In this document: one piece after another, positions 1 to 64,000 of the stretch
Layout: each line of letters starts with the position of its first letter
Numbering within the stretch: the first letter of the stretch is position 1
Origin: Bacteroidota bacterium
GTDB taxonomy: Bacteria > Bacteroidota > Ignavibacteria > Kapaibacteriales > HRBIN21
Assembly (NCBI GenBank): GCA_030550275.1
Contig: JAUQPR010000001.1
Span: 177,766-241,765, forward strand
Length of the DNA: 64,000 nucleotides
Direction of reading: 5' to 3'
The notes under the pieces: generated by a model
Databases searched by the model: none
What the model saw: only the letters and a program-made list of their open reading frames with translations
Told to the model about the DNA's origin: nothing
Position numbers and translations under genes: made by a program

Positions 1-371
1 CCGTTGCCGAGCCGATATCCGTAGCCCTCCTGCCTTCCCACGCCGAAGCGCCACCAGCGCATCCGCAGCGTGTCCGCCCGATGGAGGCTGGGCGTTAGCG
101 CAAGGAAGCCATAGCTGTGCTCGTACCGCTCCAACGAGGCAGAGCGCAGCGTCCGCAGCTCTGCTGAGCCTAGTCGGAGCGTAACTGCCGGACCCTGGAA
201 GCGCAGCCCTATCCCCTCGCGCTGGAGTTGGGCAACGCCTCCACTGACGCCCAGGCTCGGAGCCTCAACGAAGGAGCGCCAGCGGAACACCATCCAGTCC
301 TCCTCTTCGTCGTTGGGCTGCGCCCACAGCAGCAGCGGTACCAGCAGTATGCCAACCGCACTCCAGAGCAT
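1..371 (-). CDS. Hypothetical secreted/outer-membrane protein, N-terminal part only (gene runs off the window start)
   Basis: Reverse-strand ATG at 369-371 begins MLWSAVGILLVPLLLWAQP (signal-peptide-like), followed by alternating hydrophobic beta-strand-like sequence. Not in the ORF track because no stop lies inside the window. Competes with the 5' extension of the 228..2144 track ORF, which I consider non-coding upstream of the likely bshC start at 450. Confidence 0.4.
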   Translation of the reverse strand, partial: MLWSAVGILLVPLLLWAQPNDEEEDWMVFRWRSFVEAPSLGVSGGVAQLQREGIGLRFQGPAVTLRLGSAELRTLRSASLERYEHSYGFLALTPSLHRADTLRMRWWRFGVGRQEGYGYRLGN

Positions 372-449
372 GGCAACCTCTTCGCCGCTGAGCTTTCGTA
401 CCCAGGCGCAATTTACAACTCCGCTGCCACCTCCCCAACGGAGCTGCTC

Positions 450-2144
450 ATGAGGGTGGAGCCTATCCCGTGTTCGCAGGCGACCGGCTACAGCTCCCCC
501 ACTGCGCTGGCGTTTGTGCGCTCCCCAGAGCAATTCGCCGAGCACTTCCCCAGCACGGCAGAGCTTCTCTCCTCCGGCAGCCTGAGCGGCTCCATCCCTC
601 TCTCCACCTCCGAACGTGAAGCGCTTGTACGGGCAATCGAGCTGAGCTGCGCGGGGATAGAGCTTTCCGCCCTCCAGCGACAGCACCTCCGGGAGCTCCG
701 GTCAGCAGAGGCGCTCGCCGTTGTTACCGGTCAGCAGGTCGGCTTCCTGGGCGGTCCCGCGTACACGCTCTTCAAAGCTCTTGCGGCGATCCTATGGGCA
801 CAACGCTTCCGCTCACAGCAGGCACGCCCGGTGGTTCCGGTATTCTGGATTGAGGACAACGACAGCGACGGGCGCGAAGCCGGGCTGCTCCACTGGTGGC
901 CCCCTGAGGGCGAACTTCGGCTGCTGCAGGCAGATCGCCCCGAGGCGCTCCAGACGCCGTACTCGGTGGCGGTCCGTTCCTTCCCACCCACGCCCGACGC
1001 TCCTTGGCGGCAAGCGCTCGAGTACGTCTGCCCCCAGCTTCCACTCGACCTTGCCGAGCTGCTGCAGCAGAGTATCTCGCCAGAGCGTTCCTGGAGCCAG
1101 GCGTTCCTTGCACTACTCCAGTACCGGCTGGGCAAGCATGGGATACTGCTCCTGCGGGCTTCGGTTGCGCGCGAGCAGGGGCTGTTTGTGCCCATCCTGC
1201 AGCGTGCCCTGGAGGAGGAGCAGCAGCTCCACGAGCTTCTCCAGCGCGGTATCCAACGGCTCCAGCAGCAGGGCTATCCGGCACAGATTCTGCCAACGGC
1301 GCCGCTGCTGCATTTCCATACTGCGGAAGGGCTGCGCTATCGGGTCCGCCGGCTTCCGGACGGCTCCTACGCCATTGGGCAACAGCACTACAGTGCAGAG
1401 CAGCTCCGAGCGCTCTTCCGGGAACGCCCGACAGCGTTTTCTCCCACCGCACTGCTGCGTCCACTGTGCCAGGACCGAATGCTCCCAAGCGCTGCCGTTG
1501 TTGTTGGACCCACCGAGCTTGCCTACTGGGGGCAGCTCCGCGAGCTCTACGAGGCGTTCTCCGTACGCATGCCAGCAGTGCTGCCCCGCCCCTCGCTCAC
1601 GCTGGTACCACCGGCGATCGAGCGCCTACTCCAGCGCGAGCAGTGGAGCGCGCGCGACCTGCTTGTCCCCTGGCATGCGCTCGAGGCTGCCCTTATACAG
1701 GACCTGCCACAACTCCGCGAGGGCGAACGCCGCTTGGAGGAGCTTCGGCAGGCTATCTATCGCTGGCAACACGACAGCGCACACCTTGTCCGCTCCCTTG
1801 AGCCATCCCTGGAGCGCAGCGCTGCAGCAACGGCACAGCGCGTTCTGAGGCTATTGGAGCGTTGGCATCGGCGGCTGCGGGCTGCCTCTCGCCGCCGCAT
1901 GGAGACACGCCTCCACCGCCTCAAACGCATCTGGAGCTGCCTATATCCGGACGGGCAACCGCAGGAGCGGATGCTCGGGTGGGTGCAATTGGAGCTCCTC
2001 TGCGGAGCAGGCTCCCTTGACAGCGCTGTGGAGAAAAGCCTTACACTGCCGTGGGATTCCCACGCCCTGGTCTACCCCGGCGAGCCAAGCGCAGCGTTGC
2101 CCCCGCCACCATCGCAAGGTACAGCACAAGTGCCGCTCCAATAG
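450..2144 (+). CDS. bshC: Bacillithiol biosynthesis cysteine-adding enzyme BshC-like (YllA/DUF2317 family)
   Basis: Motif AVVTGQQVGFLGGPAYTLFKALAAILWAQ matches the BshC signature (B. subtilis VVGGQQAGLLTGPLYTIHK) at the expected ~90 aa from the N-terminus. Start chosen at MRVEP (450) within track ORF 228..2144. Length ~565 aa fits BshC. Confidence 0.65.
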   Translation: MRVEPIPCSQATGYSSPTALAFVRSPEQFAEHFPSTAELLSSGSLSGSIPLSTSEREALVRAIELSCAGIELSALQRQHLRELRSAEALAVVTGQQVGFLGGPAYTLFKALAAILWAQRFRSQQARPVVPVFWIEDNDSDGREAGLLHWWPPEGELRLLQADRPEALQTPYSVAVRSFPPTPDAPWRQALEYVCPQLPLDLAELLQQSISPERSWSQAFLALLQYRLGKHGILLLRASVAREQGLFVPILQRALEEEQQLHELLQRGIQRLQQQGYPAQILPTAPLLHFHTAEGLRYRVRRLPDGSYAIGQQHYSAEQLRALFRERPTAFSPTALLRPLCQDRMLPSAAVVVGPTELAYWGQLRELYEAFSVRMPAVLPRPSLTLVPPAIERLLQREQWSARDLLVPWHALEAALIQDLPQLREGERRLEELRQAIYRWQHDSAHLVRSLEPSLERSAAATAQRVLRLLERWHRRLRAASRRRMETRLHRLKRIWSCLYPDGQPQERMLGWVQLELLCGAGSLDSAVEKSLTLPWDSHALVYPGEPSAALPPPPSQGTAQVPLQ

Positions 2145-3129
2145 TCCAGCTCCCCCACAGGCGCAGCGGCGTTCCCCCGATATCCCCCAGCAAGCGCATG
2201 CCCATGCCGGCAAAGAGCAATCCGGCAGGACCCCACAGCCACGGTGTCCAGCCATATCCGCTGCGCTGCAACACCGCGGGGAAGATTATCACCCCGTGCG
2301 CAAACACCATCGTCAACACAAACCCCACGAAGAAGCTGTGGAGCATCGCATCGAAGGCGAACGCAACCGCTCGGGTACCGAGCAGCATCACCGCCATACT
2401 CACCAGCAGCCATCCGTATCCTATCCCAAGCATCGCACCGACGTACCGATGCAGCGGAGTTGCCGCCCGCCGGAGATTGCGCACCGCAACATCATAGCGG
2501 AACAGCCACAGGGCAATTCCACCCAACGCAAGCCCCAGCAGCTCCCATCGCTGCTGAACCATTGCCCACAGCGCTCCCAGCAGCACAGCGATGAGAGCAA
2601 CCCCCAACCAGCGCACCGCCCGGCGCTCCAGCCCCAGGAGGCGCGTGAGCTCCAGCCGCTCAGCAACAATCGTCACCACGAAAAACCCCATCAGCAGTGG
2701 CACAGCCGGCGTAACGCTCCCCTGGAGGAGCGCGACAATCCATGCTGCCGCGAAACTGCCCCCAGCGCCCAGAAGAAGCACGAACGGCACCATCCGGTGG
2801 CGCCGTAGCAGCGTAGCAAACACTGCAGCCATTCCCACGCCACCCAACGCGAGCAGTCCGTATCCAGTGAGGGCTGCCCCCAGGAGGAATGCAACCACGC
2901 TCGCACCACACAGCCACGCTGGCACATATGCCCACCATGCACGCAGCGCGACCGCTCGCTCCAACGCTATCAGCGTCCCGAAGAAGGTGCCCGTCATGAG
3001 CGCCCCATGCTCCGGCAGCAGTTGCGCCGGGACGGGCACCGCCGTCCACCCCATCCGATGGTACCCTGCAAGCAGCCCCAGCAGCAGTCCAGCAGCACCC
3101 AACACCAGCGCTGCCCGCAACCAGCTCAT
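2041..3129 (-). CDS. Polytopic membrane protein (NnrS-like?)
   Basis: Track ORF 2041..3372; start set at MSWLRAALVLG (3129), giving a 4-nt overlap with the upstream gene end at 3126. About 10-12 predicted TM helices with His-containing segments (HGALMTGTFFG, MLHSFFVGFVLTMVFAHG). Family assignment is tentative. Confidence 0.5.
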   Translation of the reverse strand: MSWLRAALVLGAAGLLLGLLAGYHRMGWTAVPVPAQLLPEHGALMTGTFFGTLIALERAVALRAWWAYVPAWLCGASVVAFLLGAALTGYGLLALGGVGMAAVFATLLRRHRMVPFVLLLGAGGSFAAAWIVALLQGSVTPAVPLLMGFFVVTIVAERLELTRLLGLERRAVRWLGVALIAVLLGALWAMVQQRWELLGLALGGIALWLFRYDVAVRNLRRAATPLHRYVGAMLGIGYGWLLVSMAVMLLGTRAVAFAFDAMLHSFFVGFVLTMVFAHGVIIFPAVLQRSGYGWTPWLWGPAGLLFAGMGMRLLGDIGGTPLRLWGSWTIGAALVLYLAMVAGATLRLARRGRPGRGNPTAV

Positions 3130-3617
3130 AGTCCAATCCCCCGCGAAATCAGCACCCCGAGCAACACCAGGATCACCGACAGCAGTACCAGCAGCCGCCC
3201 AACCCAGCGGCTCCACAGCACCCACCGAGCAGCATGCGGATCTTCGCGCCCCTGCTGCAGCAATGCCAGCGCGCGCCGCCCCAGCACCACATTGTGCCAC
3301 AGGCTCAATATCGCCATCACCACAAAGAGAGCAAGCTTGAGCGCCCCCATCCGCCCCACCGGCGAACTCCACAGGTCCGACACCTGCGCCACCCCACGGA
3401 ACAGCAGATTCACCACCCCCGTCACCAGCAACACCGCCAACGCGATAACCGACGCCCGCTCGAACAGCTTCCCCATACGCTCCAGCAGACGGGCACGCTC
3501 AGGAGCTCCACGGAGCGCCGGAACCACCACAATTGCCAGGAACAGCATCCCACCCAGCCAAAAGGTCGCCGCCAGGATGTGGAGCAACACCGAAGCAATG
3601 TACGCCCAGTGCATTCT
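3126..3617 (-). CDS. Small integral membrane protein (CopD-like / DUF2214-like)
   Basis: Track ORF 3126..3764; start at MHWAYIASVLLHILAATFWLGGMLFLAIVVVPAL (3617), 4 nt downstream of the kdsD stop. 4-5 TM helices. Confidence 0.5.
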   Translation of the reverse strand, partial: RMHWAYIASVLLHILAATFWLGGMLFLAIVVVPALRGAPERARLLERMGKLFERASVIALAVLLVTGVVNLLFRGVAQVSDLWSSPVGRMGALKLALFVVMAILSLWHNVVLGRRALALLQQGREDPHAARWVLWSRWVGRLLVLLSVILVLLGVLISRGIGL

Positions 3618-3621
3618 GGGC

Positions 3622-4614
3622 TCAGAGCTGGCTCCGCACGATATCGTGCACTCGGATAACCCCGATGCAGTATCCCTCCTCGTCCACCACCGGCAGTACG
3701 CTAATTTGGCTGGGGCGCTGCTCCATGAGCGCCAGTGCCTCCGACAAAGGGGCATCGGGTGCAACCGTCACCGGTGTCCTCGTCATCACCGCTTCTACCC
3801 GCAGAGGGCGAATATCCTCCACCCGCTGCAGGACCCGACGCACATCCCCATCGGTCACGATCCCGCACAGGCGCCCCTGTTCATCCACCACGCAGACGCA
3901 CCCCAACGCTTTCGCAGTCATCTCCACCAGCATCTCCCGGAACGAGGTCTGCGGATGGACCACAGGGATGGCAGCGCCCGTGTGCATGACGTCGCGCACA
4001 CGCAAGCGGGTCAAACGCCCCAGCATCCCCAGCGGATGCGCTGCGGCGATATCCTCTGGGCGTATCCCCCGCAGGTGCATGAGTGCCACTGCCAGCGCAT
4101 CCCCCATCACCAGCGCGGCAGTTGTGCTCGTTGTCGGCAACAGGTTGAGCGGGCACACCTCTGCGCTCACCTCGACATCCAACACCACATCGGCGTGCTC
4201 GCCCAGAAAGGAGCGCCGCTGCCCCAGTATGGCGATGATTCCCACACCGCGCTGCTTGAGATACGGCACCAGCGCGCACAGTTCCGCAGTTGTCCCGCTC
4301 TTGGAGATCAGGAGCGCCACATCTCCCCGCTGCACAATTCCCAGGTCCCCGTGTGGCGCCTCGGCAGGATGGAGCACAAGCGCCGGAACCCCAATACTGC
4401 GCAATGTCGCCGCGATCTTCTGCCCGATAATGCCGGATTTCCCCACCCCACTGACCAGAACCTGCCGCGCCCCGTGCAGGAGCTCCACAGCGCGCTCGAA
4501 CTCCTCGCCGATGCGCCCGGAGATCTCCGCCAGCGCTTGCGCCTGCTGACGAAAGACCCTTGTGGCAACCCCAACGAGCGATCGCGTTTGCACCAAATCC
4601 CCTTCCGCGCTCAT
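3622..4614 (-). CDS. kdsD: Arabinose-5-phosphate isomerase (SIS domain + tandem CBS), KdsD/KpsF family
   Basis: SIS motifs VLVSGVGKSGIIGQKIAATL and ALLISKSGTTAEL; C-terminal CBS pair (VMTRTPVTVAPDAPLSEALALM ... VLPVVDEEGYCIGVIRVHDI). ATGA overlap with the upstream HIT gene. Confidence 0.85.
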   Translation of the reverse strand: MSAEGDLVQTRSLVGVATRVFRQQAQALAEISGRIGEEFERAVELLHGARQVLVSGVGKSGIIGQKIAATLRSIGVPALVLHPAEAPHGDLGIVQRGDVALLISKSGTTAELCALVPYLKQRGVGIIAILGQRRSFLGEHADVVLDVEVSAEVCPLNLLPTTSTTAALVMGDALAVALMHLRGIRPEDIAAAHPLGMLGRLTRLRVRDVMHTGAAIPVVHPQTSFREMLVEMTAKALGCVCVVDEQGRLCGIVTDGDVRRVLQRVEDIRPLRVEAVMTRTPVTVAPDAPLSEALALMEQRPSQISVLPVVDEEGYCIGVIRVHDIVRSQL

Positions 4615-4955
4615 CCCGGTGGCCAGTGGAACGGACGACCTCCCAGCAGGTGCAGATGCAGGTGGAAGACTGTCTGCCCTGCCTCGCTGTTGCAGTTGAG
4701 CACGAGCCGGTAGCCCCGCTCAGCTATCCCAAGCCGCTGTGCAAGGTGGCGTGCCACCCAGAGTAACTTCCCCAGCAAGGGGATGTCCTCCTCCGCAGCG
4801 TCGTTGAGCGTGGGGATCGGCTTTTTGGGCACCACCAGAATATGCACCGGCGCCTGCGGGTTGATGTCCCGGAAGGCAATGACCTCCTCGTCCTCATACT
4901 CAATCTGCGCCGGCAGCTCTCGGCGGATGATTCGGGCAAAGACCGTCTCAGCCAT
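4611..4955 (-). CDS. HIT-family (histidine triad) nucleotide hydrolase
   Basis: HxHxHxx triad motif VFHLHLHLLGG; start at MAETVFARII (4955) within track ORF 4611..5024. Confidence 0.8.
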   Translation of the reverse strand: MAETVFARIIRRELPAQIEYEDEEVIAFRDINPQAPVHILVVPKKPIPTLNDAAEEDIPLLGKLLWVARHLAQRLGIAERGYRLVLNCNSEAGQTVFHLHLHLLGGRPFHWPPG

Positions 4956-5042
4956 GCCGCATTCCCCGAGCGTTCCAACATACAAACAGGAAGCCCTCCA
5001 CCGAGCCGGCAGAGGGCTTCCCACGCGCAGACCGTTCGCCCG

Positions 5043-8000
5043 TTAGCGCACCAGCGTCACTTGCCGCACAAAGAGCTGGTCGCCAACGAAGATACGCCAG
5101 CGGTATGTTCCCGTTGCAACCGCTACACCGTACTCGTTCGTGCCATCCCAGAGGAGCTGATGCTCACCAGCGGGCAGCTCCTCATCGAGCACCCGGCGGA
5201 CCGTTGCTCCAAGAGCATCCACAATCTCGGCGCGGACGCGGCTATTCTCCGGCAGACGCAACTGCAGCACCGTCTGCCCACCGAATGGGTTCGGAGCGCT
5301 CTGCCCGACCCATAGCTCGCCATCGCCCAGCGGGGTCAGGTGCAGCACGTGGCTGAACTGCTCCTGCCCATCCCGCAGCACCATCCGCAGCCGGTACTGG
5401 TACTCCACTCCCGGCAGCACCTGCACATCCTCGTAGCGGTAGGACTCACCACGCTGTGCATCTCCCAGGGCTGCCGTCTGGTACACCGGGAGCCAGGGTT
5501 CGGCTTCGGAGCTACGCCGCTCTAACACGAACTGCTCCAGCCGCGCCTCCGATGCCGTTGCCCACAGCAGCACATTCTTGCGCCGCTGTGCAACGCCCTC
5601 AAAGCCAGCAAGCTCTGCAGCAACAGGCTTCGGCTGCGTATTGTACGCCCGCTGCCCAAAGTAGGGGCGCACCAGCGGAATCCAGGAGCCGCGGCTCCGT
5701 GTGTAGTAAAATCCAACCTGCCCCGTGTAGTTCAGGTGCGCATACGCCACGGGTCCGACCGTTGGGACGAACTCACCCCACGTACCGCTACCGTAGGTGT
5801 TCTGGTAGGCGAAGGGGTTGTCGTTGACCAACGCCAGACCCTGCCGCCGGCGCAGCGCTTTGTCAATCAGCAGGTTGTAGTTCTGCATCCCGGGGACGGG
5901 GATGGTTGTGACGTTCGTCGTGACGATCCCCATCCTGGACTTGGAGGCACCCAGCTCAAACCCAACTGAGCCCCGCTGCGCAACGGCAGCCCAGTAGGTC
6001 CCTGCCGGCAAGACCACCGGCTGCGGCAGGATGTAGTAGGTGAAGCGGTCGTAGCGCCCATCGGGCAGCGGTCGCCAGTTCCCTGCCACAAGGGTGTCTC
6101 CGAAGCCCCGAATTCGGGAGAGCGTACTCCCGGCTATGGCGTCTCCGCTCGGCAGTGCCGTTCCCCGGTAGGTGTTGAAGGAGACGAAGTTGAAGTCCTG
6201 GTTCAGGCTACCGAAGAACGCCATGTAGCCGTAGAGCGTATCCTGGGCACGCAACTGGAACTTCATTGCCAACTGCCCAGAGCCATCACCGCCTGGGAAA
6301 CCAAAAGCAGTCGTAGCAGAGTAGGACGGACCTTGCGGGTACGCAAACAGGTTCAACCCCCGCCCCGGAATGCCCGAGAACTGCTGGTCGGGCACGTTGT
6401 TCTTGCTGGCACCCAGCTCCTCGGGGTTGACCTCGTAGGCGAAGGAATCGCCGAACTTGAGGTCGAAGATGGTGTAGTTCTCGTCGTTGATGGGCTCCAG
6501 GTCTCCACCCGGAATCACCAGCCGTGCGCGGATGATGTAGCGCCCCGGACCCGCTCCGTTATTGCGGGCATCCCAGTCGGGGAAGGGCACCTCCACCTCG
6601 CGGTTACCGCCCATGAGCGGGATGTACTTCGAGCTGGCGTGCAGAATCTGGGGATCGCCCTCGCGCTGGATCGTCAGCACGATGTAGAAGCCACCCGCTG
6701 CCAGCCCGGTGTTGTTGGCAATCTTGACGCTGATGGGGATCCGCGTCGCCTGGCTTGCCGGCAGCATCGTGTAGGGGATGTTGACCCGAACGGCTGAGAC
6801 CTCCAGGTCGGTCACCTCCGTTGGGAAGAGGATGCGCACGTTGTCCACAAAGTAGTTGTCCTCGTCATCGTCGGGCGGAGGTGGCGAGTTCATGTCGCGC
6901 TTCGCCCGCACCCAGAGCCGGAAGCGGAAGTTCTTCGCCCCCTCGTTGGGCCAATTGATGATGGTGTCCGGAATGGGGACGAAGATCTTGCGGAACTCGA
7001 AGTCCTTCCCATCGTCGAACAGATCTGCCCGCAAGCCCTCCGCCGGAGTGAGCGGCAAGTTGTAGTCGAGCGAATCGAAGCCGCGCGTATATCCTCCAGC
7101 ACCGTACAGCGTAAAGGCAGGATTGTTCGTAATGGGTTGCCCTCCAGGTTTCGGATGGAAGTTCCACTGTGTCACGTTCGTAACGTTGGAAAGCCCATCG
7201 CTGCTGGGGCGAGCAAACTCCAGGCGCAGCTCATCCGGTGCCACACCGAACGTCGAGGTCACTACACCATTCAACACCACGCGCGGCTCCGGACCGATGT
7301 TCTGGTTGTCCGACCATCCGCGGTCGTACCAGTTCTCGGCGGGCTTGCCCGTGCGCTCGACGGAGAAGGAGAGCACCGCTCCCTTCCGCTGGCGCAAATC
7401 AACGGGGAAGCTGATGATCTGATCGCCGTTGGGCAATCCCGGCCAATCATCGCCGCTGAGCATCACCCGGTTGAGCCGAATGACAGGCGAGGAGAGCACA
7501 AAGCCTGGATTGTTCGCAGCAGCGTACTCCCCGCGCGGTGGCGGCGGGTTATAGCAGACCTCGTCTCCGGAAACCACATCGGCTTCCAGGCTCACCCATT
7601 TCTTCACCGAGGGCATCGGCACGCCATCGATGACATGGAATTCACGCACGTCATCGTTGAACTCCGCCAGACGCCGGACGACAAAGAGCGTCACCCGCGT
7701 CGTGTCATCGAAGGGCCACTGGTCGCCCAAGCTCTGCCCATCGGGGGTCTTCGGCTCAAAGATCACCACCGAGCGCAGCCGCCCGATATGGCGTTCGATG
7801 AACTCATTTGCCTCAAAGGGCGGGAACTCCACCCGCACAAAGGCGTACGGCGGCACCCCTGTTGCCCCAGGCGGCAATGAGACCGGATTCCCGTTGACGT
7901 CGCAGAGCTGTATGCCCGAGTTCGGGTCCGTCAGCGCATCCCGTGTCACGGCGAGCGAGCGGCTGTAGACAACCTCCCCGGTCGCCTGGTTGAAGATCTG

Positions 8001-9509
8001 GAAGCGCACGCGGAACTCCAGGTCTTGCCGCTGGTAGTTCACCCCTGTTGGGGCTCCCGTAGGACCTTGGATGTCGTTGGTCAAGTTCTGGAAGATGCCC
8101 ACCGGCTGAATCGCACCGAGCACCTGGTCACCTGCCAACAGCTCGAAATTGTTTGCGTTGGCGATGGTGGAGTCGAAGTTCATCGTCCGCCCTGGACCAC
8201 GCCGCCGGACCTTGTACTGCACACTCCACACCCGACCGACGTTCTTCCACTGCTTCCACTTGAGCGCAAAGAAGGAGAAGAACACGTTGCGCGTGGGACC
8301 GAGCGTGTAGACCGTCGGCGGGTTGCCCTCGTGCGAGAACATCGTGAACTGCAGGTACGGGGTCAGCGCACCGGAGGTATTGGTCTTGGAGTCGAAGTTG
8401 ATATGGCGGGCATATCCGCGCACGCCGATAGTTGCGTTGTACCAGAAGAGCACCTCCGCCGTCACCGGACGCCCTGCCACCTGCACAACACCGGTAAAGC
8501 GCGGGTAGATGAAGGTGATCGAGCTGTCCAACCGATTGATGACTATCTGCAGGTCGCATGCAACAAACGGCGTGTTGGCAACCCCTGGGCGAACATCCGC
8601 TGGGAAGGTCACCGTACCGTACGGCGTAATCTTCGTTCCCCGCGGCGTCAAGTTGATAAAGTAGATGACCAGCTTGTTCCCGCTGGGGTCACGGTAGTAC
8701 CACGCCTGCCCGAAGTCGTCCACCGTCTGCGCGTTGGGGTCCCACACCGAGAGCTGTAAGTCATCCCACAGTGGCGCCAACATCGGGGTGTATTGGTTCA
8801 TATTGGTCAGCGCCGTCCCCAGGGGTTGATTGTTTGGATTGCGAATCCCCTGCGTTGCTGTACCGTTGCCGCTTGCCACCCCGAGCGCAATGTACTGGTA
8901 GCCCCAGTTGTCCGGAATCGTCATATCGGTGGTGCCGCGGACAAACTGGTCATCGCTGTTGGGGTCAACGCCGATGGGTGTCCCGCTCTCGTCGTAGATA
9001 TAGCGCCGGTTCGACAGCACAATCAGCCCATTGGTGGAGACGTAGAAGCTATCGTAGCGTACCCCGTTGAAGTAGAAGGGGAAACCGATGGGGATAGGTC
9101 CAGCGAAGGCGTTATCGGTGGAGTCGTTCATGTTCGAGGGATTGCGGAAGAAGGGCTTCCCCTCCGGATGCCCATCCCAGTACGAGAGCGGGAACTGGTT
9201 GGGACCGGAGATAATCCGGCGCCAGTACTGCGGGTTGGTCTCCAGCGAGACGAACTCCGTTGCCGGTTGCGGCTTCCAGAACTCCGGCACCGGCGCCAAC
9301 GAGCCGACCACGTAGTATCCCGTTGACACTGCCGGTTGCGTCCTCGGGTTCGCTCCCGCCGCCGTAAAGGGACCAGGATAGGAGTACACCGTTGCCGACC
9401 GCATCCCGCTGAGCTGCGCCCACAGCCCAACACTGGCACCAATGCTCAGTCCAAGAATGCCACACAGCCGCCACAGGGAACCGTACCGCATTGCGCCCTC
9501 CTCTGTCAC
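5043..9509 (-). CDS. Very large secreted protein (1488 aa) with a T9SS C-terminal sorting-domain-like tail
   Basis: N-terminal signal peptide (MRYGSLWRLCGILGLSIGASVGLWAQ). The last ~90 aa (LWVGQSAPNPFGGQTVLQLRLPENSRVRAEIVDALGATVRRVL...GTYRWRIFVGDQLFVRQVTLVR) resemble a Por/T9SS C-terminal sorting domain. No catalytic motif recognised. An alternative start at 9491 (MRYGS) is possible. Confidence 0.75.
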   Translation of the reverse strand: MTEEGAMRYGSLWRLCGILGLSIGASVGLWAQLSGMRSATVYSYPGPFTAAGANPRTQPAVSTGYYVVGSLAPVPEFWKPQPATEFVSLETNPQYWRRIISGPNQFPLSYWDGHPEGKPFFRNPSNMNDSTDNAFAGPIPIGFPFYFNGVRYDSFYVSTNGLIVLSNRRYIYDESGTPIGVDPNSDDQFVRGTTDMTIPDNWGYQYIALGVASGNGTATQGIRNPNNQPLGTALTNMNQYTPMLAPLWDDLQLSVWDPNAQTVDDFGQAWYYRDPSGNKLVIYFINLTPRGTKITPYGTVTFPADVRPGVANTPFVACDLQIVINRLDSSITFIYPRFTGVVQVAGRPVTAEVLFWYNATIGVRGYARHINFDSKTNTSGALTPYLQFTMFSHEGNPPTVYTLGPTRNVFFSFFALKWKQWKNVGRVWSVQYKVRRRGPGRTMNFDSTIANANNFELLAGDQVLGAIQPVGIFQNLTNDIQGPTGAPTGVNYQRQDLEFRVRFQIFNQATGEVVYSRSLAVTRDALTDPNSGIQLCDVNGNPVSLPPGATGVPPYAFVRVEFPPFEANEFIERHIGRLRSVVIFEPKTPDGQSLGDQWPFDDTTRVTLFVVRRLAEFNDDVREFHVIDGVPMPSVKKWVSLEADVVSGDEVCYNPPPPRGEYAAANNPGFVLSSPVIRLNRVMLSGDDWPGLPNGDQIISFPVDLRQRKGAVLSFSVERTGKPAENWYDRGWSDNQNIGPEPRVVLNGVVTSTFGVAPDELRLEFARPSSDGLSNVTNVTQWNFHPKPGGQPITNNPAFTLYGAGGYTRGFDSLDYNLPLTPAEGLRADLFDDGKDFEFRKIFVPIPDTIINWPNEGAKNFRFRLWVRAKRDMNSPPPPDDDEDNYFVDNVRILFPTEVTDLEVSAVRVNIPYTMLPASQATRIPISVKIANNTGLAAGGFYIVLTIQREGDPQILHASSKYIPLMGGNREVEVPFPDWDARNNGAGPGRYIIRARLVIPGGDLEPINDENYTIFDLKFGDSFAYEVNPEELGASKNNVPDQQFSGIPGRGLNLFAYPQGPSYSATTAFGFPGGDGSGQLAMKFQLRAQDTLYGYMAFFGSLNQDFNFVSFNTYRGTALPSGDAIAGSTLSRIRGFGDTLVAGNWRPLPDGRYDRFTYYILPQPVVLPAGTYWAAVAQRGSVGFELGASKSRMGIVTTNVTTIPVPGMQNYNLLIDKALRRRQGLALVNDNPFAYQNTYGSGTWGEFVPTVGPVAYAHLNYTGQVGFYYTRSRGSWIPLVRPYFGQRAYNTQPKPVAAELAGFEGVAQRRKNVLLWATASEARLEQFVLERRSSEAEPWLPVYQTAALGDAQRGESYRYEDVQVLPGVEYQYRLRMVLRDGQEQFSHVLHLTPLGDGELWVGQSAPNPFGGQTVLQLRLPENSRVRAEIVDALGATVRRVLDEELPAGEHQLLWDGTNEYGVAVATGTYRWRIFVGDQLFVRQVTLVR

Positions 9510-9774
9510 GGATACTGGAACATGCGCTCCACTGACTATGTGGGTGCAATATTACGCAAATTCTCGGAACCGAACAAGCCCTGAAAGCCTACCGAGGACC
9601 CAGTTTGCAGCCGCATGAGTTCGGCAGCTACCGCCGCAGCTCCATTGCCTCTCCGCCGCAGGAGCCCTCGCCTGCCTTGAGGCGGTCCGTAGCGCATGAC
9701 AGCTCCGCCGGCACATCGGCTGAGACAACCCACGGTTTCCTACATGCTGGCTTTGTAGTTTTGTTCCCCAAGCA

Positions 9775-10596
9775 ATGAGCCTGGATCTCAAAGCACAGGT
9801 ACGCGGGTACTGGGACCAGCAGCCGTGCGGGACGCAGTTTACCGAGCTCCCGTGGGGCTCGCCGGAGTTCTTTGCCCAGGTCAAACGCTTCCGCTACACC
9901 GTTCAGCCCTTCATGCACCGCTTGATTGGGTTCGAGCGGTACCGAGGGAAGCGACTGCTGGAGATTGGCTGTGGACTTGGGACCGACCTGGCGGAATTTG
10001 CCCGGCATGGGGCGCTGGTCACCGGAATCGACTTGAGCCCGCAGAGCCTGCAGCTTGCACGGCGACGCTTCGAGCTGGAGGGGCTGCCTGGGGAGTTCCT
10101 CATCGCCGATGCGGAGCAACTGCCCTTCCCAGACGCCAGCTTCGACGTGGTCTATTCATTTGGGGTGCTCCATCACACGCCCGATATCGAACGCGCCATC
10201 GCTGAGAGCCATCGGGTGCTGGTCCCGGGTGGCGAGCTCATTTTGATGCTCTACCACCGCCACTCGCTTCACGTCTGGCTGGGGACACCACTGTACGCGG
10301 CAGCTCAATTGCGCCGCAGCTCCTCTGCAGCGCTACTGCGCCTTCCGCTGGAGCTGCTCCGCCGCTGGCACTTCTGGGCAGCGGAATGGGTGCGCGTCTA
10401 CGATGGGACGGCAAACCCGCTGGGGCGTGCCTACAGCAGAGCCGAGCTTCGGAGGCTGCTGAGCCAATTCCGGGATATCCGCTTCCAGCTCTGCGATCCG
10501 GTTCGGCGCCGATTCCCACGCTGGGTGAATTGGCTCAATCAACAGGTACTTTCCCGCGTGGCTGGCTTCTACCTGCTTGCCCGCGCATGGAAGTGA
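9775..10596 (+). CDS. Class I SAM-dependent methyltransferase
   Basis: Motif I LLEIGCGLGTDLAEFARHGALVTGIDLS, post-I acidic residue, VVYSFGVLHHTPD. Confidence 0.8.
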   Translation: MSLDLKAQVRGYWDQQPCGTQFTELPWGSPEFFAQVKRFRYTVQPFMHRLIGFERYRGKRLLEIGCGLGTDLAEFARHGALVTGIDLSPQSLQLARRRFELEGLPGEFLIADAEQLPFPDASFDVVYSFGVLHHTPDIERAIAESHRVLVPGGELILMLYHRHSLHVWLGTPLYAAAQLRRSSSAALLRLPLELLRRWHFWAAEWVRVYDGTANPLGRAYSRAELRRLLSQFRDIRFQLCDPVRRRFPRWVNWLNQQVLSRVAGFYLLARAWK

Positions 10597-12083
10597 GGGC
10601 TGCTCTCCGAATCCGCTGGCTCTACCGCATCGGGCTACTCTGCTTCACGGTAGGGCTTGCCGTAGTATACCTACCCGTCTGGCACGGCGATGCCGCCATC
10701 TACCTACCGTACGTGCGCTCCCTTGCCCAGGGACGCTGGATGGAGTTCAACCCTGGGGAACCCTCCTCTGGGGCAACCAGTCCGCTCTGGGTGCTCCTAC
10801 TACTGCCGGGCTGGCTCGCTCTGGGTGTTGATGGCTTCAAGCTCACCGGGGCTTTCTGGACCCTCGTTGCCGTGCTTGCTGCCTACGAAGTGGCATTGCG
10901 CCACAGCTTCTGCGCCCACACTGCCGCGCTCGTTGCCTTGACCGCTGCGGTTTGCTGCATTCCATGGGGCTTTTTGGGCTACGAAACCCCTCTTGCTGCA
11001 CTGGCGGGGATGCTTGCGCTTCGGCTTCACAGACTTCCCAGAGCCGCGCTCTTCGTTGCCGCCGCACTGCTCCCGTTGGTGCGTCCCGAGCTGTGGCTCG
11101 TGCTCTGTGCTGCGCTCGTGGCAATGGCACTGCGGCGCAGAACCTCTGAAACTCTGCTTGCTGCAGCAGCGCTGCTCCTTCCGGCAGCCTACTCCGCCCT
11201 CATGCATGTGCTCACCGGAAGCTTCTCCAGTTCAGGGTACTGCCGAGCCCTGGCTCTGCGCGAGTTCGCACAGCTCCGTTTAGGCTTCCTGGCGTTCAAC
11301 GGTCAATTCCTGTTGCAGCTCGTGCAGAGCGGGCTGCTGTGGCTTCTGCTGGCTCTTCCACTGGGGATTGCCCGGCTGTGGAGGCAGGATCCTCCGAGGG
11401 CGCTTGCGACCACACTTGGCGCCGGCGCCGTGGTGGGCTTCTTCACCATCGTTGCTCCGCCGAATATGCTCCGCTACCTGGCTCCGGTCGCCTTTGCCCT
11501 GGGGTGGCTGGGCAAGAATGGGCTTGCCAGCCTCCGGCTGCTGGAGCGTCAGCGCCTCCGTCAAGGAGCCTTTGTGCTATTGGCAGCGGTGATGAGCCTC
11601 TTCCTCCTTGCCCACGGCTGGCGCGACTTGCAGCGGGGCTACGCCTTTGAGCTCATCACCGAGCGGGAGTGCGCCGAGCGACTCAATACCCTTGCCGAAC
11701 CCGGCGCCATTGTGCTGGCGTATGAGGTGCAGATCCGCTACTGGTTGCGCCCCGATTTGAAGGTCCTGAGCCTGGACGGCGTCACCGACGGCAAGATCGC
11801 CCCCTACGCCGAACCAGCAAGGGTAGCGGAATTCCTCCGCGCCTATCGCCCACGATACTGGGTGGCGAACATCGCCGTTGAACGGCGCCCCTTCCTTGCC
11901 AGTAGCGTGCTCGAACGCGCCCTGCGCTCGACCTCGCCGCAGCAGCCGATCTACGAAGAGGAGGGTATCCGCTTTGAGCTGCTGGAGCGCTTCGATCCAC
12001 AGCGGCTCCCGCGCGGCTTTTACGGCTGTACGGCGCTGTACCGCTTGAGCTATTCGGACCCGCCCCCGACAAGTTCCCCGTAG
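10587..12083 (+). CDS. Large polytopic membrane protein with a C-terminal soluble domain (GT-C-like glycosyltransferase?)
   Basis: Track ORF 10386..12083; start at MEVRAALRIRWLYRIGLLCF (10587), overlapping the methyltransferase stop by 10 nt. About 10 TM helices followed by a ~180-aa hydrophilic domain. Family guess is weak. Confidence 0.5.
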   Translation: MEVRAALRIRWLYRIGLLCFTVGLAVVYLPVWHGDAAIYLPYVRSLAQGRWMEFNPGEPSSGATSPLWVLLLLPGWLALGVDGFKLTGAFWTLVAVLAAYEVALRHSFCAHTAALVALTAAVCCIPWGFLGYETPLAALAGMLALRLHRLPRAALFVAAALLPLVRPELWLVLCAALVAMALRRRTSETLLAAAALLLPAAYSALMHVLTGSFSSSGYCRALALREFAQLRLGFLAFNGQFLLQLVQSGLLWLLLALPLGIARLWRQDPPRALATTLGAGAVVGFFTIVAPPNMLRYLAPVAFALGWLGKNGLASLRLLERQRLRQGAFVLLAAVMSLFLLAHGWRDLQRGYAFELITERECAERLNTLAEPGAIVLAYEVQIRYWLRPDLKVLSLDGVTDGKIAPYAEPARVAEFLRAYRPRYWVANIAVERRPFLASSVLERALRSTSPQQPIYEEEGIRFELLERFDPQRLPRGFYGCTALYRLSYSDPPPTSSP

Positions 12084-12086
12084 GCG

Positions 12087-13073
12087 ATGTGGATTGTGCG
12101 ACCGCACTCCAAGCCGATTGCCCCTCCCGTCCCAACGCTCAGCGTTGGGAATCTGCGCATTGGTGGGACGGGCAAAACACCTGTGGTACAAGCGCTTGCC
12201 CGCTACTGCTTGGCGCAGGGCATCCGTCCGGCGATTCTGCTGCGAGGGTACCGGCGCCGCTCCCGCGGCATGGTGCTGGTCAGTGCAGGGGAGGGTCCGT
12301 GCGTGCCCTGGCAGGATGCCGGTGATGAAGCATGGCTCCATGCATGGAAGCTCCCGCAGGCACTCGTCCTTGTGGACCGACGTCGGGAGCGCGCCGCACT
12401 CACTGCCGTTGCCCACGGAGCAGAGCTCCTGCTCCTGGACGACGGCTTCCAATACCGTCGGCTCGGGCGCGATGCCGACCTTGTGGTGATAGACCCTGCA
12501 ACGCTCCGCGCGCGTTGCTGCATCCCCTTTGGGACGCTTCGCCAGCCCCTGCGGGCAGCCCGGCGAGCAACGCTGCTGCTCCTGTGGGAGGAGCTCGCCG
12601 GCAATCCGCTTCCGGCAGAGCTCGCCGGACTGCCGACGGTGCTGCTCCGCTTCCGCAGCGGGATGCCCTACCGGCTGGACTCTACCGGGGCAACACATCC
12701 ACTGCAACAGCCGCCCGACCGCCCCGTGGTCGCGTTCGCCGGCATCGCACGCCCCGAACGCTTCCGCAGCACGCTCCTGCAGCACGGTTGGCACCTGGCA
12801 GCCTGGTACGGTCTGCCCGATCACTACCGCTACGGTCGCGCGACTCTGTGGTGGCTTCTGCAAAGCTGCCGCCGCTACCGGACACCCTGGTTAGCGACAA
12901 CGGAGAAGGACGCCGTGCGGCTTCTCCCGCTGCTTCCCCGGCTTGAGCGCGCCGGATGTACGCTGGCAGTCTTCCCACTTGAAGCTGAATTCTGCGGTAA
13001 CTCGGCACCGCTCTGGGAACTACTCCAGCGGCTGGTGGAGCAGGCTCGCCGCGCGCGCAAAGACCTCGCGTAG
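12087..13073 (+). CDS. lpxK: Tetraacyldisaccharide 4'-kinase (lipid A biosynthesis)
   Basis: P-loop LSVGNLRIGGTGKTPVVQALA is typical of LpxK; length 328 aa. Confidence 0.85.
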   Translation: MWIVRPHSKPIAPPVPTLSVGNLRIGGTGKTPVVQALARYCLAQGIRPAILLRGYRRRSRGMVLVSAGEGPCVPWQDAGDEAWLHAWKLPQALVLVDRRRERAALTAVAHGAELLLLDDGFQYRRLGRDADLVVIDPATLRARCCIPFGTLRQPLRAARRATLLLLWEELAGNPLPAELAGLPTVLLRFRSGMPYRLDSTGATHPLQQPPDRPVVAFAGIARPERFRSTLLQHGWHLAAWYGLPDHYRYGRATLWWLLQSCRRYRTPWLATTEKDAVRLLPLLPRLERAGCTLAVFPLEAEFCGNSAPLWELLQRLVEQARRARKDLA

Positions 13074-13718
13074 CATCACCGGAGTTAGCCGTCCGGTAAA
13101 GGTGTTCTGCTGGCTGGGATGGTACGATGCCAGCAGGAACGGCGCCCCTGGGGAATGCAGCAACAGCCCATGGGCAAACTTCGGCGTCTGGGGAGCTGTC
13201 CACCACCGGCGCTGACGGAACAGCCGCAGACATTCGGCAAAGGCGATTGCCCCCAACGCCACCACCCCTTGCAGGCGCGGCAGGAGCCGCACGGTCTGCT
13301 CCAGGAAGTCTCGGCATGCGGCAATCTCCTCCCGCGTAGGGCGATTCTGCGGAGGTGCGCAGTGGACAACGGCGGTGATCACCGCATTGCGCAATCGCAG
13401 CCCATCCTCCCGAGAAACCGAGCTCGGCTGCGTTGCGAAGCCAGTCTCGTAGAGCGCCCGATAGAGCACGTCTCCGGAGCGATCGCCAGTGAACATGCGC
13501 CCCGTACGGTTGGCACCATGGGCAGCCGGAGCAAGCCCAACGATGAGCAGCTCTGCATCGGGCTCCCCGAAGTTGGGGACCGGATGCCCCCAGTAGTCCC
13601 ACTCCTGGTATGCACGGCGTTTGCGCTGGGCAATCTCCTGGCAAAACGTCCGCAGTCGCGGACAGCGCTGGCAGGCAACGATGCGCCGCTGGAGGGTCTC
13701 CCACTCAGCCGAGCTCAT
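13020..13718 (-). CDS. Uracil-DNA glycosylase, family 4 (4Fe-4S type)
   Basis: CQRCPRL cysteine motif, GEPDAELLIVGLAPAAHGANRTGRMFTGDRSGDVL, HPSQQN. Start at MSSAEWETL (13718). Convergently overlaps the lpxK 3' end by 54 nt. Confidence 0.8.
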   Translation of the reverse strand: MSSAEWETLQRRIVACQRCPRLRTFCQEIAQRKRRAYQEWDYWGHPVPNFGEPDAELLIVGLAPAAHGANRTGRMFTGDRSGDVLYRALYETGFATQPSSVSREDGLRLRNAVITAVVHCAPPQNRPTREEIAACRDFLEQTVRLLPRLQGVVALGAIAFAECLRLFRQRRWWTAPQTPKFAHGLLLHSPGAPFLLASYHPSQQNTFTGRLTPVMLREVFARAASLLHQPLE

Positions 13719-13938
13719 GCCAGCCTGGGGTAGCCTGTTCGCCGGTGCAGCACTCCTCCAGGACGTTCTTGCAGTTGGGGCACTGCCCATGCCCGTGTAT
13801 CCAGAGGAGCGGTCCCGTGTAGCGGCAGTACGGGCACGTAATGACAGCCGACGCGCCCGTCTGTGCACGGGGCTCAGAGAAGGGAAGACGCTGCTGTCGC
13901 TGCACCACCGATGGAGTATGGTGCCGGGAGCGCTTCAT
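13705..13938 (-). CDS. Small zinc-ribbon protein (77 aa), hypothetical
   Basis: ATG at 13936-13938 gives MKRSRHH...ITCPYCRYTGPLLWIHGHGQCPNCKNV with a CxxC...CxxC ribbon. It lies 44 nt downstream of the rpoC stop and overlaps the UDG start by 14 nt. Third-position GC is consistent with coding. Confidence 0.35.
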   Translation of the reverse strand: MKRSRHHTPSVVQRQQRLPFSEPRAQTGASAVITCPYCRYTGPLLWIHGHGQCPNCKNVLEECCTGEQATPGWHELG

Positions 13939-13981
13939 TGCTCGCTCCGCGGGCAAATGGACAGACACGCGCAAGCGACAA

Positions 13982-16900
13982 CTACTCCTTCCGCCGCCGC
14001 TTCACCGCAGGCTCTGCATTTGCAGACTCCGCATCCACAGGCTTTGCCGCGCTCGGCTGTGCCACCACTCCAACCTCGGCAGCAGTTGCCGTGAGAGTCT
14101 CCTTCCGCCGCCCCTTTGCCACGGGCTCTGCATCCACGGGCTCTGCCGAGGCGCGCTCCAGTTGCGCCAGCTCGGGGAGCTCGCCCTCCACCGAGACGAG
14201 CATGTCCTGGTAATGGCGCAGCCCTGTCCCCGCAGGGATGAGCTGCCCGAGGATGACGTTCTCCTTGATCCCCTGCAGCCGGTCCACTTTGGCTGCCAGG
14301 GCTGCTTCGGTCAGCACCCGCGTGGTCTCCTGGAAGGAGGCTGCCGCCAGCCAGGATTCCGCCTGGAGCGCTGCTTCGGTGATACCCAAGAGCACCGGCT
14401 CCGCCGTTGCCGGCTCTGCATCGCGCGCCTTGGGCGGGCGCTTCTCGCGCTTCTGCAGCTCCAGGACCGTCTCGCGGAACTTGCGGCGCGGCACGACCTC
14501 GCCCACGTGGTACTTGGAATCGCCCGGATCGGTCACGACCACGCTGTTCTTGAGCCGCTCGTTCTCCTCTTGGAATCGGATGCGGTCCACGTAGTCACCC
14601 TCCAGGAACATCGAGTCCCCGGGCTCGACCACGCGCACCTTCTGCAGCATCTGGCGGATGATGATCTCCACGTGCTTATCGGCGATGGAGACGCCCTGCA
14701 TGCGGTAGACCTGCTGGATCTCCTGCAGCAGGTACTCCTGCACCGCTTGCACCCCTTTGATGCGGAGGATATCGTGTGGGTCGATCGCGCCCTCGGTGAG
14801 CCGTTCTCCTGCGCGCACGATATCGCCTTCCTGCACCAGGATGTGCCGGCTGGCAGGGACGCGGTACTCCTTCTGCGTGCGCCCGTCAAAGCTGGTGATG
14901 GTGATGATGCGCTTGCCCTGGTCACGCCCCTCGCCCAGGCGCACCGAGACGGTGCCGTCAATCTCGGCAACGACGGCGGGGTTGTGCGGATGGCGTGCCT
15001 CGAAGAGCTCCACCACGCGCGGCAAGCCACCGGTGATGTCCTGGAGCTGGCGGATCTCGCGCGGGATCTTCGCCACGATTTCGCCAGCGGTGACGCGCTC
15101 ACCATCCTCGACCATCAGATGTGCCCGCGCCGGGATCACCTCGGTGTGCAGCACCGTACCATCATCGCCGAGGATCTCGATGCGCGGCGTCAGCCCCCGC
15201 TCGCGCGGCTCGATGACGACCTTGGTCAGGTGCCCGGTCTGCTCATCGGCTTGCTCGCGGTAGGTGACGTTGGGTCGCAGGTCGCGGTAGCGCACCTGTC
15301 CGGAGACACGCGCCAAGATGAGCGAGTTGTACGGGTCCCACTCGTAGAGCCGCTCTCCGCGCTGTACTGGCTGCCCATCGCGCACGTAGAGCTTGGCACC
15401 CACAGGCAGCTCGTGGCGCACCAGCTCCCGATTCCCCTCCGGTTCGACGATCAGCAGCGTTGCCCCGCGCGCCAGCACGACCTCGACATCCATGCCATCG
15501 TCGGACTCCTGGAGTGCCGAGACCAAGTTCTGCAGGCGCACAATGCCGGAGAACTTCGCCGTAATCTCCGACTGTGCCGCTGCCAGCAGCGCTGCTCCTC
15601 CCGTGTGGAAGGTCCGCAGCGTCAACTGTGTTCCGGGCTCTCCGATGGACTGCGAGGCGACCGTCCCCACGGCTTCGCCTATCTCCACCAGCCGTCCGGT
15701 TGCCAGGTTGCGTCCGTAGCACTTGGCGCACACCCCACGCGGCGCCTCGCAGGTGAGCACCGAGCGGATCATCACGCTCTCGATCGGGCTTTCCTCGATG
15801 CGGCGTGCGGCTTCCTCATCGATGAGCTCACCGGCTCGCACCAGCACCTCTCCGGTCAGCGGATGCACAACGTCCACCAGGGCAACCCGACCCAGCACGC
15901 GCTCGTAGAGCGAGATCTCCAGCTCGCCGCTCTCCTTGATCTCGCGCACCTCGATGCCGCGGATTGTGCCGCAGTCCTCCATCGTAATGGTGACGTCCTG
16001 GGCTACATCGTGCAGCCGGCGCGTCAGATAGCCGGCATCGGCGGTCTTGAGCGCCGTATCTGCCAAGCCCTTGCGCGCTCCGTGCGTGGAGATGAAGTAC
16101 TCCAGGATGCTCAACCCCTCGCGCAGGTTCGAGATGATGGGGTTTTCGATGAGCTCGGCTCCGCTGCCGTAGGCGGTCTTCTGCGGCTTTGCCATCAGCC
16201 CGCGCATCCCGCCCAGCTGCCGGATCTGCTCCTTGGAGCCGCGCGCCTGCGAGTCGAGCATCATCCAGAAGGTGTTGAAGCCGTCCTGGTCCTGCTCCAG
16301 CTCCTTGTACAGGTAGTCAGCAATGTGGTTGGTCGCCGAGGTCCACGCGTCGATGATCTTGTTGTAGCGCTCGTTCGCCGAGAGGATGCCCGCCATGTAT
16401 GCTTCGTGGTAGCGGTCCACCTCCTGCTGCGTCTGCCGGATGATCTGCTCCTTCTCCTTGGGCACGATGACGTCCCCGATGGAGACGCTCAAGCCCCCGA
16501 TCGTGGAGTAGTGGAAGCCCATGTCCTTGAGGGCATCCAGGAACTCCACCGTGCGCGCCAGCCCAACGGTGCGGAAAGCTTCGCCGATGAGCTGCCGCAA
16601 GCGCTTCTTGGTGAGCAGCTCGTTGACAAAGCCCAACTCTGGCGGCACAATCTGGTTGAAGATCACGCGCCCGACCGTTGTCTCGATAAGCTCACCTCGG
16701 ATGCGTACGCGGATCTTGGCATGCAGCTCCACGTGTCCGGAGTCGTAGGCAAGGAGCACCTCCTCCGGTGAGGCAAAGACCTTGCCTTCGCCCTGGGCAC
16801 CGTGGCGCACCTTGGTCAAGTAGTACAGCCCCAGCACCATATCCTGGCTGGGCACGGCGATGGGCTCGCCGTTTTGCGTGTGCATGATGTTGTGCGGCGC

Positions 16901-18403
16901 CAGCATCAGCAGCAGTGCCTCCAACTGCGCCTCGTAGCTCAAGGGCACGTGCACTGCCATCTGGTCGCCGTCGAAGTCCGCATTGAACGCTGTACACACC
17001 AGCGGATGGAGCTGGATGGCTTTGCCCTCGATAAGGCGCGGCTGGAACGCCTGAATGCCCAGCCGGTGCAGCGTCGGGGCACGGTTGAGCAACACCGGAT
17101 GCCCATCGATGACCTGTTCGAGCGCATCCCAGACGACCTCATCCTTGCGCTCGACCAAGAGCTTTGCCCGCTTTGCCGTCCGGGCGTAGCCGCGCTCGAC
17201 CAGCTTCCGGATGACAAAGGGCTTGTACAGCTCGATCGCCATATCCTTGGGCAAGCCACACTCGTGCAGCTTGAGCTCGGGTCCAACCACGATGACCGAG
17301 CGTCCGGAGTAATCCACCCGCTTGCCCAAGAGGTTCTGTCGGAAGCGCCCCTGCTTGCCGCGCAAGGATTCCGCCAGCGACTTAAGCGGGCGCTGCCCGG
17401 CGCTGCGCACCACACGGCGCGAGTTATCAAAGAGCGCATCCACCGCCTCCTGCAGCATGCGCTTCTCGTTGCGCATGATCACCTCCGGGGCGCGGATGGC
17501 GATGAGCTTCTTGAGCCGATTGTTCCGAATGATGATACGCCGGTACAGCTCGTTGAGGTCGGAGCTGGCAAAGCGCCCGCCCTCCAGTGTGACCAGCGGG
17601 CGCATATCGGGCGGAATGACCGGGATGACCTCCAGGATCATCCACTCGGGCTTGTTGGGCTTGTGCCCTTCGCGCGGCAGGAACCAATCCAATACGCGCA
17701 GCCGACGCAGGATGTCTTCGCGCTCCTGCTTGGAGATCGGCTCCTCGGCGAGCCGCTTGCGCAGCGCCCAGTACTCCTGCTCCACATCCAAGCGGCGCAG
17801 CAGCTCGCGCAGCGCTTCAGCTCCGGTCATTGCCAGGAAATGCTCCGGCTCCTCCGGATGCTGCCGCTCCCGCTCTGGGAGACTCTCCAAAATCTGCAGG
17901 TACTCCTCCTCGCTGAGCAGGTCGCCGGTGCGCAGCCCTTCGTTCTCCTTCGAGCCCGGCTGAATGACGACGTAGGACTCGTAGTAGGCGATGCGCTCGA
18001 CGTCGCGGCTGGGCATGCCCAGCACCAGTGCAATTTTGTTGGGCGTATAGCGCATAAACCACGTATGCACCACCGGCACTGCCAGATGGATATGCCCGAA
18101 GCGCTCGCGCCGCACCGAGCGCTGCGTCACCTCCACCCCGCACCGGTCGCACACAATCCCTCGGTAGCGCACTCGCTTGTATTTCCCGCAGGCGCACTCC
18201 CAGTCCCGAATCGGTCCGAAGATCTTCTCGCAGAAGAGCCCGTCACGTTCGGGGCGGAAGGAGCGGTAGTTGATCGTCTCCGGCTTGAGCACTTCGCCGT
18301 AGGAGCGCTCCAGGATCGTCTCCGAGGATGCCAACGAGATGCGCACCCCGGAGAAGCCCTTGCGCGGAATCAGCCAGCTCTGCAGTGCCTGCATGGCATC
18401 CAC
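13982..18403 (-). CDS. rpoC: DNA-directed RNA polymerase subunit beta'
   Basis: N-terminal zinc-binding region ([36 protein letters not shown]), catalytic [14 protein letters not shown], trigger loop and the other conserved blocks. 1473 aa with a repetitive basic C-terminal tail. Confidence 0.97.
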
Positions 18404-18421
18404 GATATCAGTGCGACGGAC

Positions 18422-21400
18422 TTACGGCAGAATCTCCATCTCAAGTCCCAGCCCTTGCAGCTCGCGCTGCAGCACACGCACGGCTTCGGGAACATGAGGA
18501 TTGGGCGTTGGCTTGCCGTTGACCAACGCGTTGTACAGCTCCGAGCGTCCGACGACGTCGTCGCTCTTGAGCGTGAGCATCTCCTGTAGCGTAAAGGCTG
18601 CACCGTAGCCTTCCAGCGCCCAGACCTCCATCTCGCCCAGGCGCTGTCCACCCATGCGGGAGCGCCCGCCCAGCGGCTGCTGTGTGATGAGCGCATAGGG
18701 ACCGGTCGAGCGGGCGTGGATCTTGTCCTCGACCATGTGCACGAGCTTCATCATGTAGATGTAGCCGACGGTAACCCGCTCGTTGAGCGGCTCTCCCGTG
18801 CGCCCGTCGTAGAGGATGGTCTTGCCATCAGGCGGCAACCCGGCTTTGCGCAGCCACTCCTGCACATCCTCCCAAGAGGCGCCATCGAAGACCGGGCTGG
18901 CGAAATACACCCCCAGTTTAGCTGCTGCCCAGCCCAGCGCCGTCTCCAGGAGCTGCCCCAAGTTCATTCGCGAGGGCACACCCAGCGGGTTGAGCACGAT
19001 ATCCACCGGCGTGCCATCGGGCAGGAAGGGCATATCCTCGACGGGCACGATCTTGGCAACCACTCCCTTGTTGCCGTGGCGTCCCGCCATCTTATCGCCG
19101 ACCTGGATCTTGCGCTTCTGCGCCACATAGACCTTTGCCATCTTGAGCACCCCGGGAGGCAGCTCCTCTCCGGCTTCCAGGCGGCTCAATTCGGCTCGAA
19201 TTCGCCGTTCAATCTCCTCGCGCTTGCGATGGTAGTTCGTCAGGAGCTGCCGCACCAGGTGCATCACGTGCTCATCCTCCACCCATGCATCGCCTTCGCC
19301 GGGGATGGGGAGCTTCTCCGGGTGGAATTTGCCCTGCTCGAAGCGCTTGAGCAGCTCCTCCTCCGAGAGCTTCGTTCCGGCGCGCAGCACAACGCGCCCA
19401 TCAATATCGGAGATGCCCAGGCAGCGCTGCCCTTGCAGGAGCTTGCCCAGGCGGAGAACGCACTCACGGTCGAGCCGTCCCAGCTCCTCCCGGCGCTTCT
19501 TCTCCATCTCCTCCCGGCGCTGCCGCTCCGAGCGGGTCCGGCTCTGCCCGTCCTCGTAGAAGTGGCGGCTGAAGAGCCGAGTGTTGATCACCACGCCGTG
19601 TAGCCCTGCAGGGGCGCGCAGCGAGACGTCCCGGATATCTCCGGCTTTATCGCCGAAGATTGCCCGCAGGAGCTTCTCCTCCGGCGTTGGGTCTGCCTCG
19701 CCCTTGGGCGTAACCTTCCCGATGAGGATATCCCCCTCGCGCACGCGCGTTCCCACGCGCGCCAAGCCATTGGGGTCCAGATGGCGAATTTCCTCCTCGC
19801 TGACGTTGGGAATATCGGGCGTGAACTCCTCCTCGCCGCGCTTTGTATCGCGCACCTGCAGCGTGAACTCCTCAATGTGAATCGAGGTGAAGACATCCTC
19901 CGCCACCAGGCGTTCCGAGATCACGATGGCGTCCTCGAAGTTGTAGCCCCGCCACGGCATAAAGGCAACGAGCACGTTCCGCCCCAGTGCCAGTTCGCCC
20001 CGGTCGGTGGCTGCCCCATCGGCAAGTGGCTGTCCTCGGCGCACCCGCTCGCCCACCCGCACCAGCGGACGCTGGTTGATGCAGGTATCCTGATTGGTCC
20101 GCACGAACTTCTTGAGCCGGTAGGTGACCACCTCCGGTTCGTCGAAGCTCACCAGGCGCTCCTCCTCCGAGCGGGTATCATCGTAGCGCACGCGGATCTC
20201 ATCGGCGCTGACGTATTCGACCACGCCATCCCCTTCTGCCAGGAGCAGTGCTCGGGCATCGCGCGCGATTCGGGATTCCATTCCCGTGCCCACCAGCGGC
20301 GCCTCCGGACGGATGAGCGGCACCGCCTGGCGCTGCATGTTCGAGCCCATCAGCGCACGGTTGGCGTCGTCGTGCTCCAGGAAGGGGATGAGTGCAGCCG
20401 ACGCGCTGGTGATCTGGTCCGTGGACACATCCATGTACTCGACCTCCTCCGGCGATACCAGCACGAAGTCGCCGGAGCGGCGTGCATGGACTCGCGGGAC
20501 GGCGATACGCCCATCGGCATCCACCGGTGTGGATGCCGGGGCGATGATCTTGTCCTCCTCCTCGTCGGGGCTCAGGTAGTGAATCTCATCGGTCACCCTA
20601 CCATTGACCACGCGCCGGTAGGGCGATTCGATGAAGCCGTACTCGTTGATGCGCGCGTGCAGCGCAAGGGAGGAGATAAGCCCGATGTTGGGTCCTTCGG
20701 GCGTCTCGATTGGGCACAGGCGCCCGTAGTGGGTGTAGTGCACGTCGCGCACCTCAAAGCCGGCGCGTTCACGGTTCAGACCACCCGGACCCAAGGCAGA
20801 GACACGCCGCTTGTGCGTGAGCTCTGCCAGCGGGTTGGTCTGGTCCATAAACTGTGAAAGCTGGTTGGTGCCGAAGAACTGGTTGATGACGCTGTTGATC
20901 GTGCGGGCGTTGACAAGCTCGGCTGGGGTGAGCGGCTCCTCACCCGAGTAGATGCTCAGCCGCTCCTTAATCGTGCGCGCCATGCGCGACAGCCCCAGCA
21001 TGAGCTGAGCCGTGAGCTGCTCCCCAACGGTGCGCACTCGGCGGTTTGCCAAGTGGTCCTGGTCATCCACATCGCGCCGGTCTTCGCGCACCTCCAGCAG
21101 GTAGCGGATTGTGGCAAGCACGTCTTCGGTGGTCAGGTGCGTTACCTCCAAGGGGACGCTCAGCCCCAGCTTGGTGTTGAGGCGGAAGCGCCCGACGGTA
21201 TCGAGCTCATACCGCTTTGGGGAGAAGAAGAGCCGCTCCAGCAGTTGCGCTGCGCTCTCCAGATCCGGCGCCTCGCTGGAGCGCATTTGCTTGTAGATGT
21301 ACTCCAGCGCTTCCTCTCGGCTCCGCGTGGGATCCTTGGAAAAGGTGCGTACCAGCACGGGCTCGTTGTCCAGGTCTTTGTGGCAGAACATGCGCACCGA

Positions 21401-22318
21401 CTCGACCGTCGCGCGCTTGATTTGCTCCAGCAGCTCCTCGCTGAGGATCTCGCCGCGGTGGGCAAGGATCTCGCCCGTGCTCAGATCCACAACCTCCCCG
21501 GCGATGCGCCGTCCAACGTACTCGGGAAGCTGCTCCACTGGAACGATTTCGGAAAGCCCGAAGAGCTCGTCGATCTCCTCGTCCGAGGAGAACCCCAACG
21601 CCCGCAAGAAGGTGGTCACGGGGAACTTCTTCTTGCGGTCAATGTAGGCGTACATGATGTCGTTGGTGTCGATGACGAACTCCAGCCATGCGCCCCGCAA
21701 CGGAATGATGCGGGCGCTATAGATGGGCAATCCGGTCGCATGCAGCACGCGGTCGAAAAGCACCCCTGGCGAACGGTGGATTTGCGAAACGATGACGCGC
21801 TCGGCTCCGTTGATGATGAAGGTCCCCCGATCCGTCATCGCCGGGATGCTTCCCAAGTAGACCTCCTGCTCCACCGGCTCGATGTAATCCTCCGAGTCGG
21901 GCGAGACCTTGCTGGACAAGCGCAGCCGTGCCTTGAGCGTGTAAGCGTACGTCAGCTCACGCTCTCGGCACTCCTCTTCGGTGTACTTGGGGGGCTCGAT
22001 GGTGTAGGAGAGGAACTCCAACTGGTACACGCCGGAGGCATCTTCGACGGGGAAGTTGCTCAGAAATGCCTGCTGCAGTCCGACCGGTCGCCGCTGCTTT
22101 GGCGGCACATCCGCTTGCAGAAACTCCTGGTACGAGCGGAGCTGGACCTCCAGCAGGTCTGGGTACTCGACCGCCCACTTTGTCTTGGCAAAGCTTATGC
22201 GCTCGCGCAACTTCACCTCGTTGGCTTGCCCGTTATGGGAAGCTACTTCAGTGTTCGGCGTCAGCGGCTGAACACCGTTGGAGTTCTCTCCGGCACGGTC
22301 ACTGCGTCGGCGCGCCAT
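18422..22318 (-). CDS. rpoB: DNA-directed RNA polymerase subunit beta
   Basis: Conserved beta blocks throughout ([35 protein letters not shown], rifampicin-cluster regions). 1298 aa with a ~35-aa N-terminal extension. Lies 18 nt upstream of rpoC. Confidence 0.97.
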
Positions 22319-22447
22319 TGTGATGCCTACGGCGATGCTGAAACGACCTACTCACAGAGCAATGCGCACGGCACCCCTCCCCTGTATCCATCCAGGAGGA
22401 AGGACAGCCGTGCTGTTGGAGCCTTTACAAGCGCCAGCATATGGATT

Positions 22448-22461
22448 GGGGGAGCTCCCCC
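22448..22461 (-). promoter_or_regulatory. Perfect 14-bp palindrome GGGGGAGCTCCCCC (stem-loop) 10 nt downstream of the rplL stop; candidate rplL-rpoB attenuator or processing hairpin
   Basis: Self-complementary sequence read directly in the 153-nt rplL-rpoB spacer. No U-tract follows on the transcript, so it is not a classical intrinsic terminator. Confidence 0.4.
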
Positions 22462-22470
22462 AGGGAATGC

Positions 22471-22857
22471 TCACTTGATGGTCACCTTTGCTCCGACCTC
22501 TTCGAGCTTCTTCTTGATGGACTCGGCTTCCTCCTTGGAGACCCCCTCCTTGAGAATCTTCGGGGCAGCCTCTACAAGGTCCTTGGCTTCCTTGAGTCCC
22601 AGCCCGGTGAGCTCCCGCACGACCTTGATGACGTTGAGCTTCTGCGGACCGATCTCGGTCAGCTCCACGTCGAACTCCGTCTTCTCCTCAACAGCCGGCG
22701 CTGCCGCAGCCGGCGCTGCTCCCGGCGCTGCCGCCACCATCACAGGAGCTGCGGCGCTCACGCCGAAGCGCTCCTCGAGCGCCTTCTTCAGCTCGGCAGC
22801 TTCCAGCAGCGTGAGGTTGCTAATCTTTTCGACCAGTTCTTCCACAATGCCAGCCAT
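22471..22857 (-). CDS. rplL: 50S ribosomal protein L7/L12
   Basis: [33 protein letters not shown]..., Ala/Pro hinge, C-terminal [22 protein letters not shown]...GAKVTIK. Confidence 0.95.
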
Positions 22858-22884
22858 TGCGATGGTCCCGTGAACAGTGAGACT

Positions 22885-23421
22885 TCACCCTTGCGTTGAT
22901 TCAGCTCGCTTGCGAGCGACTTCCTCAACCAGGTATGCAATATCGCGCAGCAGCGCTGACACGGCTCCAACGATCCCCGAGATCGGCGCCGCAATGCTTC
23001 CGGCAATACTCGCCATCAGCTCCTCCCGCGTCGGCAGCGAAGCCAGCCGCTCCAGCTCCGTTCCGTCGAAGAGCTGCCCTTCGACCACCGCAGCCTTGAA
23101 GCGCGGCTTTTCCATGCGCTTGATAAAATCGCGCAACACCCGCGCGGGAGCAATCGCGTCATCGTAGCTCAGCACCAGCCCGGTCTGCCCGTTGAGGTAG
23201 GGCTCCAGCTCCGTGTGATCACCGATGGACTGCAGCGCACGCCGAATGAGCGTGTTCTTGGCAACGCGGTACTCCAGCCCCTTCGGGTAGAGCTCCTTGC
23301 GCAGCTCGCGGGAGTCTGCCACAGTCATTCCGACAAAGTCTACAAGGTAGATTCCGCGCGCACGCTGCAGCTTCTGCTGCAGTTGCTCAACGATCTCCAC
23401 TTTCCGCTGCCGTGTCAGCAT
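22885..23421 (-). CDS. rplJ: 50S ribosomal protein L10
   Basis: MLTRQRKVEIVEQLQQKLQRARGIYLVDFVGMTVADSRELRKEL... Position between rplA and rplL. Confidence 0.9.
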   Translation of the reverse strand: MLTRQRKVEIVEQLQQKLQRARGIYLVDFVGMTVADSRELRKELYPKGLEYRVAKNTLIRRALQSIGDHTELEPYLNGQTGLVLSYDDAIAPARVLRDFIKRMEKPRFKAAVVEGQLFDGTELERLASLPTREELMASIAGSIAAPISGIVGAVSALLRDIAYLVEEVARKRAESTQG

Positions 23422-23453
23422 CGTTTCCTCCGCTCTCAAGGCTCACGCGCGTG

Positions 23454-24173
23454 CTACTCACGTGCCCGCACCAACGAGGATTCGCTGATGGGGATGCTGG
23501 GTCCCATCGTCGAAGTCAAGTACACCCCACGGATGTACTTCCCACGCGCTGCCGGCGGCTTGGCACGCAGCAAACTTTCCACAACAGCGCGAACGTTTTC
23601 TACAAGCTTCTCCACAGGGAAGGATGCCTTCCCCACAGCAACGTGGACGTTGCCACCCTTATCCACGCGGTACTCCACCCGTCCGGCTTTGGCTTCCCGC
23701 ACCGCCGTTGCAACGTCGAAGGTCACCGTTCCACTCTTCGGGTTGGGCATCAACCCACGGGGTCCCAAGATGCGCCCCAGCTTCCCCACCTCCCCCATGA
23801 CATCGGGGGTTGCGATGGCAACGTCGAACTCCAGCCACCCGTTTTGGATCTTCTCGATGTACTCCTGCAGCCCGGCGTAATCGGCACCGGCTTGCAGGGC
23901 TTCCTGGTCCTTGGGGGGCTTTGCAAAGACCAACACGCGCACCGGCTTCCCCGTCCCATGCGGCAGGACAACGCTCCCGCGCACCATCTGGTCGGCTTTG
24001 CGTGGGTCCACTCCCAGCCGTACGGCGAGCTCAATTGTCTCATCGAACTTCGCCGTGGCAACCTGCTTGAGCGCCTCGACCGCTTTCTCCAACGGCACTG
24101 GTCCCTCCGTCTGCAGCAATTGCTTGAGCGTCTCCACCGCCGCTCGATACCGTTTGCTCCGCTTTTTCGCCAT
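23454..24173 (-). CDS. rplA: 50S ribosomal protein L1
   Basis: [14 protein letters not shown]..., [41 protein letters not shown]. Start at 24173 within track ORF 23454..24296. Confidence 0.9.
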
Positions 24174-24192
24174 TGCGCTTGCCCTGATGGGG

Positions 24193-24618
24193 TCACCCTT
24201 CCACCACAATGCCCATGCTGCGGGCAGTGCCCTCCAGCATGCGGACGGCGCTCTCCAGGCTATCGCAGTTGAGGTCCGCCATCTTCTGGCGGGCAATCTC
24301 CTCCAACTGCGCTCGCGTGACCTTGCCGACCTTGACCCGATTGGGCTCAGAGGAGCCCTTCTCGATGCCAGCTGCCTTCATCAGCAGCACCGAGGCTGGC
24401 GGGGATTTGACCACAAAGGTGAAGCTCTTGTCCGAGTAGTAGGTCACCACCACTGGCACGAGCATGCCCGCCATCTTGGCGGTGCGGGCGTTGAACTGCT
24501 TGACGAACTCCATTCCGTTGAGCCCGCGCTGACCAAAGGCAGGTCCCACCGGTGGCGCCATCGTTGCCTCGCCCGCTTTGAGCAGCAGCTTGAACGTACC
24601 GACGACCTTCCGTGCCAT
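24193..24618 (-). CDS. rplK: 50S ribosomal protein L11
   Basis: [44 protein letters not shown]... is the canonical L11 N-terminus. Confidence 0.92.
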
Positions 24619-24673
24619 CGCCCTACCCTGTCGCTGCAATCGCCTTGTGACGAATCATCTCTGCGCTTGAGTG

Positions 24674-25258
24674 TTACGAGCTCCCACTCTGCACCGCCAA
24701 CTCCACCTGTCCGATATCCAGCTCCACTGGCGTTTTCCGCCCCAGGATACCAACCTCGACCTTGAGCTTCTGCCGCTCGAGATTGACCTCCTTGACCACA
24801 CCGACGAAATTGGCAAAGGGACCCTCGATGATGCGGACCGGATCGCCCACGCTAAACTGAGTCTCGATCGTTGCCGTATGCTTGCGCTCCTCAAGCCGTG
24901 CCAGGATGCGCTCCACCTCCTCCGGACGCAGTGGGACCGGCTGCGTTCGGGTGCCGGCAAACCCCACTACGCCGGTAATCCCCTCGATGAGCTGCTGGAG
25001 CTTGCGGTCCATCGCGGCTTCGATGAGGATGTAGCCCGGAAGGAAGCTCCGCTTTCGGGTGCGCCGCTTGCCGCTGCGGATCTCGAAGACGGTCTCCTCC
25101 GGCACCAGAATCGTGCGCACTCGGTCGCTCATGCCATGGAGCTTCAACTCATGCTCCAGCCGCTGCTTGACCCGGTTCTCCTGCCCGCTGGCAGTGTAGA
25201 GGGCATACCAGCGAAACTGCACGGGGCTCTGCTCGGTGCTACGCTCGGGGGAGACCAT
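24674..25258 (-). CDS. nusG: Transcription termination/antitermination factor NusG
   Basis: NGN domain (WYALYTASGQENRV) and C-terminal KOW (FSVGDPVRIIEGPFANFVGVVKEV). Start at MVSPERS (25258). Position between secE and rplK. Confidence 0.9.
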   Translation of the reverse strand: MVSPERSTEQSPVQFRWYALYTASGQENRVKQRLEHELKLHGMSDRVRTILVPEETVFEIRSGKRRTRKRSFLPGYILIEAAMDRKLQQLIEGITGVVGFAGTRTQPVPLRPEEVERILARLEERKHTATIETQFSVGDPVRIIEGPFANFVGVVKEVNLERQKLKVEVGILGRKTPVELDIGQVELAVQSGSS

Positions 25259-25266
25259 CGGGGGTA

Positions 25267-25449
25267 TCAGAAGATGAACCGCAGAATCGCTGTCACCAGC
25301 GTATCCACAATCCAGGCAAATCCTGCCATGAGCAGGCACGCAACAGCAACGACGATGCTGGACTCGCGCAACTGCTCGCGCGTCGGCCAGGACACCTTCT
25401 GCATCTCCCGGACGACCTCCTGACCGAACGCCTTGATCTTGGCTATCAT
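25267..25449 (-). CDS. secE: Preprotein translocase subunit SecE (60 aa, single TM)
   Basis: MIAKIKAFGQEVVREMQKVSWPTREQLRESSIVVAVACLLMAGFAWIVDTLV. Immediately downstream of tRNA-Trp and upstream of nusG, the canonical synteny. Confidence 0.8.
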   Translation of the reverse strand: MIAKIKAFGQEVVREMQKVSWPTREQLRESSIVVAVACLLMAGFAWIVDTLVTAILRFIF

Positions 25450-25483
25450 TGCCTTGGTTCCTACTGCTCGCCACACGTTGCTG

Positions 25484-25556
25484 CACGGGTGGAGGGACTC
25501 GAACCCCCAACCTGCGGTTTTGGAGACCGCTGCTCTACCACTTGAGCTACACCCGT
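25484..25556 (-). tRNA. tRNA-Trp (anticodon CCA)
   Basis: Folded by hand: ACGGGTG-TA-GCTC-AAGTGGTA-GAGC-A-GCGGT-CTCCAAA-ACCGC-AGGTT-GGGGG-TTCGAGT-CCCTC-CACCCGT-G. 73 nt, CCA not encoded. Confidence 0.85.
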
Positions 25557-25557
25557 G

Positions 25558-25629
25558 AGCTGATGGCCGGATTTGAACCGGCGACCCCGTCCTTACCAAG
25601 GACGTGCTCTACCACTGAGCTACATCAGC
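25558..25629 (-). tRNA. tRNA-Thr (anticodon GGU)
   Basis: GCTGATG-TA-GCTC-AGTGGTA-GAGC-A-CGTCC-TTGGTAA-GGACG-GGGTC-GCCGG-TTCAAAT-CCGGC-CATCAGC-T. 72 nt. Only a 1-nt spacer to tRNA-Trp. Confidence 0.8.
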
Positions 25630-25638
25630 CCGATGGAG

Positions 25639-25711
25639 AGCGGGAGACGGGACTCGAACCCGCGACCCTCGGCTTGGGAAGCCGATGCTCTACCAACTGA
25701 GCTACTCCCGC
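25639..25711 (-). tRNA. tRNA-Gly (anticodon CCC), copy 1
   Basis: GCGGGAG-TA-GCTC-AGTTGGTA-GAGC-A-TCGGC-TTCCCAA-GCCGA-GGGTC-GCGGG-TTCGAGT-CCCGT-CTCCCGC-T. 73 nt. Confidence 0.8.
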
Positions 25712-25717
25712 ACTCAG

Positions 25718-25790
25718 AGCGGGAGACGGGACTCGAACCCGCGACCCCGAGCTTGGAAGGCTCGCGCTCTACCAACTGAGCTACTCCCGC
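25718..25790 (-). tRNA. tRNA-Gly (anticodon UCC)
   Basis: Same body as copy 1, but anticodon arm CGAGC-CTTCCAA-GCTCG. 73 nt. Confidence 0.8.
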
Positions 25791-25796
25791 GCTCAG

Positions 25797-25869
25797 AGCG
25801 GGAAACGGGACTCGAACCCGCGACCCTCGGCTTGGGAAGCCGATGCTCTACCAACTGAGCTATTCCCGC
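25797..25869 (-). tRNA. tRNA-Gly (anticodon CCC), copy 2
   Basis: GCGGGAA...TTCCCGC acceptor stem, otherwise identical to copy 1. 73 nt. Confidence 0.8.
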
Positions 25870-25870
25870 G

Positions 25871-25954
25871 TGGGCAGGGGAGGATTCGAACCTCCGAAGG
25901 CGTTCCGCCAGCAGATTTACAGTCTGCCCCGTTTGACCGCTTCGGTACCTGCCC
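25871..25954 (-). tRNA. tRNA-Tyr (anticodon GUA), long variable arm
   Basis: GGGCAGG-TA-CCGAAGCGGTCAAACGGG-GCAGA-CTGTAAA-TCTGC-(long variable arm)-GGAGG-TTCGAAT-CCTCC-CCTGCCC-A. 84 nt. Aligns closely with E. coli tyrT. Only 1 nt from tRNA-Gly copy 2. Confidence 0.8.
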
Positions 25955-25963
25955 GGCAGCTTG

Positions 25964-25998
25964 CAAATATAGAAACTTTGCTGCTGCCTGCAGGCAAA
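25964..25998 (-). promoter_or_regulatory. Candidate Bacteroidota-type sigma-A promoter for the tRNA array: -33 TTTG (25995-25998), 23-nt spacer, -7 TATATTTG (25964-25971), 9 nt before the tRNA-Tyr 5' end
   Basis: Read on the minus strand: AGTTTGCC...AAAGTTTC-TATATTTG-CAAGCTGCC-GGGCAGG(tRNA). The TAnnTTTG motif also occurs ~43 nt upstream of glgA (47564-47571), ~30 nt upstream of the BNR gene (49754-49761), 5 nt upstream of the 63305 ATG (63292-63299) and ~17 nt upstream of the 9775 ATG. Confidence 0.4.
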
Positions 25999-25999
25999 C

Positions 26000-27112
26000 T
26001 CAGGCTACCTCCGCGCGCGCAACCCGGACAAGCCGCAGGAATTCATCGAAGATGTACGTGGCATCGTGCGGTCCCGGCGCCGCTTCGGGATGGTACTGCA
26101 CCGACATCACCGGTAGACTCCGATGCTGCATCCCCTCCAGCGTGCCGTCATTGAGATTGATGTGCGTCACCTCCAGCTCCGGCGGCAGAGTGTCCGGGTC
26201 CACCGCAAAGCCATGGTTCTGCGACGTAATCTCCACCACACCCGTGTGCAGGTTCAACACCGGATGGTTGGCTCCATGGTGCCCGAACTTGAGCTTGTAG
26301 GTCCGCGCCCCAAGGGCAAGCCCCAGGAGCTGATGCCCCAGGCAGATCCCCAGAATCGGATATCCCCGCGCCACCAGCTCCCGAACCAGTGGCAGCGCGT
26401 AGGTGATTGCGGCCGGGTCCCCCGGACCATTTGAGAGCACGATCCCATCGGGCGCGCACGCGAGCAGCTCGTGCAGCTCCACCCGCGCTGGGAACACACG
26501 CACTCGGCAGCCGCGCCGCGCCAAATTCCGCAAAATGTTGCGCTTAACACCGAAATCCACCACCGCAATCAGCGCTCCCGTCTCCAATCCCTCATCCGTC
26601 CACCAGTACGGGGCGCGGCACCCTACGCGATCGGTCAAATCCTGCCCCTCCATCGGCGGCAGCGAACGGGCACGCTCGACTAACTCCTCCGGCGACGCCG
26701 TTGCCGAGATCACCCCGCGGAGCGCCCCATACTCCCGAATCATCCGTACCAGCATGCGCGTGTCCACCCCTTCGATCCCCACTACCCCCTCCCGCTGCAG
26801 GTACTCCTGTAGGCTCAGCTTCGCCCGCCAGTTCGAATAGACCGGCGAGCACTCGTGCACGACGATTCCTTCAACCTGCACCCGCTCCGACTCGCCGTCC
26901 TCCAAGGTGATGCCGTAGTTGCCGATGTGCGGGTAGGTGAAGGTGACAATCTGCCCGCGGTAGCTTGGATCGGTCAGGATCTCCTCGTACCCGCTCATCG
27001 CGGTGTTGAAAACCACCTCTCCGGCAGCCTCCCGCTCCACAGCTCCGATGGCATATCCGGCAAAGACGGCTCCGTTTTCCAACGCCAAGTAGGCTCGAAC
27101 TCGTCGGTGCAT
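26000..27112 (-). CDS. carA: Carbamoyl-phosphate synthase small (glutamine amidotransferase) subunit
   Basis: N-terminal CPSase small-chain region ([16 protein letters not shown]...[37 protein letters not shown]) and a class I GATase with catalytic Cys in [12 protein letters not shown] and HGANHPV. Start at 27112. Confidence 0.9.
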
Positions 27113-27137
27113 GGGGCTTGGTCGACTGCGTCGGGGA

Positions 27138-27166
27138 CGCAAATTAGCAAGACTGTGTAATTTGCG
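27138..27166. promoter_or_regulatory. Inverted repeat CGCAAATTA-(11 nt)-TAATTTGCG in the divergent carA / HNH intergenic region; candidate operator or promoter element
   Basis: Perfect 9-bp arms at 27138-27146 and 27158-27166 in a locally AT-rich patch, between the carA start (27112, minus) and the HNH gene (27245, plus). Confidence 0.35.
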
Positions 27167-27244
27167 GTGCGTTGGAACCTGTCCAACCGCTCAAGAGGCG
27201 CTCCCTTCGCGGCGCACTTTCAGCCCATAGGTGTTCGCAACGGA

Positions 27245-27781
27245 ATGCCGCATACGGCACCGGCGCACGGCAATCCGCTCAACAAGCGGGTGCTGGTGCT
27301 GAACCGAGGATATGAGCCCGTGAGCATCTGCACGGTCAAGAAAGCCGTGGTGCTGCTGGTGCTGGCAAAAGCCGAGCTTGTAGAGGCGCGCACGGAGATG
27401 CTGCTCCACAGCGTCTCGGCAGCCTATCCGGTGCCGAGTGTCATTCGATTGCTCTCCTCCATTCGCGTGCCGTACCAGCACATTGAGCTGACGCGGCGCA
27501 ACATCATGCGGCGCGACGGCTTCCAGTGCCAATACTGCGGGGCAACGGATGTCCCGTTGACCATTGACCACGTCCTGCCGCGCTCCCGCGGAGGCACCGA
27601 CAGTTGGGAGAATCTCGTCTGCGCCTGCATCCGGTGCAACAACCTCAAAGGCGACCGCACCCCGGAGGAGGCTGGAATGCGCCTGCTCCGCCCACCGCGG
27701 CGCCCCCACCCCATCCTCTTCCTCAAGCAGTTCGTGGGGAAGTTCGAAGAGAGCTGGCGCCCCTACCTCTTCATGGATTGA
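27245..27781 (+). CDS. HNH endonuclease family protein (~178 aa)
   Basis: HNH motif CQYCGATDVPLTIDHVLPRSRGGTDSWENLVCACIRCNNLKGDRTPEEAG. Start chosen at MPHTAPAH (27245); the track ORF begins at GTG 27167. Confidence 0.7.
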   Translation: MPHTAPAHGNPLNKRVLVLNRGYEPVSICTVKKAVVLLVLAKAELVEARTEMLLHSVSAAYPVPSVIRLLSSIRVPYQHIELTRRNIMRRDGFQCQYCGATDVPLTIDHVLPRSRGGTDSWENLVCACIRCNNLKGDRTPEEAGMRLLRPPRRPHPILFLKQFVGKFEESWRPYLFMD

Positions 27782-27785
27782 GCAC

Positions 27786-28886
27786 ATGCTGTTTCCGTAC
27801 GCGGTACTACTGCTCCCCGGGCTTGCCGCGGCTGCCCTCCTGCGGTGCAGCTCTTCGGAGGCGGTGCCCGCTCCTGCGCTCCCGACGGTCGCACGCCATC
27901 CCTGGTACACCCGCGAACACCATCGAGAGGGGAGATTCGCCAACCTGGAGCCTCCGCTGGAGCGCCCCTTCTGGCGCAGTGTGCGCTGGATTGCTCGAAA
28001 GCTGCTCTCCCCACAGCGCCAGCATCCCCCAACCCCGTTTGAGCCGCTCTCGCCACATCGCCTCCGCGAACCCTCGCCAGGGCTACGCTTTGCATGGCTG
28101 GGGCATAGCACCGTGCTGCTCCAGCTTCCAACGGCGACGCTGTTGACCGACCCCATCTTCAGCCAGCGGGCAAGTCCGGTCTCCTTCGCCGGTCCACTGC
28201 GCCAGGTCCCTGTACCGCTTGCGCCGGACTCGCTCCCCCACATTGATATTGTGCTGCTCTCGCACGACCACTACGACCACCTGGACCGTGCATCGGTGGA
28301 GTTCCTCGCCCGCCGGTTTGACCCGCTCTTCCTTGTGCCCCTGGGGGTCGGCAAGCGGCTGCGCACCTGGGGCATCCGCCGCGTCGTGGAGCTGGACTGG
28401 TGGGAGTACGTTGACTACGCTGGGCTGCGGATCCACTGTACCCCGGCTCGCCACTTCTCCGGACGGGGGCTGACCGACCGCAACCGCACCCTCTGGGCAA
28501 GCTGGTACGTGCATACGCACGGCGACGACGCCCTCCGCATCTACTTTGCCGGCGACACCGGCTTTGGAGTGCACTTTGAGCTCATCCGGACCCGCCTTGG
28601 GGCTCCGCTACTCTGCCTGATGCCCATCGGGGCATACGAGCCGCGATGGTTCATGCGCGAGGTCCACGTAGACCCAGCCGAAGCGCTCCGCGCCGCCGTC
28701 CAGCTCGGAGCGCGCCACCTGCTTCCCATCCACTGGGGAACCTTCGACCAAGCCGATGAGGGGTTGCAGGACCCACCACGCCAACTGCTGCTGGAGTATC
28801 GCCGCCGAGCCGCCTCAGAGCGGCTTCCCCAGCTCCATCTCCTGCCCGTGGGAGGGGTGGATTCGCTGCTGAGCTCAGCGCCCTAA
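27786..28886 (+). CDS. MBL-fold metallo-hydrolase (NAPE-PLD-like Zn-dependent hydrolase)
   Basis: VLLSHDHYDHLD metal-binding motif, downstream His/Asp ligands (IYFAGDTGFG, HWGTFD). Starts 5 nt after the HNH stop. Confidence 0.7.
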   Translation: MLFPYAVLLLPGLAAAALLRCSSSEAVPAPALPTVARHPWYTREHHREGRFANLEPPLERPFWRSVRWIARKLLSPQRQHPPTPFEPLSPHRLREPSPGLRFAWLGHSTVLLQLPTATLLTDPIFSQRASPVSFAGPLRQVPVPLAPDSLPHIDIVLLSHDHYDHLDRASVEFLARRFDPLFLVPLGVGKRLRTWGIRRVVELDWWEYVDYAGLRIHCTPARHFSGRGLTDRNRTLWASWYVHTHGDDALRIYFAGDTGFGVHFELIRTRLGAPLLCLMPIGAYEPRWFMREVHVDPAEALRAAVQLGARHLLPIHWGTFDQADEGLQDPPRQLLLEYRRRAASERLPQLHLLPVGGVDSLLSSAP

Positions 28887-29513
28887 CGCCAGCCGCACGG
28901 AAGCCCTTCCGGGGAGGACCTCCCACTGCAGTGCGCCAGAGGGCGGAAGTTCCCGATGCAGCGCGCTCCCCACCGCCTGCCCGAAGCTATACCCAATGGC
29001 TGCTGCTGCGAGCACGTCGGAGAGCCAGTGCCGCCCATCGTACACGCGCGAAAGCCCAGTCATCACCGCCGCACCGTACAGCACCGCTGTCCATGCTGGC
29101 GGGAGCTCCAGTGTGCGGTCCAACGCAGCCGAAATCGCAAACGCAATTGCCGTATGCCCTGAAGGGAAGCTCTGCTGTGCGTCCTCCCATGCCGGAGGGC
29201 TCCAGTGCATCGCATCGGGAGCATGGTCGGGGCGCCATCGTCCCAGCGCCACCTTGAGCGCAACGACCACTGCTGCGCTTGCTCCCGCCGCTCCGGCGAC
29301 AGCAACTCCGGCACGTTGCCACCGCTCCTGCTGTGCAACCCATCCACCCGCGTACAGCACCGCTGCAAGCACCGCTGGGGTCCACCGCTCCCCATACATG
29401 CGCACGCTCTGAGAGAGCAGCTTCCCCACTCCCGAAGGCTGCGGAAGGGCAGCGGCAATGACCCGGTCCATCGCCATCGTCACCGGCAACAGGAGCAGCG
29501 CCGAACGCAGCAT
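28875..29513 (-). CDS. PAP2-family (type 2 phosphatidic acid phosphatase-like) membrane phosphatase
   Basis: All three PAP2 motifs: KVALGRWRPD (KxxxxxxRP), FPSGHTA (PSGH), SRVYDGRHWLSDV (SRxxxxxHxxxD). Start uncertain: MLRSALLLL at 29513 is preferred because the PHP gene ends at 29560; upstream in-frame Mets exist at 29693 and 30035. Confidence 0.6.
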   Translation of the reverse strand: MLRSALLLLPVTMAMDRVIAAALPQPSGVGKLLSQSVRMYGERWTPAVLAAVLYAGGWVAQQERWQRAGVAVAGAAGASAAVVVALKVALGRWRPDHAPDAMHWSPPAWEDAQQSFPSGHTAIAFAISAALDRTLELPPAWTAVLYGAAVMTGLSRVYDGRHWLSDVLAAAAIGYSFGQAVGSALHRELPPSGALQWEVLPGRASVRLALGR

Positions 29514-29559
29514 CCCGGCTTCCCACTGCTCCTGCAGTGCCTTGCCGAAGCGCTCGAGC

Positions 29560-30450
29560 TCAACCGGTTGCGCCCAGAGCTGGATTGCCGCAACGGCGCC
29601 CCAGCATAGCCAAGCGCTCGCAGAAGCGCTCCAGCTCCTGCGCCGAGATCCCAAAGCGCCCGAAGTTCCACTCATCGTAAGGGCGTGTGCCATGGTAATC
29701 CGACCCTCCGCTGACGAGCCATCGGTGCTGCCGGGCAAGCAGCCCATAGTAGGAGCGCAGCACGCTGCCATGCTGCGGATGGTAGACCTCAACGCCATCG
29801 AAGCCACGGCGGAGCAGCTCCAGCAGCAATCGCGGGTTCTGGAAGGCGCGACCAGGATGCGCCAGAATTGCCACCCCACCGGTGGCATGGATAAGCTCCA
29901 GCGCCCGCACAACTGGGAACTCCTCCGGCGGCTCGTACGCCGGGCGCCCCGGCTCCAGGTAGCGCGCAAAGGCTTCCGCAAGGCTTTGGCAGTATCCACG
30001 CCGGAGAAGCGCTGCCGCCAAATGTGGGCGTCCAACGACTGCTCCAGGGGCTTCTTCGGTTGCCTCCTCCAGCGTCACCATGAGTCCAAGCCGGCGGCAG
30101 CGCTGGACCATGCGCTCCAGCCGACGCCACCGGCGCTCGCGTGCCCGCTCCATATGCTCCCGCACCCGCCGATGGGCAACGTCAATGCCATATCCCAGGA
30201 CATGAAGCTCGCGCCCGGCTTCGTAGCAGCTCACCTCGATGCCGCTCACCAACTCAATGCCCAATTGCCGAGCCAGTGCGCTGGCGGCTTCGTACCCCTC
30301 GACCGTATCGTGGTCTGTGAAGGCAATGCAGCACAGCCCCCGTTGGGCAGCCTTCTGCAGCAGCTCCTCCGGAGAGAGCGCCCCATCGGAGCAGCGCGTA
30401 TGCAGGTGCAGATCCGCCACCGGTGGGCTCAGTGTGCCGGCTGCGTCCAT
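29560..30450 (-). CDS. PHP-domain phosphoesterase (TrpH/YciV-like)
   Basis: N-terminal DLHLHTRCSDGALSPEELL and IAFTDHDT motifs, later His/Asp ligands (ILAHPG, GGSDYHG). Confidence 0.75.
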   Translation of the reverse strand: MDAAGTLSPPVADLHLHTRCSDGALSPEELLQKAAQRGLCCIAFTDHDTVEGYEAASALARQLGIELVSGIEVSCYEAGRELHVLGYGIDVAHRRVREHMERARERRWRRLERMVQRCRRLGLMVTLEEATEEAPGAVVGRPHLAAALLRRGYCQSLAEAFARYLEPGRPAYEPPEEFPVVRALELIHATGGVAILAHPGRAFQNPRLLLELLRRGFDGVEVYHPQHGSVLRSYYGLLARQHRWLVSGGSDYHGTRPYDEWNFGRFGISAQELERFCERLAMLGRRCGNPALGATG

Positions 30451-32165
30451 GGCTCCTCCTGCAGTGCCCGCAGCAGTTCCGCAACCTTGTCAACCGCCTC
30501 GGCGAGCGCCACGTGATGGCGTCGCCCACTGCGCCGCTCTTTGAGCTCGACGGTGCCGGCTTCCAGCCCGCGCGCGCTCACGATGAGCTGCAACGGCAAT
30601 CCCAACAGGTCGGCATCGTTGAACTTGACCCCGGCGCTCTCCTCCCGGTCATCGTAGAGCACCTCCACGCCTGCTGCCCAGAGGCTGGAGTAGAGCTCAT
30701 CGGAGTGCTGGCGAACGGCATCCGAGCGCTCAATCCCCAAGGCAAGCAGGTGGACGTGGTAGGGCGCGATGGCGGGAATCCAGCAGATGCCGTGTTCGTC
30801 GTGGTTCTGCTCGATGAAGGCAGCGATGATACGCTCGACGCCGATGCCGTAGCTGCCCATGACAATGGGGCGTTCGTGCCCGCGCTCATCCAGAAAGCGC
30901 GCGCCCAGGGCTTCCGAGTACTTCGTCCCCAGCTTAAAGATGTGCCCCACCTCGATTGCACGCACCACCTCCAGCGCCGCACCGCACTCCGGGCACGGCT
31001 CCCCGGGCTGCACCGTGCGGACATCGGCGTAGAGGTCTATGCGGCAATCCCGACGCAGGTCAATGTGCCGGTAGTGGTAGCCATCGGCGTTGGCGCCGCT
31101 GACCAGCTCATTGGCATCGCGCAGCCGCTCATCGGCAATGATGCGCATCGGCGTGGGGAGCCCAATTGGACCGATGGACCCCGCCGAAGCCCCAGTATAC
31201 TGGCGCAGCTCCTCCGGCGTTGCCGGACGCAGCGCAGCTGCCCCCAGCACGGCTTGCAGCTTAGCTTCGTTGAGCTCATCGTTGCCGCGCAGCAGCACCA
31301 GAACCGGCTCCCCATCGGCGATGTAGACGAGCGCCTTTGCGCAGCGCTCCTCCGGGATGCCATGCTGCGTGATGAGGTCGTCAATGGTGCGAACCCCAGG
31401 TGTTGCAAAGCGCTCCAGCGGGGCGCTCTCCGGCAGCCGCGCCGTAGGTTCTACGGCTGAGCGAGCAATCTCCACATTGGCTGCGTAGCCGCATCGGGAG
31501 CACCGGGCGCAGGTATCCTCGCCTGCCGGCGATTCCACCATGAACTCCTGCGAGGCGCTTCCCCCCATTGCACCACTGGAAGCGCCCACGACAAAGAAGC
31601 GCAGTCCACAGCGCGTAAAGATGCGCCGGTACGCCTGCGCGTGCAGCTCGTAGCTGCGGTCCAGCCCCTCCCAATCGGCATCGAGCGAGTAGGAGTCCTT
31701 CATCGTAAACTGCCGTCCACGCAGCACGCCAAAGCGTGGGCGCGGTTCGTTGCGGAACTTGGGCTGGATCTGGTACCAAATCTGCGGCAGCTCCCGGTAG
31801 GAGCGGATGTGCTGCCGCGCATGGAAGGCGACCACCTCCTCGTGCGTGGGCGCCAGCACCAAGCCCTCGCGGTTCTTGATGTGGAAGAGCACATCGCCCA
31901 TGGTTTGGATTCGACCGGTCTGCTGCCAGATCTCGGCAGGGTTGAGCGCAGGGAAATGGAACTCCTGCGCCCCGATGCGGTCCATCTCCTCGCGGATGAT
32001 GCGCATGACCTTCTGCATCACGCGCCATCCCAGGGGCAGGAAGCTATACACACCCGCGGCAAGCTGCCGGATCAACCCCGCCCGGAGCATGAGCTGGTGC
32101 GAGACCGCTTGTGCATCAGCGGGCAGTTGCCGGAGCGTAGGGATAAAGGCACGGCTGTAACGCAT
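30429..32165 (-). CDS. proS: Proline--tRNA ligase (bacterial type with editing domain)
   Basis: MRYSRAFIPTLRQLPADAQAVSHQLMLRAGLIRQLAAGVYSFLPLGWRV... plus class II motifs and the C-terminal anticodon-binding domain. 578 aa. Confidence 0.92.
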   Translation of the reverse strand: MRYSRAFIPTLRQLPADAQAVSHQLMLRAGLIRQLAAGVYSFLPLGWRVMQKVMRIIREEMDRIGAQEFHFPALNPAEIWQQTGRIQTMGDVLFHIKNREGLVLAPTHEEVVAFHARQHIRSYRELPQIWYQIQPKFRNEPRPRFGVLRGRQFTMKDSYSLDADWEGLDRSYELHAQAYRRIFTRCGLRFFVVGASSGAMGGSASQEFMVESPAGEDTCARCSRCGYAANVEIARSAVEPTARLPESAPLERFATPGVRTIDDLITQHGIPEERCAKALVYIADGEPVLVLLRGNDELNEAKLQAVLGAAALRPATPEELRQYTGASAGSIGPIGLPTPMRIIADERLRDANELVSGANADGYHYRHIDLRRDCRIDLYADVRTVQPGEPCPECGAALEVVRAIEVGHIFKLGTKYSEALGARFLDERGHERPIVMGSYGIGVERIIAAFIEQNHDEHGICWIPAIAPYHVHLLALGIERSDAVRQHSDELYSSLWAAGVEVLYDDREESAGVKFNDADLLGLPLQLIVSARGLEAGTVELKERRSGRRHHVALAEAVDKVAELLRALQEEPWTQPAH

Positions 32166-33262
32166 CAACGGTCGCTGTGTGCTGTGGCACCCTCCAGAAT
32201 CTGCACAATTGCCTGCGTGAGCGCAACCTCCGGCGCCAACTCCCCGGTCTTGAGCGCCCGCTCCGCTTGGAACAGAGCCAGCAGTGCCCGCTCAACCCCG
32301 GCAACGCCGAAGCGCCGGAATGCTGCGACGTACTCGGACACAAAGAAGGGGTGAACCCCCAGCGCGCGGGCAAGGGATTCCGCCGGAGCCGAGAGGTCCA
32401 GCTCCGCCACCTTCCACAGCAGCAGGAAGTAGCGCGTCAACACTGCCAGTACACCGGCTTCCTGCCGCTCCACCTGCTGCAGATACTGGGCAATGCGCAG
32501 CGCCTCCTCCCGCTGCCCCAGACCCACTGCCTGCTGCAGCTCAAAGACCGTGTACGCACGCGATGCACCCAGCAGCGGGGCGATGTGTTCAGCATCGAGC
32601 ACCTGGAGTTGCGCCGCCTGGGCAAACAGCGCCAGCTTGCGCAGCTCGTTGTCCAGCTCAAACAGCTCCGTCCCCACCGTTGCCAACAGCAGCTCCAGCG
32701 CCGGCGGGGCAAGCTCGAACCCATAGCGCCGCGTTCGCTGCGCCACCCAATTGACCACTTCGCGTTCGTAGAGCTTGGGGAACTCCACCCAGGCGTGCTG
32801 CTGCAGCAGGAGCCGCCAGGCGCGCGGTGCACGCTCGGAAGCGCTCTTTGCCTTGGTTTGCTGGCGCGGATTGCGTACGGAGCGGCTAATTCCGCGCAAT
32901 GCCTCCGGTGCCGCCGAGGAGAAGAACGCCAATACCGTCGTCTGCACCGGTTCTTGCAGGTAGCTCAGCAGCACCTCCTGCTGTGTGCCCCCTTGCCCCA
33001 ACAGCCGTTCTGCATCGCGAACCACGACAGCACGCCGTTCGGCAAACACCGGGTAGATGCGCGCCCGCTCGACCACTTCACGCGGGGACACCTCCGCTCC
33101 GGAGAGCACATCCACGTTCATGCCCGTTGGGTCCTCCCGCCGCAGCCGCTGGAGGAGGAGCTGGTACGCCTCCTGCAGCAGGAACTGCTCCTCTCCGAAG
33201 AAGAGCAGCACCGGCGGAAGCGTTCCCTGGCTCAGGAGCTGTTCCCAGTGCTCCAGCATCAT
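32165..33262 (-). CDS. holA: DNA polymerase III delta subunit
   Basis: LLFFGEEQFLLQEAYQLLLQRLRRE...VDVLSGAEV...YPVFAERRAVVVRDAERL pattern and length (~365 aa) typical of HolA. Start at MMLEHWEQ (33262), 4-nt overlap with the REC gene stop. Confidence 0.65.
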   Translation of the reverse strand: MMLEHWEQLLSQGTLPPVLLFFGEEQFLLQEAYQLLLQRLRREDPTGMNVDVLSGAEVSPREVVERARIYPVFAERRAVVVRDAERLLGQGGTQQEVLLSYLQEPVQTTVLAFFSSAAPEALRGISRSVRNPRQQTKAKSASERAPRAWRLLLQQHAWVEFPKLYEREVVNWVAQRTRRYGFELAPPALELLLATVGTELFELDNELRKLALFAQAAQLQVLDAEHIAPLLGASRAYTVFELQQAVGLGQREEALRIAQYLQQVERQEAGVLAVLTRYFLLLWKVAELDLSAPAESLARALGVHPFFVSEYVAAFRRFGVAGVERALLALFQAERALKTGELAPEVALTQAIVQILEGATAHSDR

Positions 33263-33684
33263 GGCTGCGGTGTCGGCTGCATCTGTTGGGCAGAATCGCT
33301 CTCGTGCGCACCGAGCAAACGCAAGAGACGTTGCTGCGCCTCCGAGATGGAGAAGGGCTTGATGAGCCAGCCCTGTATCCCCTCGCGTGCAAGCTGGAGC
33401 ACGGCTTCCCGCTCGGCAACTGCAGAGCACACCAGGACGGGGCAGTTCCGTAGCCTCTCCTCCTGGCGCAACTGGCGCAGGAACTCCAACGCCGACCCCT
33501 CCGGAAAGAGCACATCCAGCACGATGACGTCGGGCGGCTCCCGCTGCACAAGCTCCCACGCCTGTTCTGGGGCTGCTGCTTCCACAACCCGCAGCGAGAG
33601 CTGTTCGCCAACATGGCGCCAGATGCGGCGGAAGGTCGGATCGTCATCAATAATCAGCACCGTCCGATGAGGCGCTTCCGTCAT
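33259..33684 (-). CDS. Stand-alone response-regulator receiver (CheY-like, 141 aa)
   Basis: MTEAPHRTVLIIDDDPTFRR...PDVIVLDVLFPEGSALEFLRQLRQ...VLVCSAV...WLIKPF: acidic pocket, phospho-Asp (VLD) and conserved Lys. Start at 33684, 2 nt after the OppC-like stop. Confidence 0.7.
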   Translation of the reverse strand: MTEAPHRTVLIIDDDPTFRRIWRHVGEQLSLRVVEAAAPEQAWELVQREPPDVIVLDVLFPEGSALEFLRQLRQEERLRNCPVLVCSAVAEREAVLQLAREGIQGWLIKPFSISEAQQRLLRLLGAHESDSAQQMQPTPQP

Positions 33685-33686
33685 AG

Positions 33687-34748
33687 CTACACCCGCAGCC
33701 GTGGGTCCAGTAGGTCCCGCAGGGCATCCCCCAGCAGGTTGAATCCCAGCACCGCCAGCGCAATCGCCAAACTGGGGTAGACAGCCAATCCCCACGCCGT
33801 TCCCGTGACGATATAGCCGTAGCCATCGCGCACCATCTGCCCCCACGACGGCATCGGCGGTTGCACGCCCAAGCCCAGGAAGCTCAACCCCGCCTCCGCC
33901 ATCACCGCTGTTGCCAGCCCTGCTGTCGCAATAACCGTCAAGGAGCCAACGACATTGGGCAGCAGATGGCGCAGGATAATGCGCGCCGGACCAAACCCCA
34001 GCGCACGCGCTGCCCAGATGTACTCCCGCTCGCGCAATGCCAGAAACTCCCCACGCACGATGCGCGCGATCTCGACCCAACTGGAGATCCCGATTGCAAG
34101 GGCAGCCTGCTCCAGCCCCTGTCCGATGACGACCGAAAAGGCAATCGCCAACAGCAGCGTCGGATATGCCCACACCACGTTGATGAGCCACATCACCACC
34201 GCATCCACCCATCCCCGAAGGTAGCCCGCCACGGCTCCCAGCACAACCCCAACCACCAGCGCAATCCCTTGCGCCAACACCCCAACGAGCAAGCTCACGC
34301 GTGCCCCGTAGAGCAAGCGGCTGAGCACATCCCGCCCGTATCGGTCGGTCCCCAGCACATAGAGCGGTCGGGCATGCCACTGGGTTGAATCCCGCCCAGC
34401 AAGCTCCTCGCGCCGGAGGCGCAGCGTGCGTCCGGATTCCTCTACGCACACCAGTGTATCCCCTTGCCAGACCATGGACTGCACCGGCACAATGCGCGGC
34501 TGATCGGGGCGAGCTGGATTGTGCACATACACCACGTTGCCGCGGAACATCGGCGCACGCAGCGCGTATTCGAGCACCTGCACCGTGGGGTCCATCGGCG
34601 CCAGCCACTCCGCTCCAATTGCAGCCCCCACCAGCAGGAGCACAATCACTGCCCCGAGCACCCCACTGGGATGGCGCCAGAAGCGCCGCCAGAAGCCCCG
34701 AACCGTAACTGCGTCAGCGGAGCTGGACTCGCGGATCCACGACCGCAT
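33687..34748 (-). CDS. ABC transporter permease, OppC/DppC family
   Basis: EAA-like loop and binding-protein-dependent transport motif (IARIVRGEFLALREREYIWAARALGFGPARIILRHLLPNV), N-terminal oligopeptide-permease region. Start at MRSWIRE (34748), overlapping the OppB-like gene. Confidence 0.8.
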   Translation of the reverse strand: MRSWIRESSSADAVTVRGFWRRFWRHPSGVLGAVIVLLLVGAAIGAEWLAPMDPTVQVLEYALRAPMFRGNVVYVHNPARPDQPRIVPVQSMVWQGDTLVCVEESGRTLRLRREELAGRDSTQWHARPLYVLGTDRYGRDVLSRLLYGARVSLLVGVLAQGIALVVGVVLGAVAGYLRGWVDAVVMWLINVVWAYPTLLLAIAFSVVIGQGLEQAALAIGISSWVEIARIVRGEFLALREREYIWAARALGFGPARIILRHLLPNVVGSLTVIATAGLATAVMAEAGLSFLGLGVQPPMPSWGQMVRDGYGYIVTGTAWGLAVYPSLAIALAVLGFNLLGDALRDLLDPRLRV

Positions 34749-35640
34749 AGAGCACGTCCACAATTGCGTTGACCACCACGAAGACCACCGCCGCAAAGAG
34801 CACCGTCCCCTGGATGAGCGGGTAATCCAGCTTCTCAATTGCTGCAATCGCCACGCTGCCGATGCCGGGCCAGTTGAAGATGTACTCCACGAAGAAGGCA
34901 CCCGCCAGCAGCCCGGCAAACCAGGCGCTCACCGTTGTCACGACCGGATTGAGCGCATTTCGCAGCGCATGGCGCAGCAGGACTCTCCCCGTGGGCACTC
35001 CCTTTGCCAGCGCCGTGCGGATATACTCCTGCCCCAGCACCTCCAGCATGCTGCTGCGCGTCATGCGGGCAATGATGGACATCGGGCGGAGCGCCAAGGT
35101 CAACATCGGCAGCACCAGGTACTCCCAGCCCTGGTCAATGTAGCCTGCGATCGGGAACCAGCCCAGGACCACTCCAAAGAGCAGCAGCACCAGCAAGCCA
35201 GCAACAAAGGAGGGCACAGAGATCCCCACCAGCGCCAGCAACATCAGCAGCGTATCCAGCCACGAATTCGGTCGCACGGCAGCAAGCACGCCCAGGAGCA
35301 CTCCCAGCACCGTTGCCAGGAGCATCGAGCTCACCGTCAGGAGCGCCGTTGCAGGGAAGCGCTCCAGGATGATCTCCAGCACCGGGCGGTTCGTCACATA
35401 CGAGCGTCCCAAGTCCCCCTGTAGCAACCGCCCCAGGAAACGCACGTATTGCACGGGCAGTGGCTGGTCCAGCCCCAGCTGCTGCCGAATCGCTGCAATG
35501 GTCTCTGCATCCGCCCGCTGCCCTGCCAGCAAGCGTGCTGGGTCCCCCGGCAGTACGAAGTTCAGCACGAAGGTGACCGTCGCAACCCCGAAGAGCACTC
35601 CGAGCGCTGCCGCCCCTCTGCGGGCAATATACGCCAGCAT
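34714..35640 (-). CDS. ABC transporter permease, OppB/DppB family
   Basis: MLAYIARRGAAALGVLFGVATVTFVLNFVLPGDPARLLAG... is the typical OppB N-terminus; six TM helices; LPMLTLALRPMSIIARMTRSSMLEVLGQEYIRTALAKG. Confidence 0.85.
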   Translation of the reverse strand: MLAYIARRGAAALGVLFGVATVTFVLNFVLPGDPARLLAGQRADAETIAAIRQQLGLDQPLPVQYVRFLGRLLQGDLGRSYVTNRPVLEIILERFPATALLTVSSMLLATVLGVLLGVLAAVRPNSWLDTLLMLLALVGISVPSFVAGLLVLLLFGVVLGWFPIAGYIDQGWEYLVLPMLTLALRPMSIIARMTRSSMLEVLGQEYIRTALAKGVPTGRVLLRHALRNALNPVVTTVSAWFAGLLAGAFFVEYIFNWPGIGSVAIAAIEKLDYPLIQGTVLFAAVVFVVVNAIVDVLYAVVDPRVQLR

Positions 35641-36525
35641 CTACACCCACACCAGCAGTTTGTGCGGAATCTCGCCCAACTCCGCAAAGCGGACCAGGAC
35701 GGGCAGCATCGCGCTGGTCAACCGCTCCCCTTGCGCAATGACCAGCAAGCCGTACGGGGTGTAGTAGTTCTCCGCCACCACCATCCCCTCGCGCAGCTGA
35801 TTGACCGCAACCGCCTGCAGGAGGCGTTGCCCCAGCGCGCGCCGCTCCTCCTCGACGAGCTCGATAAAGGTGCGCACCACCGCCGGATGGTACACACTGC
35901 CGGCTTTCTCCTCCAAGTGCCGCAACACCTGGATGTAGCGCTGCTGCTCCTCCGGCGAAGGGACCGGCGCCGTTGGCGCCGCATGGCGATAGCGTGCCTC
36001 GCGCCGCCGTCGGTACAAGGCGTTATGGAAGACGTCCACCACTGCGATGATTGCCGCCCCTATGTGGATCTGCCGTCCGCGCAAGTGGCGCGGGAATCCG
36101 GAGCCATCCAACCGCTCGTGGTGCTGCAAGACGATCTCGGCAACAGTCTGCAAGCCGGAATGCTTACGCAAGATGTGCCACCCCAGCTCCGGATGGCGCT
36201 CGTAGAGATGCCGCTCCTCGGCGGTCATCTCCGTGGGGAACTTCTGCAGCAGCGCGTCGGGATAGCCAATCTTGCCAATATCGTGCAGGAGTCCCGCCAC
36301 CTGGATCTCGAACACCTCGACCTCGCTCAACCCCAGCCGGCGGGCAACCTCTGCGGCTTTGTATCCGATGAAGCGGCAATGGCTCCCTTCGTAGAAGCGC
36401 TCCACCGCCGCAACCAGGGTACTGAGCAGCTCCACGGTCTGCATGAAGCTCTCGGCAAGCTGCGTTTCGAGCTGCCGAAGCTGTTGCTCCAGCTCATGCA
36501 CCAACAGGGAGGACATGCTCGGCAA
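35641..36525 (-). CDS. HD-GYP domain phosphodiesterase (c-di-GMP signalling)
   Basis: HD motif AGLLHDIGKIGYPDALL and HHERLDGSGFP (the HD-GYP signature with GFP in place of GYP). Stop/start abut the OppB-like gene. Confidence 0.8.
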   Translation of the reverse strand: MPSMSSLLVHELEQQLRQLETQLAESFMQTVELLSTLVAAVERFYEGSHCRFIGYKAAEVARRLGLSEVEVFEIQVAGLLHDIGKIGYPDALLQKFPTEMTAEERHLYERHPELGWHILRKHSGLQTVAEIVLQHHERLDGSGFPRHLRGRQIHIGAAIIAVVDVFHNALYRRRREARYRHAAPTAPVPSPEEQQRYIQVLRHLEEKAGSVYHPAVVRTFIELVEEERRALGQRLLQAVAVNQLREGMVVAENYYTPYGLLVIAQGERLTSAMLPVLVRFAELGEIPHKLLVWV

Positions 36526-37294
36526 TGCGCACCTGTTGGACGGCTACAGAGCCCAAGCGCAACGCCTGCAGCATCTGCTCCAGCGCCGGCGTTGGGGCAT
36601 CGGTCAACAGGAGCTCCAGCGTACTCGCCCGCGCACCATCTGCCGCAACCCAGCCGTGGCGTTGTAGCCAGTGCACCAATGCCACTCCAGAATCCACAAA
36701 CCGTGTCTCCGGAAGCACTCGGGCAAGCACGGGCAGCAGCAGCGGGTAGTGTGTGCAGCCCAAAATGAGCGTATCCACCCCGTGCAGCGGTTGAAGGTAC
36801 TCGCGCGCCACTAGCTCCGTCACCGGATGCTCGCACCACCCCTCCTCCACCAGCGGCACAAAGAGCGGACATGCCTGCGAGGATACCCGCCGTGCTCCCC
36901 GCTCCTTGAGCAAGCGCTCGTACACACCGCTGCCAATGGTCGCCCGCGTACCGATGACCCCGATATGTCCCGTCTGCGTCTGCTCCAGCGCCGCAGCCAC
37001 CGCTGGGGTGACGACCTCGGCAACAGGGAGCTCGCCCGCAGCTTCACGCACAGCGTCCAATGCAACCGCCGAGACCGTATTGCACGCAACGACAAGCAGG
37101 TCCACACCCTGCCGCACCAAGTAGCTGACGCACTCGAAAGCGTAGCGGCGCACCGTCTGCGTCGCCCGATTCCCGTAGGGGACCCGCGCGGTATCGGCAA
37201 GGTAGACAATCTCCGCACCCAGCCGCAGAAGCTGGCGCACGACGGTCAGCCCTCCCACTCCGGAATCGAAAACTCCAATCCGCAACCGTGCCAT
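36494..37294 (-). CDS. murI: Glutamate racemase
   Basis: IGVFDSGVGGLTVV, catalytic Cys motifs LVVACNTVSA and ILGCTHYPLL. 266 aa. Confidence 0.9.
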   Translation of the reverse strand: MARLRIGVFDSGVGGLTVVRQLLRLGAEIVYLADTARVPYGNRATQTVRRYAFECVSYLVRQGVDLLVVACNTVSAVALDAVREAAGELPVAEVVTPAVAAALEQTQTGHIGVIGTRATIGSGVYERLLKERGARRVSSQACPLFVPLVEEGWCEHPVTELVAREYLQPLHGVDTLILGCTHYPLLLPVLARVLPETRFVDSGVALVHWLQRHGWVAADGARASTLELLLTDAPTPALEQMLQALRLGSVAVQQVRIAEHVLPVGA

Positions 37295-37336
37295 GGCTTC
37301 AAAAATAGGGAAAAGCCGCTGCAGGCAACCAACGCG

Positions 37337-38671
37337 CTACTGCCGGCGCAACCGCACCGCAAACGCTCCATCGCAGTGTGCATGCCGATGCGGCAGGGTC
37401 TGCAGCATCCCATCGCGGCAGACCACCTCGGGAAGCCACTGCGTTGCCGGCTCTACGGTAAATTCCGGATGCTCCCGCAGGAAGCGCTCCACCTGTTGCT
37501 CGTTCTCCTCCGGCTCGATCGTGCAGGTGCTGTAGAGCAGCACACCTCCGGGGCGCACCAGGCGAGCGGCGTTCTGCAGAATCTCCCACTGGAGCTGCAC
37601 CAGTGCGGAGATGTCCTCTTCACGGCGATGCCACTTGATATCGGGCTTTTTAGCGATAGTACCCAGCCCCGAACAGGGCACATCCGCCAGCACACAGTCC
37701 GCCGGGGCAAGCGACACCGTCCGCGCATCGGCAACGTGGAAGCGCATGGGCGCCGCCACGCCCAATCGGCGCGCCTCCTGCTCGACCAAGCGCAGCCGCC
37801 CGGGATGGACATCCACGACCTCCAGGACCCCTTCGCCGCCCAGCCGCTCGGCAAGAGCACAGCTTTTGCCGCCCGGCGCAGCACACAAATCAATGACGCG
37901 CATGCCCGGCTGTACATCGGCAAGCTGCACGATGAGCACGGCACTGACATCCTGAACGCTTGCCCACCCGCGCTGCAGCACCTCCTGGAGCTGCTCATGG
38001 AGCAACTGCTCTGCAACGATGCACTGTGCGCAGTACGGCGAAATCCCCGCCGTTGCCCCTTTGGCTGTCAGCCAGCGGAGCAACTCCTCCGGCGAGCTCC
38101 GCTGCGGGTTGACCCGAAGTGTTGTGGGCGGTCGCTGGTTCTGCGCCTGCATCAGGGCAATAGCTTCCTCGCATCCGAAGCGCCTGCACCAGCGCCGCGC
38201 GATCCAATCCGGATAGGAGTACCATGTGGCGATATCCGCGCCCAGCGCCTCCGGTTGCAACTCCTTGCCCGCGTACTCCCGGAGCGCCTGCCGCAGCACG
38301 GCGTTGACCAACCTGGCTGCCCCCGTCCCCAACGGTTTGACCAGCTCGACCATCTGATGCACAACCGCGTACGGCGGAATCCGCTCCAGAAACAGGAGCT
38401 GATAGACCCCCATGGCAAGCGCCACCCGCAGCGGCAGCGGGTAGTAGCGCAATTCATTCTGCAGCAGCCGCTGCAGCAGGAACTCCAATCGCCGCTTCCA
38501 GCGCAGGACGCCATGGAGCAGCTCCGTCAGCAGCGCTCGCTCCCGCTCCTCCAACCGATGGCGACGGAGTGTGCTCTCCAGGAGGCGGTCAGCATATGCT
38601 CGGTCGCGCTCAATCCGAAGCAGCAGCTCCCAGGCAATCCGCCGTGCCGGAGAAACCGCCGGTGCATTCAT
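37337..38671 (-). CDS. rsmB: 16S rRNA (cytosine967-C5)-methyltransferase RsmB/Sun family
   Basis: N-terminal NusB-like domain (ARRIAWELLLRIERDRAYADRLLE); SAM-binding VIDLCAAPGGKSCALAE; catalytic Cys motifs (DVPCSGLG, LLYSTCTIEPEENE). Start at MNAPAVS (38671). Confidence 0.85.
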   Translation of the reverse strand: MNAPAVSPARRIAWELLLRIERDRAYADRLLESTLRRHRLEERERALLTELLHGVLRWKRRLEFLLQRLLQNELRYYPLPLRVALAMGVYQLLFLERIPPYAVVHQMVELVKPLGTGAARLVNAVLRQALREYAGKELQPEALGADIATWYSYPDWIARRWCRRFGCEEAIALMQAQNQRPPTTLRVNPQRSSPEELLRWLTAKGATAGISPYCAQCIVAEQLLHEQLQEVLQRGWASVQDVSAVLIVQLADVQPGMRVIDLCAAPGGKSCALAERLGGEGVLEVVDVHPGRLRLVEQEARRLGVAAPMRFHVADARTVSLAPADCVLADVPCSGLGTIAKKPDIKWHRREEDISALVQLQWEILQNAARLVRPGGVLLYSTCTIEPEENEQQVERFLREHPEFTVEPATQWLPEVVCRDGMLQTLPHRHAHCDGAFAVRLRRQ

Positions 38672-38732
38672 AGACTGCTCCTTTCGCGTTTTCGCTAAAT
38701 TGCGGTGTCGCACCATATCTGGCTCTGCCGCC

Positions 38733-39518
38733 ATGCTCATAGGACGATTGTGCGCCGTGGGCGTGATTGCTGTCTGCGCCGTCCTGGCGCAGGATCGCAG
38801 ACTTCCCGAGCAGCCCTCGCCGCTGGCTCCGGGCGGACGCGTATATCCCCCGGAGCTGAATCTCACCGTGGGGTTCGGCGGAGGCACCCAGTGGGGAAGC
38901 TTCGCCAGTAGCTGTTCGCGCCCATTCGAATACGGGCAGAGCAGCGCCTGGTTTGTGGGGCTCTCGTACGCCGCTCCACTGCTCCGCAGCGTGCTCTGGG
39001 GCAGCGGGGTGGGATTTCTCTCGGTGCGCTTGCGCTCCTCCTACCGCGAGCGCGAAGGGGTGCTGTTCACTGTGCAGGCAGACACGGTGCTGCTTCCGGT
39101 GGAATTCCGCAACTCCGCCAATCTCAGCATTCCACAGCTCCTGTGGATGCCCTTCCTGCGCTGGCATCCGAGTGAGTGGCTCGGGCTGACGGCAGGACCG
39201 CTCCTGGGGCTTGCCCTAAATCCACACGCGGAGTACACAAAGGAGCTGCTGCAGGATGCCCTCACACTACCGGACGGGCAAAGCGTTGCGCTCACCACTG
39301 CTCAGGGTCGCACCAGTGTGGTGGAGCGCAGTACAGCTTCTGCCCGTATTGTTGGAGCCCTTTGGGGGCAGGCAACCGCCGAGTTTCTCATTGCACCGGG
39401 ATGGTGGATGAGCCTCGGTGCGTTGGGAATGCTGCCGCTCTCAAGCCCTCTGCCGAGCCCGGCATCGCTCCGCCTTCCGCTGCTCCTGCTGACCGCGGGC
39501 ATTGGAGCAACACTGTAA
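38733..39518 (+). CDS. Hypothetical secreted / outer-membrane beta-barrel-like protein
   Basis: Signal peptide MLIGRLCAVGVIAVCAVLAQD, then alternating-hydrophobicity strands, C-terminal Leu-rich tail. Start at 38733 within track ORF 38571..39518. Confidence 0.5.
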   Translation: MLIGRLCAVGVIAVCAVLAQDRRLPEQPSPLAPGGRVYPPELNLTVGFGGGTQWGSFASSCSRPFEYGQSSAWFVGLSYAAPLLRSVLWGSGVGFLSVRLRSSYREREGVLFTVQADTVLLPVEFRNSANLSIPQLLWMPFLRWHPSEWLGLTAGPLLGLALNPHAEYTKELLQDALTLPDGQSVALTTAQGRTSVVERSTASARIVGALWGQATAEFLIAPGWWMSLGALGMLPLSSPLPSPASLRLPLLLLTAGIGATL

Positions 39519-39577
39519 GGTGGCGGTCTTGTAAATTTGTGGCAATCCGTAAGTGTCTAACACAGGGAAGCGAGCCG

Positions 39578-42259
39578 ATGCGTTACCATGCCTACCGCTG
39601 GATGGTGCTGTGGAGCGTTGTAGGAATTGCCATCGCTTACTCTACCGCACAGTCGCTGCAGCGCAGCTCACAAGTACCGAAGCCGGTCGTGGTTGAGAAC
39701 GACGACACTCCGCAACTGCACCTCTACGCCCTCCGCATCGAGCCCGTCCCCGCAGCGCAGCAGCAAGCTCCCCAACAGCAGGAGACTATCTTGGGCAGTC
39801 GGTACATCCGCATCATCAACCTGGGACCGGTTGTCAACTCCCCCGGGGTAGACTACGCTCCCACCGTCACTGCCGATGGGCGAACTCTTTACTTCGTCTC
39901 CAATCGTCCCGGGAGCAAGCGCCTGCCCGATGGCAAGTTCTCGCATGACTTCTGGGCAACGAAGAAGAAGGATCCGCTCGACACCATCTTCTCCCCGCCG
40001 TTCAACATTGACACCACGACCGAGCTGGGGGACCTGGGCGTCAACACTCGCTTCAATGAGGGTGTTGCCACTATCGCCGCCGACGGACGCACACTCTTCT
40101 TCACCGGCTGCAATCGCCCCGATGGACTGGGAAGCTGCGACATCTACGTCACCGAAATCGAGGGCGACCGCTGGGCACGTCCGCGCAACCTTGGTCCCAA
40201 CGTGAACTCCCCCTATTGGGATGCTCAACCCTCCATCGCGCCGGACAAGAGCCGGCTCTACTTCGTTTCCAATCGCCCCGGTCCGCACGGCGAGGGGAAC
40301 CTGGACATCTGGTACAGCGACTTCGACTTCGAGAAAGGCGAATGGAAGCCTGCGGTCAATCTCCGCGAGCTCAACACTCCCGGGCGGGAAGCCTCTCCGT
40401 TCATCGCTGCCGATAACCAAACGCTCTTCTTCGCCTCCGACGGGCACACACCGAACTTCGGCGGCTTGGATTTCTACGTGAGCCGGCGTCTGCCTGACGG
40501 AAGCTGGAGCAAGCCACAGAACCTCGGTCCGCCGATCAACACCAAAGAGGATGAGCTCTTCCTGACCCTTCCGGCTGCCGGCAATGTGCTCTACTTCAGC
40601 TCTAAGCGCACCGATCTGCCCGGCTACCAAGGCGACTACGACCTCTTCATGGCGTTCGTGCCCACCTTCTTCCGCGCCATCAACATCGTCGGGCGCGTCA
40701 TCGACGAATGCACAGGTGCGGATATCCCCGCCAAGATCACCATCCGGAACCCCATCACGAAGCGCGTGACCGAGGACACGGTCTCCGGTAGCGGCACCGC
40801 ACGGACGGAGTTCCAGTACGTCGTCAGCGCTACCGATTTCGGCGACCCCAGCGCGGGCATCAAGGAGTTCGACTTGGAGATCACCGCATTCAACCCCAAC
40901 TACGGAAGCGTGACGGAGAAGGTCCGCGTCGAGAAACCCGAAGAGGTCCGCTCCGAGGAGGAAGCCCAGAAGAGCTTGGAGATCCGAGTTGTGCTCAAGC
41001 TCGGGCAGCGCCCCGTCCTCCAAGCTCAGATTGAGCCAGCCGATTACGTCCTGCGTCGCGCCAAGGAGGATCCCTCCATTGCCAACTTCCGTGGTCTGGT
41101 CATGGAGGAGGTGGCTTCGGTCGAGCTCTTCCCGTTGCTCCACTACGTCTTCTTCGACGAGGGCTCGGCAAAGATTCCAGAGCGCTACGTGCTGTTCAGC
41201 TCGCCGGAGGAGACCGAGGGCTTCTCCGATGAGAGGATCCCCGGCGGCACACTCGAAAAGTACTACCACATCCTCAACATCTACGGCTACCGACTGCGGA
41301 AGAACCCGCGGGCAACACTGGAGATCGTCGGTTGCAACGATAGCAAAACGCCTGCCGAAAAGCGCCCCGGACTCTCGTTGGAGCGGGCGCGCGCGGTCTT
41401 CAACTACTTGCGCGACATCTGGGGCATCAGCGAATCGCGCATGAAGATCACCGTGCGCAACCTACCCCAAGTCCCCTCCAATCTCAACGACCCACAAGGC
41501 ATCGTGGAGAACCGACGCGTTGAGCTCATCTGCAACGATTGGGAGGTCGTCAAGCCCATTATCAGCCGCGATCCCAAGCGCTTCCCCTCCCCCGAGCAGA
41601 TGACCTTCCTGATGCGCAACGGCATCGAAGACGCCCTCGTTGCCAGCCGGCGAATTGAGATCACCCGCGGCGGGGCTTCCTGGCGAACGTTGACCGACAT
41701 CGGCACCACAGCCCCCTCCACCGTGTGGAACTGGACGAACGAGCGCGGAACCTATCCCGACGATGAAACCCCATATGTTGCCCGCCTAGTGGTGCGCAGC
41801 AAAAACGGGCAAGAGTGCGCCTCCGATCCCATCACGATTCCGGTCATGCAGGTATCCACAGAGCGCAAGAAGATCGAACGCCTAGCGGACCGCACGCTGG
41901 AGCGCTATAACCTGATCCTCTTCCCCTTCGACCGCTACGATGCCGGACCGCTCAATGAGCGCATCCTGCGGGAGTACGTTTTCCCGCGTGTCTTCCCCAA
42001 CTCGACCATCGAGGTCGTCGGGCATACCGATGTCGTGGGACTCTACGACCACAACAAGACGCTCTCGGAAAATCGCGCACGGACCGTCGCGCGCGCCATC
42101 GAGCAGTATGCCAAAGGACGCTACCAGAGCTTGACGGCACGGGGCGTTGGGGAGGACGACCCGCTCTACACGAACGACCTCCCCGAAGGGCGCTTCTACA
42201 ACCGCACGGTGCAGATTCTCATCAGCACGCCGATTGAAGCCGGCGGTGTAGCCCCGTAA
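39578..42259 (+). CDS. OmpA-family protein with N-terminal TolB-like PD40 beta-propeller repeats
   Basis: Signal peptide; repeated PD40-like units (YAPTVTADGRTLYFVSNRPG, SIAPDKSRLYFVSNRPGPHG, ADNQTLFFASDG); two OmpA-like C-terminal modules (LEIVGCNDSKTPAEKRPGLSLERARAVFNYL...NRRVELI and IEVVGHTDVVGLYDHNKTLSENRARTVARAI...NRTVQILIS). Confidence 0.8.
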   Translation: MRYHAYRWMVLWSVVGIAIAYSTAQSLQRSSQVPKPVVVENDDTPQLHLYALRIEPVPAAQQQAPQQQETILGSRYIRIINLGPVVNSPGVDYAPTVTADGRTLYFVSNRPGSKRLPDGKFSHDFWATKKKDPLDTIFSPPFNIDTTTELGDLGVNTRFNEGVATIAADGRTLFFTGCNRPDGLGSCDIYVTEIEGDRWARPRNLGPNVNSPYWDAQPSIAPDKSRLYFVSNRPGPHGEGNLDIWYSDFDFEKGEWKPAVNLRELNTPGREASPFIAADNQTLFFASDGHTPNFGGLDFYVSRRLPDGSWSKPQNLGPPINTKEDELFLTLPAAGNVLYFSSKRTDLPGYQGDYDLFMAFVPTFFRAINIVGRVIDECTGADIPAKITIRNPITKRVTEDTVSGSGTARTEFQYVVSATDFGDPSAGIKEFDLEITAFNPNYGSVTEKVRVEKPEEVRSEEEAQKSLEIRVVLKLGQRPVLQAQIEPADYVLRRAKEDPSIANFRGLVMEEVASVELFPLLHYVFFDEGSAKIPERYVLFSSPEETEGFSDERIPGGTLEKYYHILNIYGYRLRKNPRATLEIVGCNDSKTPAEKRPGLSLERARAVFNYLRDIWGISESRMKITVRNLPQVPSNLNDPQGIVENRRVELICNDWEVVKPIISRDPKRFPSPEQMTFLMRNGIEDALVASRRIEITRGGASWRTLTDIGTTAPSTVWNWTNERGTYPDDETPYVARLVVRSKNGQECASDPITIPVMQVSTERKKIERLADRTLERYNLILFPFDRYDAGPLNERILREYVFPRVFPNSTIEVVGHTDVVGLYDHNKTLSENRARTVARAIEQYAKGRYQSLTARGVGEDDPLYTNDLPEGRFYNRTVQILISTPIEAGGVAP

Positions 42260-42271
42260 TCCGGCACGGCG

Positions 42272-43009
42272 GTGTCCTCCGCGCCTGCCCTATGGGTTGG
42301 CACCAGCGGGTGGAGCTACCGCGAGTGGCGCGGCACATGGTATCCTCCGGAGCTGCCCAGAAGCCGGTGGCTCCCTTTTTATGCCGAGCGCTTCGCGACG
42401 GTCGAGCTCAACAGCAGCTTCTATCGGCTTCCCCGACCGGAGCAGCTCCAGCGCTGGGCGGCAAATGTGCAGGAGGGGTTTCTCTTTGCTGTCAAAGCCC
42501 CACGCCAAATCACCCACGAGCAGCGCCTCCAGCACTGCGACGAGCTCGTGCGCGAATTCCTCCAGCGCATCACCCTCCTGGGCAAGCGGCTGGGACCAAT
42601 CCTGTGGCAGCTCCCTCCAAACCTCCCGTGGCACCCCGGTGTGCTCGAGCAGTTCCTTGCCCTCTTGCCCGAAAGCTCTCGCTACGCAGTGGAATTCCGC
42701 CATCCCTCCTGGGACCGCCCCGAGGTGTGGGAACTCCTGCGCAGCCGCGGCATTGCTACCGTCTGGAGCAGCTCGCTGCGGTATCCGCTGTTCCTGCAGG
42801 CGACGGCGGACTTTCTCTACCTCCGCTTTCACGGCTTGCACGGGGGTTTTGCACACCGCTACACCCGAGAGGAGCTCCTGCCATGGGTTGAGCGCGTGTG
42901 TACGGCGCTACGGCAGGGGATGAGCGTGTACGCCTACTTCAACAACACCGCAGGCGGTGCCGCTGAGGATGCTGCCCACTTCCGCACGCTGGTGCTCCAG
43001 CACCTATGA
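42272..43009 (+). CDS. DUF72 family protein (YecE-like)
   Basis: LWVGTSGWSYREWRGTWYP...ELNSSFYRLP...ILWQLPPN is characteristic of DUF72. Confidence 0.8.
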   Translation: MSSAPALWVGTSGWSYREWRGTWYPPELPRSRWLPFYAERFATVELNSSFYRLPRPEQLQRWAANVQEGFLFAVKAPRQITHEQRLQHCDELVREFLQRITLLGKRLGPILWQLPPNLPWHPGVLEQFLALLPESSRYAVEFRHPSWDRPEVWELLRSRGIATVWSSSLRYPLFLQATADFLYLRFHGLHGGFAHRYTREELLPWVERVCTALRQGMSVYAYFNNTAGGAAEDAAHFRTLVLQHL

Positions 43010-44800
43010 GGGACGCTGCCGCAGCGATTGAATCCGCTCCTGCACCTGCCGCGTGTAGATCGAGCCAGGATAGCGCAGCAGGAGCTGCTGGTACAACTGC
43101 AGTGCCTCTGGAAAGCGTTGCTGCTGCTCGGCAATCTGCCCCAACAGCAGGAGCGCGCGGTCACCGTAGAGCACATCGTCGTAGTTTGCCAGGTAGCGGT
43201 TCACAATCTGCTGCGCCTCCTCGAGTTTGCCGTGTGCGATGGCGCTTTCGGCGGCTCGGATGAGCGCAAACTCCGCAAGCGGATGGTCTCCAGCAGCCTC
43301 AGCAACGGCGAGGAATTCCACTTGAGCACGAGCGTACTCGCGCTGGAAGGCAAAGAACTCCGCGCGCCCAAGGCGCTTGAGCAGCTCCTCGGATACCGTT
43401 CGGGCTTGCTCAAACACCTGCAATCGCTGCAGTGCATCGTTGGCAACGGGGCTCTCCGGACGGAGCGCCAGCACACTGTAGTGCGCTTGTGCGCTATCGA
43501 GCCGCCCGCGGTAGAACTCCAGCTCCGCCAGCCAGTAGCGCGCCCAGAGCGCCCAATCGGGAGCGATGGAATCGCTCTGCCAGATGACCGCACGCAGCAG
43601 GGATTCCGCCTGCTCCATCTGACCCTGCCGGAGTGCCATTTTCGCGCGCTCGACCATCGCTGCCATCGCCCACGGGGTGTGCCGGAAGTCCCGCATCAAG
43701 CGCTCCAGAGCCGATTGCGCGGCAACAGCGTCCCCGGCAACGTCGTTGAGGAAGCGGGCAAAGCTGTAGAGCACCTCCGCAGTGATGGGGAGGCGCTCCG
43801 ACTGCGCCAGCAGCTCCTGGTAGAGCCGCTGAATGCGGCGCCGCAGCGCAGGGTCCATTGCACCTGGCTGCGGGAGCTGCTGCAAGGTCTGGATGTAGCC
43901 GTAGAGTGCTTTGAGGCGAAGTTCGCGCGCCAGCTCGCCCATCTGGAGCAGCTCCTCGTAGGCTTGCCGAGCCGTCTCCAGGCGCTCTGCCCGATACATG
44001 CGCTCGGCGAAGGCGAGCAGCTCCATTCCACCGGCACCAAGCCGGCGGTCCAATTCCCGAACCGCCTGCAGCGCTTGGGCATCCTCGCCCTGCTCCTCCA
44101 GGAACCACACCCACACGTACTGCACCAGGGTGTCGCTCCGGTACTGACGGCTCCATCGCTGCAGAATCGTGCGCACGCGCTCCACCGCACCCGGGAACGC
44201 CAAATACAGCAGCAGCCGAGCTTGGAGCGCAGCGAAATCCCGATGGGTCCGCCCCCACTGGAGCGTGGATTCCACCCCCAGCTCAAGCTTGCCAACACGC
44301 ACTGCCCACGCGCTGAGCTCATCGGCAAAGAGCGTATCGTTGCCCAAGCGCGAACGCCCCTCCTGTAAGGTCTGGAGCGCCTCTTCGACCAATTGCAGCT
44401 CGTACTGCGAGCGGGCAACTGCCCGGTAGGCATCCGGATGTCTGGACTGCAACCCCTGCTGCCAGGCTCGAAGTGCTTCAGCACGCCTACCGGTTCGCCA
44501 GTACAGCTCGCCCAGTAGCGCTGTAAACAGGGGGCTGGGCGAATGCTGCACGTACTGCTCCACCACCGGCAACGCCTCGGCAGCACGCCCCAACTTCACG
44601 AGGTTGCGGCTGAGCCCATGCACACATGCCGAATCCAACATCCGTTGGCATAGCTCGCGGTAGAGGCGCGCGGCTCCTTCGTAGTCTCCTACGGACTCCA
44701 ACACCGCCGCCCGCTGAAGCTGCGCTGTGCGCTCCTGCTGCGCCCATAGTGCCCCGGCGTACAGTGCCACCAGAGCGTATCGCCACCAGCGTTGCATCAC
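43004..44800 (-). CDS. Tetratricopeptide-repeat protein with signal peptide
   Basis: MMQRWWRYALVALYAGALWAQQ leader, then multiple 34-residue TPR-like repeats (W-LG-Y-A-F-A-P pattern throughout). 598 aa. Confidence 0.75.
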   Translation of the reverse strand: MMQRWWRYALVALYAGALWAQQERTAQLQRAAVLESVGDYEGAARLYRELCQRMLDSACVHGLSRNLVKLGRAAEALPVVEQYVQHSPSPLFTALLGELYWRTGRRAEALRAWQQGLQSRHPDAYRAVARSQYELQLVEEALQTLQEGRSRLGNDTLFADELSAWAVRVGKLELGVESTLQWGRTHRDFAALQARLLLYLAFPGAVERVRTILQRWSRQYRSDTLVQYVWVWFLEEQGEDAQALQAVRELDRRLGAGGMELLAFAERMYRAERLETARQAYEELLQMGELARELRLKALYGYIQTLQQLPQPGAMDPALRRRIQRLYQELLAQSERLPITAEVLYSFARFLNDVAGDAVAAQSALERLMRDFRHTPWAMAAMVERAKMALRQGQMEQAESLLRAVIWQSDSIAPDWALWARYWLAELEFYRGRLDSAQAHYSVLALRPESPVANDALQRLQVFEQARTVSEELLKRLGRAEFFAFQREYARAQVEFLAVAEAAGDHPLAEFALIRAAESAIAHGKLEEAQQIVNRYLANYDDVLYGDRALLLLGQIAEQQQRFPEALQLYQQLLLRYPGSIYTRQVQERIQSLRQRPS

Positions 44801-44801
44801 A

Positions 44802-46004
44802 CTACTGCCAATGTTCCGCGAGCAAGGGGATAAGACGCTGCTGCAGCGGCTGCGGGTGCACCTCCGCGCAATCGTGCCAGAGCAGCAGATCCACCTCCGT
44901 GCGCATGCCGAACTCGCCCGCCCGGTAGATGCCGGGCTCGATTGTCACGGCTGTTCCTGGCAGCAGACGTCGGGTATCGTGCGTTTCGTAATCGTCCAAG
45001 TTCGCGCCGGCGCCGTGGACTTCGGTCCCCAAACTGTGTCCTGTGCGATGGAGGAACTCCTTGGCATATCCGGCAGCGGCAAGCAGTTGCCGCACGTGGC
45101 GGTCCACCTGGTAGCCAGCGATAGGCTCTCGGCGGGCAACTGCACTGGTGATGAGCTCGATTGCAGCATCGCGTGCAGCGCACAGCTTTGCAAACGGCTC
45201 GGCAAAGCGATCCGGCGCAATTTCGCCGGCGTACGCCATCCAGGTGATATCGGCGTAGAGCGCATCGGGCGCGTTGGGCTTTGCCCAGATGTCAATGAGC
45301 ACCAGGTCGCCCAGCCGAATCGGCGCCGTATCCTGCGCTGTGGGAGCGTAGTGCGGATTGGCTGCCCGCTCTGTGCGCGCAACGATGGGGGGATGGTCGG
45401 TCACCAACCCTTGCTGCCGCAGCCGTTGCAGCAGGAGCTGCTGCACAGCGTACTCCTGCGGTGATTCCCCACGGCGAAGCTGCTCTCCAATCCAGGCGAA
45501 CGCCTCCCAGACCAGCACCCGAAGCTGCTGCGCCGTCTCCGCAAGCTGGCGCAGCTGCTGCTCCGAATGGACCGCCAGGAGCTCCTGCACCAGGTCTGCC
45601 GATGAATGCAGCTCCGCCCCGAAGAAGCGCAGCAGCTCCACTGTGCCGCCGTCCACAAGGGAGATGGTGGGCAATTCGCCCCGAGGGGAGTACTCCAGCG
45701 CCAGACGCCGGTAGCGCTGCACCCACTCGTGCAGCACCCGCTGCCACTCTCCGTAGGTGGCGTAGAGCCGCTCCCGTGCCGGCACATCCTGCAGCACATG
45801 CGGCTCCACGCGGTGGAGCAGCTTCTCCGGCTGCCCCTGTGCAGGGATGAGCACTGCCCAGCGCCGCGTACAGTGCAGCGTGGGGTCGAGCCCTAATACC
45901 TGGTAGGCAATCGGGTTGGAGTGGCGGAAATCGCACAGCAGCCACGCTGGCAGCTCGTAGCGCTGCAGGAGCGCCTGCAGCCGCTGAAGCCGAGTCTCAT
46001 CCAT
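44802..46004 (-). CDS. M24-family metallopeptidase (Xaa-Pro aminopeptidase/prolidase-like)
   Basis: Pita-bread-fold metal ligands: GYAKEFLHRTGHSLGTEVHG, VTIEPGIY, N-terminal creatinase-like domain. 400 aa. Confidence 0.8.
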   Translation of the reverse strand: MDETRLQRLQALLQRYELPAWLLCDFRHSNPIAYQVLGLDPTLHCTRRWAVLIPAQGQPEKLLHRVEPHVLQDVPARERLYATYGEWQRVLHEWVQRYRRLALEYSPRGELPTISLVDGGTVELLRFFGAELHSSADLVQELLAVHSEQQLRQLAETAQQLRVLVWEAFAWIGEQLRRGESPQEYAVQQLLLQRLRQQGLVTDHPPIVARTERAANPHYAPTAQDTAPIRLGDLVLIDIWAKPNAPDALYADITWMAYAGEIAPDRFAEPFAKLCAARDAAIELITSAVARREPIAGYQVDRHVRQLLAAAGYAKEFLHRTGHSLGTEVHGAGANLDDYETHDTRRLLPGTAVTIEPGIYRAGEFGMRTEVDLLLWHDCAEVHPQPLQQRLIPLLAEHWQ

Positions 46005-46005
46005 T

Positions 46006-47520
46006 CTACAGCCGTTCCAGGACGGCGCTCAATTGCTCTTTACGCTTGACCAGCGCTTGGTAGAGCTCGACGTACCGGCTGGCAGCGGCGCGCCAGGAGA
46101 ACTCCTTCTGCATCCCGTTGCGCACAAGCTGCAGCCATAGCTCCGGCTGCCGGTACAGCGCCAGCGCTCGCCGAATCGCCTCCAGGAGTGCTTCGCCCGT
46201 GTAGGGCTGGAAGACAATTCCGGTGCCCGTGCCCGTCTCCGGGTTGAAGTCCTCCACCGTGTCGCGCAATCCGCCCGTTGCCCGCACGATTGGGACCGTG
46301 CCGTAGAGCATCGAGTACATTTGGTTCTGCCCACAGGGCTCCTGCCGCGAGGGCATCAGGAACATATCCGCCCCCGCCTCGATGAGGTGCGCCAGGGCTT
46401 CATCGAAGCCAAGGTGAAGCCCAAAGCGGCGTGGGAACTGCTTGTGCAGCTTCTGGAGCGCCGTGCGGTACTCCGGCAGCCCATCGCCCAGGAACACTAT
46501 CTGCACGTTCTCCTCCGAAAGCAGCTTCGGCGCCACCTCCAGAAAGAGGTCAATGCCCTTGACCGGGTGCAGCCGCGTGATCATCCCAATGACCGGAACA
46601 GCCGGATCGTAGCGCAGCTCAAAGCGCTGCAGCAGGGCTTGTTTATTGCGCTGCTTCGGGCTCAGGTCCTCCACACCGTAGCGGTAGGGGATGTAGCTAT
46701 CGGTGCGCGGGTTCCATACGTTGGTGTCCACCCCATTGAGGATGCCGACGAAGCTCGATGCATGCCGCTCGCGGAGCACCTCCTCGATGCCGTTGCACTC
46801 GACCTCTCCGCCGAGCAGCTCACGGGCATAGGTGGGGCTGACGGTGGTAACGCACTCGGAGAACTCCAGCGCTGCCTTGAGGAAGTTCACCTGCCCGCGA
46901 TGGAGCAAGCGCTCGTAAGCCTCCGCCGGAAGCCCAGTCTTGGGCAGCGACTCCTCCGGGAAGATGCCCTGTTCGGCGCAGTTGTGGATGGTGAAGACCA
47001 GGCGCGTCTTCCGGAATTCGTGGGGGTAGAGGGTGCGCACATACGCCAGCACCAGCCCCGTCTGCCAATCGTTGCAGTGGATGACGTCGGGAAACCAGCG
47101 CAGGAAGTGGCACATCTCCACAACGGAGCGGCAGAAGAAGATGAAGCGCTCATCGTTGTCCGCGTACGGCACCCCGGTGTGCGGATCGGCGTAGAGCCCC
47201 TTGCGGTTGTCGAAGTAGGGGTAGTTCGTCGTCACGTACACTTGAGCGCGCGTCCGGGGGTTTTGCAGCGTGGAGGATTTGATCGTGGCAATCTCGACGC
47301 GCTCGCCCACGGGGATTTCGATTGCGCGCAGCCGCTTGATCTCGTGAATGTGGTTCTTCCGTTCGCTCACACACCCGTACTTGGGCAGCATCACGCGCAC
47401 ATCCACCCCCAGCTCCCGCAGTGCCATCACCAGCCCGTACGAGACATCTGCCAACCCCCCTGTCTTGGCGAACGGATAGACCTCAGCCGACACGAAAAGA
47501 ACGCTCAGCGCTCGCCCCAT
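46006..47520 (-). CDS. glgA: Glycogen (starch) synthase, GT5
   Basis: VLFVSAEVYPFAKTGGLADV (KTGGL motif), typical GlgA length and C-terminal GT-B domain. Confidence 0.9.
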   Translation of the reverse strand: MGRALSVLFVSAEVYPFAKTGGLADVSYGLVMALRELGVDVRVMLPKYGCVSERKNHIHEIKRLRAIEIPVGERVEIATIKSSTLQNPRTRAQVYVTTNYPYFDNRKGLYADPHTGVPYADNDERFIFFCRSVVEMCHFLRWFPDVIHCNDWQTGLVLAYVRTLYPHEFRKTRLVFTIHNCAEQGIFPEESLPKTGLPAEAYERLLHRGQVNFLKAALEFSECVTTVSPTYARELLGGEVECNGIEEVLRERHASSFVGILNGVDTNVWNPRTDSYIPYRYGVEDLSPKQRNKQALLQRFELRYDPAVPVIGMITRLHPVKGIDLFLEVAPKLLSEENVQIVFLGDGLPEYRTALQKLHKQFPRRFGLHLGFDEALAHLIEAGADMFLMPSRQEPCGQNQMYSMLYGTVPIVRATGGLRDTVEDFNPETGTGTGIVFQPYTGEALLEAIRRALALYRQPELWLQLVRNGMQKEFSWRAAASRYVELYQALVKRKEQLSAVLERL

Positions 47521-47635
47521 TCACTTACGGGTTTGTTCGGGCAGACGATTCCAAAGTCGCTTGCAAAATTAGCAAAAACGCACCCTTCCCGCAGCAGAAG
47601 CGCCGCAGGACGCCCTCTCCAGCACTTCGGTGAGC

Positions 47636-48313
47636 TCACACGCGCTTTGCCAGCACGGCGTAGATGTACCCTGTTGCGGCGACGTCAACCGCTCCCAAGC
47701 CAGCGTACGCCAGGATTGCGTAGAGCACCCCAATGACGTCGGTAATCCCTGCACCTTCAGGCAAAATCTGCTGCAAGATCCACCACACGAGCAGGGCGGG
47801 GATAGCGTAGAGCAGATACACCGCCAGAAGCCCGAAGAGGATGGTCCACTTCTCCCCATGCGTTGCCTGCTCGCTGAGCCGAAGCGCTTCGGTCGGAGAT
47901 ACCCCCCGCTCCAGCAGCAGAATTGGCGCAAGGCACCAGGCGATGGACAGCACAATTCCCGGAATCACCAGGAAGAGTGCCGCAACGGTCACCCCCAGGA
48001 GCAGCAGCACCAGGCATACCATCCACGCGCCCATAATCTGGCGGTAGGAGCGGTCAAAGATAAAGGTCGGGTCAATGCGCTGGCGCCGACTCATAAGCAA
48101 GGGTGCGCCGGTCGAAACGGCGATCGTCGTGCCCACGTTGAGGTACGGGATCCAAATGGTCACCACCCACAGCAGGTACATCAGCAACAGACGCCAGTAC
48201 TGCCCAAAGCCCCATCGGAAGGCGTGCGAGAGGATGTCGCCGAAGTTGAGCACCTCCGGCACTCCCTCGCTCGGCTGCGGTTCGGGCTGCTGCAGAGGTT
48301 GCTGCTCGACCAT
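47636..48313 (-). CDS. Hypothetical integral membrane protein
   Basis: 4-5 TM helices (YWRLLLMYLLWVVTIWIPYL, MVCLVLLLLGVTVAALFLVIPGIVLSIAWCLAPILLL, ILFGLLAVYLLYAIPALLVWWIL). No family recognised. Confidence 0.5.
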   Translation of the reverse strand: MVEQQPLQQPEPQPSEGVPEVLNFGDILSHAFRWGFGQYWRLLLMYLLWVVTIWIPYLNVGTTIAVSTGAPLLMSRRQRIDPTFIFDRSYRQIMGAWMVCLVLLLLGVTVAALFLVIPGIVLSIAWCLAPILLLERGVSPTEALRLSEQATHGEKWTILFGLLAVYLLYAIPALLVWWILQQILPEGAGITDVIGVLYAILAYAGLGAVDVAATGYIYAVLAKRV

Positions 48314-48364
48314 GGCTCTCCACAAGAGCTGTGGTACATACCCTGGGGCAACTGCTGCCCCGTT

Positions 48365-49723
48365 TTACGGAACTATGCCAACGGGCTGCTGTGCCCGGAT
48401 GGTTCCGTCTGTGTACAAGATGTACAGCCCCGCCGCTACCGGCTGCGGGAGCCGCCAGAGGAGTTGTTGCCTCCCGCTTCCCGCACAGCTCCCCTCCCAC
48501 TGTGCGACCTCCCGTCCGAGCACGTCCACCAAGCGGAAGCGTAGCCCTCCACTGGCGGCACACTCCCACTGCAGCAGTAGCTCCCGTGGCGAGAGCGCTC
48601 GCACATGCAGCGGTGAGCTCGAGGGCGGCATCACCTCCACATGCGTTACAATTGGGCGGGAACGGTACAGCCCACCACCGGAGAGCCCAGCAAATGCCAC
48701 CACTCCCTCCCGAGTATCCCAGGCCGGAAGCGCCACCGTTCGCACCGCGATGCCCTCGGGAAGCCCATCGCGATGCAGCTCCCAGCCGGTGCCGTAGGAG
48801 CCGCTCACCCAGACTCCTGTGGTATCCCCAGCAGCGACCCAATAGCGCGGGTCCAGCGGATGCTCCGCCAGCGCGGTGATGCGCACTCCAGGAGCTCCCA
48901 CCAAGCGCCACGTTCGCCCACCGTCTTCGGAGCGGTAGATGCCGCGCCCTTCACTGCGCGTCTGCGAGAGCACCGTATCAGCGCCGCACAGCACCACGTT
49001 CGGGAAGAAGCGCGACGGCACCACGCACCACACCCGCAGATTCCCCAGCCCCAGCGAATCCTTCCGCCACGTACGCCCACCATCCTCGGAGCGCCAGCCA
49101 CCCCCGACGATATGCCCATCGGCAGCCAAGTAGAGCGTAGAGCTATCCGGCGACAGTGCCAGATCGCGCGCCTGCACAATGAAATCGCTGACCTCCTCGC
49201 AGGTTGCAAAGGTATCCTGCGACCGGCGCACCCCACGCGCAGTGTTGATCGCCGCTCCGAGGAATGGCATCTCCCAGCCGGGGCGAGCCTGCAAGCGAAC
49301 AAATTGCGCTCCCGCACACCGAGGCAACGCGGTCCACTCCCAGCTCAGCCCGCCATCGATGGAGCGCACAACGCCGCCGGTGGTGTACTCGATCACCGCC
49401 GCCAGCCACGTCCGCCCGTCGGGCGGAAGGCGCAGGATGTCTCGCACCGAAAAGCCCGCGAGGCGCGGTTCGGAGAAGCTTCGCCCGCTGTCGCGGCTGA
49501 CGACAAAGCCGTTCCCGCCGAAGAACTGGATGTTGCTGGCATAGGTCTCCAGAATCGGTGGCACGGAATCCGCACACACAATCACCGTTGCCGGCTCTTC
49601 GGGCGGGCAGAGAATGCGGTGCACGAACGGAGCTGTTCCCCCCACGGGTACCCACGTCTGAGCACTCAGCGCGCACGGCAACAGTACTGCTGCGCCAATC
49701 CCCTTCCACCCCCTCCAGGGCAT
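48365..49723 (-). CDS. Secreted BNR/Asp-box-repeat protein with a T9SS C-terminal sorting-domain-like tail
   Basis: Signal peptide; Asp-box repeats SxDxGxTW (SIDGGLSWEW, SEDGGRTWRK, SEDGGRTWRL); C-terminal tail (PRELLLQWECAASGGLRFRLVDVLGREVAQWEG...GLYILYTDGTIRAQQPVGIVP) resembles a Por-secretion sorting domain. Confidence 0.7.
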   Translation of the reverse strand: MPWRGWKGIGAAVLLPCALSAQTWVPVGGTAPFVHRILCPPEEPATVIVCADSVPPILETYASNIQFFGGNGFVVSRDSGRSFSEPRLAGFSVRDILRLPPDGRTWLAAVIEYTTGGVVRSIDGGLSWEWTALPRCAGAQFVRLQARPGWEMPFLGAAINTARGVRRSQDTFATCEEVSDFIVQARDLALSPDSSTLYLAADGHIVGGGWRSEDGGRTWRKDSLGLGNLRVWCVVPSRFFPNVVLCGADTVLSQTRSEGRGIYRSEDGGRTWRLVGAPGVRITALAEHPLDPRYWVAAGDTTGVWVSGSYGTGWELHRDGLPEGIAVRTVALPAWDTREGVVAFAGLSGGGLYRSRPIVTHVEVMPPSSSPLHVRALSPRELLLQWECAASGGLRFRLVDVLGREVAQWEGSCAGSGRQQLLWRLPQPVAAGLYILYTDGTIRAQQPVGIVP

Positions 49724-49776
49724 AGACTCCTCCCTCCGTTGTACCGTGCGCTGCAAAAATAGAAACCGCGCACCTC

Positions 49777-50685
49777 TTACGTTCCCTGCCCGGCGATGGC
49801 GCGGTCGAACTGCTCGTAGTCGGCGTAGCCAATCAGGGCGTAGAGCTCCGCTCTGCTCTGCATGCGCGGGAGATACTCCTGCGTCGAGCCGCTGCGCCGG
49901 AGGTGCTCGTAGAACTCCTGCATCGCACGGGCAGCAACCCGGAGCGCCGATACCGGGAAGAGCACCATTTCATAGCCTACGGCGAAGAGCTCCTCTGCCC
50001 TCAGCGGCGGAGTTTTGCCAAACTCGGTCAGATTTGCCAGCAGGGGTATCCCGGGAAGCGCCTGGCGGAAGGCGCGAAACTCCTCCAGCGAATGCAGCGC
50101 TTCCGGGAAGATGGCGTCAGCACCGGCGGCAACGTACTGCCGTGCCCGCTCGACTGCACCCTCCAGCCCTTCGATAGCGCGGGCATCCGTGCGGGCAATC
50201 AGGACCAACTGCGGCAGGAGCCGCTTGAGTGCCCGCACCTTCTGGACCATCGCCTCCGCCGGCAGCAGGCGCTTCCCCTCCAGATGCCCGCACCGCTTGG
50301 GCATCTCCTGGTCCTCCAACTGCACAGCAGCCACACCGGCGCGGACCAGCTCGCGTGCGGCTCGCACGGTGTTGAACAGCTCTCCAAAGCCGGTGTCAAT
50401 GTCTACCAACAAGGGGAGCTGCGTTGCAGCAACGATGGCAGCCGCTCGGCGGGCAACCTCCTCTGGCGTGAGCATCCCCACATCGGGCAAGCCCAGACTC
50501 GCCGAAAACGCAGCTCCCGAAAGGTAGAGCACCGAAAATCCCGCCTGCTTCGCCAGCAATCCCGCCAGTGGGTCATGCGCCCCAGGGATGACAAGCCCTC
50601 CGGCGCGCATTGCCGCACGGAAGCGCTCGGCAAGCTGTGCCTGCTCGGCGAAGGGTTCCAGAAGCCACGCCATTGCAATCCTCAC
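49777..50685 (-). CDS. prpB: 2-Methylisocitrate lyase (PEP mutase/isocitrate lyase superfamily)
   Basis: KRCGH catalytic motif (EDQEMPKRCGHLEGKRLL), DIDTGFG, ~300 aa as for PrpB. Co-directional with prpD and prpC. Confidence 0.85.
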   Translation of the reverse strand: MRIAMAWLLEPFAEQAQLAERFRAAMRAGGLVIPGAHDPLAGLLAKQAGFSVLYLSGAAFSASLGLPDVGMLTPEEVARRAAAIVAATQLPLLVDIDTGFGELFNTVRAARELVRAGVAAVQLEDQEMPKRCGHLEGKRLLPAEAMVQKVRALKRLLPQLVLIARTDARAIEGLEGAVERARQYVAAGADAIFPEALHSLEEFRAFRQALPGIPLLANLTEFGKTPPLRAEELFAVGYEMVLFPVSALRVAARAMQEFYEHLRRSGSTQEYLPRMQSRAELYALIGYADYEQFDRAIAGQGT

Positions 50686-52097
50686 GGAAGCGCCAACTCC
50701 TCCAGGAAGCGGTCAACCGGCAGCTCCGGCAAGCCCGCGTCTTCGGCAACCAGGCGGTAGATGCGTTCGGCTTTCCGCTCGGGGTAGACCCGCAGCAGCG
50801 CCGTCCGGAACTTCTCCCGCAGCAGGGGAAGCGCCTCTTGACGCCGCCGCCGATGCCCCAGCGGGAACTCCACTACGACGCGCTCACTCTGGGTGCCATC
50901 GCGGAAGAAGAGCTGCACCGCATTGGCGATGGAGCGCCGCTCCGGGTCCAGGTACGCACGGCTGAATTCGGGGTTCTCCACCACCTCCATCTTCGCGATG
51001 AGCTCAGGGATGCGCGGGTCGGAGGCGATAGGCTCCAGGTAGTGCTCGTAGCGCAGCTCGCCGTAGAGCAGCGCCACTGCCGTCATGTACTGCAGGGAAT
51101 GGTCGCGATCGGCGGGATTGCGGAAGGGTCCGGGCTTATCGATGATGCGCACGGCGGACTCTTGGGTCTCAATCCGAATGCGCTCAAGCTCGCCCAGCCG
51201 CTCGCGCACCAACGGGTGCAAGCGGAGAGCGGCTTCGACGGCGGTCTGCCCGTGAAATTCCGCCGGATATGCGACCTTGAAGAGCACATTCTCCATGACG
51301 TAGCTGCCCAGCGGGCGCTCCAGCCGGAGTGGTTCTCCGCCGAGCACCACCGCTTCAAATCCCCAGACGGGCGCCGTCGCCGCAGTGGGGTATCCGGGTT
51401 CGCCGCGCAATGCCAGGAGGGCAAACCAGAGCCCGCGGCTGGTGGCATCGGCAGCTGCCCAAGACTTCCGCGGTCCCGTGTTGGGGAAGTGCCGGTACGT
51501 CCGCAGCGGCGCACCGTCAATGAGCGCATTAGAGAGAGCGCTGAGCACCTCCTCGCGCCCTCCGCCCAGGAGCCACGTTGCCACCGCTGCCGATGCCAGC
51601 TTGACGAAGTGCACATGGTCGAACCCCCGGCGGTTGAGGCTCACCCCCAACGCCAACACGCCCTGGATCTCGTACGCCTTGATGGCAGCCGTCAACACAT
51701 CGGCAACGCGGTAGGGCGCCTCTCCCCAGCGCCGACGACGCCGGCTTGCGTACTCCGCCGCCGCAAGGATTGCCCCAAAGTTGTCCGACGGATGCCCCCA
51801 CTCCCGCGCAAGCCAGGTGTCGTTGTAATCCAACCAGCGGATGAGCGCCGTGATGGCGAATGCCCCGTGAAGGGGATCTGCCACGTACGGCGTTGCGGGC
51901 ACATGGACCCCATCGGGAACGGCAGCAGAGCAGATGGGCGGGAGCAGCTTCGTGCATTCGGGATGCTCCGTTGCCGCAGCCGCACACGCCAGGGAGTCCA
52001 TCAAAGCGATGCGCGCGGTCTGGTACGCCTCCTCGCTCTCAATGTGCGCGGAGAGAACGTAGTCGGCAATCTCCTGCAGGACCGGATCGTACGCCAT
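50682..52097 (-). CDS. prpD: 2-Methylcitrate dehydratase (MmgE/PrpD family)
   Basis: PrpD-family N-terminus MAYDPVLQEIADYVL...ARIALMDSLACAAAA; 471 aa. 4-nt overlaps on both flanks. Confidence 0.88.
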   Translation of the reverse strand: MAYDPVLQEIADYVLSAHIESEEAYQTARIALMDSLACAAAATEHPECTKLLPPICSAAVPDGVHVPATPYVADPLHGAFAITALIRWLDYNDTWLAREWGHPSDNFGAILAAAEYASRRRRRWGEAPYRVADVLTAAIKAYEIQGVLALGVSLNRRGFDHVHFVKLASAAVATWLLGGGREEVLSALSNALIDGAPLRTYRHFPNTGPRKSWAAADATSRGLWFALLALRGEPGYPTAATAPVWGFEAVVLGGEPLRLERPLGSYVMENVLFKVAYPAEFHGQTAVEAALRLHPLVRERLGELERIRIETQESAVRIIDKPGPFRNPADRDHSLQYMTAVALLYGELRYEHYLEPIASDPRIPELIAKMEVVENPEFSRAYLDPERRSIANAVQLFFRDGTQSERVVVEFPLGHRRRRQEALPLLREKFRTALLRVYPERKAERIYRLVAEDAGLPELPVDRFLEELALP

Positions 52098-52100
52098 CGC

Positions 52101-53243
52101 TTATGCCCCGACGCGAAGTCCACGAGGTCCGGTGTACACCACGCGCGGACGGTAGAGCCGATTCTGCGCATGCTGCTCGACGATGTGCGCCAGCAGCCCA
52201 GCCGAGCGGGCAGCAAAGAAGATCGGCGTGTACAGCTCGATGGGGATGTCCAGCAGGTAGTACACGGGAGCGGCGTAGTAGTCCAGGTTTGGGTACAGCC
52301 CCTTCTCCGCGTGCATCACGGCTTCGCCGCGCTCGCACATCTCCAGCAACTCCGCTCCAGTGCCCTTGGCTGCGACGAGCTCGCGCAGGGTCTCCTTGAG
52401 CAACTGCGCCCGCGGGTCCATCCGGCGCATGTAGACGCGATGCCCAAAGCCCATGATGCGCTCCTTGCGGGCGAGCTTCTCACGGATGAGCCGTTCCAAA
52501 GCATCGGCGCTACCCGCCTCCAGGAGCATGTACATCACCGCCTCGTTTGCACCGCCGTGCAGTGGTCCCTTCAGCGATGCCACTGCCGCGGTCAACGCGC
52601 CGTAGGCATCTGCCAGAGTGGAGGCAACCACGCGCGCGGCAAAGGTGGAGTTCGGCAGCTCGTGCTCGCTGTAGGCGATCAAGGCTTGGTCGAAGGCACG
52701 GACTTCGGCTGCCGAAACCTCGCGGGCAACGATGGTGTGCAGGAAGTTCTCTGCAAAGCTGCGCTGTGGGTCGAACGGTATGGGCGGCTGCCCGCCAGCA
52801 ATGCGGGTGAGGTTTGCCACGATTTGGGCAATCTGCCCGATGAGCCGAGGCGCTTTGCGGCGCTCCTCCTCTGGATCGGCACTGTTGGCGTTGGGATCGA
52901 ATCCCGCCAGCGCCGAAACCGCCGTCCGGAGCCGGTCCATTGCGTGCATGGCTGGCGGCAGTAGCGCAAGAATCTCGTAAACTCGCTGCGGGACCTCTGC
53001 CGTGCACAGCTCCCGTTCGAGCTGCTGGCGCCGCTGTGCATCGGGGAGCTGCTCATCCAGCAAGAGCCCTACGACGTCAACATAGCCGACCGTGCGGATG
53101 AGCTCCAGGAGGTTGTACCCGCGCACAACGATCTCCTCCTGCTCCGTGTCCAGAAAGGAGATGCGCGTCTCGGCTGCAATAACCCCCTCCAATCCGGGGC
53201 TGTAGGATGCAGACTGCATACGCACCGCCGTGAGAGGTTGCAC
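52101..53243 (-). CDS. prpC: 2-Methylcitrate synthase / short-type citrate synthase
   Basis: Citrate synthase family motifs (GFGHRVY, catalytic His/Asp regions); 380 aa is the short PrpC-type length; adjacent to prpD and prpB. Confidence 0.82.
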   Translation of the reverse strand: MQPLTAVRMQSASYSPGLEGVIAAETRISFLDTEQEEIVVRGYNLLELIRTVGYVDVVGLLLDEQLPDAQRRQQLERELCTAEVPQRVYEILALLPPAMHAMDRLRTAVSALAGFDPNANSADPEEERRKAPRLIGQIAQIVANLTRIAGGQPPIPFDPQRSFAENFLHTIVAREVSAAEVRAFDQALIAYSEHELPNSTFAARVVASTLADAYGALTAAVASLKGPLHGGANEAVMYMLLEAGSADALERLIREKLARKERIMGFGHRVYMRRMDPRAQLLKETLRELVAAKGTGAELLEMCERGEAVMHAEKGLYPNLDYYAAPVYYLLDIPIELYTPIFFAARSAGLLAHIVEQHAQNRLYRPRVVYTGPRGLRVGA

Positions 53244-53275
53244 ATTTGGACGGATGCAAAGCTACAAAACGCCGC

Positions 53276-54559
53276 TCAGTGCCCTTGGGAATCCGCCTCC
53301 GGCTCGATGAAGACATTGCGGTAGGCTTCCTCCGGCGGCGGATACGGGCGCGCGAGCACCTCTTCAACTGCCGCGCGGAGCTGCTCCCGGATCTGCTGGC
53401 GCAACTGCTCGATCTGCTGCGCCGTCAACACCCCGTGGCGTTGGAGCAACTGCTCGTAGCGCTGCAGCGGATCGCGCGCTTCCCAGTAGCGCCGGATCGG
53501 CTCAGGGACGTATCCAGCGTCATCATGCTCGGCATGCCCGCGGACACGGAAGGTGATGGTCTCCAGCAGCGTAGGACCCTCTCCGGCGCGGGCACGTTCG
53601 ACAGCGCGGCGGCAGGCATCGTAGACCAGCTCCACATCCGTTCCGTCCACGACCTCCCCGAAGCAGCCGTAGCCCAGGGCACGGTCGGCGAGGAATTCGC
53701 AGGCGTACTCCAGTTGGTTGGGCGTGGAGTAGGCGTACTGGTTGTTCTCGATGACGACCACCACGGGCAAGCGCTGGACAGCTGCGAAGTTGACCGCTTC
53801 GTGGAATTCGCCCGTCTGGGCACCACCATCGCCGATGTAGGTGAGCACGACCGTATCCTCGCCGCGCAGTCGTGCCGCCAGAGCGTAGCCCACAGCCACC
53901 GGCAGCATCGCCCCCAGATGCGAGATGTTGCCGTAGATGCGCCGCGCGGGATCGGCGTAGTGAACTGTGCCATCGGTGCCCCGGGTCAGGCTCCCCTGAC
54001 GGGCAAAGTGGGTTGCCAGCAGCGCCTTCAGGTCCTGTCCCCGCACAAAGTGGGCGCCAATATCGCGGTGCATCGGGAAGATGGGATCGGTGGGGCGCAG
54101 CGCATACGCCGTGCCAACGGCGGTGGCTTCGTTGCCGATCTGGGCAAACACCCCTCCGAAGACTCGCCCCTGCCGATAGAGGCGGATGAGCGCCAGGTCG
54201 AACTCCCGCGCCCAGATCATGCACTCCAGCAGGAAGCGGCGCTGAACATCCGACAGTGCAGGGCTTCTCCAGGGCTCCTTCACTGGGGCTTCCACATCCG
54301 GCTGCTGTGGGGAGGGGCGCCATCCCTGAGGCGGACGCTTCGGAATGCCCAGCACCGCATCGCGCAACGCCCGAGCCGCCTCCTGCGGAAAGGCGCGCAG
54401 AAGCCGCTCCACCGGAAGCATCCCTTCAGCAATCCAGCGCTCCAGTTCCTGTTCGGAGCTCCCCAATCGTGCAGCGAGCTCGGCGCGGGAACATCCGCAC
54501 TCGTTCTGCAATCGCTCCAGCAGTAGCTCCCACAGTTGTGCTGCGTGCATGGCTCTCAC
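53276..54559 (-). CDS. TPP-dependent 2-oxoacid dehydrogenase E1 alpha subunit with an N-terminal ~100-aa XRE-type HTH extension
   Basis: E1-alpha core from about aa 102 ([44 protein letters not shown]...[36 protein letters not shown]...[10 protein letters not shown]). The N-terminal region contains [24 protein letters not shown] (Cro/C1-like HTH). Start codon is 3 nt from the hslU stop. No E1-beta or E2 nearby. Confidence 0.8.
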
Positions 54560-55947
54560 AGGATGTACTTGCTCACATCCACCTGGCGTACGATGGCGCT
54601 GAGCCGCCGGCGAACGTATTCGGCATCAATCCGGACATGGCGCTCCGGCAAGATATCCGGCGCTTGGAAGAGCAGCTCCTCCAGCAGCGTTGTCAGGATC
54701 GTGTGCAGCCGCCGTGCTCCGATATTGGCAATCTCCTCATTGACGCGCGCCGCCATTGCAGCAATCTCCCGAATGGCGTCCTCGGTGAACTCCAGCTCCA
54801 CGCCCTCGGTCGCCAGCAGCGCCTGATACTGCTTGATGAGCGCGTTCTCCGGCAGGGTCAAAATCCGCACGAAATCCTCCTCCGTCAGGCTGTGCAGCTC
54901 CACTCGAATGGGGAAGCGCCCCTGCAGCTCCGGGATGAGGTCTGAGGGCTTTGCAACATGGAATGCCCCCGAGGCGATGAAGAGGATGTGGTCCGTGCGG
55001 ACCGGACCGTACTTGGTCATCACCGTTGTGCCCTCCACGATGGGGAGCAGGTCGCGCTGGACCCCCTCGCGCGAGACATCCGGTCCGACGTGGGTCCCGC
55101 CCGTGGAGGCGATTTTGTCGATCTCGTCGATGAAGACGATGCCGAGATTCTCGGCGCGGAAGATCGCTTCGCGCACGACGCTATCCATGTCAATGAGCTT
55201 ATCGGCTTCCTCCTGCTCCAGGAGCGCGCGGGCTTCGGCAACGGTCATCTTGCGCTTCTTGTAGCGCTTGGGGGCAAACTGTGCGAGCATCTCCTGGAGC
55301 ATATTCAGCTCGCCAGGTGCCATCGGACCGAACATCTGCTGCAGGAAGGGCACGCTGTCCTTGACGTCCAGCTCGATCACGCGGTCCTCCAGCTTGCCCT
55401 CCTGGAGGAGGCGCTGCATGTGCTCCCGTGCCCGCTGCTGCTCCTCCACCGCCTCTGGGCTGAGCGCTTCGAATGCCAATCCAGGATGGCGCATCGGGGG
55501 AACCAGGATGTCCAACAGCCGTTGCTCGGCAGCCTTGCGGGCTTGGCGGCGCACCTGCTCGATCTTCTCGGCGCGCACCATCGCAACGGCAACGTCTACA
55601 AGGTCGCGGATCATGGACTCAACATCGCGCCCGACGTAGCCGACCTCAGTGAACTTGGTCGCCTCCACCTTGACAAAGGGAGCGTGAGCAAGCTTTGCCA
55701 GGCGGCGCGCGATCTCGGTTTTGCCCACACCGGTTGGACCGATGAGGATGATGTTGTTGGGCATAATCTCCTCGCGCAGGCTGCCCTGAACCCGCTGGCG
55801 ACGCCAGCGGTTGCGCAAGGCGATGGCAACAGCGCGCTTGGCTTCGTGCTGTCCGATGATGTACTTGTCCAGCTCCTGCACAATCTGCTGCGGTGTGAGC
55901 TCCTGTATCCGCCGGAGCAGCTCCTCGCTTGCCTCGGTGTGCTGCAT
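54556..55947 (-). CDS. hslU: ATP-dependent protease ATPase subunit HslU
   Basis: [26 protein letters not shown], Walker [29 protein letters not shown] (Walker B), sensor motifs. 463 aa. Confidence 0.95.
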
Positions 55948-55950
55948 GGC

Positions 55951-56499
55951 TCAGAGCTCCTCGATTGTGAACGCGTCGTTGGTGTAGATGCAAATGCCAC
56001 TGGCGATGCGCAGGGACTCCTCAACGATCTCGCGCGCCGAGAGCTCCGTATGGCGCATCAGCGCCCGCGCTGCCGCCAGGGCAAATCCGCCTCCGGAGCC
56101 AATCGCGATGACCTGGTCATCGGGCTCGACTACCTCGCCCGTCCCGCTGACAAGCAGCACCTGCGAGGTATTCATCACAATGAGCATCGCCTCCAGGTGG
56201 CGGAGGTAGCGGTCGGTACGCCACTCCTTTGCCAACTCAATTGCAGCCCGAAGCAGGTGTCCACGAGTGCTCTCCAGCTTCTCCTCGAAGCGCCCGAGCA
56301 GGGTCATCGCATCCGCAACACTGCCGGCAAACCCCGCCAGGATGCTCTCATTGTACAGCCGCCGTACCTTGCGCGCATGCTGCTTGAGCACGGTGTTGTT
56401 GAAGGTCACCTGCCCATCCGCTCCTAATGCAGCTCTGCCGTTGCGGATGACCCCGATGACCGTTGTACTGTGGAACTCGCACGCCTTTGCGTCCGACAC
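55951..56499 (-). CDS. hslV: ATP-dependent protease subunit HslV (start codon uncertain)
   Basis: [22 protein letters not shown]...[24 protein letters not shown]...[17 protein letters not shown]...[12 protein letters not shown] aligns end to end with E. coli HslV. There is no ATG directly before the catalytic Thr-Thr; the nearest in-frame start is GTG at 56497-56499 (11-aa leader). The track ORF reads through upstream to 57801 as an artifact. Confidence 0.85.
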
Positions 56500-56931
56500 T
56501 CCCGAATGCAGAGATGGAGCAACGCCACTCCCAGCGCTCCAGAGAGCATGGCTGCCAGCAGTGGGAGGCTGCCCATGGTGGGATCGTATTCGAGCAGATG
56601 CCATCCCCAACGTCCCCATACGATGAGACTTCCCAGGCATGTCAGCACAGCGGCGACGAGCGCGGCGCGCGGGAACCTTCCCCACAACCGCCGTAGCACC
56701 AAGAGCTGCACGGAGATGAAACCCGTGCCCAGCCCCATCCGGTAGCGCGGATGCCCCTCCAGCAGCAATGCCGCCACAGCTCCCAGCAGCGCCAACGCAA
56801 TCGCTCCACCGAGCAGGAGGCGAGCCGCCATTGCCCCTGTTTCCGCCGTTGCGGCTCATAAGACGGCAAGGCAGCGAGCTTAGCGCTATTATTTTTGCCC
56901 GAAGCGGTGTGCACACCAGTTGGCACCCAGG

Positions 56932-58512
56932 ATGCACCGCAGTGGAGTCTACGTCGCCGTGCTGCTCCTGTCCGCTCTTGCAGGCTGCCGCACGCTTCCG
57001 TGCGGGGCACCAGCGTGGTTGAGTGTCTACAACACCGCCGCCGATGAGTTTGTCATCGCTGTCCTGGAGGAGCGGGTGCTCCTGGTGGCGCGCCGCAGCA
57101 CTGAAGGCGAACAACTCTTCTACCGGCTGCTGCAACCGGATAGCTTCTGGCGCGAATCCGTTGTCGAGGCGCTGCTGCGCGACCGCAGCTTCGTCCCACG
57201 AGCCCTTGAGCGCACCCGCGACGGTGGCGTTCTGCTCTACGGCACCTGGCGGCGCAGCCCCACTGCTCCGAACGCCGAGCTCGCCATACGCCGCTGGAGT
57301 GGCGGGCAATGGGAGCCTCCGCAACCTCTCACCCTGCTGAACTCCCCTTGGTGGGATGGGCAGCCAGCGCTGGCACCGGATGGCTCCGCCTTGGTCTTCG
57401 TCTCCGATCGCCCCGAAGGACTTGGAGGATTGGACCTCTACCTCAGCCGCCGAACACCGCAGGGGCAGTGGGAGACTCCCCAGAATCTGGGACCGATGGT
57501 CAACACCGCCGACGACGAAGCAATGCCCCAATTTCTCCCCGATGGACGCCTGCTCTTCGCCACCCGCGGACGCTCCCCGGATAAGCGCTGGAAGCTCTTC
57601 GTCGCCCACCCGACCTTGCGGGGCTGGGAGGTGGAGACCCTGCTGCCGGAACCGCTCAACTCCTCGGGCAACGATTTCAGCCCCTGGCAGTGGAGAGACA
57701 CCCTGCTGCTGAGCTCCGACCGCGCCGGCGGCTGCGGGGGATACGACCTCTACGCCTTCCGGCTGTGCGGACCCGTGGATGCCCGTGTGCTCCTCCGGCA
57801 AGCCTCGGGCGATACCCTTTCGGGGGAGCTGGAGGTGCTCTCCGGTGGCTCACTCCGCACGCGCCTTCCCGTTGCAGGCGCTCCCGTCACCATTCCGGTA
57901 CGGGCGTTCGACAGCCTCACCCTCCGCTTCCGCTCTCCATGCCAGCAGGCACCGTACCAGCAGGTGCTGCTTTCCCCGTGCTCCTTTACTCACGCGGTGC
58001 GCTGGGAGCTGGAGTTCACACTACCGGAGAGCCTCCTTGTGCCCACCGCCTTGGACTTCCCCTTCCCTTGGTTTGCCCCGGCGGACCCGCTTCCGCTGAC
58101 AGCCGAACATCTCTTTGCCCAGCAGCTTGAGCGCATCTATGCTGGCAGGGCAACCGAACCGTTGCCCCCCGCTCCCGTCTCCTCGGCTGCTGACTCGGCG
58201 CTGGAGCTCATCGCGCACACGGTTGCTGAGCTGCTCAACTCCCCCTGTGCGGCTCAGCGGCGTGCCTCCATCCACATCACCGTCCGCAGCGAGCCGCTCT
58301 CTCCCGATGCTCGCTATCTTGGACCTCCGATTGTAGAGCTGGGGCTATTGCCCGGAGCCCCCGTGAGCGCAGAGCAGCTCGCACTTGCCCGTGCACGCCT
58401 ACTTGCTGCGGAGCTGCAGCGCCGCCTGCCCTCTCCTGAACGCCTCCGGTGGGAGCTGAGCACCGCTGCAGTGCCAGAGCCCGCACGGCTTCGGGTAACA
58501 CTCTCCGAGTAG
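56932..58512 (+). CDS. Lipoprotein with TolB-like PD40 beta-propeller repeats
   Basis: Lipobox LLLSALAGC; PD40-like units ([61 protein letters not shown]). Paralogous in repeat type to the 39578..42259 protein but without OmpA modules. Confidence 0.7.
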
Positions 58513-58574
58513 CTTGCGGCTTTTTGCTAAGTTTGCGTCAGTCCAGGCTGGTCTCATCATTGTGGGGGAACGCT

Positions 58575-59702
58575 ATGCAGGTCTTCACAGCACAGCAGCA
58601 ACAGGAGTTCGCCGTCGAACCGCTGCCAATTCGCCGAATCCATCACATCGAGTTGTACGTGGGCAATGCCCGGCAGGCGTCCTACTTCTACCGGCGGGCG
58701 TTTGGGTTTGAGCTCATCGGCTTTGCCGGACCCGAAACCGGCGTTCGGGAAACCGCTTCGTACGTGCTGCGCCAGAACAAAATCACCTTCGTCGTCACCG
58801 CGCCGGTCTTCTCCGACCATCCCATCATGGACTGGCTGGTCAAGCACGGGGACGGCGTGCGCGATGTCGCCTTTGAGGTTGATGACGCCGAATTCTGCTA
58901 CCGCAAAGCCGTCGAGCGCGGCGCCCGGGGCGTGCGCGAACCCTACACGCTGGAGGATGAATACGGCAAAGTTGTGCTCGCCTCGATTGCCACGTACGGG
59001 GACGTGATCCACACCTTCGTGCAGCGCGATGGGTACGAGGGCTTCTTCCTGCCCCCCTACAAAGCAACCCCGAAGGACGAGCTCGCCAAGCCCATTGGAC
59101 TCAAGCACATCGACCACGTCGTCGGCAACGTCGGCTGGAACCAGATGGCGGAAACCGTCGCCTTCTACAACCGCGTCTTCGGGTTCCAGCGCTTCGTCTC
59201 CTTCGACGACAAGGACATTTCGACGGAGTATTCGGCGCTGCGCTCCACCGTCGTTGCCAACGAGAACAAGTGGATCAAGTTCCCCATCAACGAGCCCGCC
59301 GAAGGGAAGCGGCGCTCGCAGATTGAGGAGTTCGTGCTCTACAACAACGGTCCAGGCGTGCAACACATCGCGCTGGAGTGCGAGAACATCGTGCATACGG
59401 TTCGCCAGCTCAAAGCCAATGGCGTTGAACTGCTGCATACCCCGACGACCTACTACGACATGCTGGAGGAGCGCGTCGGCAAGATCGACGAGGACCTCGA
59501 CTCGCTGCGCGAGCTGGGCATCCTGGTTGACCGCGATGACAAGGGCTACATGCTGCAGATCTTCACCCGCCCTGTCCAGGACCGCCCCACGCTCTTCTAC
59601 GAGCTCATCCAGCGCAAGGGTGCCGAATCCTTTGGCAAAGGCAACTTCCGAGCCCTCTTCGAGGCAATCGAGCGCGAGCAAGCCCTGCGCGGCAACCTCT
59701 AA
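58575..59702 (+). CDS. hppD: 4-Hydroxyphenylpyruvate dioxygenase
   Basis: Two VOC modules with HPPD-typical sequence (IHHIELYVGNARQASYFY, IDHVVGNVGWNQM, EFVLYNNGPGVQHIALE, GYMLQIFTRPVQDRPTLFYELIQR...FGKGNFRALFEAIEREQ). Start at MQVFTAQ (58575). Confidence 0.9.
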   Translation: MQVFTAQQQQEFAVEPLPIRRIHHIELYVGNARQASYFYRRAFGFELIGFAGPETGVRETASYVLRQNKITFVVTAPVFSDHPIMDWLVKHGDGVRDVAFEVDDAEFCYRKAVERGARGVREPYTLEDEYGKVVLASIATYGDVIHTFVQRDGYEGFFLPPYKATPKDELAKPIGLKHIDHVVGNVGWNQMAETVAFYNRVFGFQRFVSFDDKDISTEYSALRSTVVANENKWIKFPINEPAEGKRRSQIEEFVLYNNGPGVQHIALECENIVHTVRQLKANGVELLHTPTTYYDMLEERVGKIDEDLDSLRELGILVDRDDKGYMLQIFTRPVQDRPTLFYELIQRKGAESFGKGNFRALFEAIEREQALRGNL

Positions 59703-59754
59703 CGGGGGTTGCCGCCAGGGCAATATGTCCCACTAACTCCCTGCATGCTCACCG

Positions 59755-61215
59755 ATGCCTGTAGCCGAAGAATCTGTGGCGACCGTGGCGAAAGAGCACG
59801 AGACAACGCCCTTCTTCGAATCCGTCAATCGCAACTTTGCCCGAGCAGCCGCTCTTCTGAACTATCCCCGCGGGCTCCTGGAGCAGATTCGCGTGTGCAA
59901 CAAGGTCTACTACGTGCAGTTCCCCGTGCGGATTCGCGGCGAGATCCAGGTCATTCAAGGGTGGCGCGCCGAACACAGCCACCACCGGCTGCCCTGCAAG
60001 GGGGGCATCCGATACGCGGAAACCGTTGACCTGGACGAGATTATGGCGCTGGCAGCGCTGATGACCTACAAGTGCGCCATCGTCAACGTACCCTTCGGGG
60101 GAGCCAAGGGTGGCATCAAAATCAATCCCCGCAACTACACCGAAGAGGAGCTCGAGCGCATCACCCGCCGCTATACCGTCGAGCTCATCCAGAAGAACTT
60201 CATCGGTCCCTCGCTGGACGTGCCGGCGCCCGATTACGGCACTGGCGCACGGGAGATGGCGTGGATTGCCGATACGTACATGGCATTTCGCCCCGATGAT
60301 ATCAACGCCCTGGCATGCGTGACGGGCAAGCCCGTCGAACAGGGCGGCGTTCGGGGTCGCACAGAAGCAACGGGCTTGGGGGTCTACTTCGGTATCCGCG
60401 AAGCGCTTTCGGTTCCGGAGCTGGTGCGCCCCTTGGGATTGGAGCCCGGCATCGAGGGCAAGCGGGTTATCGTCCAAGGCTTTGGGAATGTAGGCTACCA
60501 TGCGGCGAAGTTCCTGCAGCAGGAGGGCGGTGCCATCATCACCGCTGTCATCGAATGGGATGGTGCCGTGTACAACCCCGATGGCATTGATGTAGAGGAC
60601 CTGGCGCGCCACCGGCGAGAGACGGGCTCAATTCTGCACTACCCGCGCGCCAAGACCATCCCGCTGGAGGAGCGCGATAGCGTCCTGGAGTACGAGTGCG
60701 ATATCCTGCTGCCGGCAGCGCTGGAATCGCAGATCCACCGCTACAACGCGCCGCGCATCCAAGCCAAGATTATCGCCGAAGCCGCCAATGGTCCTACTAC
60801 TGCCGCAGCAGAGGAGATCTTGGAGCGGCGCGGCATCCTGGTGATCCCCGATATCTTCCTCAACGCCGGAGGCGTGGTGGTCTCCTACTTCGAGTGGCTC
60901 AAAAACATTAGCCACGTCCGGCTTGGGCGCTTGGAGAAGCGCTTCGAAGAGCGCACCAACCAGCAACTCATCGAGATGGTCGAGCGCCTCACCGGACAGT
61001 CCCTCACCCCCAGGGAGCGCCAGTTGCTGCTGCGCGGTCCCGGCGAGGAGGACCTGGTCCGCTCCGGGCTGGAGGACACCATGATTGCGGCGTTCCACGA
61101 GATCTGGCACATCTACAAGGAGCGCAAAGGGGTGCCGAACCTCCGCACCGCTGCCTTTGTCTGCGCCATTGACAAGATTGCCACCGCCTACTTCCAACTG
61201 GGCATCTTCCCGTAG
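59755..61215 (+). CDS. gdhA: Glutamate dehydrogenase (Glu/Leu/Phe/Val dehydrogenase family)
   Basis: KGGIRY catalytic Lys motif, NVPFGGAKGG, Rossmann GFGNVG. The true start may be an internal Met; the track ORF gives 486 aa. Confidence 0.88.
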   Translation: MPVAEESVATVAKEHETTPFFESVNRNFARAAALLNYPRGLLEQIRVCNKVYYVQFPVRIRGEIQVIQGWRAEHSHHRLPCKGGIRYAETVDLDEIMALAALMTYKCAIVNVPFGGAKGGIKINPRNYTEEELERITRRYTVELIQKNFIGPSLDVPAPDYGTGAREMAWIADTYMAFRPDDINALACVTGKPVEQGGVRGRTEATGLGVYFGIREALSVPELVRPLGLEPGIEGKRVIVQGFGNVGYHAAKFLQQEGGAIITAVIEWDGAVYNPDGIDVEDLARHRRETGSILHYPRAKTIPLEERDSVLEYECDILLPAALESQIHRYNAPRIQAKIIAEAANGPTTAAAEEILERRGILVIPDIFLNAGGVVVSYFEWLKNISHVRLGRLEKRFEERTNQQLIEMVERLTGQSLTPRERQLLLRGPGEEDLVRSGLEDTMIAAFHEIWHIYKERKGVPNLRTAAFVCAIDKIATAYFQLGIFP

Positions 61216-61218
61216 TGC

Positions 61219-63198
61219 TTACGGGACAAGGCAGCGCACCTGCTGCGCCTCCGGTGGCAGGTACCAGCGCTGCGCCATGTCGGCAGGAAGCGGATGGGAA
61301 TCCGCCAACACGACCGGTGCAGCCACGTTTGTCCGCTCCAAGAGTATGTCCAGTTGCCGGTCGTGCCAGCGTAGTGTTGCCCGCAGCCATTCCAGCGGGC
61401 GCGGCAGGAGCGGCTTCACCCACACCCCCTGTGGATCTGCGTGGATGCCCAGAAGATCGCAAACCACCAACTGCACCAGCTCCGACCAATTCCCCGCCAG
61501 AATCCCCACCTGCGGACACGGGGGCACAGGGCGCCACCCGTAGACAGCAAACCACGCTCCCGAACGCGCCTGAGGTAGCCCGCCGAGCCATTCCAACACC
61601 CGCCAGAGGACCTGCTCCCGGCGAGCCCGCAGCGCCGCCCGTGCAATCCACAGCGACGCAAGAGGATACGCCCCAGGCGAATCCGATTCCGACGACACAT
61701 GGTATCGCCCGTATCCCCCACCCTCCCAACGCTGATTCCACAGGAGCTCCAGCCGGTCCAGAGTTCTCTGCGCCAGCTCCGAATCCGGCTCCACAATTCC
61801 CCAGACTATCGGGAGCGCGCAGGTTGCATCGGGTTCGAGCCAGTGGCGCGACTCGGTCCGCAGCGGGACCTCCGGGGGAATCGCCGGATGCTCCTGTACA
61901 AGCAGCTCCTGCTGCACTGCTCCGGAAAGCAGCCGCCGTTTGACCAACATCCCCTGCTCCACAAGCCGTAGATGTGGATGCTGCAGCATTGCCCGGCGCA
62001 GCCGTACCGATGCCATTGCCCAGCGATGCGCCCATCGCCCCTGCCCTATGCCCTCGGCAAGCTGCGCTGCTGCCTCCAAGCCCAGCACAGTCCACATCTG
62101 ATACGCCAACTCGACGCCGTCCTCCACCCCATGGAGCGGCGTCCGCCCCCAGTACTCACGCCGGTTGTGCAGGAGAAAGCCACGCTCAACCCGAAACTGC
62201 GGACGCAATGGATACTCCGCTACGGAACGGAGCCGTTCCCAATAGCCCCGCACCAACGCCCAATCGCCCGTCCAGCAGGTGTAGTAGTACAGGCTCACCA
62301 GGAGAATCCCGTTGTAGTCCAGCGGTGCCAGTTCCGGGACAACGCTTTCCTCGGGATTTCTGACCGCTCCGTCTGCGGTGGTACACTCACGCAGAATCCG
62401 CTCCAGAACTCGCCGTGCTCCCTCGTGATGCCCGCTCAGCACCAATCCGATTGCCCCTGTACACCCGTCGCGCACGTGTTCTCGCGTATGCTCCCACAGG
62501 CTGGTATTCATACGCCCGGAGGCAGCCACCACAGCCGGAAGTTGCCAACACGCGCTCCGGAAGAGCTGCTGCAGCAGTGGAACGGGGCTTTCCACCCGGG
62601 CGACGCGCTGCCAGTACTGCACCGCTTCATCCTCGAATGGCTCTGCGGGAGCCCATCGGCAGCGAAGCCGGGTTGGTGCTCGCTCCAGCCAGTACTCCAC
62701 TGCCAATTCCCGATGCTCGTGCGCCGAGAGGCGAAATTGTGCCTCCAGCGTGTATTCCTGAACCCCAGTGCGCAGGCACACTGAGCATCCCTGTTCCGCC
62801 CACAGCTCTATCCGGCGATGGAGTCGTGGGGTGCTCCGGTCAGGACAGTACACGCGCTCCCGAACCCGCAGCGGCGGCGCCTCCCACTCAGCAATGACGG
62901 CGGGCACGACCGTGTGCTCATCCCAGTACACCCAGCACTGCTGCGGCGATGAGGAGTGCCCATTGCACCACAACTGGAGCTGCGTATTGGCAAGCCCAAG
63001 CTGTGGATGCATCGTCAGCGCTGCCCGCTTCGGGGTGAGCTGCTCCGGATCCATCACCAACAGCCCGATGCGGGTGCCCTGCTGCGGACTGTACTGAAGG
63101 GCTGCGCTGATATGCCCATTGCCCACCAAGAAATAGGCAACCTCGGGGAGCTCCGTGCGCACATCCTCTGGACCGTTTCGGGGATCGTCCCAGTGCAT
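61219..63198 (-). CDS. Glycoside hydrolase family 15-like protein (glucoamylase/glucodextranase/trehalase-like, (alpha/alpha)6 barrel)
   Basis: 659 aa with an N-terminal beta-sandwich-like region and a C-terminal region rich in W/Y and acidic residues as in GH15 catalytic domains (GIVEPDSELAQRTLDRLELLWNQRWEGGGYGRYHVSSESD...LWIARAALR). Family call from overall pattern, not a strict motif. Confidence 0.6.
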   Translation of the reverse strand: MHWDDPRNGPEDVRTELPEVAYFLVGNGHISAALQYSPQQGTRIGLLVMDPEQLTPKRAALTMHPQLGLANTQLQLWCNGHSSSPQQCWVYWDEHTVVPAVIAEWEAPPLRVRERVYCPDRSTPRLHRRIELWAEQGCSVCLRTGVQEYTLEAQFRLSAHEHRELAVEYWLERAPTRLRCRWAPAEPFEDEAVQYWQRVARVESPVPLLQQLFRSACWQLPAVVAASGRMNTSLWEHTREHVRDGCTGAIGLVLSGHHEGARRVLERILRECTTADGAVRNPEESVVPELAPLDYNGILLVSLYYYTCWTGDWALVRGYWERLRSVAEYPLRPQFRVERGFLLHNRREYWGRTPLHGVEDGVELAYQMWTVLGLEAAAQLAEGIGQGRWAHRWAMASVRLRRAMLQHPHLRLVEQGMLVKRRLLSGAVQQELLVQEHPAIPPEVPLRTESRHWLEPDATCALPIVWGIVEPDSELAQRTLDRLELLWNQRWEGGGYGRYHVSSESDSPGAYPLASLWIARAALRARREQVLWRVLEWLGGLPQARSGAWFAVYGWRPVPPCPQVGILAGNWSELVQLVVCDLLGIHADPQGVWVKPLLPRPLEWLRATLRWHDRQLDILLERTNVAAPVVLADSHPLPADMAQRWYLPPEAQQVRCLVP

Positions 63199-63304
63199 GT
63201 TCCCTCCGCAAGGGCTTCGCCGCTACAGACGATGACGCGCGGGTGAACAGGCGATGAACGTCTACTTCTTGCTGTAGCGCCCGAAGTTGTGTAGATTTGT
63301 GCCC

Positions 63305-64000
63305 ATGCTGCACCGTATGCCGAAAGCCTCTTGGGGCAACCGTTTGCTCGCGCTCGACGCCGTGCGCGCCGTGGCGATGCTCCTGATGATTCAGGGGCAC
63401 ACGCTGGATGCGCTTGCAGACCCTCGGGAGCTCGATATCACCGCCTTTCCGTGGAACATCTGGCACTTCCTGCGCGGGCTGACGGCACCGACCTTTCTGC
63501 TCATCTCCGGCATTGTGCACATGTTCGCCACGCAGCGTACCGCAGAGGGTCGGCTGCCCTCGGAGTTGGTCTGGCGCCGCATACGCTGGGCATTGACCCT
63601 TTTGGGCATCGGGTACCTGATGATGTTCCCCGCACGGCGACTCTGGGACGTTGGATTTGTCGCGCCGGAGCAGTGGAGCGCCTTCTTCCGCGTGCATATT
63701 CTCCAGCTCATCGGGGTAACGCTGCTGGGGGTGTTGGGGCTGTTCGCCGTGACGCGCAACAATCGCCAAGTTGCGTGGGGTGGGCTGCTGTTGGGCATTA
63801 CGCTCTGTGCGGTAGCACCAGTAGTGGCGGCTGTGGATTGGTTTGCCCTGCTTCCGGAAGCTGTGGCAGCGTACCTGAGCACGGCGCGCGGCTCCTTCTT
63901 CCCCATCGTACCCTTCTCGGCGTACCTCCTGCTGGGGCTTCCCCTGGGATATGTGCTGGCGAACGCCCCGGCAGAGCGCCGTGAGCGCTTGATGCAACGG
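63305..64000 (+). CDS. DUF1624/HGSNAT-like membrane acyltransferase, 5' part only (runs off the window end)
   Basis: Frame from ATG 63305: MLHRMPKASWGNRLLALDAVRAVAMLLMIQGHTLDALADP...FLRGLTAPTFLLISGIV... with at least 5 TM helices and no stop before 64000. Absent from the ORF track because incomplete. The track ORFs 63331..63984 (+), 62918..63997 (-) and 63391..63906 (-) are in other frames, are Ala/Arg/Gly-rich and are rejected. Confidence 0.55.
   Translation, partial: MLHRMPKASWGNRLLALDAVRAVAMLLMIQGHTLDALADPRELDITAFPWNIWHFLRGLTAPTFLLISGIVHMFATQRTAEGRLPSELVWRRIRWALTLLGIGYLMMFPARRLWDVGFVAPEQWSAFFRVHILQLIGVTLLGVLGLFAVTRNNRQVAWGGLLLGITLCAVAPVVAAVDWFALLPEAVAAYLSTARGSFFPIVPFSAYLLLGLPLGYVLANAPAERRERLMQR

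Follow-up and report, generated by a model that had tools for sequence, protein, structure and literature searches.

The stretch of DNA analysed here (the window, 64 kb in length) contains on its minus strand a run of co-oriented genes that begins with the glutamate racemase gene murI (36494..37294; Pfam Asp_Glu_race, 9.6e-22). This is followed by a gene for a REC-less putative phosphodiesterase of the HD-GYP type (35641..36516, 291 aa; HD_5, 1.9e-31, and HD, 1.4e-19), two genes for ABC importer permeases, one of the OppB type (34714..35640, 308 aa; BPD_transp_1 (PF00528), 4e-41, and BPD_transp_1_N (PF19300), 1.6e-21) and one of the OppC type (33687..34748, 353 aa; BPD_transp_1, 3.1e-29, and OppC_N (PF12911), 2.3e-11), and a gene for a stand-alone receiver (REC) of 141 aa (33259..33684) with a Response_reg domain at residues 9-119 (9.3e-22) and no other domain. 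The run continues with holA, coding for DNA polymerase III delta (32165..33262; DNA_pol3_delta_C, 1.2e-16, and DNA_pol3_delta, 8.6e-09), and with proS, the prolyl-tRNA synthetase gene overlapping it (30429..32168; tRNA-synt_2b, tRNA_edit and HGTP_anticodon). Of these genes, murI and holA are the first and last of a conserved core, murI-oppB-oppC-holA.

Gene boundaries were established from open reading frames and Pfam matches, along with independent gene calls on identical contigs, which also give oppC a length of 353 aa. They confirm the gene order and tight packing proposed in an earlier, sequence-only reading of this DNA, and Pfam bears out its statement that the permease genes are bracketed by an HD-GYP gene (motif HHERLDGSGFP) and a CheY-like receiver gene. 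The HD-GYP gene is present where that reading placed it, but the end given to it, 36525, corresponds to an upstream TTG, the gene call ending at 36516. The spacing of 0-4 nt or overlaps was also rightly described (spacers of 0 nt between the HD-GYP gene and oppB and 2 nt between oppC and the REC gene; an overlap of 4 nt between the REC gene and holA; and an overlap between holA and proS), with the addition of two longer overlaps, 23 nt for murI and the HD-GYP gene and 35 nt for oppB and oppC. Terminator-like sequences are not in excess in the run (8, against a shuffled expectation of 5.9 +/- 2.3). Such tight packing means that the HD-GYP gene, oppBC and the REC gene are very probably co-transcribed, and a regulatory link between the signalling genes and oppBC may follow from this.

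The two permease genes code for the membrane subunits of an ABC importer of the peptide/nickel (Opp/Dpp/Nik/Gsi) family. Both proteins are full-length, with a BPD_transp_1 domain and an OppB- or OppC-type N-terminus, and cover the whole of the Pfam models. Their coupling (EAA) loops, which lie between TM4 and TM5 and serve to dock the ATPase, are intact as read from the translations (EYIRTALAKG...LRHALRNAL in OppB and EYIWAARALG...LRHLLPNV in OppC), and in a 17-sequence family alignment this loop is the most conserved part of OppC (invariant E242, A246, G251, R256, H261, L263, P264 and N265). The EAA or coupling-helix motif has been defined in work on the DppB protein, whose coupling helix binds DppD through an RTA motif (PMC12136057); the RTA of EYIRTALAKG in OppB is identical to it. 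The AF2 model of OppC (pLDDT 85, pTM 0.80), with E. coli DppC (8z1w_B) as its best Foldseek match (E 4e-18, target TM-score 0.90), predicts the six-helix type-I importer fold of DppC and OppC. Neither permease reaches the cut-off of any NCBIfam equivalog for the Opp, Dpp, Nik, Gsi, Sap or Yej systems (OppBC, DppBC, NikBC, GsiCD, SapBC, YejBE). The best scores all lie below it, being those of OppB with Opp2B (311 bits vs 350) and GsiC (303 vs 463), along with Opp4C (269 vs 350). The oppB/oppC subfamily is distinct and confined to the Fibrobacteres-Chlorobi-Bacteroidetes (FCB) group.

A trait that defines this lineage is a periplasmic insert found in every OppC of the family. In the window it spans residues ~68-128 (34365..34547, minus strand), between TM1 and the GTDRYGRD motif, and it is predicted to form a small SH3/Sm-like beta-barrel in the TM1-TM2 loop, which measures 77-147 residues in the family versus 18-29 in other phyla. 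This extra barrel (~55-120 aa) is missing from all solved OppC/DppC chains and appears undescribed so far; it probably has a part in docking or in handling the substrate.

The HD-GYP protein carries the HD and HHERLDGSGFP motifs, GYP reading GFP (a Y-to-F change), and DVFHNAL stands in place of the usual DxFDAL. Its relatives in the PDB are V-cGAP3 (5z7c) and PmGH (4mcw), with similarity of ~1e-18, and its sequence suggests a cyclic-dinucleotide phosphodiesterase, with c-di-GMP or cGAMP as putative substrate. Its match to NCBIfam NF053512, a family of response-regulator c-di-GMP phosphodiesterases, spans 159-421 of the 422 profile positions and no more; the N-terminal REC domain is therefore missing, and Pfam finds no Response_reg match in the protein. 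The receiver, as read from its translation, has an intact acidic pocket at DDD13-15, and VLDV supplies the phospho-acceptor Asp, CSA the Ser and IKP the Lys; by these residues it is a CheY-like single-domain response regulator without output domain.

The arrangement of the HD-GYP gene, oppBC and the REC gene is not a conserved unit across relatives, as both flanking genes are found only in the window, in bacterium HR21 (L101) and in Kapaibacterium (L013). Flank conservation in the latter two is not specific, because the entire 13-kb housekeeping block is syntenic with the window there. Locus L007 has the HD-GYP gene only, L012 only the REC gene (coding for a double-REC protein), and one Ignavibacteriae lineage (L093-95) has murI-oppB-oppC-holA with neither. 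In this lineage murI lies directly upstream of oppB, and in L007, L013 and L101 upstream of the HD-GYP gene; holA comes directly after oppC in L007 and L093-95. Identity of the HD-GYP gene to that of the window is 75% in L101, 49% in L013 and 50% in L007 (it is absent from L012, L093, L010 and L015), and that of the REC gene is 53% in HR21, 30% in L013 and 25% in L012 (it is absent from L007 and L093). Neither gene is found in L093-95, L010, L015, L016, L008, L092 or 18 solitary-oppC loci (17 from Bacteroidota and one from a Chlorobiaceae), and the flanks are absent from the Ignavibacteria, Chlorobi and Bacteroidota loci compared. The two signalling genes look like lineage-specific neighbours rather than transporter partners.

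They could still work with each other, as a split RpfG-like two-component output in which the phosphorylated receiver controls the REC-less HD-GYP protein, sharing an operon with the permeases but making no contact with them, and perhaps tuning how far the operon's envelope functions are expressed or how active they are. The co-occurrence of both genes in the window, HR21 and L013, the match to NF053512 from profile position 159 on and the presence of all phospho-acceptor residues in the receiver are consistent with this. We nevertheless find it unlikely: the HD-GYP gene occurs without the REC gene in L007 and the reverse is true of L012, the order (HD-GYP gene, 2 kb, REC gene) is unlike the outcome of a simple gene fission, the run contains no histidine kinase gene, and the REC genes of different lineages, with 25-30% identity, may be non-orthologous.

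Involvement of the permeases themselves in signalling is more improbable still. The sequence-only reading had considered a signalling-coupled membrane complex, for which we find no support, the flanks being restricted to one lineage and each being separately absent (L007 without REC, L012 without HD-GYP, L093-95 without both). On this idea OppB/OppC would be a sensor or "trigger transporter", read out by the receiver and the HD-GYP protein through cyclic dinucleotides, instead of a nutrient importer. In its favour, the four genes are contiguous with 0-2-nt spacers, their arrangement is kept in HR21 and Kapaibacterium L013, a separate receiver could complement an HD-GYP protein that lacks the REC domain of its closest NCBIfam family, and a second signalling gene, coding for a SpoIIE (PP2C) phosphatase, adjoins the permease gene directly 3' of solitary oppC in 8 Bacteroidota loci. 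Most of the family, however, lacks the flanks, each of which is singly dispensable (L007, L012, L093-95, Ignavibacteria, Chloroherpeton, Bacteroidota), and wherever they are kept, so is the entire housekeeping block. The receiver is only 25-30% identical between lineages versus 58-66% for OppB, and intact EAA loops together with a binding protein gene linked in relatives constitute the architecture of a working importer.

As the earlier reading stated, the permeases are the only transporter parts in the run, and the whole 64 kb lacks both an ABC ATPase and a family-5 binding protein: no open reading frame combines Walker A with LSGGQ, and HMMs built from the OppD/F ATPases and family-5 substrate-binding proteins (SBPs) of other loci find nothing. 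Dispersal of this kind is not peculiar to the window. OppC is solitary in 20 of ~30 FCB lineages (17 Bacteroidota loci, one Chlorobiaceae, the Ignavibacteria loci L008 and L014, and L053, which is labelled Janthinobacterium and probably mis-binned), and the OppB of Chloroherpeton is solitary between nifU and meaB. An SBP gene is linked in some Ignavibacteria, in the orders SBP_bac_5 (5.3e-92)-NlpC/P60-oppB-oppC (L015), SBP-oppB-oppC (L023) and rplW-SBP-NlpC/P60-oppB (L096-98, with OppC at a separate locus in these lineages). This linked SBP_bac_5 is a lipoprotein, and its orthologues in MAGs of Chlorobiota, Chloroherpetonaceae and Bacteroidota (L102-L105; 54, 40 and 39% identical) are each solitary. 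No OppD/F-type ATPase (ABC_tran plus oligo_HPY) adjoins the permease genes in any lineage (within 10 kb, about 30 related loci). In other phyla, by comparison, OppC mostly occurs with OppB adjacent, and many loci add a family-5 SBP and/or two ATPases. Binding-protein, individual permease and ATPase genes of this subfamily are thus habitually unlinked, amid housekeeping genes.

These results favour the other possibility raised from the sequence, a permease module served from elsewhere: SBP_bac_5 is either linked or solitary in relatives. For the ATPases it is the intact EAA loops that point to partners encoded elsewhere, the genes having not been located within 10 kb of the ~30 loci. Of the two signs that the earlier reading had named as speaking against its proposal, HD-GYP and REC flanks without conservation and an ordinary opp operon in relatives, the first holds outside the lineage and the second does not, dispersal being family-wide.

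In Ignavibacteria, Kapabacteria, Chlorobi and Bacteroidota alike, the permease family is conserved; the organism behind the window is itself Kapabacteria/Chlorobiota-like. OppB of the window is 83% identical to that of HR21, 58-66% to those of other Kapabacteria/Chlorobiota, 64% to that of Ignavibacteriae and 63% to that of Chloroherpeton thalassium; its conservation is as strong as that of ProS (also 83% between the window and HR21), which indicates purifying selection. That the pair no longer functions and is decaying, left over from an opp operon that broke up, as 64 kb without ATPase or SBP might suggest, can practically be dismissed given this ProS-like conservation, two intact reading frames that cover full Pfam models, a family architecture that persists unchanged through several classes and phyla of the FCB group, and the recurrence of an identical OppB in contigs of many samples (146 index blocks).

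It therefore seems likely that the window encodes part of an ordinary binding-protein-dependent type-I importer of the peptide type with dispersed genes, for which the signalling flanks are not required partners. The pair belongs to the murI-oppB-oppC-holA arrangement also present in one Ignavibacteriae lineage, with the genes for the REC-less HD-GYP protein and the receiver lying inside it, probably co-transcribed but not needed by the transporter. By analogy with the family, the lipoprotein SBP_bac_5 would deliver substrate to the permeases, probably helped in docking or substrate handling by the extra beta-barrel of OppC, and OppD/F-type ATPases presumably encoded elsewhere would dock onto the intact EAA loops and drive import.

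As to the substrate, peptidoglycan-derived peptides are a tentative candidate from the gene neighbourhood, because the lipoprotein NlpC/P60 endopeptidase and glutamate racemase are the only recurrent function-related neighbours. Counting against this, the neighbours in Bacteroidota differ and are genes of polysaccharide biogenesis (GT2, Wzz-like, Wzy_C, flippase). The window itself has neither an NlpC/P60 nor an SBP gene in its 64 kb. A broader scheme, an as yet undescribed FCB-wide Opp-like route of peptidoglycan-peptide salvage (scattered genes, OppC barrel, paired SBP and NlpC/P60 lipoproteins) placed in thermophilic Kapabacteria under a split REC/HD-GYP switch, seems rather improbable. If true, it would tie cell-wall turnover to cyclic-dinucleotide second-messenger signalling.

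The finding that drew attention to this locus is thus an ordinary one: the orphan-looking permease pair is best explained by partners encoded in trans, and its signalling neighbours form no conserved module. What emerges is one well-conserved Opp/Dpp-like importer common to Ignavibacteria, Kapabacteria, Chlorobi and Bacteroidota, groups usually portrayed as dependent on TonB-dependent uptake. Since its components are scattered, annotation pipelines that rely on operons will rate it incomplete. The dispersed importer, the OppC barrel and the recurrent NlpC/P60 and murI neighbours, which suggest cell-wall peptide recycling, are modestly useful for annotation as well as physiology.

Both permeases share their Pfam architecture with those of E. 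coli DppBCDF/OppBCDF and M. tuberculosis DppABCD/OppABCD (PDB 8z1v-8z21, 8wd9, 8j5q). OppC of the window aligns with E. coli DppC at 2.6e-57 and its model superposes on it as given above, OppB has in its coupling helix the RTA motif by which DppB contacts DppD (PMC12136057), and some relatives of the window link a family-5 SBP gene to the permease genes, as in Dpp/Opp systems. The differences lie in the barrel of the TM1-TM2 loop, found only in OppC of this family, and in gene organization, there being no single operon here: the SBP gene lies dispersed, as does each permease gene, and ATPase genes adjoin none of them. Among murein-peptide systems, E. coli MppA-OppBCDF relies on an "orphan" SBP, MppA, whose permease genes lie elsewhere (PMC10622912). 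In B. subtilis, dppB-E adjoins ykfA-D, of which YkfC is an NlpC/P60 gamma-D-Glu-diamino-acid endopeptidase (PMC2954226). As is the case there, an Opp/Dpp-type importer is associated, here judging from genes, with NlpC/P60 (SBP-NlpC/P60-oppB of Ignavibacteria) and with an enzyme of D-Glu metabolism (murI). The NlpC/P60 protein of the family is, unlike YkfC, a short lipoprotein of ~200-250 aa without SH3b domains by Pfam, and the polysaccharide-biogenesis neighbours in Bacteroidota and the lack of NlpC/P60 and SBP genes in the window also set these loci apart.

The HD-GYP protein resembles RpfG-type proteins, PmGH (4mcw) and V-cGAP3 (5z7c) in its HD and HHExxDGxG[Y/F]P motifs, and its match to NF053512 runs through the whole C-terminal region. 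It differs from REC-HD-GYP proteins of the RpfG type in having no N-terminal REC, a receiver-only gene lying instead further downstream, beyond oppB/oppC. Streptomyces MsiK and Bacillus MsmX are shared ATPases encoded in trans that serve sugar importers of the CUT1 family, in which the SBP and permease genes stay together. As in those importers, the permease genes described here have no adjacent ATPase gene and code for intact EAA loops, but separation goes further in this family, extending to the two permeases and the SBP.

The two permease genes belong to a minus-strand run comprising rsmB (~37337-38671), murI (36494-37294), a gene for a 291-aa HD-GYP protein (35641-36516; HD_5, 1.9e-31; motif HHERLDGSGFP), oppB (34714-35640; 308 aa), oppC (33687-34748; 353 aa), a gene for a 141-aa receiver-only protein (REC; 33259-33684), holA (32165-33262), proS (30429-32168) and a PHP-domain gene (29560-30450). 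These boundaries agree with the gene calls on contigs bearing an identical OppB, which is shared by the MAG GCA_053500655.1 and numerous metagenome contigs from JGI; the closest relatives bearing a name are "Chlorobiota bacterium", "Candidatus Kapabacteria" and "bacterium HR21". Neighbouring genes in the run either overlap, by 23, 35 or 4 nt, or are 0-2 nt apart. Terminator-like sites in the run do not exceed shuffled expectation, and the counts from a combined promoter and terminator scan, limited for promoters to the sigma-70 consensus, equal it. The sequence-only reading had described an orphan oppB/oppC run with neither ATPase nor substrate-binding protein (SBP), and this is borne out by the gene content and by searches of the whole 64-kb window: no single ORF carries both Walker A and LSGGQ, and HMMs from the OppD/F ATPases and family-5 SBPs of other loci found no match.

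Both permeases are complete and belong to the peptide/nickel family of ABC importers. When the AF2 model of OppC (pLDDT 85) is superposed on E. coli DppC, the target TM-score is 0.90. Neither protein reaches the NCBIfam equivalog cut-offs for Opp, Dpp, Nik, Gsi, Sap or Yej, and they therefore form a separate subfamily. The EAA coupling loops are intact in both; that of OppB (EYIRTALAKG) has the same RTA motif by which DppB engages DppD in the structure of DppBCDF (PMC12136057), and the EAA-loop residues of OppC are invariant in a family alignment of 17 sequences. OppB is 83% identical to that of HR21, the same value as for ProS, 58-66% to those of other Kapabacteria/Chlorobiota, 64% to that of Ignavibacteriae and 63% to that of Chloroherpeton thalassium, which points to strong selection on the permeases.

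Synteny was compared across ~30 non-redundant loci of the family. In bacterium HR21 (L101) a whole 13-kb block is syntenic with the window (OmpA/PD40-hyp-rsmB-murI-HD-GYP-oppB-oppC-REC-holA-proS-PHP-PAP2-MBL), and a Kapaibacterium (L013) retains murI-HD-GYP-oppB-oppC-REC-holA-proS. Locus L007 is missing REC (murI-HD-GYP-oppB-oppC-holA), a Chlorobiota locus (L012) is missing HD-GYP (oppB-oppC-double REC-holA), and Ignavibacteriae (L093-95) are missing both (murI-oppB-oppC-holA). Other Ignavibacteria have NlpC/P60-oppB-oppC-dprA-rpoN-hslVU (L010 and L016; L015 differs downstream of oppC) or a solitary oppC next to dprA-rpoN-hslVU (L008, L009 and L014), while the oppB of C. thalassium (L092) is solitary between nifU and meaB.

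A solitary oppC is also found in 17 Bacteroidota loci, in one Chlorobiaceae locus and in L053, a contig labelled as a Janthinobacterium lividum MAG. The oppC of L053 is of the FCB type, with a 95-aa loop, and has a Bacteroidota-type SpoIIE gene (cluster c3) two ORFs downstream; the contig is probably mis-binned. Frequent neighbours of the solitary Bacteroidota oppC are a divergent ruvC and, repeatedly upstream, genes for a GT2 glycosyltransferase, a Wzz-like protein, a Wzy_C/O-antigen-ligase-like protein and a Polysacc_synt flippase (L019 7900-9965, L021 5538-9479 and equivalents in ~9 Bacteroidota loci). A conserved protein of ~320-400 aa without a Pfam match (cluster c6) is encoded nearby. 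Directly downstream of the solitary oppC in 8 Bacteroidota loci lies a gene for a ~400-aa PP2C/SpoIIE phosphatase whose N-terminal half is unannotated (L024 10783-11988, overlapping oppC; equivalents in L027, L031, L032, L037, L042, L045 and L053), a second, independent instance of a signalling gene beside this permease.

A binding protein is linked to the permeases in Ignavibacteria, with the orders SBP_bac_5 (5.3e-92)-NlpC/P60-oppB-oppC in L015, SBP-oppB-oppC in L023 and rplW-SBP-NlpC/P60-oppB in L096-L098, a locus type in which oppC lies elsewhere; the same metagenome yields L097 and the solitary-oppC locus L009. Both the SBP and the NlpC/P60 protein have lipoprotein signal peptides. The trio (L096 10001-13432; L097 3770-7201; L098 10001-13354) directly follows rplW (L23) in several Ignavibacteria, with a sigma-70 gene in between in L098, and is itself followed by genes for T9SS-tailed (Por_Secre_tail) metalloproteases; rplW normally precedes rplB and the remainder of the S10 ribosomal-protein operon. 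An exhaustive search with the Ignavibacteria SBP recovered full-length relatives in a Chlorobiota MAG (54% identity), Chloroherpetonaceae (40%) and Bacteroidota (39%), all three of them solitary among housekeeping genes. Any known component of this transporter can thus occur by itself, and "orphan" permeases are normal in this family.

No OppD/F-type ATPase gene adjoins a family permease in any of ~30 loci, nor was an adjacent one found by synteny of oppC, oppB and SBP in ~40 loci together with a scan of the genome collection. All candidates were rejected as partners: ABC ATPases at L012 (13197-13877), L026 and L027 (5252-6073) are LolD-like or generic proteins of 226-273 aa, not OppD/F by NCBIfam; a 955-aa protein with two ATPase domains in L020 is probably UvrA, judging by size and domain count; and a 632-aa protein in L105, with ABC_tran_Xtn and ABC_tran_CTD domains, belongs to the ABC-F type. 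Because the coupling loops are conserved, we infer that partner ATPases exist and would be encoded elsewhere.

Every OppC of the family has an insert after TM1 and ahead of the GTDxxGRD motif; this loop spans 77-147 residues in every measurable member versus 18-29 in ~45 OppCs of other phyla; alignment of the window OppC to E. coli DppC omits query residues 69-126. AF2 predicts a small beta-barrel here (pLDDT ~90), whether the insert is modelled within OppC or by itself. Since the TM1-TM2 region of DppB/DppC is periplasmic (PMC12136057), the barrel would be expected to point towards the binding protein. A literature search for an earlier description of this FCB permease family returned nothing on it, only MppA/Opp, YkfC/dpp and DppBCDF-structure background being usable, and the barrel and the family-wide dispersal apparently make up a modest, so far undescribed variation on a known type of transporter.

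Between the two readings first proposed for the pair, permeases served by partners encoded in trans are favoured by the solitary components, the intact EAA loops and the SBP linkage in Ignavibacteria. The best-supported interpretation is thus a classical importer that depends on an SBP and has its partners encoded in trans, and the finding as flagged is ordinary.

As for the signalling neighbours, HD-GYP is 75% identical between the window and HR21, 49% to L013 and 50% to L007, and REC 53% to HR21, 30% to L013 and 25% to L012. These values and the patchy presence of the two genes show that they are lineage-restricted and that each can be lost independently, inside a murI-oppBC-holA arrangement that elsewhere exists with neither. 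REC genes located between oppC and holA were rejected as orthologous evidence for a conserved module, since they are only 25-30% identical and L012 encodes a double-REC protein (11044-11847; 267 aa, two receiver domains, no output domain). The HD-GYP protein, a putative enzyme, is related to the solved phosphodiesterases V-cGAP3 and PmGH (~1e-18); two of its motifs deviate, GYP being replaced by GFP and the DxFDAL of relatives by DVFHNAL. Its C-terminal ~110 aa match no Pfam domain and are common to the response-regulator phosphodiesterase family NF053512, which it matches only from profile position 159; it therefore lacks the N-terminal receiver of that family. As the separate REC has the complete set of phospho-acceptor residues, the two could be a split RpfG-like pair, but each is found without the other in relatives and the run contains no kinase. 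A signalling-coupled membrane complex, the other initial proposal, is unsupported, both flanks occurring together only in the window, HR21 and L013.

Elsewhere in the window, also on the minus strand, a 1488-aa ORF (5043-9509) probably encodes a large secreted or surface protein, in which Pfam recognises only an FlgD_ig-like domain at the C-terminus, and four successive long ORFs (58557-63997; 388, 287, 659 and 359 aa) lack any Pfam hit with E <= 1e-5. A methylcitrate-cycle-like cluster (49777-53243, minus; PEP_mutase/methylisocitrate-lyase-like, PrpD and citrate-synthase-like) adjoins hslU-hslV (54556-56480) and a gene for an E1 dehydrogenase; hslVU is 20 kb from oppC here versus a few genes away in Ignavibacteria.

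The only recurrent function-related neighbours of the importer genes are the lipoprotein NlpC/P60 endopeptidase and glutamate racemase (murI), and this gene neighbourhood, the one source for a substrate assignment, hints at murein (cell-wall) peptides, a possible substrate if a rather doubtful one. The two neighbours recall the uptake of murein peptides by MppA-OppBCDF in E. coli (PMC10622912), and also the dpp-ykf cluster of B. subtilis, which includes the NlpC/P60 enzyme YkfC (PMC2954226).

Follow-up and report, generated by a model that had tools for sequence, protein, structure and literature searches.

The window analyzed here, a stretch of DNA of 64,000 nucleotides, encodes a protein in which a helix-turn-helix (HTH) domain of the phage-CI/Cro type is joined via a proline-rich linker to the N-terminus of an ordinary E1-alpha, and sequence comparison identifies this architecture as a lineage-specific gene fusion. 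We tentatively interpret the fusion protein as a bifunctional trigger enzyme of the kind represented by PutA and BirA. The gene and the parts of its product, which is identical to entry P0001 of a public protein collection, are located as follows:

53276..54550, minus strand: HTH/linker/E1-alpha fusion gene (424 aa; ATG at 54550, stop at 53276-53278; taken from the ORF list and the sequence)
54350..54550, minus strand: five-helix Cro/C1-type HTH domain (residues 1-67)
54287..54349, minus strand: proline-rich linker (residues 68-88) with the clade-invariant motif G76-W77-x-P79-x-P81-x-x-P84
53333..54208, minus strand: E1_dh catalytic core (residues 115-406; Pfam PF00676, E 1.1e-71)
53741..53833, minus strand: thiamine-diphosphate/Mg motif GDG...NN (G240-D241-G242 to N269-N270)

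The sequence-only reading had recognized a Cro/C1 (XRE) domain in a motif that corresponds to residues 20-43 (about nt 54422-54493), and its assignment to this superfamily is well founded, although the window copy alone misses the curated Pfam cut-offs (HTH_3 16.8 versus 23 bits, PF07022 14.3 versus 22, and YdaS 17.1 versus 30; the HTH_3 match has an E of 0.089 with the full-length protein and of 0.0073 with the domain alone, below the Pfam threshold). Weak but consistent matches to HTH families of Pfam are found in all 9 members of the clade, with best E values among the relatives of 1.7e-4 (PF07022) and 1.2e-5 (YdaS). Profile-profile alignment by hhalign to the PF07022-type HTH domains of P0162, P0158, P0218, and P0139 extends over 77 columns (probability 98.3%, E 1.2e-14); these targets were chosen among the matches of the same profile, but each is independently a strong PF07022 member. 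The predicted structure is a five-helix bundle (residues 2-18, 22-28, 33-42, 47-53, and 55-67) in which helices 2 and 3 form the HTH (pLDDT ~90 when the domain is modeled in isolation). Its nearest sequence relatives belong to CI/LexA-like repressor families with proven DNA binding, whose C-terminal domain is of the S24 peptidase or CI type. Like members of PF07022 (Phage_CI_repr; phage 186 CI-like and S24 LexA-like proteins such as P0162, P0158, and P0218), the HTH domain of the fusion shows the pattern LGVSxxxhxxW+xRGxhPxxxhhxxCPExxhxWLxxGE and a predicted five-helix fold, but its fusion partner is an enzyme and not the CI C-terminal or S24 peptidase domain of those proteins, and its window copy is acidic. 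MerR and HTH_17 were ruled out as the closest family because PF07022 is indicated by the C-terminal CPExxW..GE motif as well as by the longest of the single-domain matches. No second copy (paralogue) of the domain was found elsewhere in the window.

The extension contains 15 invariant columns that include the glycine/alanine pattern of the HTH and the GWxPxP motif of the linker, the latter being seen in the alignment of the long-form members. The segment from helix 2 through the turn to helix 3 has a net charge of +1 to +5 in 8 of the 9 members (motif LGVSxxxLxRWRRxG), and the same number keep a basic end of the recognition helix, RWR(R/Q)xG, which, together with the repressor-family relatives, is compatible with DNA binding. 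The window HTH is the outlier of the clade, being acidic (net -2) with ERWIAEG at this position, yet it retains the hydrophobic core and the invariant residues G19, A26, G30, R38, W39, P46, and P55. Its acidity and its identity of 32% to other members, compared to 78% for the core, fit relaxed constraint. Median pN/pS values are 0.51 for the HTH, 0.46 for the linker, and 0.19 for the core, with the HTH evolving about 3 times faster than the core; HTH values are 0.70-0.80 for the window versus the others and ~0.41-0.62 for pairs without it, both at saturated synonymous sites. The linker has a pLDDT of only ~50 in the model of the isolated domain, whereas residues 71-100 reach 82-94 in the full-length model (overall pLDDT 83, pTM 0.80), and this gain in confidence suggests that the linker and the HTH pack on the core.

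From about residue 88 onward the protein shows standard E1-alpha homology, and the earlier description of a complete E1-alpha core stands: PF00676 scores 241.7 bits against a cut-off of 22 and covers profile positions 7-299 of 300, while G240-D241-G242, N269-N270, and the loop residue His339 are invariant in 17 homologues. The GDG-X(24-27)-NN motif and His339 align with the corresponding residues of human BCKDH E1-alpha (where the motif is GEG...NN). Residues 88-419 align end to end with human BCKDH E1-alpha (2J9F, E 7.5e-47; 1DTW), with the Thermus thermophilus branched-chain 2-oxo acid dehydrogenase (1UM9), and with the PDH E1-alpha of Geobacillus stearothermophilus (1W85) (E 7.5e-47 to 2.7e-45 overall; fold TM 0.65-0.81). 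The best 50 Foldseek matches are all E1-alpha subunits of BCKDH or PDH (1olx_A, E 1.3e-22), and the equivalog cut-offs for PDH E1-alpha are missed (TIGR03181, 272.6 versus 411.35 bits; TIGR03182, 233 versus 393.85 bits). Pyruvate, branched-chain 2-oxoacids, and acetoin are the candidate substrate classes. With the cofactor motif and the catalytic-loop histidine that it shares with BCKDH and PDH E1-alpha, the enzyme is apparently catalytically intact. It differs from these subunits in the ~85 extra N-terminal residues that form the HTH and linker and from the usual E1-alpha in that its gene does not adjoin one for E1-beta.

Few enzymes have been studied as thoroughly as the 2-oxoacid dehydrogenase complexes, and the sequence-only reading had failed to recognize the architecture for good reason: of the 1.84 billion representative proteins compared, only those of a single 50%-identity cluster have the fusion, with no E1 carrying a built-in DNA-binding-type domain outside the clade, and we found nothing relevant on HTH/E1 fusions or DNA-binding E1 subunits in the literature searched. 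The extension is kept in 8 further protein clusters of 420-422 aa (9 with P0001), all with the ORF open at full length and no frameshift or new internal start, while most homologues are short forms of 331-357 aa. The gene order hslV-hslU-E1alpha-prpC-prpD-prpB is shared without change by 9 loci, which come from at least 7 independent assemblies. An assembly chimera was excluded by the same architecture in NCBI, JGI, ENA, and Logan assemblies. The holders of the fusion are a narrow uncultured group of Bacteroidota, and the window copy is possibly degenerate.

The neighborhood of the fusion gene in the window comprises the following features:

55951..56499, minus strand: hslV (start uncertain; Pfam Proteasome family on orthologues)
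54556..55947, minus strand: hslU (Pfam AAA_2 and ClpB_D2-small)
53257..53270, minus strand: TAGCTTTG (TAnnTTTG), a -7 promoter box of the Bacteroidota type that is preceded by a T-run and separates prpC from the E1-alpha stop
52101..53219, minus strand: prpC-type (2-methyl)citrate synthase (Pfam Citrate_synt; NCBIfam NF009004, 531.6 bits versus cut-off 508)
50682..52097, minus strand: prpD, 2-methylcitrate dehydratase (TIGR02330, 652 bits versus cut-off 458)
49777..50685, minus strand: prpB, methylisocitrate lyase (TIGR02317, 370.7 bits versus cut-off 354.4)

Placement of the gene between hslVU and prpCDB had thus been correctly described, with prpB and prpD above their NCBIfam equivalog cut-offs, but the idea of one continuous array is weakened by the promoter box in front of prpC. 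This box occupies the same position in all 6 syntenic loci compared and is the sole conserved 8-9-mer of the spacer between E1-alpha and prpC; -7 promoter consensus sequences of the TAnnTTTG type are documented for Bacteroidetes (PMC6847099, PMC7366714). Since prpCDB is preceded by a conserved promoter box of its own, E1-alpha is the last gene of the hslVU unit and not a member of a prp operon. Neither a sigma-70-type promoter nor a terminator between E1-alpha and prpC was found, and an Rfam search returned six tRNAs and no other RNA family. Beyond the TAnnTTTG box, no conserved palindrome or k-mer that could serve as an operator was found when the PD40/hslV and E1-alpha/prpC spacers were compared across six loci, a sample of two spacers that is too small and divergent for footprinting.

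Several enzymes are fused to DNA-binding domains through which they regulate their own pathway, including PutA, BirA, NadR, and archaeal RbkR (PMC5397151). The window protein resembles these trigger enzymes in combining an N-terminal DNA-binding-type domain and a metabolic enzyme, intact as judged from its motifs, in one polypeptide; its gene likewise adjoins a metabolically related operon, and the enzyme oligomer could provide the two-fold symmetry that an operator needs. Unlike theirs, its putative DNA-binding domain belongs to the Cro/C1 type instead of RHH or winged helix; its enzyme part is a single subunit within a multi-enzyme complex, and the distribution of the fusion is tiny. In this interpretation the protein would work with an E1-beta encoded elsewhere in the genome, as in the closest relatives, both HTH domains of the alpha2beta2 tetramer would bind DNA, and the state of the 2-oxoacid dehydrogenase would be coupled to transcription. 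The separately promoted prpCDB (methylcitrate) unit just downstream and the protein's own operon are candidate targets. A more specific version, in which the tetramer binds an operator of prpCDB or of its own operon through two CI-type HTHs and is switched by 2-oxoacid/thiamine-diphosphate occupancy or by recruitment to the E2 core, seems rather unlikely to us. It is possible that the enzyme supplies propionyl-CoA to PrpC, as had been suggested. In the organism of the window the second function would probably be weakened, because the HTH has lost basic residues that the other 8 members keep.

Several observations count against a trigger enzyme, namely the missing operator in two spacers of six loci, the failure of the window HTH to reach any curated Pfam cut-off, its acidic character, the fast evolution of the HTH, and an E1-beta of the clade that was not recovered among the matches listed; in addition, a linker ordered on the core as in the full-length model could limit the freedom of the HTHs to reach one operator. 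If the domain does bind DNA, an enzyme of central carbon/amino-acid catabolism would join the short list of trigger enzymes, with a very direct link from flux to transcription beside the methylcitrate genes. In the more specific version described above, the protein would be the first E1 component of a 2-oxoacid dehydrogenase to act directly as a transcription factor, tying the production of propionyl-CoA or other acyl-CoAs to expression of the methylcitrate cycle.

It is also possible, though we consider it doubtful, that the HTH-like domain is a structural or protein-interaction module that does not bind DNA and instead serves assembly or stability of the E1 tetramer, docking to E2 or another partner, or capping of the active site. 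The N-terminal domains of the phosphonate enzymes HppE, HEPD, and MPnS are among the fold matches, and these XRE-like helical domains are regarded as structural; their catalytic fold (cupin) is unrelated to that of E1-alpha, and the domain of the fusion protein has true repressors as its closest relatives in sequence. The predicted packing of linker and HTH on the core, the lack of an operator in the spacers searched, and the combination of an acidic helix 3 with a preserved hydrophobic core in the window copy would all suit such a module. It fits less well with the basic helix end in 8 of the 9 members, which is typical of DNA-binding CI/Cro domains, or with more than 100 short-form orthologues that lack any such module. 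If the domain does not bind DNA, it would add to the examples of repressor folds that have taken on a structural role and would be a lesson for annotation that an HTH does not always mark a regulator.

We regard it as distinctly unlikely that the extension survives, largely without function, from a chance fusion with a small regulator gene nearby, being tolerated at a permissive N-terminal position and decaying at least in the lineage of the window. Such an origin would agree with the very narrow distribution of the fusion, with the rank of the HTH as the fastest-evolving part (above all in the window copy), and with the loss of basic residues from the latter. It is difficult to reconcile with reading frames that stay open at full length in 9 clusters, with the 15 invariant columns, with the lower pN/pS of pairs without the window (at saturated pS), and with the high confidence of the predicted fold.

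No gene for E1-beta, E2, or E3 is present in the window, as the sequence-only reading had stated, or in any of the 9 syntenic loci (at most 21 kb each), so that the description of the E1-alpha as an orphan is accurate locally. This solitary position is not the rule, since E1-alpha lies directly upstream of E1-beta in 77 of the 80 E1-beta loci surveyed. A tblastn search of the window with two E1-beta proteins revealed no E1-beta of the HR21 clade, and no HR21-clade member appeared among the matches listed in protein searches with the L008 E1-beta and with an E1-beta from Kapabacteria (whose non-conserved Lys had been replaced by Arg to favor the lineage), or when genomes were scanned with an E1-beta alignment and metagenomes with the E1-beta of SKYG14. 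The Arg/Lys ratio proved uninformative as a marker of an E1-beta from a high-GC lineage, as SKYG14 has 49% GC and yet an Arg-rich E1-alpha. A truly partnerless subunit is nevertheless unlikely: E1-alpha is likewise solitary in the nearest short-form relatives (L007, L093, and L094), and Kapaibacterium sp. SKYG14 carries genes for both subunits, each of them solitary, ~350 kb apart on the same 675-kb contig, which makes it plausible that the E1-beta partner of the fusion protein is also encoded elsewhere in the genome. Four more solitary E1-beta loci were found in the sister lineage to which SKYG14 belongs. The cofactor site of an alpha2beta2 E1, such as those of the structures matched above, depends on the Pyr domain of the beta subunit. 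This requirement, the unlinked alpha and beta genes of sister-clade genomes, and the invariance of the catalytic histidine and the Mg/thiamine-diphosphate ligands make it very improbable that the protein is a metabolite- or thiamine-diphosphate-sensing transcription factor without any beta partner that uses the E1 fold as a ligand-binding domain only, even if E1-beta, E2, and E3 are missing from all loci inspected; that no E1-beta of the clade was ever recovered says little, given that it concerns the matches listed. Similarly, the earlier proposal of a regulator that has co-opted the TPP fold is unlikely as a sole role because no part of the protein is under stronger constraint than its catalytic core.

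Translation of the full 424-aa product including its extension of ~85 residues, coupled to hslU, is shown at several levels of sequence comparison and had been correctly anticipated. Codon 1 is the only positionally conserved start in six loci, amino acids are conserved across the 9 clusters, and the extension shows the codon-position GC pattern of coding DNA and a pN/pS below 1. The ORF had been delimited as 53276-54559 and is real, but its upper end is an upstream GTG; this GTG at 54559, which overlaps the hslU stop, was rejected as a start because orthologues align to the ATG at 54550. The latter lies 5 nt past the hslU stop (0-7 nt in the six loci) and not 3 nt as had been reported, while the first internal methionine is indeed residue 111 (nt 54220). 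That the true product begins near residue 85-110 behind an untranslated leader of 250 nt, as the prevalence of homologues of only 331-357 aa might insinuate, is hardly credible in view of the coding pattern and protein-level conservation of the extension, the conserved spacing to hslU, and the lack of a conserved internal start, with locus L010 lacking any start codon between codons 75 and 114. Among the neighboring genes, hslV has its catalytic Thr-Thr codons from 56466 and the GTG at 56499 as the sole nearby upstream start. For prpC, the likely start is the ATG at 53219 and not the GTG at 53243, with orthologues of 371 aa aligning to MQSASYSPG.

Sequence comparison and modelling show a real domain fusion in the following gene, a confidently predicted repressor-type helix-turn-helix (HTH) fold joined to an E1-alpha core that is, by its sequence, intact.

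53276-54550, (-) strand: HTH/E1-alpha fusion ORF, 424 aa from an ATG 5 nt past the hslU stop codon

The sequence-only reading had placed the 5' end of this ORF at 54559 with its ATG 3 nt from the hslU stop; the ORF is real, but 54559 marks a further possible start, a GTG that overlaps the hslU stop codon, and the gap was understated. Codon 1 is the only positionally conserved start in the six loci with DNA (0 to 7 nt past the hslU stop), and in one of them codons 75-114 are without any possible start. Across the nine aligned N-termini 15 columns are invariant, and the invariant extension residues include G19, A26, G30, R38, W39, P46, P55 and the linker G76-W77-x-P79-x-P81-x-x-P84. GC content by codon position in the extension (0.77/0.51/0.70) resembles that of the core (0.74/0.45/0.79), and median pN/pS rises from 0.19 in the core to 0.46 in the linker and 0.51 in the HTH (uncorrected, with saturated synonymous sites). 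Invariant columns, conserved start, codon-position GC and pN/pS together show that the extension is translated and conserved as protein, as had been suspected; the contrary pattern, with homologs uniformly starting near residue 100 and the upstream 300 nt non-coding, is not what we find.

The core is as complete as first described, with a full-length Pfam E1_dh domain (residues 115-406, E 1.1e-71) and with the cofactor motif G240-D241-G242 ... N269-N270 and loop His339 (aligned to His291 of human BCKDH E1-alpha) invariant in long and short forms alike, that is, with and without the HTH extension. PDH E1-alpha models are nearest in NCBIfam, yet the score is far under their cut-off (272.6 vs 411 bits). 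The nearest solved chains (human BCKDH E1-alpha, Thermus 2-oxo acid dehydrogenase alpha and Geobacillus PDH E1-alpha) align to residues 88-419 and leave residues 1-87 without a match. The top 50 structural matches of the full-length model (pLDDT 83, pTM 0.80) are all E1-alpha chains of alpha2beta2 enzymes. Linker residues 71-100 reach pLDDT 82-94 in this model versus about 50 in the isolated-domain model, a hint that the conserved GWxPxP segment packs against the core.

The N-terminal domain had been called a textbook Cro/C1 HTH, which holds for the superfamily, although all HTH matches of the window protein in Pfam are sub-threshold (HTH_3, E 0.089; YdaS_toxin, 0.035) and the closest family is the phage CI repressor type (PF07022). 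The superfamily assignment draws on weak but consistent HTH matches across members (HTH_17 in 9/9, Phage_CI_repr and MerR_1 each in 8/9, YdaS_toxin in 5/9; best E among the nine 1.7e-4 for Phage_CI_repr and 1.2e-5 for YdaS_toxin), on structure, and on profile comparison. AlphaFold, run with the nine-sequence alignment, predicts five helices (2-18, 22-28, 33-42, 47-53 and 55-67; pLDDT about 90 across residues 1-60 of the isolated domain), the second and third making up the HTH, and the top Foldseek matches in the PDB are all lambda-repressor-like domains, none individually significant. Searched against 1.84 billion representatives, the domain profile gave 643 matches, of which only the HR21 cluster covers it whole; the others match the HTH core only, within tandem-HTH proteins or CI/LexA-like repressors. 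PF07022 domains are the longest single-domain matches and share the pattern LGVS...W+xRGxxP...CPE..W..GE; profile-profile comparison with them gave 98.3% probability over 77 columns, the targets having been picked from the profile's own matches.

Among 5.8 billion proteins searched, the identical protein is present together with eight more long-form clusters (420-422 aa, 69-72% identity, 92-97% query coverage), named "bacterium HR21" or "Bacteroidota bacterium" by their sources. All other homologues among the matches listed have 320-381 aa and start near query residue 85-105. The fusion thus comprises nine 90%-identity clusters that collapse into one 50%-identity cluster, the profile search found the HTH domain on no other E1 protein among its 1.84 billion representatives, no paralogue of the domain was found within the window, and we found no paper describing an HTH/E1 fusion. 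The architecture is therefore as unfamiliar as it had seemed, and it is a new variation on a known protein type rather than a new system.

No E1-beta, E2 or E3 was found in the window (two E1-beta proteins as tblastn queries; 30 window ORFs surveyed with Pfam) or within 10 kb at the nine syntenic loci, and no HR21-clade E1-beta is among the matches listed in protein, genome and metagenome searches. In species genomes E1-alpha lies directly upstream of E1-beta in 77 of 80 E1-beta loci, an adjacency also present in the relatives' loci L008 and L009. The sister lineage departs from this near-universal arrangement: the closest short-form relatives (336 aa, ~65% identical, named Candidatus Kapaibacterium by sources) carry E1-alpha after era with no beta nearby (loci L007, L093 and L094). 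On one contig, JANWWF010000001.1, Kapaibacterium sp. SKYG14 (L094 and L028) has a solitary alpha at ~418.6 kb and a solitary beta at ~66.9 kb, ~350 kb apart, and four metagenome contigs (L095-L098) also hold solitary beta genes, 81-85% identical. Since the closest relatives show this unlinking, we infer that the fusion clade probably encodes its E1-beta elsewhere in the genome; the gene is an orphan locally, as proposed, but is unlikely to be partnerless. In L008, a fused 831-aa E1 alpha-beta protein (3767-6262) lies 1.7 kb upstream of the adjacent pair, so two or more E1 systems can coexist in genomes like this one.

All nine loci share one gene order (small membrane ORF, hslV, hslU, fusion gene, prpC, prpD, prpB), and upstream the genes for 4-hydroxyphenylpyruvate dioxygenase (4HPPD), a PD40 protein and a glutamate-dehydrogenase-like protein are divergently transcribed. 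Scores of prpB, prpD and 4HPPD exceed the NCBIfam equivalog cut-offs. The position between hslVU and prpCDB is thus as first described, but a single array is not, as the spacer before prpC holds a promoter element:

53257-53270, (-) strand: -7 promoter box, T-run plus TAGCTTTG, in the fusion gene/prpC spacer, kept in 6/6 syntenic loci

This element, a T-run and then TAGCTT(T/C)G (L003 has TAGCTTCG, the other five loci TAGCTTTG), is the sole one conserved between the two genes in the six loci and matches TAnnTTTG, the Bacteroidota -7 box consensus (e.g. PMC6847099, PMC7366714). Judged by this box, prpCDB is served by its own predicted promoter, and the hslVU unit ends with the fusion gene; the stretch between fusion gene and prpC shows no terminator-like site, so read-through is possible. 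The candidate prpC start at GTG 53243 (380 aa), which would lie only ~14 nt past the box, is probably wrong, as orthologues are 371 aa long and their alignment supports ATG 53219 (MQSASYSPG). A near-identical TTTGTAGTTTTG lies at 9752-9763 (+), 12 nt ahead of a methyltransferase ORF starting at 9775.

We tentatively favor, at somewhat less than even confidence, that the fusion protein is a trigger enzyme like PutA, BirA, NadR and RbkR (PMC5397151), with the two HTH domains offered by an E1 tetramer acting on the neighboring prpCDB promoter or on its own operon. Sequence relatives of the HTH domain are true repressors, and the basic RWR(R/Q)xG end of helix 3 is kept in 8/9 members (net +1 to +5). 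Against this, no operator was found in the hslV-upstream and prpC-upstream spacers of six loci. An XRE-like HTH fold can also serve a purely structural role, as in HppE-like enzymes, which counts against a trigger enzyme; a structural or interaction module is the leading alternative, only somewhat less likely. The HTH is moreover evolving ~3x faster than the core, evidence against a trigger enzyme; that the extension is a decaying relic seems unlikely. A true orphan sensor is very improbable beside the unlinked alpha and beta genes of the closest relatives, and an annotation artefact is scarcely credible for an extension with a conserved start and protein-level conservation in nine clusters.

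The window copy is the outlier of its clade. Its HTH segment (54422-54493 (-), residues 20-43) has an acidic helix 3, ERWIAEG where others have RWRRSG, and a net charge of -2 versus +1 to +5 in the other eight members; it is 32% identical to these in the HTH domain versus 78% in the core, with an HTH pN/pS of 0.70-0.80. This suggests relaxed constraint on the HTH in this lineage; should the clade's domain be a DNA binder, binding by the window copy is probably weakened, whereas for a structural domain its kept hydrophobic and glycine pattern would be enough.

Three further features belong to the neighborhood:

55951-56499, (-) strand: hslV, catalytic Thr-Thr beginning at 56466, sole start within 40 codons upstream GTG 56499
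56424-56831, (-) strand: hydrophobic 135-aa ORF, no Pfam/NCBIfam match, directly upstream of and overlapping the hslV start region
61219-63198, (-) strand: 659-aa ORF, no Pfam/NCBIfam match

The GTG start of hslV would imply an 11-residue propeptide or else an unusual start, and gene callers disagree on hslV length in relatives (158-244 aa). At the position of the hydrophobic ORF they call a 120-134-aa ORF without Pfam match in L003, L004 and L012. Counterparts of the 659-aa ORF (660-672 aa, no Pfam) occupy the same syntenic position in L004, L005 and L010-L012 and partly overlap the end of the glutamate-dehydrogenase-like gene. Elsewhere in the window, a 1488-aa ORF (5043-9509 (-)) has a C-terminal FlgD_ig as its sole Pfam match (E 3.7e-9), the remainder being without family. 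At 25484-25954 (-) there is a head-to-tail run of six tRNA genes, adjoining the gene for the small subunit of carbamoyl-phosphate synthase (26000-27142), with rpoB (18422-22318) and rpoC (13982-18403) further along on the same strand.
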